Shown here: one piece after another, positions 1 to 39,208 of the stretch
How positions within the stretch are numbered: the stretch's first letter is position 1
Layout of the letters: each line of letters starts with the position of its first letter
DNA from: Rhizobiaceae bacterium
GTDB lineage: Bacteria; Pseudomonadota; Alphaproteobacteria; Rhizobiales; Rhizobiaceae
Reading direction: 5' to 3'
Assembly (NCBI GenBank): GCA_041749675.1
Contig: JBGTAU010000058.1
Coordinates: 1 to 39,208 of the forward strand
DNA length: 39,208 nt
Program-made: the position numbers and the translations under genes
The notes under the pieces: generated by a model
Databases searched by the model: none
What the model was told of the DNA's origin: nothing
Seen by the model: only the letters and a program-made list of their open reading frames with translations

Positions 1-1185
1 CAGCTATCAGAGCGCGTTTTGCGGTTTGCCGATAACCTTGCGCCAGCGCAATTTCACCTTGTCGCTGAGCCGGTCGAGCGTGAGCTAGCAGAGGGGATGA
101 CAGCGTACCTTTGGGGCTACAATGGACAATCGATAGGGCCAACCATAGAAGCAGTCGAGGGAGACCGTGTTCGAATTTTCGTCACGAACAAATTGCCCGA
201 GCACACCACCGTTCACTGGCACGGCATGATTTTGCCGTCTGGCATGGATGGGGTGGGCGGCTTGTCTCATCCCCAGATTAAACCCGGCATGACGTTTGTT
301 TATGAGTTTGATCTCGTGAAGAGCGGTACGTTTATGTACCACCCTCACGCCGATGAGATGGTGCAGATGTCGATGGGAATGATGGGAATGTTCATCGTGC
401 ATCCCAAGGAACCAACCTTCATGCGCGTTGACCGCGATTTCGTATTCTTGCTCAACGCCTATGACATCGATCCCGGCTCTTACGTGCCAAAAGTAATGAC
501 CATGACCGACTTTAATCTATGGTGCTGGAACAGCCGGATTTTCCCCGGCATTGATCCACTTGTTGTCAGCAAAAACGACAACGTCCGGGTGCGAGTGGGT
601 AACCTGACCATGACCAATCACCCGGTCCACATGCATGGCTATGATTTTGAAGTTACAGGCACGGACGGCGGCTGGACGCGGCCAGAGGCGCGCTGGCCGG
701 AAGTGTCAGTTGACATACCGGTAGGCGCAATGCGGGCCTATGAATTCAAGGCGGTTTATGAAGGCGACTGGGCCATTCATTGCCACAAAGCGCATCACAC
801 TATGAATGCAATGGGCCACGATGTCCCGACATTCATCGGCGTTGACAAGAGTTCGGTCACGAAAAAAATCCGCAAGCTCCAGCCGGAATACATGCCGATG
901 GGCACCGCCGGCATGGCCGACATGGGCGAAATGGAAATGCCGCTGCCGGACAACACGGTGCCGATGATGACGGGCTGGGGCCCTTACGGACCCATCGAAA
1001 TGGGCGGAATGTTCTCCGTGGTCAAAGTCCGCGAAGGCATCAACGCCGATGATTACAAAGATCCAGGCTGGTACAAAAACCCGCCCGGTACCCAAGCCTG
1101 GGAATGGACTGGCGAATTGCCGGACACAGCCAAGGCGACGGACGCTAAAACACAAGTCACGCCCGTGCCGAAAAGCAATGGCTGA
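1..1185 (+). CDS. Multicopper oxidase, 5'-partial (runs off the window edge), with a Met-rich C-terminal tail
   Basis: The reading frame is open from base 1; the TTG at 19 is only the first possible start in the track. All four MCO copper motifs are present: HWHG, HPHADEM, HPVHMHG and HCHKAHHTMNAMG. The tail is Met-rich (EYMPMGTAGMADMGEMEMPLPDNTVPMM). Confidence 0.85.
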   Translation, partial: QLSERVLRFADNLAPAQFHLVAEPVERELAEGMTAYLWGYNGQSIGPTIEAVEGDRVRIFVTNKLPEHTTVHWHGMILPSGMDGVGGLSHPQIKPGMTFVYEFDLVKSGTFMYHPHADEMVQMSMGMMGMFIVHPKEPTFMRVDRDFVFLLNAYDIDPGSYVPKVMTMTDFNLWCWNSRIFPGIDPLVVSKNDNVRVRVGNLTMTNHPVHMHGYDFEVTGTDGGWTRPEARWPEVSVDIPVGAMRAYEFKAVYEGDWAIHCHKAHHTMNAMGHDVPTFIGVDKSSVTKKIRKLQPEYMPMGTAGMADMGEMEMPLPDNTVPMMTGWGPYGPIEMGGMFSVVKVREGINADDYKDPGWYKNPPGTQAWEWTGELPDTAKATDAKTQVTPVPKSNG

Positions 1186-1227
1186 TTAAGATTCACATTC
1201 TCCCAAGAAAATCGAAAGGAACATTAA

Positions 1228-1707
1228 ATGGTACGACTGATACTCGCAGTAACCTGTGCAATGCTGACGACTTCCGTTTTCGCAGGCGGCACACACGACG
1301 GCGGACACGCTGAAGCCATGAAGGTCGGGGAAGCCGGCGACAAGGCCAAGGTCACTCAAACAATTCAGGTGACAATGAAAGAGACGGACGATGGAAAAAT
1401 GCTCTTTTCGCCAGCAAACCTGCAGGTGCGCAAGGGCCAGACCGTCAAACTCCGGATCAAGAATATCGGCGAACTCGACCACGAATTCGTCCTTGATGAA
1501 CATGCGAAAATCACTGAGCACAAGGCCGTTATGGAGAAGTTTCCAGAGATGGAACATGACGATCCAAACTCTATTCGCCTAGCGCCGGGCGAAGCAGGCG
1601 ATATTGTCTGGAAGTTCACCAATGACGGCGGCTTTCAATTCGCTTGCCTAGTTCCGGGACACTATGATGCCGGTATGCACGGCGAAGTTAAAGTCTCGAT
1701 CAAATAA
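1228..1707 (+). CDS. Periplasmic cupredoxin (plastocyanin/azurin-like) copper-binding protein
   Basis: An ATG follows an AAAGGA RBS. The N-terminus is a signal peptide (MVRLILAVTCAMLTTSVFAGG). Type-1 copper ligand spacing is present (DHEFV ... FACLVPGHYDAGMHG = Cys-X4-His-X4-Met), preceded by an HDGGH stretch. Confidence 0.8.
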   Translation: MVRLILAVTCAMLTTSVFAGGTHDGGHAEAMKVGEAGDKAKVTQTIQVTMKETDDGKMLFSPANLQVRKGQTVKLRIKNIGELDHEFVLDEHAKITEHKAVMEKFPEMEHDDPNSIRLAPGEAGDIVWKFTNDGGFQFACLVPGHYDAGMHGEVKVSIK

Positions 1708-1733
1708 TCCCTCCAAACAGATTGGAAAATGAA

Positions 1734-2018
1734 ATGAAGTTCCCAATGAAAATCGCCATTGCACTTGCAGTCGCCGCCGCAACAGCATTTGGCGCAAACG
1801 CCGCAGAATTCACCAAAGCCACGGTGAAGAAAATTGACATGAAGAACGAAAAAGTCACGCTTATCCACGAACCACTCAAAAATCTTGATATGCCCGCCAT
1901 GACAATGGTGTTTAAAGTTGCGGATAAGACGATGCTCGAAAAGCTGAAAGAAGGCGCGAAGATTGAGTTTGTTGCTGACCGCGTCAACGGCAAACTGACA
2001 GTCACGGAACTGAAGTAA
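1734..2018 (+). CDS. cusF: CusF-like periplasmic Cu(I)/Ag(I) binding protein
   Basis: Signal peptide MKFPMKIAIALAVAAATAFGANA. The core motif VKKID...KVTLIHEPLKNLDMPAMTMVFKV matches the CusF H-X7-(W/M)-X2-M-X-M site, with Met in place of the CusF Trp. The start could be ATG 1734 or ATG 1746. Confidence 0.75.
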   Translation: MKFPMKIAIALAVAAATAFGANAAEFTKATVKKIDMKNEKVTLIHEPLKNLDMPAMTMVFKVADKTMLEKLKEGAKIEFVADRVNGKLTVTELK

Positions 2019-2027
2019 GCTCAAGTT

Positions 2028-2063
2028 AACGCCCAAACTGGTTTGAAATCCTATTTGGGCGTT
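2028..2063 (+). terminator. Hairpin after the cusF-like gene (10-bp perfect stem AACGCCCAAA / TTTGGGCGTT, 16-nt loop)
   Basis: The inverted repeat was read directly, 10 nt after the stop codon. No T-run follows, so intrinsic-terminator function is uncertain. Confidence 0.4.
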
Positions 2064-2245
2064 CCTGCGGTCGCAGCTGGTTGCTTTCACCAATTGATCG
2101 CAAGAGAACCAGCCGCAAAAACCAACGACCACCAACTTTTTGGGTAGGCTGCCTTTTTGATCGCGCTCATATGCCAAGAAATTGACTCGCATTTCTCCCA
2201 TCATCTGCCATGATATCAGCATCGTGTTTAAGCTGGGAGGCGGAC

Positions 2246-2623
2246 ATGAATGGAGTTTCTCGGATATTAATATTTGCGGCCGCGATTGGCACGCACGCTG
2301 CATTTGCTGAACCCATTGAATTTCACAGGCAAACTTTCAGCGACCAAATGACGGTCAGCATGGTTTTGACTTCGCAGTCGCCGTCGCTTCGACCGGGCTA
2401 TGATTACCTTGCCACAATTAATCTCATAGAGACCGACCGTTTGGGCAACATTAAATTTAACGATGGCGGCCTTCACAAAGTGAGTGTCAAATGCGGCGGC
2501 ACGTTCGGCAAGGTATTTGTCGGTGGTCGGGAGTACATCATTATGGCCAAAAGATATTCTCAACAGGATCAGTGGAAGAACCATCTTTGGTGGGTCGTGT
2601 GCCCGGAGCCTCCTGTTTCCTGA
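2246..2623 (+). CDS. Hypothetical secreted protein
   Basis: ATG 2246 follows a GGGAGG RBS (2235-2240). The N-terminus MNGVSRILIFAAAIGTHAAFAEP is signal-peptide-like. I recognise no family. Confidence 0.5.
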   Translation: MNGVSRILIFAAAIGTHAAFAEPIEFHRQTFSDQMTVSMVLTSQSPSLRPGYDYLATINLIETDRLGNIKFNDGGLHKVSVKCGGTFGKVFVGGREYIIMAKRYSQQDQWKNHLWWVVCPEPPVS

Positions 2624-2743
2624 ACGAGGTGAAGCGGTAACTGGTTTGCGGCGCACATGGCGGAACATCGTTGCCGCGTAAGAAATTTCGAGTAAGACGA
2701 CCCAATCTCGCTATTTGGAATCAACTGAAAATAAGCGCCCGCC

Positions 2744-3157
2744 ATGAACAAGGCCACTGTTCCAGTTTTGATATCGGCGATGGCGCTGACGGTGATTGCC
2801 ACATCCTATTTTCTACGACCAAGGTCAGTTTCGACTACGAAGGCAGATCTGCAAGTTGTCATCCCGACGCTCAGCCTGACAGAGCAGAATGGCGAGCGCT
2901 CCTTCAACACACACTGCGCGTCATGTCATGGTGTGAATGCGGCAGGCAAAGCTGATCTGGGGCCCTCGTTCATAAGCAAAGTCTATGAGCCTTCGCATCA
3001 TGGAGATCACGCATTTGTCTTGGCAGCGAAGAACGGAGTTAGGGCGCATCATTGGCGTTTCGGCAATATGCCGCCAATACTGTCGGCAAGCGACAATGAT
3101 CTGGTAGATATAATCGCGCATGTTCGCGCGATACAAAAGTCAAATGGAATTTATTGA
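2744..3157 (+). CDS. Membrane-anchored mono-haem c-type cytochrome
   Basis: N-terminal hydrophobic anchor, a single CASCHG haem-binding motif, and a downstream Met (FGNMPP) as candidate sixth ligand. Confidence 0.8.
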   Translation: MNKATVPVLISAMALTVIATSYFLRPRSVSTTKADLQVVIPTLSLTEQNGERSFNTHCASCHGVNAAGKADLGPSFISKVYEPSHHGDHAFVLAAKNGVRAHHWRFGNMPPILSASDNDLVDIIAHVRAIQKSNGIY

Positions 3158-3347
3158 TTTATCGTCTGATGCAACTCTTTCAGGCTGCACTCCAATATAA
3201 ATGGAAATACTAACAGAATCAGGATTTTATGAGCCTTAGCGTCAGATTGAAGCATGAATTATTTTCCACGAGTTATCCCAAGCACATAAATGTTATCAAC
3301 TGGGTTGGTGATTGCTATTGCCTTGCAATGGATGATAATCTCTAGCC

Positions 3348-3686
3348 ATGAAATTGTTTCGCTCACTTTTTCTTTGTGGCCGCGTGCTCATTGTGTTGAG
3401 CCTGCTGCTACTCAGTTTCGAGGCGCCTGCAATGCCTGTTGGCATGTCAGTGGAATGTGCAACGATGATGCAATCCGCTGATGAAGGCACGGGGCCAAAC
3501 GACAGCAGCAAAAGGCGCGTGTGTCCCTACGCTGCCCTTTGTGCCGTTGCGGGGCTCTATTTGAGCACGACGCCCCCGACAGGCTATTCGATGGTGGCCA
3601 TGTCTAATGTCGACGTGGTGCCGTTTGGCGACACACTCGGCGTAGGCGTTGTGTCTTCGCCCCCGACCAGACCCCCCCGTTTCTAA
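3348..3686 (+). CDS. Small exported/membrane Cys-containing protein (DUF2946-like architecture), first gene of the cusBA operon
   Basis: Hydrophobic N-terminus, a Cys pair (VCPYAALCAV) and a C-terminal Pro-rich end (PPTRPPRF). This resembles small proteins often found upstream of metal transport operons. The family assignment is from memory only. Confidence 0.4.
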   Translation: MKLFRSLFLCGRVLIVLSLLLLSFEAPAMPVGMSVECATMMQSADEGTGPNDSSKRRVCPYAALCAVAGLYLSTTPPTGYSMVAMSNVDVVPFGDTLGVGVVSSPPTRPPRF

Positions 3687-3803
3687 CTCCATGACCGGCC
3701 TTTGCCGGTGGCGTTTTTCTATTCTCAACGCTTAGAAACGTCGCTTATTGCGACAAGTGTTCACGCTCTTTGAGCGGCACGCCTTCATGACTTGGAGACT
3801 AAC

Positions 3804-4208
3804 ATGAACTTTTTGGACCTTTGCGGCGTCCGCGTGGCGCTGATCGCAACGTCATCAATTTTCGCTGCCGTGTCACTCGCTCACGCCGAAATCAAGGACT
3901 ACGAATTCCAGCTGGTTGAGACCGAGGCCAAGGCTGGCGCGGCAATTGTTTCGGTGCGCCTGATTCATCGGCCGGATAATAAGCCTGTACCCGACGCGGT
4001 GATCTTTGCGACGCGGCTCGATATGGCACCGGACGGCATGGAGAACATGACCACCTCTATAGAGGCGATGCCGAGCACGGTGCCGGGCATTTATCCGTTC
4101 AAAGTCAATCTAACCATGCAAGGTGGCTGGCGGCTGTCGTTGGGCGCAAAGGTGCAGGGCGAAATCGAAACGTTGGAAAGCCGCCTTGAACTGAAGGTGA
4201 TGCCATGA
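3804..4208 (+). CDS. FixH/YtkA-like periplasmic protein
   Basis: ATG 3804 follows GGAGA. There is a signal peptide ending AHA, and the beta-rich domain contains Met residues (DMAPDGMENMTTSIEAMPS). Its stop overlaps the cusB start (ATGA at 4205). Confidence 0.6.
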   Translation: MNFLDLCGVRVALIATSSIFAAVSLAHAEIKDYEFQLVETEAKAGAAIVSVRLIHRPDNKPVPDAVIFATRLDMAPDGMENMTTSIEAMPSTVPGIYPFKVNLTMQGGWRLSLGAKVQGEIETLESRLELKVMP

Positions 4209-5701
4209 GTTTCTATTCACGCATGGTTGTGACCCTCACCACAATTTCCCTGGCCGGGGGAGCCGGCTTTTACGTCGGCAAAAATGGCGTGCCGCCCGAA
4301 ATCATAGACGCTCTGCCGCAGACTTTCGCTATCGCTGTGGCCTCCAGGCTTCTGCCCTCAGACGCCAAGCCGGCGATGGCTGACAAAAAAATGGCCCAGA
4401 AAGCGGACGGCCCGGTCGTCTATTACAAGGCACCCGGCGGCAAGCCGGCATATTCGGCCGTCCCGTTCAGGGACGCAAAGGGCATGGACTATATCGCAGT
4501 GCGTGCCGGTGAGGATGTGAGCTTTGATCCCCAGCCTGCGATGAGCGACACCGCTATGGAAGATAAAGCGGTGGCCGATCCGGCAATGGCTGAGGCCGGG
4601 GAGCGCAAAATCAAATATTACCGCAACCCGATGGGCCTGCCGGACACATCGTCCCTGCCAAAGAAAGACTCTATGGGGATGGATTATCTCCCCGTCTACG
4701 AAGGTGAAGACAGCGATGACGGCACAATCAAGCTGACGGCGGGCAAGCTGCAGAAGACCGGGGTCCGCTCGGAGCCGGTCGCGCTGCAAGCCATCACCTT
4801 GCCGATCCGCGCGCCGGGCACCATTCAGGTCGACGAGCGGCTTGTGTCTCTCGTGACACTGCGCTTTGAGGGATTTGTCGACGCGGTTGAAAACGTCACC
4901 ACGGGTGACAGAGTCAGAAAGGGCGAGCCGCTGATGAAAATCTATGGTCCCGGCCTTTCGTCCGCAGCCGCCGAATATGTGACGTCGCTCGGCGCCGGTG
5001 GGGAGCCAGCCAGTAAGGGCGCACGCCGAAAGCTTGAAAACATGGATGTGCCTGAAGCGGCGATCCGCGAGATTGAGCGCAGCCGCAAAGTTCCGGCATC
5101 CCTGGTCTGGTCCGCGCCGCAAGATGGCCTTGTCATGCAGCGCAACGCCGTCAACGGCATGCGGGCGGGACCTGGAGATGTTCTGTTTCAAGTCGCGGAC
5201 ACGTCCAAGGTCTGGGCGCTGATCGATCTGTCAGAGCGCGACATAGCCATGGCCAAGGTGGGCCAATCGGTGATGATCCGTCCGCGCGGCATGCCGGACT
5301 ATGTGGTCGAAGGAAAGATCGCCTTGATCTATCCGCACATCAACAAGGAGACGAGGACAGGGCGCGTACGCATTGAGCTCGACAACGGAGACGGTAAGCT
5401 TCTGCCGGACCTTTACGTGGATGCGGAAATCTCGACCGGGTCGGACATTCCGGTCCTGACCGTGGCGGACAGCGCGGTGATTGATTCAGGCGACCGGCAG
5501 ATAGTCATACTCGACAAAGGCGACGGCAAATTTGAGCCGCGTCCGGTCAAGGTCGGGCAGCGCGGCAATGGCCGCACGGAAATCACCGAAGGCGTGGCCT
5601 TTGGCGACCAGGTCGTCGTCTCTGCCAATTTCCTCATCGACGCCGAGAGCAACCTGAAGGCCGCGCTGCAAGGGTTGAATCCCGAGGAGCAAGCGCAATG
5701 A
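4205..5701 (+). CDS. cusB: Heavy-metal RND efflux periplasmic adaptor (CusB family)
   Basis: The N-terminal CusB-type motif occurs twice (YYKAPGGKPAYSAVPFRDAKGMDYIAV and KYYRNPMGLPDTSSLPKKDSMGMDYLPVY). It is followed by a membrane-fusion-protein barrel/lipoyl-like region. ATGA overlaps occur at both ends. Confidence 0.9.
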   Translation: MSFYSRMVVTLTTISLAGGAGFYVGKNGVPPEIIDALPQTFAIAVASRLLPSDAKPAMADKKMAQKADGPVVYYKAPGGKPAYSAVPFRDAKGMDYIAVRAGEDVSFDPQPAMSDTAMEDKAVADPAMAEAGERKIKYYRNPMGLPDTSSLPKKDSMGMDYLPVYEGEDSDDGTIKLTAGKLQKTGVRSEPVALQAITLPIRAPGTIQVDERLVSLVTLRFEGFVDAVENVTTGDRVRKGEPLMKIYGPGLSSAAAEYVTSLGAGGEPASKGARRKLENMDVPEAAIREIERSRKVPASLVWSAPQDGLVMQRNAVNGMRAGPGDVLFQVADTSKVWALIDLSERDIAMAKVGQSVMIRPRGMPDYVVEGKIALIYPHINKETRTGRVRIELDNGDGKLLPDLYVDAEISTGSDIPVLTVADSAVIDSGDRQIVILDKGDGKFEPRPVKVGQRGNGRTEITEGVAFGDQVVVSANFLIDAESNLKAALQGLNPEEQAQ

Positions 5702-8700
5702 TCGCCAAGCTGATTGAATGGTCGGCCCGCAATGTCATGCTGGTGCTGATAGGCACCTTGTTCGCCGTCGCCGCAGGTCTTTATGCGGTGAAAAACTCGG
5801 CGCTGGACGCAATCCCCGACCTCTCGGACACGCAGGTCATCGTTTATACCGAGTATCAGGGCCAGGCCCCGCAGGTGGTCGAGGATCAGGTCACTTATCC
5901 GCTGACAACGTCGATGCTGACGGTGCCGAAGTCGAAGGTTGTGCGCGGCTTTTCATTCTTCGGTGTTTCCTTCGTCTATATCATTTTTGAGGACGGCACG
6001 GACATCTACTGGGCGCGCTCGCGGGTGCTAGAGTATCTCAACGCCGTGTCGCGGCGGCTGCCGAGCGGCGTGACGCCGACGCTCGGACCCGATGCGACCG
6101 GCGTGGGCTGGGTCTATCAATACGCGCTGCAATCCAAGGTCAGAACGCTGGCCGAGCTGCGGTCGCTGCAAGACTGGAGCGTGCGCTATGGCATTGCCAA
6201 GGCCGAGGGCGTGGCGGAAGTCGCCAGCGTCGGCGGTTTCGTCAAACAGTATAATGTCGTGGTTGATCCGAACCGCATGCGCTCGTTCGGCATCCCGCTG
6301 CTCGCCGTGCGCGACGCCATACGCGGCAGCAATATGGATGTCGGCGGGCGCACGGTTGAACTTTCCGAGTTCGAATTCATTGTGCGCGGGCGCGGCTATG
6401 TGAAAAGCGTTGAAGACCTGTCGCATGTCGTTTTGAAAGTCGAAAACGGCACGCCGGTGACGTTGAAGGATGTGGCGCGGATCGAGCTTGGTCCGGACGA
6501 GCGGCGCGGCATTACTGAATTGAATGGCGAGGGCGAAGTGGCGAGCGGCATTGCGCTGCAGCGCTTCGGCCAAAACGCGCTCGATGTGATCGATAATGTT
6601 AAGGCGCGGCTTGATGACATGAAAGTCAGCTTACCCAAGGATGTCGAGATTGTCCCGGTCTATGACCGCTCGAACCTTATTCACGCCGCCGTTGAGACGC
6701 TTAAGGGCACGCTGATGGAGGAGAGCATTGTCGTCGCCATCGTCTGCGTGGTGTTTCTCCTGCATTTCCGTTCGGCGCTTGTGGCGATTCTGATGCTGCC
6801 GGTCGGCATACTAATGGCGTTTGCCGCGATGAAATATCTCAATATCGGCTCCAACATCATGAGCTTGGGCGGCATTGCCATCGCCATCGGCGCGATGATC
6901 GACGGCGGCATTGTAATGATCGAAAACGCGCACAAGCATCTTGAGCGGGCGCCGAAAGACAAGCCGAGGATCGAGGTTCTGATCGGGGCGGCATGCGAAG
7001 TCGGCCCGGCCCTGTTCTTCTCGCTGTTGATTATCACCGTGTCGTTCCTGCCGATTTTCACCATGGAGGCGCAGGAAGGGCGGCTGTTCTCGCCATTGGC
7101 TTTCACCAAGACATTTGCCATGGGCGCGGCGGCGCTGCTGTCGATCACGCTGGTGCCGGCGCTCATGGTGATTTTCGTTCGCGGCCACATCGTTCCCGAG
7201 CACAAAAACCCGATCAACCGCTTTCTCATCTGGATGTACCGCCCTTTGATCGAAAAGGTTTTAAAAGCGAAAGTGATGACCATCATGATCGCGCTCGTCG
7301 CGCTCGGCGTCAGCGTCTGGCCGGCGCGGCAATTGGGCAGCGAATTCATGCCAAGCCTGAATGAAGGCACGCTGATGTATATGCCGACAACTCTGCCCGG
7401 CATCTCCGTCACCAAGGCGGCGGAGCTTTTGCAGACGCAGAACAAGATCATCAAGACCTTCCCGGAAGTTGAATCGGTCTATGGCAAGGCAGGTCGAGCC
7501 GAGACCGCGACAGACCCGGCGCCAACTGAAATGTTTGAAACGGTTGTCAATCTCAAGCCGAAGGAGGAATGGCGCCCGGGCCTGACGGTTGACGGTCTGA
7601 TCGCTGAACTCGATAAGGCGTTGCAGTTCCCCGGTGTCTCCAACGCATGGACCATGCCGATCAAAGCCCGCACCGACATGCTGGCCACCGGCATCCGCAC
7701 GCCTGTCGGCATCAAGGTTCTGGGCACTGACCTTGTTGAAATGGAAAAGCTCGCCCGTCAGATTGAGACAGTGGTCAAAGCCGTTCCCGGCACCTCCAGC
7801 GCCTATGCCGAGCGAGTGATTGGCGGCTATTATCTCGACATCGTGCCGGACCGGTCCTCTTTGGCGCGTTATGGCCTGATGGTGTCGGATGTGCAGGACA
7901 CGGTGTCCGTCGCACTGGGCGGCGAGTCGATCACCACGACGGTTGAAGGCCGTGAGCGCTATGGCGTCAATCTGCGCTATCCGCGTGACATGCGCTCCAG
8001 TCCGCAATCCATCGCCCGAGAGGTGCTGATTTCGCTGCCGGATAGCGGAACCATTCCGCTGGGCGATGTCGCCGAAGTGAAGCTGTCGCGCGGGCCCACG
8101 ACCATCCGCACCGAGAACGGCCAGCTTGCCGTCTATATTTTTGTCGATATCCAGGGCCGCGATCTTGGCGGTTACGTTAAGGATGCAAAAGCCGCCGTCG
8201 CCGCCAGCATTAATTTTCCGGCGGGCTCTTACGTTGTGTGGAGCGGCCAGTTCGAGTTTCTGGAGCGGGCGACGGCGCGGCTGAAACTGGTGGTGCCGGT
8301 GACGCTGCTGATTATCTTTCTATTGCTTTACCTGAACTTCCGGCGGATCACAGAAACGCTCATCGTTATGCTGTCGCTGCCCTTTGCGCTCGTCGGCGGG
8401 CTGTGGCTGATGTGGTGGCTCGGCTTCAACTTCTCCGTCGCCGTCGGCTTTATCGCGCTGGCAGGCGTTGCGGCGGAAACCGGCGTCATCATGCTGATCT
8501 ATCTTGATCAGTCGATGACGGAGCTGCAGGCTAAGCGCGATGCTGAGGGCGCGCCTTTCACCCGCGCCGACCTGCAGGCCGCCATCATGCTCGGCGCCGT
8601 CGAGCGAGTGCGTCCGAAAATGATGACGGTAGTTGCCATCATGGCAGGCCTCGTCCCGATCTTGTGGAGCACCGGCGCGGGATCGGAAGTCATGCAGCGC

Positions 8701-8883
8701 ATTGCCGTCCCGATGATCGGCGGCATGATCTCGTCGACCATCCTCACACTGGTGGTGATTCCAGCGGTGTATGGGCTGGTGAAGGCATTTGGCTTGCCGA
8801 AAGCCGAAGTTCAAGCGAAATCAGCGGTGCCAATCGAAGCGGGCTTAGCCCTTCAAGAGCAGACGCCCGCATGGCACGGCTAA
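5698..8883 (+). CDS. cusA: CusA/CzcA-family heavy-metal efflux RND pump
   Basis: 1061 aa with 12-TM RND architecture and a typical N-terminus (IAKLIEWSARNVMLVLIGTLF ... AIPDLSDTQVIVYTEYQGQAPQVVEDQVTYPLT). Confidence 0.95.
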   Translation: MIAKLIEWSARNVMLVLIGTLFAVAAGLYAVKNSALDAIPDLSDTQVIVYTEYQGQAPQVVEDQVTYPLTTSMLTVPKSKVVRGFSFFGVSFVYIIFEDGTDIYWARSRVLEYLNAVSRRLPSGVTPTLGPDATGVGWVYQYALQSKVRTLAELRSLQDWSVRYGIAKAEGVAEVASVGGFVKQYNVVVDPNRMRSFGIPLLAVRDAIRGSNMDVGGRTVELSEFEFIVRGRGYVKSVEDLSHVVLKVENGTPVTLKDVARIELGPDERRGITELNGEGEVASGIALQRFGQNALDVIDNVKARLDDMKVSLPKDVEIVPVYDRSNLIHAAVETLKGTLMEESIVVAIVCVVFLLHFRSALVAILMLPVGILMAFAAMKYLNIGSNIMSLGGIAIAIGAMIDGGIVMIENAHKHLERAPKDKPRIEVLIGAACEVGPALFFSLLIITVSFLPIFTMEAQEGRLFSPLAFTKTFAMGAAALLSITLVPALMVIFVRGHIVPEHKNPINRFLIWMYRPLIEKVLKAKVMTIMIALVALGVSVWPARQLGSEFMPSLNEGTLMYMPTTLPGISVTKAAELLQTQNKIIKTFPEVESVYGKAGRAETATDPAPTEMFETVVNLKPKEEWRPGLTVDGLIAELDKALQFPGVSNAWTMPIKARTDMLATGIRTPVGIKVLGTDLVEMEKLARQIETVVKAVPGTSSAYAERVIGGYYLDIVPDRSSLARYGLMVSDVQDTVSVALGGESITTTVEGRERYGVNLRYPRDMRSSPQSIAREVLISLPDSGTIPLGDVAEVKLSRGPTTIRTENGQLAVYIFVDIQGRDLGGYVKDAKAAVAASINFPAGSYVVWSGQFEFLERATARLKLVVPVTLLIIFLLLYLNFRRITETLIVMLSLPFALVGGLWLMWWLGFNFSVAVGFIALAGVAAETGVIMLIYLDQSMTELQAKRDAEGAPFTRADLQAAIMLGAVERVRPKMMTVVAIMAGLVPILWSTGAGSEVMQRIAVPMIGGMISSTILTLVVIPAVYGLVKAFGLPKAEVQAKSAVPIEAGLALQEQTPAWHG

Positions 8884-8986
8884 TCACCTTAAAATTTCGC
8901 CCGACTGAATAGTATAGAGTACGGCTCTGCTTTCGAAATTTGAGCCAACATTGCAAACGATGATGGCGCAATCGCAATTGGTCGAT

Positions 8987-9532
8987 TCAAGCAGTTTCTT
9001 TGATTTTGGCCTTCAACCCTGTTTGCTGCTCGCGCAGCTTCCGCCACCCGAACGGCGTTCGCCCTTCTGGTTTGAAAATCGAAAGGATCAACGGAAGACA
9101 CAGAACAATCATGCCACCAGCGGCGTGAACTGTGAGTTGGATTCCCATTTCATGAAGTTCCGCGCGGGGTAAGAAGGATTTCGTGGAAAGTTCTGCCGCG
9201 TAATCAATCAGCTCAATCTTGACAATCAGAATCGCGGTCGCAAGAACCACGAGCAGGAGCTTTATCAATACCCAGTAGTGTTTGAACAAGCCCCAATGTG
9301 TTCCAAGTGATTGAACAATCCCCGAAATGAGTGAGGCAAATGCGAGCGGGACAATCACCAAACGCGTAGTCAATTGCATCGAGAAATAAACGGCCCGGAT
9401 GATTTGCTCTTCTTGGCGCGTGATTCCCACGATAGCGAGCGCAAAAAAAGCCCCTATAGCACCAAGTAGACCGACGGAAGATGCAATATGCAACATGAGC
9501 ATCAATTTGCGCATGCGAGGTTGCATGGTCAT
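8987..9532 (-). CDS. Integral membrane protein (four TM segments, DUF2269-like)
   Basis: The likely start is the ATG at 9532 (MTMQPRMRKL...), which overlaps the stop of the upstream small ORF (ATGA). The 44-aa N-terminal extension in the track is non-hydrophobic and overlaps that ORF. Confidence 0.55.
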   Translation of the reverse strand: MTMQPRMRKLMLMLHIASSVGLLGAIGAFFALAIVGITRQEEQIIRAVYFSMQLTTRLVIVPLAFASLISGIVQSLGTHWGLFKHYWVLIKLLLVVLATAILIVKIELIDYAAELSTKSFLPRAELHEMGIQLTVHAAGGMIVLCLPLILSIFKPEGRTPFGWRKLREQQTGLKAKIKETA

Positions 9533-9720
9533 GGCCCTGCTTGGCCACTGATTGACGGCATGTGCATGCCTTTCATATTCGACATCCCTTGTGTGCCGAA
9601 AACGAGATGGATTGCAAACACCCCCAAAAGAACGGCTGCGACCAGCGCCGACAATTTCACCCATTTTGGTGTTTTTGAGTTTTCCAGTGAATCAACCCTT
9701 TTATGGATTTCACGACTCAT
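9529..9720 (-). CDS. Small single-TM protein with a Met/His-rich C-terminal tail
   Basis: The ATG at 9720 gives MSREIHKR...WVKLSALVAAVLLGVFAIHLVFGTQGMSNMKGMHMPSISGQAGP. It is translationally coupled to the downstream membrane protein and divergent from the TetR gene. Confidence 0.45.
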   Translation of the reverse strand: MSREIHKRVDSLENSKTPKWVKLSALVAAVLLGVFAIHLVFGTQGMSNMKGMHMPSISGQAGP

Positions 9721-9828
9721 CGGTTGAAGCCCCAAAACTGGCAATTATTTATCAATACATTGTGTATATCAAAAAGTGAAGTGTGGTCAATCTCGACTTT
9801 AGTGCCTGACCACCTATGATAACGCGAT

Positions 9829-10395
9829 ATGCCAAAGTTATGGAACGAAACAATCGACGAGCACCGACGTGCGGTGCACGAAGCAACCCTGGATGCCGCC
9901 GCCAATCTAGTGGCTGAGCAGGGGTTAATCTCGATAACGATGGTGAGTGTTGCGGAAAAGACCGGCATCAGCCGCGCGACACTCTACAAGTATTTTCCAA
10001 GTGTTGAATCAATCCTTTTGGCTTGGCACGAACGCCACGTTCAAGGACACTTAGAATTTTTGGAAACGGTCCGCGACGGTTCTGTTGGGGCGCAACGGCG
10101 TCTTGAGGCAGTTCTTAAGGCGTACGCATTCCTTTCCTATTCACCTCACACTGGCGAAATTGCTTCCTTCTTGCATCGAGGTGCCCATTTCACTCACGCG
10201 CAGGAACAGGTCAATGCGTTGATCCGCGATCTTATTGTTGAGGGCGTGGCCGCTGGAGCGGTTCGCTCAGATTTGCCACCGGACGAACTTGTAGGCTTCT
10301 GCATGCGTGCTTTGACTGCCGCTAAGTCACCAACCAAAGAAGTCGTCCTTCGGCTTGTTCTGGTTATTTTGGACGGATTGTCTGTGCCGCGTTGA
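9829..10395 (+). CDS. TetR/AcrR-family transcriptional regulator
   Basis: The N-terminal HTH (ITMVSVAEKTGISRATLYKYFPS) is a typical TetR signature. 188 aa. Confidence 0.85.
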   Translation: MPKLWNETIDEHRRAVHEATLDAAANLVAEQGLISITMVSVAEKTGISRATLYKYFPSVESILLAWHERHVQGHLEFLETVRDGSVGAQRRLEAVLKAYAFLSYSPHTGEIASFLHRGAHFTHAQEQVNALIRDLIVEGVAAGAVRSDLPPDELVGFCMRALTAAKSPTKEVVLRLVLVILDGLSVPR

Positions 10396-10492
10396 TACTC
10401 TCTATACAAAATGTGAATGTTTTTCTGGGAGACTGGCACGAAACTTGTTGGTCACATCGACAAGATAGTGTTCGACGCCGATTGGAACGTCA

Positions 10493-11515
10493 ATGAAACC
10501 GAGTGTGAGTAAGCCACGGATTGACTGGGTAGACTATGCCAAAGGAATTTGCATCATTCTGGTGGTGTTCATGCATGCAAATGGCGGTGTCGAAAAGCTC
10601 CTCGGCACAGAGACTTGGTTCAACGGGTTCATTGAATGGGCAAAGCCCTTCAGAATGCCGGACTTTTTCCTGATTTCGGGATTGTTTTTGGCGAGTAGGA
10701 TCGATGATCCTTGGCGGCGCTATTTCGATGCCAAGGTCGTGCATTTTGCCTATTTCTATTTTCTCTGGATGACGATTCAGCACGTCTTCAAGGACGTCGC
10801 GAGAGGCGAAACGGATACGTCCGGACTGTCCCATTACGCGTCAGGTCTCATCCAGCCGTTTGACACATTATGGTTCATCTATCTGCTGGCCGTTTTTTTT
10901 GTGGTCGTCAAAGTCACGCGCGGGGTCTCGCCAATCGCTATGTTTGCATTCGGAGCGTGGCTCGAAATGTTGCCAATTGAAACCGGATCGATTCTTATCC
11001 ATGAATTTGCGGGCCGCTTTGTCTACTTCTACGTCGGTTATTGGATGGCGCGGCAGGTTTTCGTCTATGCGGACCGCATCCGTGGTTTCGACCCGACAAT
11101 GGTGCTGCTCGGACTGGCGGCTTGGGCGGTCTTTGAAGCTGGAATGGTGAGTAGCGGCGTTGCCCCGATGCCAATTGTCAGCCTGTTGCTCGGCCTCATC
11201 GGAACTGCGGCGCTGATCGCAACAAGTGTTTTGATCGCCAAGTCTGGCAAGTTCGCCATGCTCAGATACTGCGGCGCAAATTCGATTGTAATTTATTTGG
11301 CGTTCAGTCTCTTCATGGGCACGACGCGTGTGGTCCTTGCGATGCTCCTCCCCGGCATGGAACCAAGCTTGATTTCTCTGCTTTCGACGACGGCGGGGGT
11401 AGTTGGGCCTCTCGTGATGCACTCTTTAACAAGAGGAACGCAATTAGATTTCCTGTTCAACCGGCCTCAATTGGCGCGCATTGGATCGCCGCTTCGATCC
11501 GAAATCGTGCAATAA
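10493..11515 (+). CDS. Acyltransferase family 3 membrane protein
   Basis: Multi-TM protein with the characteristic N-terminus (RIDWVDYAKGICIILVVFMHA). Confidence 0.8.
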   Translation: MKPSVSKPRIDWVDYAKGICIILVVFMHANGGVEKLLGTETWFNGFIEWAKPFRMPDFFLISGLFLASRIDDPWRRYFDAKVVHFAYFYFLWMTIQHVFKDVARGETDTSGLSHYASGLIQPFDTLWFIYLLAVFFVVVKVTRGVSPIAMFAFGAWLEMLPIETGSILIHEFAGRFVYFYVGYWMARQVFVYADRIRGFDPTMVLLGLAAWAVFEAGMVSSGVAPMPIVSLLLGLIGTAALIATSVLIAKSGKFAMLRYCGANSIVIYLAFSLFMGTTRVVLAMLLPGMEPSLISLLSTTAGVVGPLVMHSLTRGTQLDFLFNRPQLARIGSPLRSEIVQ

Positions 11516-11563
11516 TACGACCTTTCTGACCGCCAGTATCTGAAAGGCTGGCAAAAAGCAGAG

Positions 11564-12523
11564 CTACTGATATGGGTCGGCCAAAGCAGCCTTTGGCCGA
11601 CTGACGGGTTCAGCTGAAAGTGACACCAGCTTAGCCATTTTCACTGGGCCTTCGCGCTTCAACAGCGAACGGAAGCTCTTGTGCATACCCCCGTCCATAT
11701 AGACTGGAACACCGCTCACGGAGATGCTTCCGACGGTTGGATCTGAAAGCGCATCAAGAAGTGGCTTTTCTGCCGACATGGCGAGCATGGGCAGAGTTGA
11801 ACAGTCTTCACCTGCTTGGCCGGAACCAAATATATATTTGCCCCCGCAGTTGGATATCAATGGGGGAGATTTGGTAGTCTCAAAGACGTCATATCCCACT
11901 TTAAGATTCTGCCAAAAGCCAAAATTCGGATCGCTCTGGTACTTTCTCATGTTTGCTGCGGTCATCCGAAACGGAAACGACTGCACCTGAAACTCCCGCT
12001 GCCCGGCGGCAAGCGCTGCGGCAGCGATCGCATAAATTTCGCTGACACCTGAGTCGGTGAGCGCAAAGCAGCCCGCTGAGGTGCAAGCACCATGAACCAT
12101 GAGCGCCTCTCCTTTGTATCCAAGTTCCCGCTCAAGTTTGTTCGGATAGCCAAGATTGAAAGACACGTTGTATTGCGAATTGGGGTTCATCTGCCACGCC
12201 GCAACACTGTAAAAGCCCTCTGGCGCCTGACGGTCACCTTCAACTTTCTTGGGCCCAAGTTTCCCGGACCAGCGGCAGATAGGATAGATCTTGAGTAAGG
12301 CATATCTGCCGGATCGATCCTGCTTCCAGACCTCCAGTTCGCTTTCCTGTTTGAAAATTCGGATCAAGATCGGATCGCTTGGACGCATCTTCTTTGCTGC
12401 CATCATGGCGGTGAGTTTCGAAGAGATCGGCTGGACACCATGACTAACGTCGTCCAGAATGGAAATGCACCCTGACAAGACCAGGAAAAACATCACGAAG
12501 ATGATGCGTGGCAAGCGGTCCAT
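11564..12523 (-). CDS. L,D-transpeptidase (YkuD-domain) lipoprotein
   Basis: Lipobox LVLSGC at the N-terminus. The catalytic motif MVHGACTSAGCFALTD matches the HG-X-S-X-GC signature. Confidence 0.8.
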   Translation of the reverse strand: MDRLPRIIFVMFFLVLSGCISILDDVSHGVQPISSKLTAMMAAKKMRPSDPILIRIFKQESELEVWKQDRSGRYALLKIYPICRWSGKLGPKKVEGDRQAPEGFYSVAAWQMNPNSQYNVSFNLGYPNKLERELGYKGEALMVHGACTSAGCFALTDSGVSEIYAIAAAALAAGQREFQVQSFPFRMTAANMRKYQSDPNFGFWQNLKVGYDVFETTKSPPLISNCGGKYIFGSGQAGEDCSTLPMLAMSAEKPLLDALSDPTVGSISVSGVPVYMDGGMHKSFRSLLKREGPVKMAKLVSLSAEPVSRPKAALADPYQ

Positions 12524-12767
12524 AAACTGCGAATCTCCCTTACTTCTAACGAGTTCAATTTCCGCGAAAAGCGTTGAAGAAATTACAATGTGCTGCGAGT
12601 TCCGCAGATCGCTTATTTTCGCCGTTTTTTTGCAGTCTGGCGCGCGAAGTCACGAATCGGGCGCTGACGATTATCAACTTTTTCATGTGTTCTTCCTTCG
12701 AAATAGAGCCAGTATTCTGGCGGATTGAAAAGAAAGTTTGTTGGCAAAGTCAGCCCATTTTGCTCAA

Positions 12768-15110
12768 TCATCCATCAATTGCAGTAGTGCGCAATCTCAG
12801 CGCATTACCGATCACACTTACGGAACTCAAAGCCATGGCCGCCGCTGCGATCATGGGTGATAGCAGAATGCCGAAGGCGGGGTACAGGACACCCGCGGCA
12901 ATAGGCACGCCCACCGCATTATAGATGAACGCGAAGAACAGGTTTTGCCTGATATTGCTCATGACCGCCATTGAAAGCGCCCGCGCCCGCACTATGCCCA
13001 TCAAGTCGCCTCTCAAGAGCGTGACACCGGCGCTTTCCATCGCGACATCGGTTCCTGTTCCCATGGCAATGCCAACATCAGCGGCGGCAAGGGCAGGGGC
13101 GTCATTCACGCCGTCGCCCGCCATGGCCACGATACGGCCTTGCGATTTTAACTTCGCCACGACATCGGCTTTCATCTCGGGCAGGACGTCCGCTTCGACT
13201 TCGGTAATTCCGAGACGTTTCGCAATGGCATCTGCCGTGATGCGATTATCGCCGGTGAGCATCACGATGCGGATGCCTGCCTCGCGCAGCGCGGCAAGGG
13301 CCTGCGGTGTCGATGATTTCACTGTGTCGGCAATACCGATGATTCCAGCCAGCTTGCCATTGATGGCAACAAAGATTGCAGTCGCGCCGTCAGCTCGAAG
13401 GCCGTCTGCCTTTGCCGCAAGGCCATCTACCGCAATGCTCAGCTCCCCCATGAATTTGGCGTTGCCGATGGCCATGCGCTTGCGCTCCACCATCCCGATG
13501 GCGCCTTTGCCCGACGGTGAGTCAAAACCCATCACCTTGGGGAGTTCCAGCTTGCGCTCTTGGGCAGCTTTGACAATTGCTGTTCCAAGCGGATGCTCGC
13601 TGGCCTGCTCGACCGATGCAGTCAGCCTTAAGAGTTCATTCTCGTCTTGACCCTCGACCGTAATGATCGACGTCACGGCTGGTTTTCCTTCAGTCAAAGT
13701 TCCTGTCTTATCAATGACAATGGTGTCGACCTTCTCCATCCGCTCGAGCGCCTCCGCGTCGCGGATGAGCACGCCAGACTGGGCACCGCGCCCGACGCCA
13801 ACCATGATCGACATGGGCGTGGCTAGGCCCAGCGCGCACGGACAAGCAATGATGAGAACTGCAACGGCGGCCACCAGACCATAGGTGAAGCGCGGCTCGG
13901 GACCCCAATAGGACCATGCGGCGAAGGCCAAAGCGGCAACAACAATTACGGCGGGCACGAACCATCCCGACACCCTGTCCGCCATACGTTGAATCGGCGC
14001 GCGGCTTCGCTGTGCATTTGCCACCATCTGGACAATGCGCGCAAGCATGGTTTCGCTGCCGATCTTTTCTGCCCGCATGACGAAGCTGCCGCTGGCATTC
14101 AAAGTGCCGCCAATGACTTTGGCGCCGACGTCCTTGCTCACCGGCATGGACTCGCCCGTCACCATTGATTCATCAAGTGTGGAATGTCCTTCGGTGATCG
14201 AACCATCCACTGGAACTTTTTCACCAGGCCTCACGCGCAGGAGTTCGCCGATGGCAATCAGATCAATGGCCACTTCATTTTCTGTGCCATCTTCGGCAAG
14301 CCGCCTGGCCGTCTTGGGAGCAAGGCCAAGCAGCGCTTTTATGGCACCCGACGTTTGATCGCGTGCGCGAAGCTCCAGAACCTGTCCCAATAGCACAAGC
14401 ACCGTGATAACCGCCGCAGCCTCAAAATATGTGGAAACGGCACCGCCCATTTGCCGGAAGGCCGGGGGAAATACACTAGGGGCAAGTGTCGCGACAATGC
14501 TGTAGATCCACGAAACGCCCGTGCCCATGGCGATCAGGGTGAACATGTTGAGATTGCGGGTTTGCAGCGATTGCCAACCCCGGACAAAGAATGGCCAACC
14601 GGCCCAGATCACAACAGGAGTTGCGAGAAACAACTGAATCCAATTGGACAGCTGCTGGCCCAGCATCATCGTGAGGCCGCTCACGTGCCCGCCCATTTCC
14701 AAAACCAGCACCGGAACGGCAAGGGCCAATCCGACCCAAAAGCGGCGCGTCATGTCGGCAAGTTCATGGTTGGGTCCGCTATCGGCGGTCACAGTCATGG
14801 GTTCCAGCGCCATGCCGCAGATCGGGCATGTGCCCGGTCCCACCTGCTGAATTTGGGGATGCATCGGACACGTGTAAACCGCGCCCGCGACAACAGGTTC
14901 AGCTTCCTTTTCGCTCACGTCTAGATATTTGCTTGGATTGGCCAGAAACTTGGTTCTGCAGCCTGTGCCGCAGAAATAGTATGAATGACCTTTATGAGCA
15001 GCGGTATTTTTGGCGGTTCTGATATCCACCGTCATTCCGCAGACAGGATCGATGGCGCTGTCATCATTTGGTTTGTTTTCGTGCATATGACCGGCGTGCG
15101 AATGGTCCAT
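12768..15110 (-). CDS. copA: Cu(I)/Ag(I)-translocating P1B-type ATPase
   Basis: The ATG at 15110 is preceded by GGAGG. The N-terminus has a His-rich stretch, a YHS/TRASH-like motif (DPVCGMTV...[12 protein letters not shown]) and a YTCPMHPQ...CPICGM motif. TM motifs are [25 protein letters not shown]6YNX4P and MALSS. Confidence 0.95.
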
Positions 15111-15144
15111 TTGTGGAGCCTCCAGACATTCTTTCGCATAGACC

Positions 15145-15187
15145 CTATGGGGGTATAATCTCAAGTTGACAACTATACCCCCTATAG
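15145..15187. promoter_or_regulatory. Candidate CsoR operators in the copA-csoR divergent promoter region
   Basis: CTATGGGGGTATA (15145-15157) and CTATACCCCCTATAG (15173-15187) are G5/C5 tracts flanked by AT-rich inverted arms, the architecture known for CsoR/RcnR-family operators. Perfect TTGACA hexamers lie on the plus strand (15166-15171) and the minus strand (15198-15193), flanking the second site. Confidence 0.55.
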
Positions 15188-15200
15188 GTATCTGTCAATC

Positions 15201-15476
15201 ATGCAGATCGAAACCAAAACCGCAGTTAGGAAACGCTTCAACCGAATTGAAGGCCAAGTGCGCGGCCTGTCGCGCATGGTCGAGGAAGGGCGCTATTGCA
15301 TTGACATTGTGACGCAGATTTCTGCGGTGAGGGCTGCTCTGCGGCGGGCCGAGGAAGAAATCCTGCGCGATCATGTGGGTCATTGCGTCGAGCAAGCAAT
15401 AAATAGCGGCGACAAACACGACCAGCGCACGAAAATCACTGAGATCATCGACGTTTTGCGGCGCAGCGACAGATAG
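15201..15476 (+). CDS. csoR: CsoR-family copper-sensing transcriptional repressor
   Basis: 91 aa with RIEGQVRGLSRMVEEGRYCIDI...DHVGHC, which supplies the Cys-His-Cys Cu(I) ligand set of CsoR. Confidence 0.9.
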   Translation: MQIETKTAVRKRFNRIEGQVRGLSRMVEEGRYCIDIVTQISAVRAALRRAEEEILRDHVGHCVEQAINSGDKHDQRTKITEIIDVLRRSDR

Positions 15477-15491
15477 GCAGGAAGCGGCATT

Positions 15492-16031
15492 TTGGAAGAA
15501 GAAGCATCGATACCAACTGCAATCAAATATACGAAAACCGCACGTGCCCTGCATTGGGGGATGGCGTTGCCAATAATCGCGCTTCTGTTTTTCGGCGAAC
15601 ATACAATGGGCAGTCATAACGCCCGCTTCTTACCATCGCTGCATGCCAGCACGGGTGTTGTGGTCTTATTGCTTGTTAGTTTCAGATTGTTATGGCGCTG
15701 GAAGCATCGCCCGCCCATTCCAACGCGTGGATCGTGGTTCGAAACGAACGCAGCAAGATTTGCTCATTTCGCACTTTATGCCGCGATGGTGTTGATCCCG
15801 CTGTCAGGATGGCTCGCATACACCGAGCACGTGCGCCGCTCTATGGGTACGCGGCCTGCAAGTTGGTTCGGGCTTAGAATTCCACTTCTGCCTGACTTTG
15901 GCATTAACTGGCATATGATTCACAATTGGGGCGGCAAGCTAGCTTTGGCGATCATTGCTGTGCATGCCGCGGCGGCGTTTAAGCACCATTTCTTCAATCG
16001 CGATGACACGCTCAAGCGAATGTTACCCTAA
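15492..16031 (+). CDS. Cytochrome b561-family membrane protein
   Basis: A TTG start lies 15 nt after the csoR stop, with AGGAAG upstream. The ARALHWGMA motif and conserved His residues in four TM segments (LHW, FAHFALY, HAAAAFKHHF) are present. Confidence 0.75.
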   Translation: MEEEASIPTAIKYTKTARALHWGMALPIIALLFFGEHTMGSHNARFLPSLHASTGVVVLLLVSFRLLWRWKHRPPIPTRGSWFETNAARFAHFALYAAMVLIPLSGWLAYTEHVRRSMGTRPASWFGLRIPLLPDFGINWHMIHNWGGKLALAIIAVHAAAAFKHHFFNRDDTLKRMLP

Positions 16032-16383
16032 CCAGTCACGAGGCGAAATATAGAACTATATCGCCTTCGCATTTCAAACTGGAATTTACCTGGCACTACG
16101 GTACGGGAAGCATGCCCAATTGACTACATTGGCTCTTAGTTTTGCAAACGAAGTGGAACAATCGCATGCGCACTCATATCGGTCTGCGCGAAAGTCAAAC
16201 TCCACTTCGATCTCGATCTTTCCCGAGCACAGCCTTGAAAAGCGTCTTAGAAGAAACCCGCATTGATATTGCCTATTCCGTTTTTCAATACTCACAGTTT
16301 TTGCCAATTGATCATGGAACCCAACGGCTGAGTTCGAGTTTCGTGTTCAGGGATAATTTTGTCCTTCCTTGGAGGACCCCGCC

Positions 16384-16829
16384 ATGCCCAAATTTCTAAT
16401 AAGCGCAGCGCTGATTGTATTATTTCTTTCCGCCCCATCCAATGCCATGGAACACATGAAATGTGATGATGCTTCCATGATGAAGATGCAAACCGACATG
16501 GATGCAATGAACGATCCGGCAATGAAGGCAAACACATGGCCATGAAACAAATGGACATGGCCAAAACCTTGATGAAGGATAACAAACTGGACGATTGCTC
16601 CATGCATATGGGCATGGCGAGTATGAGCATGACCATGAAGTGCGACGATGAATCAATGACGAAGGTTCAGGCTGATATGGACGCCATGGCCGTTCCAGCT
16701 ATGAAGGCCAACAAAGATATGGCGTTGAAACACATGGGTCTGGCGAAGGCATCCATGAAGGACGGCAACGCCGATGAATGTATGATGCATATGGGCGAAG
16801 CGGTCGGAGCCATGAACAAGAAAATGTAA
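16384..16829 (+). pseudogene. Met/Cys-rich periplasmic tandem-repeat protein gene split by a frameshift near 16531-16536
   Basis: ATG 16384 follows a GGAGGA RBS and encodes a signal peptide plus repeat 1, stopping at 16543-16545 (53 aa, too short for the ORF track). The -1 frame continues as ORF 16536..16829. The two pieces together reconstruct two ~58-aa repeats of the form MKCDDxSMxKxQxDMDAMxxPAMKAN..MAxKxMxxAKxxMKD....[DE]CxMHMG. Confidence 0.5.
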
Positions 16830-16987
16830 TAGTCGTATGAACTTTACGGAAAAGAGCGGGGCGGATAGATATGCCTCGTTTTGCCTTTGGTGCTGTCGGG
16901 CATGGAGCAACGGAAATGCCAAGATTATTGTCAGTCCTCAGATAAACAGGGACGCTGAAGGCGCCGTGACAATCTGTTGGCTCAGTC

Positions 16988-17001
16988 TTGATTTCGATCA
17001 A
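16988..17001. promoter_or_regulatory. Perfect FNR/Anr/FixK-type box TTGAT-N4-ATCAA
   Basis: TTGATTTCGATCAA was read directly. It is intergenic, 256 bp upstream of the first gene (17257) of the long plus-strand gene chain. Confidence 0.5.
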
Positions 17002-17256
17002 TCTTTTGTTGCGGGAACCTTGCTAGTGGTTGTGCGTTACTAAGTCAGGTATTTTGGCGCGACCTGCGTAAACCAGATTTAGCTGTGTGTTTCACGCCGC
17101 TTGTTGCGCTTGAGCGCTAACTTACGGCAACTCATTGTGGCGAATATGACGTCTTCGCTCCCAATTGCCTCAATTAGTCGAGATGGCCTCCGCCAGACAA
17201 AGCGGACGCCGTGCCTCCGGCAAAGCATATTCGGTTGGCCAAATGGGGAGCCTACA

Positions 17257-17385
17257 ATGAACAATTTGACGGACGGAAATTCGATGATGTGGGGCATGGG
17301 ATGGGGCGGAGCGATTTTCGTTCTTATCCTGATCCTGTGCGTAGCGGCGCTTGCAAAATACCTGTTCTTCGACAAGCGGCAATAG
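17257..17385 (+). CDS. Small (42 aa) membrane protein with a Met/Gly/Trp-rich N-terminus
   Basis: ATG 17257 lies 6 nt after GGGGAG. The product is MNNLTDGNSMMWGMGWGGAIFVLILILCVAALAKYLFFDKRQ, with one TM segment. Confidence 0.5.
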   Translation: MNNLTDGNSMMWGMGWGGAIFVLILILCVAALAKYLFFDKRQ

Positions 17386-17402
17386 CAATCAAGGACAAAC
17401 GT

Positions 17403-17789
17403 ATGTCGTATTACATTTCAAAAATGCTTTCTGTGCCTTTCGAAGAGGCGGTGACCCGAGCAGCGGACGCATTGAAACTCGAGGGCTTTGGCATCCTCAC
17501 GGAGATTGACGTCAGCGCCACGCTGAAGAAGAAGATCGGCGTCGATTACCCGGCCTACAGGATCCTCGGCGCCTGCAATCCGGCATTGGCCCACGAAGCC
17601 TTAATGCTCGAAAACAAAGTCGGCACGATGTTGCCATGCAATGTCGTTGTCCGTGACGCGGGCAATGGCCAGACCGAAGTGGCTGCAATCGATCCTGTCG
17701 CTTCGATGCAGGCGATTGACAATTCGGCGCTGAAACAGGCCGCCGGGCAGGTTCGCGCGAAACTCGAAAAAGTCATCGCTGGGCTGTGA
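17403..17789 (+). CDS. DUF302 domain protein
   Basis: 128 aa. FGILTEIDVSATLKKKIGVDYPAYRILGACNP is the typical DUF302 core. Confidence 0.85.
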   Translation: MSYYISKMLSVPFEEAVTRAADALKLEGFGILTEIDVSATLKKKIGVDYPAYRILGACNPALAHEALMLENKVGTMLPCNVVVRDAGNGQTEVAAIDPVASMQAIDNSALKQAAGQVRAKLEKVIAGL

Positions 17790-17832
17790 TTGAAACTCAA
17801 AACAAAAAAGCATCAATCCAACGGAGTTCGCC

Positions 17833-19236
17833 ATGCTTCTCAATAGCCAATCGTTCACAATGCCAAGCCGCCGGTCCTTCCTCAAGACATCCGCAGGAGT
17901 GTGCGGCGCTCTCATTGCCGGAACTCCGTGGACGTCTGCCTCGGCGGCTGCGCCCGTCCTTTCCGTTGCCTCCCGCACGCTCGAGGTGAACAAGAAGGCA
18001 GCAACAGTCTTCAGCGTGCTTGGATCAAATGGCAAGCCTGGCATGGTTATGCGCGAGGGAGATCGCTTTCTGGGTGATCTTCTCAATGCCTCGGGCGAAC
18101 CGCTGCAGATGCATTGGCACGGGCAGGTTAAAGCGCCCGCCAACCAGGATCGCGCACGACCAGATGGCGGCGCGCTAGCTGTCGGACTGACCGACGCCCA
18201 TGACTTTGAACTGACCCCCGGCACCCATTGGATGCATTCCCACAGTCTCAGCGAGCAACAGCTTCTGGCGGCGCCGATGGTTGCCCGCGAAAAAGATGCA
18301 GGCGACGTTCAGGACGTTGTCATAATGCTGCATGATTTCGCTTTCCGGTCGCCGCAGGAAATTTTGGCGGAACTTGGCGCTGGAGGCGGTGCGCATGCCG
18401 GTCAGGGCGCTGGAGGCGGCATGATGGGTATGACCCATGCCAATGATGTCAAATATGACGCCTTTCTCGCCAACGATCGGACCCTTGATGATCCCGAAAT
18501 TGTCTCGGTTGAAAAAGGCGGCCGCGTCCGCCTGCGCATCATCAACGGCGGCACGGCGACGGCGTTCTTCATTTCGACGCCGGGATTGAACTCAAGCTGC
18601 GTCGCCGTTGACGGCTCGTCTTGCCAGCCCGTCTCACATAACGCCTATCCGATGGCACAGGGGCAGCGCATCGATCTTTTGGTCGACATCCCGCAACAAG
18701 GCGGAGCATTCCCGGTCCTGGCGCAAGTCGAGGGCGACCTGTCGGTGACCGGCATCATGCTGGCGACAGCTGGCGCATCGATCGCCAAACTCTTGGCCAC
18801 CGCCGTTGCGCCACAGCCATTGACCGATCTTGCGTTTGAGTCGCAGCTTCGCGCCGCAAACCCGTTGGCGGAGAAAACCGCGGACCAATCTTTCATGGTC
18901 ATGCTGGGCGAAGAGCCGGGGTATCGTTGGACGATCAATGGCCGCGCCCATGGGGAGCATCAGCCCTTCGATGTACGCCAAGGCGAGCGGATCGAGATGA
19001 CATTCATGAACCCGACCACAATGATGCATCCCATGCATTTGCACGGGCATCATTTCCAGATCGTCGCCATTGGCGGACAACGGATTCTAGGCGCCATGCG
19101 CGACACCATCATCGTCCCCGCCCACAACCCGGTCACCATTGCCTTCGATGCAAATCAAAAGGGTGCGTGGTTCCTGCATTGCCATCACCTCTATCACATG
19201 GCGAGCGGCATGATGACGGAAGTGCGCATCAGTTGA
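17833..19236 (+). CDS. Tat-exported multicopper oxidase
   Basis: Twin-arginine signal (SRRSFLKTSAGVCGALIAG). Copper motifs HWHG, HWMHSH, HPMHLHGHHF and HCHHLYHMASGMM are present. Confidence 0.9.
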   Translation: MLLNSQSFTMPSRRSFLKTSAGVCGALIAGTPWTSASAAAPVLSVASRTLEVNKKAATVFSVLGSNGKPGMVMREGDRFLGDLLNASGEPLQMHWHGQVKAPANQDRARPDGGALAVGLTDAHDFELTPGTHWMHSHSLSEQQLLAAPMVAREKDAGDVQDVVIMLHDFAFRSPQEILAELGAGGGAHAGQGAGGGMMGMTHANDVKYDAFLANDRTLDDPEIVSVEKGGRVRLRIINGGTATAFFISTPGLNSSCVAVDGSSCQPVSHNAYPMAQGQRIDLLVDIPQQGGAFPVLAQVEGDLSVTGIMLATAGASIAKLLATAVAPQPLTDLAFESQLRAANPLAEKTADQSFMVMLGEEPGYRWTINGRAHGEHQPFDVRQGERIEMTFMNPTTMMHPMHLHGHHFQIVAIGGQRILGAMRDTIIVPAHNPVTIAFDANQKGAWFLHCHHLYHMASGMMTEVRIS

Positions 19237-19688
19237 ACACGGAGCGGCACTGGCTGGGTGCGCTGAGGATTTATCTCGGATTCACTATCGCTTTGCATTT
19301 GTTCTGGGAAGTCGCACAGCTGCCGCTCTACACGATCTGGAACGCGGGGTCGCCGCAGGAGATTGTATTCGCAGTGTTTCATTGCACCGTTGGCGATCTG
19401 ATGATCGCCACGCTGTCACTGGTGTTGGCGCTTGTCTGTTTCGGCGCTCCCGCGTGGCCGCGCGAGCGGTTCATCCCGGTGATGGTGGTCACGCTCGCGA
19501 CCGGCATCGCCTATACCGTCTACAGCGAATGGCTGAACACCGCCGTCCGCAAGACTTGGGCCTATTCTGAGATCATGCCAACGCTCCCGCCGCTCGGGAC
19601 GGGACTGGGTCCGCTGCTGCAATGGGTCGTCGTGCCGATGGTCGGCTTCGCGTTGCTGCAGCATTGGGTCAGGCGATCACAATCATGA
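19233..19688 (+). CDS. Integral membrane protein of unknown function
   Basis: Four predicted TM segments begin at WLGALRIYLGFTIALHLFW. The only start upstream of TM1 and outside the oxidase gene is TTG 19233, which overlaps the oxidase stop (TTGA). The start codon is uncertain. Confidence 0.55.
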   Translation: MNTERHWLGALRIYLGFTIALHLFWEVAQLPLYTIWNAGSPQEIVFAVFHCTVGDLMIATLSLVLALVCFGAPAWPRERFIPVMVVTLATGIAYTVYSEWLNTAVRKTWAYSEIMPTLPPLGTGLGPLLQWVVVPMVGFALLQHWVRRSQS

Positions 19689-20995
19689 CCGGCACGGACA
19701 GTGAACTTGAGCAGCTACAGCGCGAATCCTTTGCGTATTTCATTCACGAAGCCAATCCCGCAAACGGGCTGATCATTGACAAGACTGCGCCAGACTGGCC
19801 CGCCAGCATTGCCGCCACCGGACTGGCGCTCGCCGCCTATCCGGTCAGCGTCGAGCGTGGATTTTGGACGCGCAGCGCGGCCGTCGAGCGCACGTTAGCG
19901 ACTTTGCGCTTTTTCTGGAACAGCCCGCAGGGGCCGGAACCGGATGCGACTGGCTATATGGGATTCTACTATCACTTCCTCGACATGCAGACCGGGCGGC
20001 GCGCGTGGGACTGCGAACTGTCGACCATTGACAGCACCTTCCTGCTGGCCGGCGCCTTGGCGGCAGGAGCTTATTTTGATGGAGAAAATGCTGAAGAGAA
20101 GGAAATCCGCGCCCTCGCCGAAGCGCTCTATCGTCGGGCCGATTGGGCCTGGGCGCAGAATGGCAAGGCCACGGTCACGCATGGCTGGCGACCCGGAAAA
20201 GGTTTCATCAGATACCGGTGGCAAGGCTATGACGAAGCTTTATTGCTCTATGTTCTGGGTCTTGGCTCTCCCACCCATCCTTTGCCGCAGGTGAGCTATG
20301 ATGCGTGGCTGTCCACTTATCGCTGGGAAAGCCGCTATGGGTATGAATACCTCTATGCGGGGCCGCTGTTCACACACCAGCTCTCCCACGTCTGGATCGA
20401 TTTTCGCGGCATCCAAGACGCGTTCATGCGGGACAAGGGCATCGATTACTTCGAGAACAGCAAGCGCGCGACCTATGTGCAGCAGCGCTACGCCATCGAA
20501 AATCCGCGCAAGTTCGCAGGCTATGGAGAGCATTGCTGGGGGATCACGGCCAGCGAGGGGCCAGGGCCTGAAACGCGCAAGTTAGAGAGCGTTAGACGCA
20601 GATTTTTCGACTACCTTGGACGAGGCGTTCCCTATGGCCCTGATGACGGCACGCTGGCGCCGTGGGCCGTCGTCGCCTCTTTGCCGTTCGCACCCGAGAT
20701 TGTTTTGCCCGCGATCAGCTATTGCATTCATCAAGCCAGACTGAATGAAGCGAGCGCCTATGGCTTCAAGGCCGCGTTCAATCCGACGCATCCGGGCGAG
20801 CCGGGCAATACTTTCGGCTGGTGGGTGTCGCCATGGCACTTCGGGCTCAACATCGGTCCGACCGTCTTGATGATCGAAAATTACAGCAGCGGCCTCTTAT
20901 GGCGGTTGATGCGCGATTGCCCCTACATCCAGTCCGGGCTGCGACGCGCGGGATTCACTGGAGGATGGCTGACTGAGAAAACGACAGGAGGTTGA
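19685..20995 (+). CDS. 'Glucoamylase family' protein (PF10091 / GH144 beta-1,2-glucanase-like)
   Basis: ATG 19685 overlaps the upstream stop (ATGA). The stretch ESFAYFIHEANPANGLIIDKT...DWPASIAATGLALAAYPVSVERGF...GFYYHFLDMQTGRR...STIDSTFLLAGAL matches my memory of this family. No signal peptide is visible. Confidence 0.65.
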   Translation: MTGTDSELEQLQRESFAYFIHEANPANGLIIDKTAPDWPASIAATGLALAAYPVSVERGFWTRSAAVERTLATLRFFWNSPQGPEPDATGYMGFYYHFLDMQTGRRAWDCELSTIDSTFLLAGALAAGAYFDGENAEEKEIRALAEALYRRADWAWAQNGKATVTHGWRPGKGFIRYRWQGYDEALLLYVLGLGSPTHPLPQVSYDAWLSTYRWESRYGYEYLYAGPLFTHQLSHVWIDFRGIQDAFMRDKGIDYFENSKRATYVQQRYAIENPRKFAGYGEHCWGITASEGPGPETRKLESVRRRFFDYLGRGVPYGPDDGTLAPWAVVASLPFAPEIVLPAISYCIHQARLNEASAYGFKAAFNPTHPGEPGNTFGWWVSPWHFGLNIGPTVLMIENYSSGLLWRLMRDCPYIQSGLRRAGFTGGWLTEKTTGG

Positions 20996-21432
20996 ACATG
21001 AAATCACAACGCATTGCATCGGCGGCGCTGGCCTTGGGCGGCGTGATCTTGATGGGCATGGGACTCTATTTCGGCTTTCTGCGGCCGCCGCTGCTCCCGG
21101 AGGACTTGAATTACATGGGCGCGTCCATGGCGCAGATTCAAGCTGCCATTCCCGGATTGGGGCCATGGCTCGCCCGCGTTTTCGGCGTGCTCGGCGGCTT
21201 CATGTTCGCCACCGGTCTGCTCACTGTCTATGTTGCGGCCGTGGGTTTCAGGACCGGACGGCTTGGGCTGATCGCTGTGGTTTCGGTTTCAGGATTGGCG
21301 TCGATTGGCTGGATGGTATTCACCAACTTCGTGATCGACTCTGATTTCAAATGGCTGCTGCTTGCTTTCACGCTGCCTTGGATGGTGGCGCTGACGCTCG
21401 CCTTACCGCAATCTTGGAGGACAACCACATGA
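20992..21432 (+). CDS. Integral membrane protein of unknown function (four TM segments)
   Basis: ATGA overlaps occur at both ends (20992 and 21429). The sequence is hydrophobic throughout. Confidence 0.6.
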
Positions 21433-22463
21433 AAATTGGCATCATCGGACTGGGCCGTATGGGCGGCGGAATCGCGCGCCGTCTGATGCAAGCCGGACAC
21501 CAATGTGTGGTGTTCGACAGGGACGCAGGCATAGGCGCCGTTCTCGCGAAAGAGGGCGCCACCACCGCCGGCTCGCTGGAAGAGGTGGTAAGCGCGCTGG
21601 GCGAAAGGCCGCGCGCCGTTTGGGTGATGCTGCCCGCAGGAGCCATCACTGAAGAAATAGTTGAGAGGCTAGGCGGTCTGTTGAACAGGGACGACATCAT
21701 CATCGATGGTGGAAATACTTTCTACAAAGACGACATCCGGCGCGCGCGGACACTGGCTGCGCAGGGCATACGCTATCTGGATTGCGGCACATCAGGCGGC
21801 ATCTGGGGCCTTGAGCGCGGTTATTGCATGATGATCGGCGGAGCAAAGGATGCCGTGGATTATCTGGACCCCGTGTTTGCGGCACTTGCACCGGGCCTAA
21901 GCGATATTGCGCGCACACCCGGTCGCAATAACGACGATCCGCGCGCCGAGCGCGGTTACATTCACGCAGGGCCCCCGGGCGCGGGGCACTTCGTCAAGAT
22001 GGTGCATAACGGCATCGAATACGGTCTGATGCAGGCCTATGCCGAAGGCTTCGACATCCTGCGCAACAAGGACTCGAAGGACTTGCCGGAAGACGAGCGC
22101 TTCGATCTCGATTTGCCGGACATCGCCGAGGTGTGGCGGCGCGGCAGCGTTGTGTCATCTTGGCTGCTTGATCTTGGCGCTGCGGCGCTGGCCAAGGATC
22201 CGCAGCTGGAAGAGTTTTCCGGCTTCGTGACAGATTCTGGCGAGGGCCGCTGGACCATCGAGGCGGCCATCGAAGAGGCGGTTCCGGCCGATGTGCTGTC
22301 CACCGCCCTCTACGCCCGCTTCCGTTCGCGCCAACAGCATACATTCGCCGAAAAACTGCTGTCGGCGATGCGTTTTGGCTTTGGCGGTCATGTTGAAAAG
22401 CACCAGACGAACACCCCTCTTGGCCCGCTCAACAAGAAAGGTGACACCGGTGAAATCCGCTAA
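21429..22463 (+). CDS. gnd: 6-phosphogluconate dehydrogenase, decarboxylating (short form)
   Basis: Rossmann N-terminus [19 protein letters not shown], then [21 protein letters not shown] and [24 protein letters not shown]. Confidence 0.9.
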
Positions 22464-23649
22464 CCCACGCATCCTGACTATCAACGGCGGCTCATCGAGC
22501 ATCAAGTTCGCGTTGTTCGAGACGGGTGAGGCGGTGACTCGGATAATGGGCGGCGCCATTGAGCGGATTGGGTCGCCGGAGGCCAGCTTGCGGGTGAAAG
22601 GCACGAAACCGGCCGACAATTTTTCGAGGCCGGTAGCCGCTCCCGATCACATGGCGGCAATCGGCGCTCTGATGGAGTGGCTGGAGAAGATTGACGGTGG
22701 CGCCGCCGTGACCGCAGTGGGACACCGCGTCGTGCATGGCGGGCCACACTATTTTGAGCCGCAGCGCATCACCCCGCAGATGATGGATAGTCTGCGCTCG
22801 CTGATGCCATTCTCTCCCCAGCATCTGCCGCAGGAAATTCTGCTGGCCGAGGCGATTGGCCGCCGGTTTCCGGAACTTCCGCAGGTGGCGTGTTTCGACA
22901 CCGCCTTTCACCGCGAAATGCCGCGCGTTGCCCGGCAGTTGCCGATTCCGCGCCGCTATGAAGCGCTGGGGGTGCGCAGGTATGGGTTTCATGGTCTGTC
23001 CTTTGCGTTTCTCATGAGCGAACTTGCGAGCCAGGCAGGAGCGGAGGCAGCACAGGGCAGGGTCATTCTCGCCCATCTTGGCAACGGCGCGAGCTTAGCT
23101 GCGGTGCGCAACGGCAGGTCTGTGGATACAAGCATGGGGTTCACGCCAGCGTCCGGATTGGCGATGGGCACCCGATGCGGCGACATCGATCCCGGCCTCA
23201 TTTCGTACCTTGCGCGCACGGAAAAGATGAGCGCGCAGCAATTCGACGACATGGCCAATACTCAGTCCGGTCTCTTGGGGCTTTCGGAAACCAGCTCCGA
23301 CATGCGTGAATTACTTTCCCTTGAAACGCAGGACGTGCGCGCGGAAGAGGCGGTTGCGCTGTTTTGCTATCAGGCCAGGAAATGGATCGGCGCCTTCGCC
23401 GCCGCGCTCGGCGGAGTTGACCAGCTGGTGTTTGCCGGCGGCGTTGGCGAGAACTCCCCCGTGATTCGAGCGCGGATCTGTGACGCGCTGGGTTTCCTGG
23501 GGATGGAATTGGACCAGCAGCGCAACTTGGCGAACGCGCCGCTGATTTCAGCGGAGGGCGGTCGTGTTGGCATTCGCGTCATACGCACCGACGAAGAACT
23601 GATGATCGCAAGGTCGGTCATCGGCGTCCTCGGTCTTGGGCCTGCTTGA
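22450..23649 (+). CDS. ackA: Acetate kinase
   Basis: [38 protein letters not shown] and GGVGENS are present. The start is probably GTG 22450 (AAAGG sits 9 nt upstream) or GTG 22441. Either one overlaps the gnd stop. Confidence 0.9.
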
Positions 23650-23761
23650 TTATACACTAGAATCTGCCTGTCCCCTTGGCAGTTGTTGGCACCAAGTTCG
23701 AGGCGGCAAAAGAGAAAGTCCCCCGCGTCGCCACGCGCCGCAACCCGGCTTCGCCCGCCAT

Positions 23762-25030
23762 TCAAATTGCGAACACAGGCGCGAACCCGCCGCCCGGCGT
23801 TCTGAAATTGGTGGTTTGGCCCTGATAAATCCGCGCCGCCGTCAATAAATCCTGGCCAGCGTAAGTGTAAAGCCTGATATCCATCTTGCGCTGCACGGGT
23901 GCACCATCAAGCTTGATCATGCGCTGGCCCGGTGCCGCGAAGGCTTGTGCCACATATCCGCCACCCGCAATATCAACCCATACGCCTTTTGTCACCTTGT
24001 CGCCGCGATAAACAGCCTTGCCGCCATGGCCAGATAGGGGCTTGAAGAACAGGTTCTTTCGGTCAGCCCACATCGCATTTGCGATATCAGGCGTGACCAA
24101 TGTGGTTTTCGGAATGCCTGCCAGCCTTGTCCGCAACTCGTCGGACAAGCCAGCCGCCCTCAGCCAGATTTGATCAGACAGCAAAGTCAGATTTCGTTTG
24201 GCAGCGTAGATGGCGTGATTGTGCGGATTTGGCGTGACCACAACCGCGCCGTCCCGGTAGGCCGCGGCGAGCGCGGAATGATTGGGGTCAGCCAATGAAA
24301 AATCGACGAGCCTATTGTAGACGAGATCGATCTCCTGTCCGTCGAGAAGGAGTTTGCCCGCTTCATATGCGAGCGCTGCTGCATCGCCAATCACAGCGTC
24401 GATGCCTTGTCTGCGCAATAGCTGCCGCGCCAGAATGAATTCTGGATAGAGATATTGTTCCTTCGGCTGGTCATCGATAATCGCCACGCGGCGCGGCCGA
24501 TCCGTGCCACGCTGGAGCCGCCATTCGGCAGTGAACACATTGAGCGCCTGCGTCTCGAAGTCTGCTGCCTGCATCGCCATGAGCCCGCGTTCGATTTCGC
24601 TGCAACAGGCTTTCTGGGCCTTGGCAAGTAAGGCGTTGATGAAGGCGCCGCCGGCATTGGTGTTCACTTCGATCAGCCTCGGACCACTGTCATCGAGATG
24701 GAAATCATAGCCCATGAATGCCCCAAGCGGGCCAAAATCCTTTTGTGCCGATTCCGGCGCCCACGCGAGGACAGCATTTCGGTAGGCGGGCAATCTTACT
24801 GCCTCCTCAATGGCCCCGACGATGCCGCGCATTTGGGCGATATCGTCCGACGAGAGAAACACCAGCACGTTGGACAAAAGGTTTGGCCTGCTTTCAAGCT
24901 GCTCGACGTTGAATGCCCGATCATCCACCGCGCGACCGACAGTGTCCGCCAGCAGTTTGCGGTCAAGCGTTGTGCAAAGGCAGCGCTGGTTGAGACGGTC
25001 AGAGACTTCGGGCTGTCCGGTTTCTGGCAT
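23762..25030 (-). CDS. Circularly permuted ATP-grasp-like protein, function unknown
   Basis: The Mg/ATP-site-like motif GYDFHLDDSGPRLIEVNTNAGG precedes the nucleotide-loop-like FFKPLSGHGGKAVYRG. This order is reversed relative to classical ATP-grasp enzymes. Confidence 0.45.
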   Translation of the reverse strand: MPETGQPEVSDRLNQRCLCTTLDRKLLADTVGRAVDDRAFNVEQLESRPNLLSNVLVFLSSDDIAQMRGIVGAIEEAVRLPAYRNAVLAWAPESAQKDFGPLGAFMGYDFHLDDSGPRLIEVNTNAGGAFINALLAKAQKACCSEIERGLMAMQAADFETQALNVFTAEWRLQRGTDRPRRVAIIDDQPKEQYLYPEFILARQLLRRQGIDAVIGDAAALAYEAGKLLLDGQEIDLVYNRLVDFSLADPNHSALAAAYRDGAVVVTPNPHNHAIYAAKRNLTLLSDQIWLRAAGLSDELRTRLAGIPKTTLVTPDIANAMWADRKNLFFKPLSGHGGKAVYRGDKVTKGVWVDIAGGGYVAQAFAAPGQRMIKLDGAPVQRKMDIRLYTYAGQDLLTAARIYQGQTTNFRTPGGGFAPVFAI

Positions 25031-25032
25031 GA

Positions 25033-25647
25033 TTATGGCCCAGTCGTTTCATCAGGTCGCGCATTCCATAGCATGATTGCGGGTTCAACTGCGCGTTGAT
25101 GCCCGTAGCCCAGAATGCTGACTGTCGCCGTGTCGAGCAGAAAATGCGATGCCTGTTCAATCTCCAATCCTATCCACCGCGCCGCCAGGACGCAGCCGAA
25201 GTGGCCGTGCGAGAAGATGACGATATTGCCGTCAAGAGCCCGGAGCCGCGCGATTATTCGGTCAGCCCGTAATGAAACCTGCGTTGGCGATTCACCGCCC
25301 GGGCAGCCGTGTTGATAGATGTTCCAGTCTGGTTTGATCGCACGGATTTCAGCGCTGCGCAGGCCTTCGTATTCGCCATGGTCCCACTCCACGAGATCAG
25401 GTTCGATTTCTGCAGGCATGGCGAGCCCTGCCAAATCGGCTGTTTGCCGTGCGCGTTGTAGCGGGCTGACGAGCACCCGTTTGAAAACAGGGGTGCGCAG
25501 TCGTTCATGCAATGTGCGGGCTTCCGCTTCGCCCTCTGCGGTCAAGGGAATGTCAGTCCGACCTGTATGCTGGCCGGAAAGTGACCACGCAGTTTGTCCG
25601 TGTCGGATCAGAAAGATACGCTGGAGCAACGGCGGGGAACTAAGCAT
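25033..25647 (-). CDS. Histidine phosphatase (phosphoglycerate mutase-like) family protein
   Basis: The ATG at 25647 gives [22 protein letters not shown]..., which contains the RHG catalytic motif, with FSHGHF later in the sequence. The start overlaps the xfp stop by 8 nt. Confidence 0.8.
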
Positions 25648-28021
25648 GTGCTGGCCACTGCCAATCCCGGATTTCTGGCATATCTTCTCCGTGTTCGGCG
25701 ATGTAGCGTTTATGCTCAGCAAGTTTTTCGTGGACGGCCTGTTTGACTTGACCCGCGACGGCATGAAGATGCGGCACGCGGGCTATGGCGTTGGCCATGA
25801 GATGAAAGCGGTCAAGATCGTTCATCACCACTTGGTCGAACGGCGTGCTCGTGGTGCCTTCTTCCTTGTAGCCGTGCAAATGAAAATTCCCGTGGTTTTT
25901 GCGGCGATATGTGAGCCGGTGAATGAGCGCCGGATAGCCATGGTAGGCAAAGATGACCGGTTTATCGACAGTGAAGAGTTCGTCAAAGTCCGCATCACTC
26001 AGACCATGCGGATGGTCGCTCTGCGACTGCAGCTTCATCAGGTCGACGACATTGACCACGCGGACTTTCAAATCGGGGAATTGTGACCGCAAGAGATCAA
26101 CGGCGGCCATTGTTTCGAGCGTCGGAACGTCACCACAGCACGCCATCACGACGTCCGGCTCGCCGCCGCCGTCGCTGCCAGCCCACTGCCAAATCCCGAT
26201 TCCGGCAGAACAGTGTTCTATGGCGGCGTCCATGTCGAGCCACTGCGGAGAGGGCTGCTTGCCGGCAATGACGACATTCACGTAATTGCGGCTGCGCAGG
26301 CAATGGTCGGTCACCGACAGCAGCGTATTCGCATCAGGCGGCAGATAGACGCGGATGACTTCGGCCTTTTTGTTGACGACGTGGTCAATGAAGCCCGGGT
26401 CCTGGTGGGTAAAGCCGTTATGGTCCTGACGCCAGACATGCGACGTGAGCAGGTAATTCAGTGAAGCGATGGGCCGCCGCCATGGAATATTACGCGTGAC
26501 CTTCAGCCACTTGGCGTGCTGGTTGAACATCGAATCGATGATGTGGATGAACGCCTCATAACAGGGAAAGAAGCCATGGCGGCCGGTGAGCAGATAGCCT
26601 TCCAGCCATCCCTCGCATTGGTGCTCGCTCAGCATTTCCATGACCCTGCCGTCGGGAGCCACGTGGTCGTCGAAGTCAAAAATCTCTGCGGTCGAGCAGC
26701 GGTCGGTGACCTCGAAAACGGCGCCCCAGCGGTTCGAGGTCGTTTCATCCGGGCTGAAGACGCGGAAATTGTTCGGATTGTGCTTGATCACATCGCGTAT
26801 GAATTGCCCCTGCACGCGGGTGGCCTCGGCGCTCACCGCTCCGGGCGTTGGCACATCGATTGCGTAACTGGCAAAATCGGGCAGATGCAGATCCTGCAGC
26901 AGCAGGCCGCCATTGGCATGCGGATTGGCGCTCATGCGGCGCTTACCCTTTGGAGCCAAGTCCGAAAGTTCGGCGCGGAACCGGCCCGCATCATCGAACA
27001 GCTCCTCCGGCCGGTAGCTCTTCATCCAGCTTTCCAGCAACGCCAAATGCCCCGGCTTGTCCATTTCGCCCATGGGCACCTGATGCGAGCGGAACGTACC
27101 CTCTGTCGGCTTGCCGTCAACCACTTTCGGGCCGGTCCAGCCCTTGGGCGAGCGCAGAATGATCATGGGCCAGAGCGGCCGCGTCTTGAACCCGTTGACG
27201 CGGGCGTCGCATTGGATGTTCCCTATTTCTGTCACCACGGTGTCCAGCGTCGCGGCCATGAGCTGGTGCATCGCCATCGGGTCGCTGCCCTCGACGAAAT
27301 GCGGTTTGTAGCCAAGCCCACGAAACAGCGCTTCCAGCTCGTTGTGTGGGATTCGCGCCAAAACGGTCGGCCCAGCGATCTTGTAACCATTCAGATGCAG
27401 GATGGGCAGCACTGCGCCGTCATGCACCGGATTGAGAAACTTGTTGGAGTGCCAGCTCGTAGCCAGCGCGCCGGTTTCGGCTTCGCCATCGCCGACAACG
27501 CAGGCGACGATGAGGTCCGGATTGTCGAAGGCCGCTCCATAGGCGTGCGAGAGCGCATATCCCAGTTCGCCGCCCTCATGAATGGAACCTGGCGTTTCGG
27601 GCGCGACATGGCTCGGAATACCGCCCGGAAACGAGAACTGCTTGAACAGCCGTTTCAGCCCGTCTTCGTCTCGCGAAATCCCGGGATAGACCTCGCTGTA
27701 GGTGCTCTCCAGATAGGCGTTCGCCACCAGCCCCGGCCCTCCATGACCTGGCCCAATGATATTGATCACATTAAGGTCATATGCCGTGATGACCCGGTTC
27801 AAATGGGCATAAATAAAATTGAGTCCTGGCGTGGTGCCCCAATGGCCGAGCAAACGCGGCTTGATATGCGCCAGCGTGAGTGGCTCCTTCAGCAGCGCAT
27901 TGTCATAGAGATAAATCTGCCCGACCGAGAGGTAGTTCGCCGCCCGCCAATAGGCATCCAGCTTTTGCAGCGACTCGGGAATGAGGGTGTTTAAGTCTGG
28001 TTTATGTTTCAAAATATTCAC
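25640..28021 (-). CDS. xfp: Xylulose-5-phosphate/fructose-6-phosphate phosphoketolase
   Basis: [36 protein letters not shown] and [16 protein letters not shown] are present. The probable GTG start at 28021 overlaps the SRPBCC stop (GTGA) and gives 793 aa, typical for Xfp. The longer track ORF extends into the upstream gene. Confidence 0.93.
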
Positions 28022-28566
28022 CCTCGGTTTTGGAAATGCGTTGCCGCTTCGTTGGTCATACGTTGGGTGCACCAGCGGGCGTAAATGTTGCCGAACAGAT
28101 AGCCGAGCCAATAAGAAATGGCACCGTTTGGCAGCGCGTAATCGATGAACACACGCAGATGCGAAGTGCGGGCTCTTGGGGTGATCTCGAAACCCATGCG
28201 GTAAGAGCCGATGACGACCAGTTGCGGCCTGCCTATCGTGCTCCAAACCTTGCGCAAGGGAGGGTTGCGTTCGATGACAATTTCCTCGACTGACAGCGGG
28301 ATGCCCAACACGCGGCCCCGCAAGCTGATTTTTGCACCTACAGCGAGGCCGTTCGAGGCATCGAATTCGAGCGTCATGACCGAACCCGCCATCATCCAAG
28401 ATGGTTTGGTCATGTGAGCCGACAAGCGACTGTGATCATCCAAAAGTGTGAACACGGCATCCGCCGACGCGTTCAACTCAACATCGCTTTCGAAATGAAA
28501 GGGTAACAAGGGGTCAACCTCAGACGTTGCACTGAGCGGTAAGCCCGTCGTGGCAGGCGTCATCAT
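28018..28566 (-). CDS. SRPBCC (START/polyketide cyclase-like) family protein
   Basis: 182 aa with a beta-rich profile and a C-terminal helix ([22 protein letters not shown]). The start overlaps the ATPase stop (ATGA at 28566-28563). Confidence 0.55.
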
Positions 28567-31007
28567 GCCGACGCCATCGCGGGATTGAGCGCTGGGGTTG
28601 GCTTGGACGCGTTTTGAACCTTGATACCAGTCAGCCTGGTCCGCTTCAGCATCAGGGCATTGATGGCAACGAGCGCCGAACTGCCCGACATTGCAATGGC
28701 CGCAATGGTCGGGCTAAGCAGGAACGGATACAGCACACCGGCGGCCAGCGGAAAGGCGATGACGTTGTAGCCGACCGCCCACCAGAGGTTCTGATGCATT
28801 TTTCTGAGTGTCGCGCGCGACAGCTCAACGGCGCCGACCACGTCGAACGGATCGCTCTTCATCAGCACGATGTCGGCGCTTTCCATCGCCACATCGGTGC
28901 CGGCACCGATTGCAAAGCCAACATCGGCTTGGGTCAGGGCCGGTGCGTCGTTGACGCCATCGCCAACCATGCCGACTTTTTTGCCCTGCGCTTGGAGTTC
29001 CTTGACCTTGCTCGCCTTGTCGCCGGGCAGAACGTCAGCGAAAACGCGGTAGATCCCAACGCTCTTGGCAATGCGCTCCGCCGTGGCCTGATTGTCTCCG
29101 CTCAGCATGATGACTTCGACGCCGCGCGCGCGCAGCGCTTTGACCGCTTCAACTGCAGACGGCCTGATGGCATCGGCGATGGCTATTAACCCCAAGAGCT
29201 TGCCGCCCAGTGCCAGATGAACGACGGTACGTCCTGCACCCTGCAATTCGGCGGCTTTCGCACCAAACTTGCCGAGGTCGATCTTGTTTTCGGTCATCAA
29301 ACGCTTGTTACCGAGCAATGCGGTTTTGCCGCCGATCTTGGCTTCAGCACCCTTGCCTTCGAGATTCTTGAATGATGTTGCCTTGGTCACCTTCATATCT
29401 GCCGCCCGGCGCAGGATCGCTTGTGCGAGGGGATGATCTGATCCCGCATCGACCGATGCGGCCGCGGCCAAAAGCTGGTTTTCGGTGGTGCCGGTTGCCA
29501 CCACCAATTCCACCACTTCGGGCTGGCCCATAGTGAGCGTTCCGGTCTTGTCGAAGATAATGACGTTGAGCTTTGTGGCGTCCTCAAGTGCTGATGCATT
29601 TTTGAACAGGATGCCGTTCTGCGCACCAAGACCGGTTCCGACCATGATGGCCATCGGCGTTGCCAGCCCAAGCGCATCGGGGCAGGCGATGACAAAAACA
29701 GTGATCGTAAGGCTGATTGCGAACAGCAAGGTTTCGCCGATCCACCAATACCAAACCGCAAAGGTGAGGAGGCCGGTCACGACGGCGGCCAGCACCAGCC
29801 ATTGCGCGGCGCGATCCGCCAAGAGTTGCGACGGCGCTTTTGAGTTCTGTGCTTCCTGAACGAGTTTGACGATCTGGGCGAGTGCTGTGTCAGCACCAAC
29901 CTTGGTGGCGCGATACTGGAAGGTGCCGCTCTTGTTGATCGTCGCGCCAATCACCGTGTCGCCGGTTTTCTTGGCAACTGGCATGGACTCGCCGGTCAGC
30001 ATGGACTGGTCGACCTGGGATTCTCCCTCCAGAACGGTGCCATCGACCGGAATTTTGTTTCCCGGCCGGATCACGACAATATCGCCGGACACGATCTCGG
30101 CGGTCGGCACTTCCAGTTCCTTGCCGTCGCGCAGCACGGTTGCTTTTGGCGGGGCCAGATCCATGAGGGCGCGGATAGCTGCCGATGCGCCTGCTCTTGC
30201 CCGCATTTCGAGCCAGTGTCCGAGCAGGATGAAGACCAGCAGGATGGCAGACGCTTCATAGAACTGTTGGCCGCCATAAATAAAGGTAGAGCCCACGCTG
30301 AACAGATATCCCGTGCCGACGCTGAGGACGACGAGCACAGCCATATTGGCGACTCCGCTGCGTATCGCGCGGGCGGCCGCGACAACAAAGGGCCAGACCG
30401 GATAGAGGATCGCTGCGCTGGCCAGAATGAACAGCACGACATCGAGGCGCAGCTCGAACGGCGGCTGAATTTGAATGAAGTCCATGCCCATCGGCGAGAG
30501 GGCGAAGATCGGCAGGCTGAAGCCGAGTGCGATCCAGAACCGGTTGCGCATGTCCCGCGCCATCGCTTGCATGTCCATGCCAGCGCCGTGGCCCATTTCG
30601 TGCGCGATGGCGTCGCTCTTTTCGCCGCCATGAGCCTTGTGTTCGACTTTCGCGGCAGTTGGTTTGGCGGCAGGCGAATTCGTCTCTAAGCCGGCTTTAT
30701 GCACATGAGAGTGTTTGGACTTGGCAGGGATGTTCGGGGCCGTCGGCAGAGATTTGTCCGGTGTCGCGTGGTCTGCGCAAACATGTTTGGGCAACGCCTC
30801 GCCCGCGCAATGGAAGCCGCATGCTTCGACTGCGGCTTTGAGTGCAGGGATGGAGGTCTTGGCCTTGTCATAAGTGACCGTTGCCGATCCGGAGACCGGA
30901 TTCACCGACACACGCCCCACGCCTGCAATATGCTGAAGCTGTTTTTCAATTCCCCGGGCACCAAGGATTGATAACAGGCCGCCGACTTCAAGTGTGCTGG
31001 TAGTCAT
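28563..31007 (-). CDS. P1B-type heavy-metal ATPase with a non-canonical CPD transmembrane motif
   Basis: [15 protein letters not shown]6YNX4P ([14 protein letters not shown]) and PX6MSGSS are all present. TM4 reads [12 protein letters not shown] (codons at 29676-29684, Asp = GAT). The N-terminal HMA-like fold lacks CxxC ([11 protein letters not shown]). A His/Met-rich linker follows ([10 protein letters not shown]...VEHKAHGG...[15 protein letters not shown]). Confidence 0.9.
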
Positions 31008-31327
31008 GTCCGGGCCGCAAAAAAATTATAAATCGGGCCAAATACCAATGACACGTACCAGCCCCAGCCGAAGCTCTCAATCAGCCCCAAGAAGAAGTCC
31101 GGCCAGCTCAGCAACGTAAATCCGGGTAGAAAAATTGACAATGCAGAATGTTCAATGGGCAGGCCCGGAAAAAACAAATATCCAAGCACGCAGAGCACAT
31201 AGGTTATGGCAAAAGACACGCTCAACCCCATCCCCAACGCAAATACCGGGATCAGATGTGCAGTGTGCAATGGGAGGCGCAACCCTTCTCTGACAACGGA
31301 AATCGGTCGATTAGTGCTTGTGTTCAT
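31004..31327 (-). CDS. DUF5676-like small membrane protein
   Basis: ATG at 31327 (MNTSTNRP...). Three TM segments, ending ...[20 protein letters not shown]. The stop overlaps the ATPase start (ATGA). The family name is from memory. Confidence 0.55.
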
Positions 31328-31523
31328 TGACCTGCTCCATATTTTTTGGCGAGTTTGCTGCACCTTCTGCTGATGACTGCGGCGAGGCCCTCACGGAATC
31401 GGCTTCATTCCCACTTTTGTCGCGGCGGCTGTGCCGATGTCCTATGACATGCGCCCCGCAGCCAAACCGCATCATCAGAAAGATGAAAGCGCCCCAGATT
31501 AGAAAATACATGAGCATCTGCAT
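31311..31523 (-). CDS. DUF2933-like small membrane protein with a Cys/His motif
   Basis: MQMLMYFLIWGAFIFLMMRFGCGAHVIGHRHSRRD... is one TM segment followed by a GCGxH..GHxH motif, and the protein ends in HKH. It overlaps the next gene by 17 nt. Confidence 0.55.
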   Translation of the reverse strand: MQMLMYFLIWGAFIFLMMRFGCGAHVIGHRHSRRDKSGNEADSVRASPQSSAEGAANSPKNMEQVNEHKH

Positions 31524-32098
31524 GGGTAGGCTACCCTTCTAGTCAGGTCCGCTAGCAGGGTTGCATTCGCCCGGCCTGCCACACCACTATCGTCAACGCG
31601 CCATCTCGGATTAAGTTCCATCTGCAACGTCCGTCTAAGAGGAATGGCTCGACACTTTCAGCATCGAACAATCGGCTATTCAAAATCACGGGAAAGGGCA
31701 CAACGATGATGTGAATTGACAACGATTTTCAAAAGCTTGAGAAGGTGACACGGTCTATATCCCGTGAGACAACGCTTCATCGGCAAATAATCAACTGGCG
31801 GAATTGCACCTTAGAAAGAAGAACAAAGGACTAAGCCCCGGCATGCAGGGGTTTTGCCTTCGGCCGTTACTACGGCGCTCTATAATGGCGCGTTCCGGCC
31901 TCGGGCAGCGCGAACCAAGTTCGCGCCAAGCAAGAACGATCGTCACCCGAAAGGGCGCAGACTTCACCTATGAAGGCTGCGTTCGCAACGCGAATAGAGC
32001 GTGTCCGCAACGCGGCTTGCCCCATCATCCTCGTCAATCATTTTGTAGCACCAAAGTCGAGTTTCGGTTATTGTTTCACTAAAAAACGGGAGAAGTTT

Positions 32099-32998
32099 GT
32101 GTCACGAAAGCTGACTTACGGTCCTAGTTTCGCTAATGGTGTCACCCGCCGGGACTTCACTGGGGGAATTGCTGCAAGCATTGTGACAATTGGCTTACCG
32201 ACCCAATCAAATGCCGAGCCAACCCCTTTTAAATTCGGATTAACCCCGGTCTTCCTATCCAATGATCTAGAACTGCTCGGACACCTGCGAACCTATCTTG
32301 CTTCAAAACTAGACGGTCCCGTCGAGCTTGTCACGCGCCGGACTTATCAGGAAATCACAGCTCTCCTCGTCTCCGGCCAAATTCAATCGGCGTGGATTTG
32401 CGGGTTTCCCTACGTCCAGTTCAAAAATGAACTCGATCTTGTCGCCACACCTATCTGGCAAGGGAAACCGCTTTACCAATCCTATCTTATTGCTAAAAAT
32501 GACCGCGAAATTGCCGATTGGAAGGGCCTCAAAGGCGATATTCACGCCTTTTCCGACCCAGACTCAAATTCCGGCTTTCTCGTAACCCGCGCCTTGTTGG
32601 CAGAGAACCGGCTTCGGCCAGATAATTTTTTCTCCCGCAGCTTTTTCACCTATGGTCATCGCAATATCATCCGTGCGGTGGCCTCGGAACTTGCGCAGTC
32701 AGGTAGCGTTGACGGTTATGTCTACGAAGTCATGCGTGAGACCGAACCTGATTTGATTGCCCAGACCAAAATCATTCGAAAATCGGAATGGTTGGGATTT
32801 CCCCCGATAGCATCGCCCAAGTCGCTTGCATTTGATCCAAGGGTTCAAGCACTGAAACAGGCTCTGGTCACGATGAAAAATGATACCGAAGGGCGCAAAG
32901 TTCTGGATTTGCTTCGTCTTGATGGTTTTGTGGTCACCGATCCAACGCTTTTCGATACAATCGCCGCCAAAGTGGAAATTGTGAGGCAGTTCGGATGA
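32099..32998 (+). CDS. aioX: Periplasmic PhnD-like binding protein AioX (arsenite-sensing partner of AioSR)
   Basis: GTG 32099 follows GGGAGAAG. A Tat-like signal is present (TRRDFTGGIAASIVTIGLPTQSNA). The fold is phosphonate-binding-like (FKFGLTPVF...YQEITALLVSGQIQSAWICGFPYV). It sits immediately upstream of aioSR-aioBA. Confidence 0.75.
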   Translation: MSRKLTYGPSFANGVTRRDFTGGIAASIVTIGLPTQSNAEPTPFKFGLTPVFLSNDLELLGHLRTYLASKLDGPVELVTRRTYQEITALLVSGQIQSAWICGFPYVQFKNELDLVATPIWQGKPLYQSYLIAKNDREIADWKGLKGDIHAFSDPDSNSGFLVTRALLAENRLRPDNFFSRSFFTYGHRNIIRAVASELAQSGSVDGYVYEVMRETEPDLIAQTKIIRKSEWLGFPPIASPKSLAFDPRVQALKQALVTMKNDTEGRKVLDLLRLDGFVVTDPTLFDTIAAKVEIVRQFG

Positions 32999-34452
32999 CG
33001 CTTATCCAGCGATTGCGGTCCATCCCGGTTTCCTACCGCGTTCCGCTGATGGTCGCTTTGCTCATGGTGGTCATAAGTGCCGTCATTTCGGTTAGGGTTC
33101 TTGATCGCCTGTCACGAACACAAGAAAGCTTCTTGGACGGACTAGCGGAAACTTACCTTGATGGCCTGTCGTCGGCTGTCGTGCCAGCGGTCCTTCGTGA
33201 AGATGTTTGGGAGGTCTATGACACGCTGGATCGTTCGTCTTCGTCATACAAGGCTCTCGCGCCAATTGAGACGATAGTGACCGGAACAAATAGAAAAGTC
33301 TTGGCGGCAAGCGACCCTGGCCGGATTCCTGCATATTCAGATCTTCCGTCCGGTTACCTTGCCCGTTACAGCGTTAAAAACGTGACGATAGACACGGCGA
33401 AGCTGCTTGGTTTTTCCCGCCGTGATTTGACCTATCAAGGGCAATTAATTGGGACAATTCACGCAACTTTCGATGTCTCGCATCTTTTTGCAGAACGCCG
33501 GGAAATCCTAGTGACTCTGCTCATAACAAATGGCGTGCTTGCCATCCTTTTTTCACTTGGTGGTTTTTTGCTGGTGCGGCAGATGATCGGGCCGATGCGC
33601 GTCTTGGAAAATCACATGCGAAAGGCGACAAATGGCACGGTGGAACCGATTGCCGCACACGAGTTCCCAAAAGGCGATAGTGAGGTGACAGGGCTTTTTG
33701 AGGGCTACAACGCTCTTGTCCACGCCGAAAGAGAGCGGGCAAATTTTGCAATGCAGCTTGCCGAAGAAGAAAAACTTTCGAGCTTGGGACGGCTGGCGTC
33801 CGGCATGGCTCATGAAATCAACAATCCGTTGGGCGGGCTTTTCAACGCGTTGGATACGCTAAAAAAGCACGGATCGACACCGGGGGTGAGCGATATTTCA
33901 ATCAATCTTATCGAGCGAGGGCTTGCCGGAATTCGGGACGTTGTGGGGGCGGCGCTCGCAACTTATCGCCCGGAGCGATCACAGCGCCCGATGATCGAAG
34001 ACGATCTTGGCGATGTTCAGTTGTTATTAAGACCCGAACTGCGCAGAAAGCGTCAAACGCTCGATTGGGAGGTCTCATGGAACGGCACCGATGTATTGCC
34101 AATCAAAGGTGGTCCGGTCCGTCAAGCGGTTCTCAATCTCATGCTCAATGCCAGTGCGGTCACTCCTGAAGGCGGTGCTGTCTCTTTGAAGGCCGTCGCA
34201 TCCGCAGAGGTTCTGACGATTAGTATCGCAGATGAAGGGCCCGGTATGCCCTCCACGATTTCAGGAATTCTCGTCGACCAAGATCCTGGTCCGGCAGTGC
34301 GGGCAGGACGCGGCCTTGGTCTTTGGATGGTAAGAAGAGTAGTTGACGAACTCGGTGGTATGGCCAAGATTGGACAAAACTCGAAGGGAGGGACGGTCGT
34401 GACCTTGGTCTTGCCGTTTGAAAGGGAGAACGTCGGAGCCAATGCTGCATGA
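32995..34452 (+). CDS. aioS: Sensor histidine kinase AioS
   Basis: Two TM segments flank a periplasmic loop. The H-box is GMAHEINNPLGG and the G-box is GRGLGLWMVRRVVDELGG. The start overlaps the aioX stop (ATGA). Confidence 0.8.
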   Translation: MTLIQRLRSIPVSYRVPLMVALLMVVISAVISVRVLDRLSRTQESFLDGLAETYLDGLSSAVVPAVLREDVWEVYDTLDRSSSSYKALAPIETIVTGTNRKVLAASDPGRIPAYSDLPSGYLARYSVKNVTIDTAKLLGFSRRDLTYQGQLIGTIHATFDVSHLFAERREILVTLLITNGVLAILFSLGGFLLVRQMIGPMRVLENHMRKATNGTVEPIAAHEFPKGDSEVTGLFEGYNALVHAERERANFAMQLAEEEKLSSLGRLASGMAHEINNPLGGLFNALDTLKKHGSTPGVSDISINLIERGLAGIRDVVGAALATYRPERSQRPMIEDDLGDVQLLLRPELRRKRQTLDWEVSWNGTDVLPIKGGPVRQAVLNLMLNASAVTPEGGAVSLKAVASAEVLTISIADEGPGMPSTISGILVDQDPGPAVRAGRGLGLWMVRRVVDELGGMAKIGQNSKGGTVVTLVLPFERENVGANAA

Positions 34453-35767
34453 TCAAGCACGAATAGGTCTTGTTGAAGACGATCCGATCATGGGCGGCTC
34501 AATTGTGCAGCGACTGGAACTTGAGGGTTGGAAAGTCAACTGGTGGCACTCAGGGCAAGAGGCGATTTCGGCAATTTCGCTCGACTCAAGTGCGCTCGAT
34601 CTCATCGTTTGTGACATTAGATTGCCCGACATTTCCGGCGAAATAGTCTTCAACGAGCTCGCCAAATTCCCGAATACCCCGCCATTCATGTTTGTCACGG
34701 GATACGGTGAAATCGATCAGGCCGTTCGCCTGATGCGATCAGGAGCTGTTGACTTTATGACCAAGCCATTCGCAATGGATGAGTTCTTGCGCAGAATTGA
34801 GCTTGGTCGCAGAACCAACTCCGAAACGGGTGCTGCTGACTATCTTCTTGGCGAGTCTGCGGCAATCCAACGCGTCGAAGACCTGCTTCGCCGTTATGCC
34901 GGGCATGACCTGCCTGTCTATATCACTGGAGAAACGGGTTCTGGAAAAGAAATTGCCGCGCGCCTCTTGCATCAGCTTTCGCCCAGAAAAGATGAACCTT
35001 TCATTGCAGTGAATTGCGCGGCCATTCCTGCGGAACTTCTTGAAAGTGAGATTTTCGGTCACGAGAAAGGCGCGTTCACCGGCGCCGGGCAACGTCATCG
35101 CGGCTACGCCGAACGTGCCGGTAAAGGCACATTGTTTCTTGATGAGATTGGCGACTTGCCGTTCGCCCTTCAACCTAAGCTCCTCCGCCTGATTGAAAGT
35201 AAGAACTTCAACAGAGTTGGCGGTGAAACACCCGTGAAATTTGAAGCTAGAATCATGACCGCCACCCATCGCAATCTTGAACATCGCGGCTGCCCGAATG
35301 GATTTCGTGAAGACCTTTATTTCCGGCTGGCCGTGCTGCCCGTTGAAATTCCGCCCCTTAGAGAACGCCCGGAGGATATTACTTGGCTTTTAGACAGGTT
35401 CCTCGCGGAAGCTGTTTTAAGATCAGAGAGCAGAATTCGAGGATATAGCGCGCTCGCTGAAGAAGCAGCCCTTGCGCATCCTTGGTCCGGCAATGTCCGG
35501 GAGCTTAGAAACCGCGTTGAGCGGGCCGTTGCGTTGACAAATGGCGAATGGATCATGCCGGGGGATTTGTTTCCAGAACTCGCTCATCAATCACAAGCGG
35601 TCAAGTTCGTGCCATTGTCAGAAGTGCGCGACGCCGCCGAACGACGCCAGATTGAACGGGCACTCGAAGAAACCGGTGGCCAGATCAATAAGGCTGCAAC
35701 GCTGCTTGCAATCTCTCGAACGACCCTTTGGGAGAAAATGACACGTTTTGGTATTGTGGAAACCTAA
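34442..35767 (+). CDS. aioR: Sigma-54-dependent response regulator AioR
   Basis: REC domain (GLVEDDPIMG...VCDIRLPDISG). AAA+ domain with Walker A GETGSGKE and the GAFTGA sigma-54 contact loop. C-terminal HTH (NKAATLLAISRTTLWEKM). ATG 34442 overlaps the end of aioS by 11 nt. Confidence 0.85.
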   Translation: MLHDQARIGLVEDDPIMGGSIVQRLELEGWKVNWWHSGQEAISAISLDSSALDLIVCDIRLPDISGEIVFNELAKFPNTPPFMFVTGYGEIDQAVRLMRSGAVDFMTKPFAMDEFLRRIELGRRTNSETGAADYLLGESAAIQRVEDLLRRYAGHDLPVYITGETGSGKEIAARLLHQLSPRKDEPFIAVNCAAIPAELLESEIFGHEKGAFTGAGQRHRGYAERAGKGTLFLDEIGDLPFALQPKLLRLIESKNFNRVGGETPVKFEARIMTATHRNLEHRGCPNGFREDLYFRLAVLPVEIPPLRERPEDITWLLDRFLAEAVLRSESRIRGYSALAEEAALAHPWSGNVRELRNRVERAVALTNGEWIMPGDLFPELAHQSQAVKFVPLSEVRDAAERRQIERALEETGGQINKAATLLAISRTTLWEKMTRFGIVET

Positions 35768-35768
35768 C

Positions 35769-35817
35769 GTTCGGATTTACGAACCTTCGGCGCCGCAACA
35801 TGTTCGGAATCTCGAAC
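35769..35817. promoter_or_regulatory. Two GTTCG-N6-CGAAC palindromes, candidate AioR upstream activating sequences
   Basis: GTTCGGATTTACGAAC (35769-35784) and GTTCGGAATCTCGAAC (35802-35817) have centres 33 bp apart and lie about 65-110 bp upstream of the sigma-54 promoter. Confidence 0.6.
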
Positions 35818-35880
35818 GGCTTCAGCTGAGCGTATTCGCCGTACAATTTTTCCTGTAATAATTTCAGATACTTAGCCATA

Positions 35881-35896
35881 TGGCACAAGCGTTGCT
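35881..35896 (+). promoter_or_regulatory. Sigma-54 (-24/-12) promoter of aioBA
   Basis: TGGCACaagcgTTGCT is an exact match to the consensus TGGCAC-N5-TTGC(A/T). It lies 41 nt upstream of the aioB ATG. Confidence 0.8.
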
Positions 35897-35936
35897 AGAC
35901 GCAAGGTGATGAAACGTCACCATGTGGGAGGAACGC

Positions 35937-36458
35937 ATGACACGCTGTGATAAGCTAGTGGAAATAGGTCGTCGCCAGTTTTTGAGGGGCGGCGCATTTG
36001 CGGCGGCGGGCATTGCGACCGTAGCCGTCATGCCGATGGAGGCAAAGGCAGCACCCGGATTGGCTCTCGTCGATTATCCATCAAACCGGCTTGCAAACCT
36101 TTCGGACTTGAAGGTCAACGAACCGATGGATGTCGGCTATCCAGACGAGAATGCACCAGGCGTTTTGCTGAAACTTGGAACCAAAGTCGAGGGTGGCATG
36201 GGTCCTGACGGAGACGTCGTTGGCTTCTCAACGATCTGTCCGCACAAAGGCTTCCCGTTGAACTACAACGCGGAAGATCACTCGTTCAATTGCCCCGGCC
36301 ATTATTCGCGTTTCGACGCTGACGCGGGCGGTCAACAGATTTGGGGGCAGTCTACTGCCAACCTGCCGCAATACTCACTTCGAATTGACGACAAGGGCGA
36401 CATCTATGCCGAAGGGCTAGACGAGTTGCTCTACGGTCGTCTCAGCAACGTCATTTAA
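35937..36458 (+). CDS. aioB: Arsenite oxidase small (Rieske) subunit
   Basis: ATG 35937 follows GGGAGGA. Tat signal RRQFLRGGAFAAAGIATVAVMPMEAKA. Rieske ligands CPHKGFPL ... CPGHYSRFD. The C-terminus QQIWGQSTANLPQY...YGRLSNV is typical of AioB. Confidence 0.9.
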   Translation: MTRCDKLVEIGRRQFLRGGAFAAAGIATVAVMPMEAKAAPGLALVDYPSNRLANLSDLKVNEPMDVGYPDENAPGVLLKLGTKVEGGMGPDGDVVGFSTICPHKGFPLNYNAEDHSFNCPGHYSRFDADAGGQQIWGQSTANLPQYSLRIDDKGDIYAEGLDELLYGRLSNVI

Positions 36459-36472
36459 GGGAGGATCGGAAA

Positions 36473-38935
36473 ATGGCTTTCAAACGTCATATGGACCGTC
36501 TGCCGATCATTCCGGCTGATGCGAAAAAACATAATGTAACCTGCCACTATTGCATCGTCGGGTGCGGCTACCATGCCTACACATGGCCGACGAACAAGCA
36601 GGGCGGCATGGATGCGGCATCGAATGTGTTTGGTGTCAATCTTGCCGAACAACAACCGGCTGAGACCGACGCATGGTATTCGCCGTCCATGTATAATATC
36701 GTCAAGCAGAACGGCCAAGACGTTCACATTGTGATTAAACCCGACCATGAATGTGAAGTGAATTCTGGCTTGGGTTCGGTGCGCGGTGCGCGTATGGGCG
36801 AGCTTCGCCATTCAAGCGCTCGCGGTTCGCAACAACAACGCCTCACAGATCCGATGGTCTGGCGCTATGGTCAAATGCAGCCGACATCATGGGAAGACGC
36901 ACTTGATCTTGTCGCCCGTGTCACTGCGGCCGTCGTCAAGGATCAAGGTGAGGACGGGCTCTTCGTTTCGGTCTTCGATCACGGCGGCTCAGCTGGTGGC
37001 TATGAGAACACTTGGGGCACTGGCAAGCTCTATTTCGGCTCCATGAAGGTCAAGAATATCCGTATCCACAACCGGCCGGCCTATAATTCGGAAGTGCATG
37101 CGACGCGCGACATGGGCGTCGGTGAACTGAACAATTGTTATGAAGACGCCGAACTTGCCGACACGCTGGTTTCGGTCGGCAACAATCCGCTCGAAACACA
37201 GACCAATTACTTCCTGAACCATTGGATACCAAACCTTCGCGGCACTTCACTGAATAAAAAGAAGGAGCAATTGCCTGACGAAACCCATGCAAAAGCGCGC
37301 ATCATATTTGTCGATCCGCGACGCACAGTGTCTGTCAATGCGGCGGAAGCTGAGGCTGGCAAAGAAAATGTCATGCACCTTGCCGTCAATTCAGGCACTG
37401 ATCTCGTCTTATTCAATGCGTGGCTGACTTACATCAACGAGCAAGGTTGGACTGACAAGGCCTTTATCGAAGCATCGACCAAGGATTTGGACAAAGCGTT
37501 GGCGGCGAACAAAACTAGTTTGGAGGACGCTGCCAAAATCACGGGTCTCACTGTTGATCAAATCAAACAGTCGGCCGCTTGGATTGCAGAGCCAAAAGAC
37601 GGCAAACGTCGGCGCACAATGTTCGCTTATGAAAAAGGCCTTATCTGGGGCAACGATAATTATCGCACAAATTCCGCTCTCGTGAACGTGGCACTTGCCA
37701 CTGGCAATGTCGGTAGAGAAGGTGGCGGCTGTGTGCGTATGGGTGGTCATCAGGAAGGCTATGTGCGCCCGTCTGATGCCCATGTTGGAAAACCCGCAGC
37801 CTATGTCGATAAGCTCCTTATCGAGGGAAAAGGCGGGGTCCATCACATCTGGGCCTGTGACCACTACAAGACCACACTCAACGCCCACGAGTTCAATCGC
37901 GTCTACAAGAAGCGCACCGACATCGTGAAGGACGCGATGAATGCCGTGCCCTATGGCGATCGGCCAGCTCTCGTTGCTGCTATCGTCGCAGCAATCAAAG
38001 CAGGCGGTTTGTTCTCGGTTGATGTGGACATTATCCCCTCGAAAATTGGTGTGGCGAGCCATGTTTGGCTTCCTGCGGCAGAGTCTGGTGAGATGAACCT
38101 CACGTCAATGAACGGCGAACGCCGTATGCGCCTTGTCGAACGCTATATGGACCCTCCAGGTAATGCCAAGCCTGACTGCATGATCGCAGCAGGTCTTGCG
38201 CAACACATGGAGAAGGTGCTGCGTGAAATGGGCGACAACGCTTACGCGGACCAGTTCAAGGGCTATGATTGGAAAAGCGAAGAAGACGCCTTTATGGACG
38301 GCTATAACAAAAACGCCGGAGGCGGCGAGCACGTCACGTATGAGCGTCTCAAAGCAATGGGCAATAACGGCTTCCAAGAACCCGCCACAGGCTTTGCCGA
38401 CGGTAAAATCGTCGGAACAAAGCGGCTCTACACCGACGGCAAGTTCGGGACGAAAGACGGCAAGGCGACCTTCATGGAAGCCCAATGGCGTGGGTTGCAG
38501 GCTCCCGGCAAGGAAGAGCAGAAGAAGAACAATAAATACCTCATCAACAACGGTCGTGCCAACCAAGTGTGGCAGAGCGCCTTCCTTGACCAAGACAGCG
38601 AATTTGTCATGGACCGTTGGCCCTATCCGTTCATTGAAATGAGCCCGGACGATATGAGTGAGCTCGGTGTGAATAAGGGTGATCTTGTTGAAGTCTACAA
38701 CGAAAGCGGCTCAACACAGGCGATGATCTATCCGACACCATCGGCTCGAAAAGGCGAAACGTTCATGCTGTTTGGCTTCCCGACTGGCGTCCAAGGCAAC
38801 GTCATCAATGCGGGGACCAATGAATTGATCCTGCCAAACTACAAGCAAACTTGGGCAAACATCCGAAAAATTTCTGATGCACCTGAGGGAGTAAAGCACC
38901 TCTCGTTCAAGTCGCAGGAATACGCAGCGGGTTGA
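36473..38935 (+). CDS. aioA: Arsenite oxidase large molybdopterin subunit
   Basis: 820 aa. The N-terminal [3Fe-4S] motif CHYCIVGCGYH matches AioA, and the length and DMSO-reductase-family architecture fit. The RBS is GGGAGGA. Confidence 0.93.
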   Translation: MAFKRHMDRLPIIPADAKKHNVTCHYCIVGCGYHAYTWPTNKQGGMDAASNVFGVNLAEQQPAETDAWYSPSMYNIVKQNGQDVHIVIKPDHECEVNSGLGSVRGARMGELRHSSARGSQQQRLTDPMVWRYGQMQPTSWEDALDLVARVTAAVVKDQGEDGLFVSVFDHGGSAGGYENTWGTGKLYFGSMKVKNIRIHNRPAYNSEVHATRDMGVGELNNCYEDAELADTLVSVGNNPLETQTNYFLNHWIPNLRGTSLNKKKEQLPDETHAKARIIFVDPRRTVSVNAAEAEAGKENVMHLAVNSGTDLVLFNAWLTYINEQGWTDKAFIEASTKDLDKALAANKTSLEDAAKITGLTVDQIKQSAAWIAEPKDGKRRRTMFAYEKGLIWGNDNYRTNSALVNVALATGNVGREGGGCVRMGGHQEGYVRPSDAHVGKPAAYVDKLLIEGKGGVHHIWACDHYKTTLNAHEFNRVYKKRTDIVKDAMNAVPYGDRPALVAAIVAAIKAGGLFSVDVDIIPSKIGVASHVWLPAAESGEMNLTSMNGERRMRLVERYMDPPGNAKPDCMIAAGLAQHMEKVLREMGDNAYADQFKGYDWKSEEDAFMDGYNKNAGGGEHVTYERLKAMGNNGFQEPATGFADGKIVGTKRLYTDGKFGTKDGKATFMEAQWRGLQAPGKEEQKKNNKYLINNGRANQVWQSAFLDQDSEFVMDRWPYPFIEMSPDDMSELGVNKGDLVEVYNESGSTQAMIYPTPSARKGETFMLFGFPTGVQGNVINAGTNELILPNYKQTWANIRKISDAPEGVKHLSFKSQEYAAG

Positions 38936-38950
38936 TCAAAGCCGAACAAT

Positions 38951-38981
38951 CATCCGCCAAGGTTCTGTATCTTGGCGGATG
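38951..38981 (+). terminator. Hairpin after aioA (11-bp perfect stem CATCCGCCAAG / CTTGGCGGATG, 9-nt loop)
   Basis: Read directly, 16 nt after the aioA stop. It is followed by CTTCATT, a weak T-run. Confidence 0.5.
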
Positions 38982-39066
38982 CTTCATTCGCAAAGCTTGA
39001 TGCAGCACAAAATGCGCGCAAGACCTTTTCAGGATTCCATAAATTTATGAACGAGTTGAGGGTCAA

Positions 39067-39208
39067 ATGAGCGTTGTTATTGCCCTGAAAAACGAAGCAA
39101 TCGACCGCGATCCTATCGGAAATGTCATTGCGGTTGATATTGCCGCAGCCAAGTCCTTGTCCATTGTAAAAAAAGTAGCGGAGGTCGAGATTCTGCCTCT
39201 TATGGAGG
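39067..39208 (+). CDS. 3'-truncated ORF of unknown function downstream of aioA
   Basis: ATG 39067 is open to the window edge (MSVVIALKNEAIDRDPIGNVIAVDIAAAKSLSIVKKVAEVEILPLME...). There is no signal peptide, so it is not a c-type cytochrome. Too little sequence is available to assign it. Confidence 0.3.
   Translation, partial: MSVVIALKNEAIDRDPIGNVIAVDIAAAKSLSIVKKVAEVEILPLME

Follow-up and report, generated by a model that had tools for sequence, protein, structure and literature searches.

A recurrent linkage of metal-associated and phosphoketolase-route genes in a Rhizobiaceae metal(loid) island and its possible role in low-oxygen survival

Gene content and junctions of the locus

Why would enzymes of sugar and acetyl-phosphate metabolism share gene chains with a periplasmic multicopper oxidase and a metal ATPase? 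We addressed this question in a 39,208-nt stretch of Rhizobiaceae DNA (assembly GCA_041749675.1, contig JBGTAU010000058.1; hereafter the window), in which the block at 17.2-31.5 kb forms two convergent operon-type chains within a metal(loid) island, flanked by a cus/copA cluster (cusBA/copA) and by aioXSR-aioBA. Genes were called from Pfam and NCBIfam profile searches and junctions were read straight off the sequence; the DUF302 start was set by comparison with 128-aa homologues in the related loci L085 and L087. All genes lie where a preliminary description had placed them according to profiles and open reading frames, and profile scores bear out its identification of Gnd, Xfp, AckA and GH144. 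The features are as follows:

16988..17001, no strand assigned: palindromic FNR/FixK-type box TTGATTTCGATCAA, perfect match, 256 bp 5' of the first plus-chain gene
17257..17385, plus: sTM, 42-aa single-pass membrane protein (ORF and translation; L085 has a called 42-aa gene at the equivalent place)
17403..17789, plus: DUF302 protein, 128 aa from ATG 17403 (PF03625, 87 bits)
17833..19236, plus: Tat-exported three-domain multicopper oxidase, MCO (Cu-oxidase, Cu-oxidase_2, Cu-oxidase_3, TAT signal)
19233..19688, plus: TMa, 151-aa polytopic membrane protein, no family assignment (TTG start overlaps the MCO stop)
19685..20995, plus: GH144-family beta-1,2-glucanase homologue (PF10091, 270 bits)
20998..21432, plus: TMb, 144-aa polytopic membrane protein, no family assignment (GGAGG 6 nt before ATG 20998)
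21429..22463, plus: gnd, short-type decarboxylating 6-phosphogluconate dehydrogenase (PF03446 and PF00393)
22450..23649, plus: ackA, acetate/propionate kinase, GTG start, overlapping gnd (PF00871, 387 bits)
23762..25030, minus: ATP-grasp ligase, predicted glutathione-synthetase/glutathionylspermidine-synthetase fold (alignment, AF2, Foldseek)
25033..25647, minus: histidine phosphatase superfamily (branch 1) protein (PF00300, 159 bits)
25640..28021, minus: xfp, xylulose-5-P/fructose-6-P phosphoketolase, 793 aa (XFP_N, XFP and XFP_C domains)
28018..28566, minus: SRPBCC-like protein (Polyketide_cyc2, 23 bits, below cutoff)
28563..31007, minus: P1B-type ATPase, CPD subtype (P1B-3a) (Pfam and NCBIfam; motifs read in alignment)
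31004..31327, minus: DUF5676 two-TM protein, 107 aa from ATG 31327 (PF18926, 37 bits against a cutoff of 27.6)
31311..31523, minus: 70-aa membrane ORF with a GCGAHVIGHRH motif, first in the minus chain (ORF)

The junctions given in the preliminary description were recovered by direct reading. In the plus chain, spacings of 17 nt (sTM/DUF302) and 43 nt (DUF302/MCO) are followed by TTGA at 19233, ATGA at 19685 and 21429 and a 14-nt overlap at 22450-22463, while the minus chain contains a 17-nt overlap (31311-31327), ATGA at 31004-31007 and 28563-28566, GTGA at 28018-28021, an 8-nt overlap (25640-25647) and a 2-nt gap (25031-25032). The junction described at 20992 is also present, but its tetranucleotide is TTGA rather than ATGA, and the preferred TMb start at ATG 20998 leaves a 2-nt gap to the GH144 gene. 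These overlaps are ordinary operon architecture and are kept in the relative L085. Promoter-like and terminator-like consensus matches inside the chains showed no excess over shuffled sequences (7 versus 7.0 and 16 versus 17.4, respectively), giving no significant signal of internal elements that would split metal from metabolic genes. GC3 is approximately 0.65-0.77 across the block (0.59 in the histidine phosphatase gene), compared with 0.51-0.61 in the aio genes outside it; composition is even, with no compositional seam at the boundary between metal and carbon genes. The two chains are compact and probably co-transcribed.

Metal-associated and carbon genes

The MCO scores under the cutoff of the CopA/PcoA model TIGR01480, and its nearest solved structures are bacterial laccase-like MCOs. 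The ATPase carries CPD, YN(X)4P and MSGSS motifs, a Cys-less HMA-like N terminus and a His/Met-rich linker, and belongs to a subtype defined in Rhizobiales (Cubillas et al. 2017, PMC5552934). Because this CPD subtype is uncharacterised, the earlier label 'copper-handling' is an assumption where it covers the ATPase. A second ATPase in the window (12768-15164) is of the CPC type with an HMBD domain, as in CopA3. Among the smaller genes, TMa has homologues that in other loci adjoin an MCO or P1B ATPase gene, and the SRPBCC-like protein is 52% identical to an SRPBCC-annotated protein that follows CopA3-DUF2933 on Sinorhizobium meliloti pSymA. The 70-aa ORF had been called DUF2933, a label left without support by Pfam (no match even at E<=10) and by BLASTP (no similarity to annotated DUF2933 proteins).

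The ATP-grasp product has invariant Cys pairs in the alignment (C17, C19, C142, C143), and Foldseek searches with an AF2 model (pLDDT 70, pTM 0.74) gave glutathione and homoglutathione synthetases as best matches (E ~1e-14, TM 0.55-0.59). The gene accompanies metal genes more than xfp, and most ATP-grasp loci lack carbon genes over a distance of 10 kb. It is a predicted glutathione-synthetase-like ligase and does not belong to the sugar route.

Of the carbon enzymes, the GH144 protein matches 8XUL (XCC2207/XcSGL; E=4e-120), a characterised GH144 beta-1,2-glucanase (PMC12102758). Gnd scores above cutoff for the NAD-dependent equivalog TIGR00872 (gnd_rel; 390 bits versus 297) and also for NF007161 ('NADP-dependent phosphogluconate dehydrogenase'; 471 versus 271), and AckA does so for TIGR00016 (379 versus 293). 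Xfp is 70-89% identical to homologues in loci L001, L003 and L004, and the histidine phosphatase gene adjoins xfp in L001, L085, L058 and on Nitrobacter and Methylophaga plasmids. The route is incomplete locally, since zwf, pgl, rpe and a beta-glucosidase or phosphorylase were all absent from the window. The GH144 protein has no signal peptide, whereas rhizobial cyclic glucans are mainly periplasmic; like the incomplete route, this counts against the low-oxygen reading given below.

Recurrence in other genomes

The chains or parts of them recur in L085, L001, L087, L058, the Methylocapsa locus L011, Nitrobacter plasmid 2, pSymA, pSinB and the BTAi1 plasmid, mostly on plasmids or islands, and the adjacency is thus not unique to one strain. 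Exact gene order varies even among close relatives: L085, the closest, has the xfp chain without its ATPase-SRPBCC head, L001 has the MCO chain without gnd-ackA, and in L087 a histidine kinase lies between MCO and ackA. Across genomes and metagenomes, the CPD ATPase is repeatedly co-operonic with xfp, ackA, GH144, glycosidase or GAPDH-like genes. Sugar or acetyl-phosphate genes accompany 4/7 CPD-ATPase loci versus 0/20 CPC-only loci (Fisher test for carbon-gene linkage, CPD versus all others, p ~0.01), and they occur in 13/45 metagenome CPD-ATPase loci of at least 12 kb. For the majority of CPD-ATPase loci, no carbon gene lies closer than 10 kb, and many xfp-ackA loci lie beside USP, hemerythrin or glycogen genes instead of metal genes.

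An FNR/FixK-type box and a low-oxygen reading

The box at 16988-17001 is the only zero-mismatch match in the window and is kept at equal distance in L085, within the best-conserved block of the intergenic alignment. The first start codon is 256 bp away, a long distance for a simple class II promoter and a point against the low-oxygen reading. The 446-bp region preceding the minus chain contains no FNR-like site at up to two mismatches, none was found in the relative L001, and the window contains no CRP/FNR regulator gene.

Similar sites accompany related loci. Perfect boxes lie 5' of a homologous small-ORF/DUF5676/SRPBCC/xfp/ackA chain in L011 and 5' of ATP-grasp-xfp on pSinB, and a one-mismatch box separates CBS-xfp from CopA3-DUF2933-SRPBCC on pSymA. 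In L101, a GAPDH-like gene lies between the box and the CPD ATPase, and the three further contigs L100, L102 and L107 have a box at the same distance 5' of the ATPase. Two independently anchored locus sets contained 19 boxes in 1.30 Mb and 24 in 1.08 Mb, compared with 0-2 for each of 19 composition-matched control palindromes; the box is at least 10-fold commoner than matched palindromes within 160 related loci, a comparison that is internal to these loci. In such bacteria, perfect FNR boxes occur fairly often across the genome, and 2 of the 19 boxes arise by coincidence from the sequence encoding the ATP-grasp LIEIN motif. Recurrence of the pairing, mostly beside a low-oxygen regulator site, points to a variant of known low-oxygen survival loci rather than a chance junction.

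Because the related gene set carries these boxes, we read the block as a low-oxygen or stress module, and consider a FixK/FNR-type survival role somewhat more probable than not. The preliminary description had proposed such a module; the perfect, positionally kept box 5' of the plus chain agrees with it, but the minus chain has no counterpart. In alphaproteobacteria, xfp has been predicted or observed to be a target of FixK or microoxia control (PMC2908626, PMC3050613, PMC6515984). When oxygen drops, a CRP/FNR-family activator encoded elsewhere would bind the box and switch on sTM-DUF302-MCO-TMa-GH144-TMb-gnd-ackA. GH144 could then open beta-1,2-glucan, Gnd would convert 6-phosphogluconate to ribulose-5-P, Xfp from the facing operon would cleave pentose or hexose phosphate to acetyl-phosphate, and AckA would yield ATP by substrate-level phosphorylation, with no need for respiration. 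As the same putative transcripts bear the ATP-driven CPD-type pump, the periplasmic MCO, small membrane proteins and the glutathione-synthetase-like ligase, we infer that metal/thiol homeostasis or cuproprotein supply may be kept up while respiration and proton-motive-force-driven exporters are weak.

Alternative explanations

Independent metal and carbon cassettes might instead have been compacted by repeated recombination, reflecting co-transfer and not co-function. The fluid gene order in L085, L001 and L087, surroundings rich in IS elements and plasmid genes, and the lack of nearby carbon genes in most ATP-grasp and CPD-ATPase loci fit this explanation. We consider it unlikely, however: the linkage reappears across families in differing orders and with differing enzymes (xfp, glycosidase, GAPDH-like, FBA), which argues for selection, it is specific to CPD rather than CPC ATPases, composition is uniform over the junctions and the start/stop overlaps are kept in L085. 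It is also rather unlikely that the carbon genes serve as a metal(loid)-proof bypass. Fe-S dehydratases (aconitase and the Entner-Doudoroff enzyme Edd) are inactivated by copper, and lipoamide enzymes such as pyruvate dehydrogenase are blocked by arsenite; since the path from 6-phosphogluconate through Gnd, pentose phosphate, Xfp, acetyl-phosphate and AckA needs neither, ATP and C2 supply could continue under Cu or As(III) stress. The position between cusBA/copA and aioXSR-aioBA, the recurrence of xfp with metal genes on metal-resistance plasmids (the gold-mine plasmid pSinB, Nitrobacter plasmid 2 and the BTAi1 plasmid) and established biochemistry, by which Gnd would take exactly the substrate of Edd, all favour such a bypass. 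Yet neither chain has a metal-responsive regulator (MerR/CueR, CsoR, ArsR) or operator beside it, the only clear site being FNR-type, the xfp-ackA loci devoid of metal genes weigh against it, and a literature search found no report of xfp induced by Cu or As.

Alternatively, an ATPase like S. meliloti CopA3/FixI could supply copper to the MCO or other periplasmic cuproenzymes in microoxia, with the carbon genes as mere co-regulon members. CopA3 reportedly has a non-detoxifying, redox-stress-regulated role, and CopA3/FixI-type pumps are treated in reviews. CopA3-DUF2933-SRPBCC is divergent from CBS-xfp on pSymA, nirK and cytochrome c genes are near on pSinB, and MCO and CPD ATPase occur together in 9/45 long metagenome loci. 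The ATPase at 28563..31007 is nevertheless not of the CopA3 type (CPC with HMBD), its CPD motif has Asp in place of a Cu(I)-binding Cys or His, its HMA-like domain lacks CxxC, and MCO and ATPase would be on separate transcripts, all of which make a maturation unit quite improbable.

Comparison with known systems

One of the nearest known systems is the alphaproteobacterial FixK/FnrN (CRP-FNR family) low-oxygen regulon, with which the block shares a TTGAT-N4-ATCAA box 5' of the plus chain, a site that also precedes homologous chains in other loci. Predicted or observed members of FixK-type regulons include phosphoketolase, CBS-domain proteins, cytochrome c, alcohol dehydrogenase and a P1B ATPase (PMC2908626, PMC3050613, PMC6515984). 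The described xfp is a separate gene, however, and the P1B ATPase described there is FixI/CcoI, from the cbb3 oxidase cluster, whereas the window joins xfp to a CPD-type ATPase in one compact chain and gnd-ackA to the MCO in another, and has neither a box ahead of the minus chain nor a regulator gene nearby. The lxa locus of Burkholderia cenocepacia, an accessory locus needed for anoxic persistence of an aerobe, likewise combines an Anr/FNR-type motif, acetate kinase and a cation-transporting ATPase, along with phosphate acetyltransferase and cytochrome b561 (PMC3721108). The preliminary description suggested that it contains xfp as well, but that text does not mention phosphoketolase. Unlike the block, lxa comprises approximately 50 genes, mainly universal stress proteins, PHA genes, pta and ribonucleotide reductase, all of them absent from the window, and no MCO, GH144 or gnd is reported there (PMC3721108).

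The ATPase shares CPD, YN(X)4P and MSGSS motifs and approximately 80% nucleotide identity with the founding P1B-3a members on Nitrobacter hamburgensis plasmid 2 and Bradyrhizobium BTAi1 pBBta01, although P1B-3a is described as His-poor and the linker here is noticeably His/Met-rich; that study classified proteins only and reported no substrate, regulation or linkage to sugar/acetyl-phosphate genes (PMC5552934). On pSymA, the P1B ATPase CopA3 (SMa1087), a small membrane protein and SRPBCC lie beside a phosphoketolase gene (70% identical); the promoter region common to both sides carries an FNR-like site, and USP genes are near. The pump there is of the CPC/HMBD type, however, xfp is divergent rather than co-operonic and the MCO-GH144-gnd-ackA chain is absent. 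Finally, phosphoketolase (heterolactic or bifid-shunt) operons, such as glgX-pgm-pgi-tkt-glgP-ackA-xfp-HisPhos on a Methylophaga plasmid, similarly combine xfp, ackA and a histidine phosphatase gene with a glucan-degrading entry enzyme and draw ATP from acetyl-phosphate. In the window, by contrast, the entry polymer is probably beta-1,2-glucan rather than glycogen, oxidative entry would be by a short gnd_rel-type Gnd, and the genes are distributed over two operons together with metal genes.

Gene content and surroundings of the two chains

A metal(loid) island makes up the window; in it, two convergent gene chains are preceded by copper and silver genes and abutted by a complete arsenite-oxidase cluster.

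Features of the island (coordinates in the window, strand in parentheses)
Within 1-16829: partial multicopper oxidase (MCO), cytochrome c, YtkA/FixH-like, cusB and cusA, cytochrome b561; the copper and silver island ahead of the two chains
12768-15164: another P1B ATPase (CPC motif; YHS and HMBD domains), similar to S. meliloti CopA3
16536-16829: Met/His-rich small protein of 97 aa, in the copper/silver island
17257-23649 (+): plus chain, small membrane protein (sTM)-DUF302-MCO-membrane protein TMa-GH144-membrane protein TMb-gnd-ackA
31523-23762 (-): minus chain, 70-aa ORF-DUF5676-P1B ATPase-SRPBCC-xfp-histidine phosphatase (HisPhos)-ATP-grasp
31970-38935 (+): aioX (phosphonate-binding-type), aioS, aioR (sigma-54 activator), aioB and aioA; complete arsenite-oxidase cluster, abutting the minus chain

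The two chains form one compositional block (GC ~0.58-0.62, GC3 ~0.65-0.77) in which 'metal' and 'carbon' genes join without a seam, and the GC3 of the aio genes (0.51-0.61) lies below that of this block. All fifteen ORFs of the preliminary description are present, with unchanged coordinates. Pfam and NCBIfam identified DUF302, a three-domain MCO with a Tat signal, PF10091/GH144, a short-type decarboxylating 6-phosphogluconate dehydrogenase (6PGDH) and acetate kinase on the plus strand, and DUF5676, a P1B ATPase, a complete phosphoketolase and a branch-1 histidine phosphatase on the minus strand, where SRPBCC and ATP-grasp gave weak profile matches only. The label DUF2933, previously attached to the 70-aa ORF, is not supported: up to E<=10 the ORF matches no Pfam model, PF11666 included, and BLASTP shows no similarity between it and two annotated DUF2933 proteins.

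Read base by base, the start/stop junctions agree with those described before except at 20992, which is TTGA rather than ATGA; judging from the sequence, TMb more likely starts at the ATG at 20998, which follows GGAGG by 6 nt. Such overlaps are ordinary operon architecture and no curiosity, and they make co-transcription within each chain the default assumption. Within the chains, scanning for promoter and terminator consensus sequences returned matches at shuffle level, which speak neither for nor against internal signals. A hairpin search of the 112-nt convergent gap found none that was significant (z = 0.58), and an Rfam search of the window found no riboswitch and no sRNA. A sigma-70-like site (10/12, 31054-31025 (-)) lies directly upstream of the ATPase start, within DUF5676, at chance level. 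A one-mismatch FNR-like site in the 3' end of the MCO gene (19145-19158) was rejected as an internal promoter, being at chance level and not kept in L085, the nearest relative represented by a long contig.

Recurrence of the linkage

The linkage recurs in other genomes, as a flexible gene set whose order is not fixed.

Loci in other genomes and metagenomes in which metal and carbon genes adjoin
L085: cytochrome b561, FNR box, then the entire plus chain (sTM-DUF302-MCO-TMa-GH144-TMb-gnd-ackA) with the same 4-nt overlaps; facing chain DUF6629-xfp-HisPhos-ATP-grasp, without the ATPase
L001: ATPase-SRPBCC-xfp-HisPhos-ATP-grasp facing MCO-TMa-x-GH144-TMb, without gnd-ackA
L087: DUF302-MCO-HK-ackA facing xfp-ATP-grasp
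L058 (Caulobacteraceae MAG): ackA-FBA(class I)-xfp-HisPhos-SRPBCC-ATPase, on a single strand
Nitrobacter hamburgensis plasmid 2: ackA-glk-GH65/betaPGM-HAD-glycosidase-xfp-HisPhos, adjoining MFS-ATPase
Bradyrhizobium BTAi1 pBBta01: glycosidase-ATPase as a single unit; PPK2 and a probable ATP-grasp gene close by

Loci with xfp and without metal genes were found in Variovorax (with USPs), Ancylobacter and Methylophaga, the last in a glycogen-to-acetyl-phosphate operon. Megablast against plasmids returned single-gene matches only and no syntenic record. A 719-aa ORF in a Methylocapsa MAG (L011), considered as a second ATPase, proved by Pfam to be an ABC1 kinase. Polyphosphate kinase 2 and YflT-type general-stress proteins adjoin the CPD ATPase or ATP-grasp genes at several loci (L011 8671-9459 and 7856-8551; L173, the BTAi1 plasmid, 18005-18796; L085 3589-4161), a recurrence that fits a stress or energy-reserve theme.

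An FNR/FixK box upstream of the plus chain

The sole zero-mismatch match to TTGAT-N4-ATCAA in the window is intergenic (16988-17001), 256 bp upstream of the first plus-chain gene. L085, whose ATP-grasp protein is 92% identical to that of the window, has the box at a distance of 255 bp from the homologous gene (42 aa), likewise upstream and in the best-conserved part of a spacer that is 79% identical. Upstream of the minus chain (31524-31969) there is no box at two or fewer mismatches, and L001 has no FNR-like box either. An inverted-repeat search of the minus-chain upstream region yielded short palindromes only, with no recognisable operator, and a TGGCAG...TGCA stretch there was dismissed as a sigma-54 site by eye, its spacing being wrong. 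The scanned ORFs of the window include no CRP/FNR-family gene by Pfam.

Elsewhere, perfect boxes stand upstream of a small-ORF/DUF5676/ABC1-kinase/SRPBCC/xfp/ackA chain in the Methylocapsa MAG and, on Sinorhizobium pSinB (L088), upstream of ATP-grasp-xfp; on S. meliloti pSymA a one-mismatch box occupies the promoter region from which CBS-xfp and CopA3-DUF2933-SRPBCC diverge. Two sets of loci, each with its own anchor, held 19 boxes in 1.30 Mb and 24 in 1.08 Mb, compared with 0-2 occurrences for each of 19 composition-matched control palindromes in the same sets, these controls and not whole genomes being the baseline. Two of the 19 boxes are coding coincidences (L015 and L017, 10328-10341, inside the ATP-grasp coding region), arising because the conserved ATP-grasp peptide LIEIN is encoded as TTG ATC GAG ATC AAC; boxes of this origin are a trap for motif counting.

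The CPD-type ATPase

The minus-chain ATPase (28563-31007 (-)) carries CPD in TM6, YN(X)4P in TM7 and MSGSS in TM8 (AMSGSS as read in the alignment), the motifs of subtype P1B-3a, which Cubillas et al. defined from three proteins of Xanthobacter, N. hamburgensis and Bradyrhizobium (PMC5552934). The founding genes of the latter two are ~80% identical to the window's gene at the nucleotide level. The window protein has an HMA-like domain that lacks Cys and, after it, a linker containing some ten His and several Met residues, whereas the N-terminus of the subtype is described as His-poor. No P1B-3a member has been characterised, so that copper as the transported ion is an assumption; the protein scores above the cutoff of the generic Cu-ATPase model TIGR01511, a match that does not establish ion specificity.

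A metagenome scan returned 80 loci, all CPD-type (66-86% identity). Among the 45 of at least 12 kb, genes for sugar or acetyl-phosphate metabolism lay no more than 10 kb away in 13 (xfp 5, ackA 4, GH144 2, GH65/betaPGM 4), the ATP-grasp gene was present in 10 and an MCO in 9. When genomes were instead sampled around the ATP-grasp gene, carbon genes accompanied 4/7 CPD loci vs 0/20 CPC-only loci (Fisher p ~0.01 for CPD vs the rest). The sugar enzyme varies among CPD-ATPase operons. One locus, L101, runs from an FNR box through a GAPDH-like gene and the CPD ATPase to an MFS gene; L100, L102 and L107, ocean samples among them, have a box upstream of the CPD ATPase at the same distance (~8770-13700 in all four contigs), and on the BTAi1 plasmid (L173, 11941-15535) a glycosidase gene lies 23 nt upstream of the ATPase.

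The ATP-grasp ligase

The ATP-grasp family (23762-25030 (-) in the window) is very large, with at least 8000 hits, and has invariant Cys pairs. In a sample of 80 loci (one genome per species, 10 kb reach), a P1B ATPase lay near the gene in 30 and any metal-set gene in 45, with xfp in only 4; it also adjoins copAB and tatABC on small Psychrobacter and Moraxella copper plasmids. The gene belongs with the metal genes. Searches by sequence only were near noise, and Foldseek with an AF2 model of moderate quality (pLDDT 70) retrieved eukaryotic-type glutathione/homoglutathione synthetases and glutathionylspermidine synthetase (E ~1e-14, TM 0.55-0.59, 13-14% identity). The modelled fold suggests a thiol or peptide ligase.

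The sugar-to-ATP route

The route previously proposed, from pentose phosphate to acetyl-phosphate to ATP via Gnd, Xfp and AckA, is biochemically coherent. The phosphoketolase has XFP_N, XFP and XFP_C domains and is accompanied by acetate kinase, the combination that marks the phosphoketolase pathway. The 6PGDH, which provides the oxidative entry to this pathway, exceeds the cutoff of the NAD-dependent decarboxylating equivalog TIGR00872 (390 bits vs 297) and scores higher with the NADP-named subfamily model NF007161 (471 bits vs 271). The GH144 protein (PF10091, 270 bits) matches the characterised Xanthomonas beta-1,2-glucanase XcSGL (8XUL) at E=4e-120 and CpSGL (5GZH) at E=4e-43. No signal peptide is evident at its N-terminus, the alignment with XcSGL begins at residue 49 of the latter, and an exact-protein look-up of the ORF with a longer start found no match. 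Pfam detected no zwf, pgl, rpe or glucose-releasing enzyme among the scanned ORFs of the window, and the rest of the genome must supply these activities.

The histidine phosphatase (25033-25647 (-)) is a faithful neighbour of xfp in alpha- and gammaproteobacteria (L058 2559-6788; L092 9182-13388), and the L058 locus has a class I fructose-bisphosphate aldolase gene between its ackA and xfp. With such an aldolase, the phosphatase may act as a sedoheptulose or fructose bisphosphatase for carbon rearrangement in a phosphoketolase cycle. With TIGR01480 (CopA/PcoA) the plus-chain MCO scores 154 bits, below the cutoff of 479, and its sequence places this predicted three-domain, Tat-exported oxidase in a subfamily other than CopA/PcoA.

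Interpretation and comparison with known systems

The preliminary description had read the chains as a possible survival module for metal stress or low oxygen. What it observed is confirmed and its interpretation is supported in part. A low-oxygen survival module with FixK/FNR-type control is the best-supported reading and in our judgement somewhat more likely than not. Alternatively, the carbon genes could share nothing with the metal genes beyond packaging in one island; we consider this unlikely. That the route serves as a copper- and arsenic-proof bypass of Fe-S and lipoamide enzymes appears about equally unlikely. Cuproprotein maturation is the least probable of these.

Extending the low-oxygen reading to the ATPase subtype at large is more tentative, and on balance doubtful. 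CPD (P1B-3a) ATPases would then be no conventional copper-detoxification pumps, but a widespread group of transporters induced by low oxygen and expressed in fixed linkage with substrate-level ATP production, since they repeatedly share FNR-box operons with a GAPDH-like enzyme, glycosidases, acetate kinase or phosphoketolase. The change from Cys to Asp might shift their ion specificity. With the glutathione-synthetase-like ligase and the MCO they would constitute a previously unrecognised system of 'anoxic metal homeostasis powered by fermentation'.

If the low-oxygen interpretation is correct, strictly respiratory soil and water bacteria at metal-rich sites would survive oxygen loss by placing a small fermentative ATP source on the very mRNAs that encode their ATP-driven metal handling, and beta-1,2-glucan would be a candidate for an energy reserve inside the cell. 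It would also give a first physiological context, and a mode of regulation open to testing, to three uncharacterised families: the CPD-type P1B ATPases, the Cys-rich glutathione-synthetase-like ligase common on copper plasmids, and the TMa, TMb and SRPBCC partners. The weight of the finding lies mainly in the CPD-ATPase association, the uncharacterised ligase and the membrane partners.

In the literature searched, nothing on SMa1084/1087, on phosphoketolase with copper or arsenic or on Nitrobacter phosphoketolase describes the linkage of CPD ATPase and phosphoketolase. Two known systems come close. The module would be a variant form of the alphaproteobacterial FixK regulon, to which xfp belongs by prediction or observation (PMC2908626, PMC3050613, PMC6515984); the plus chain shares the consensus box, whereas the minus chain of the window has none at two or fewer mismatches. 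The low-oxygen-activated (lxa) locus of Burkholderia cenocepacia unites an Anr box with ackA, cytochrome b561 and a cation ATPase (PMC3721108). The window has in common with it only cytochrome b561, ackA and a P-type ATPase: lxa has multiple USPs, PHA genes, pta, nrd and Anr-like regulators, whereas Pfam found no USP, PHA, pta, nrd or CRP-family gene among the scanned ORFs of the window. The two chains differ from both systems in that the same putative transcripts are predicted to encode ATP-driven metal handling along with the formation of ATP at substrate level.
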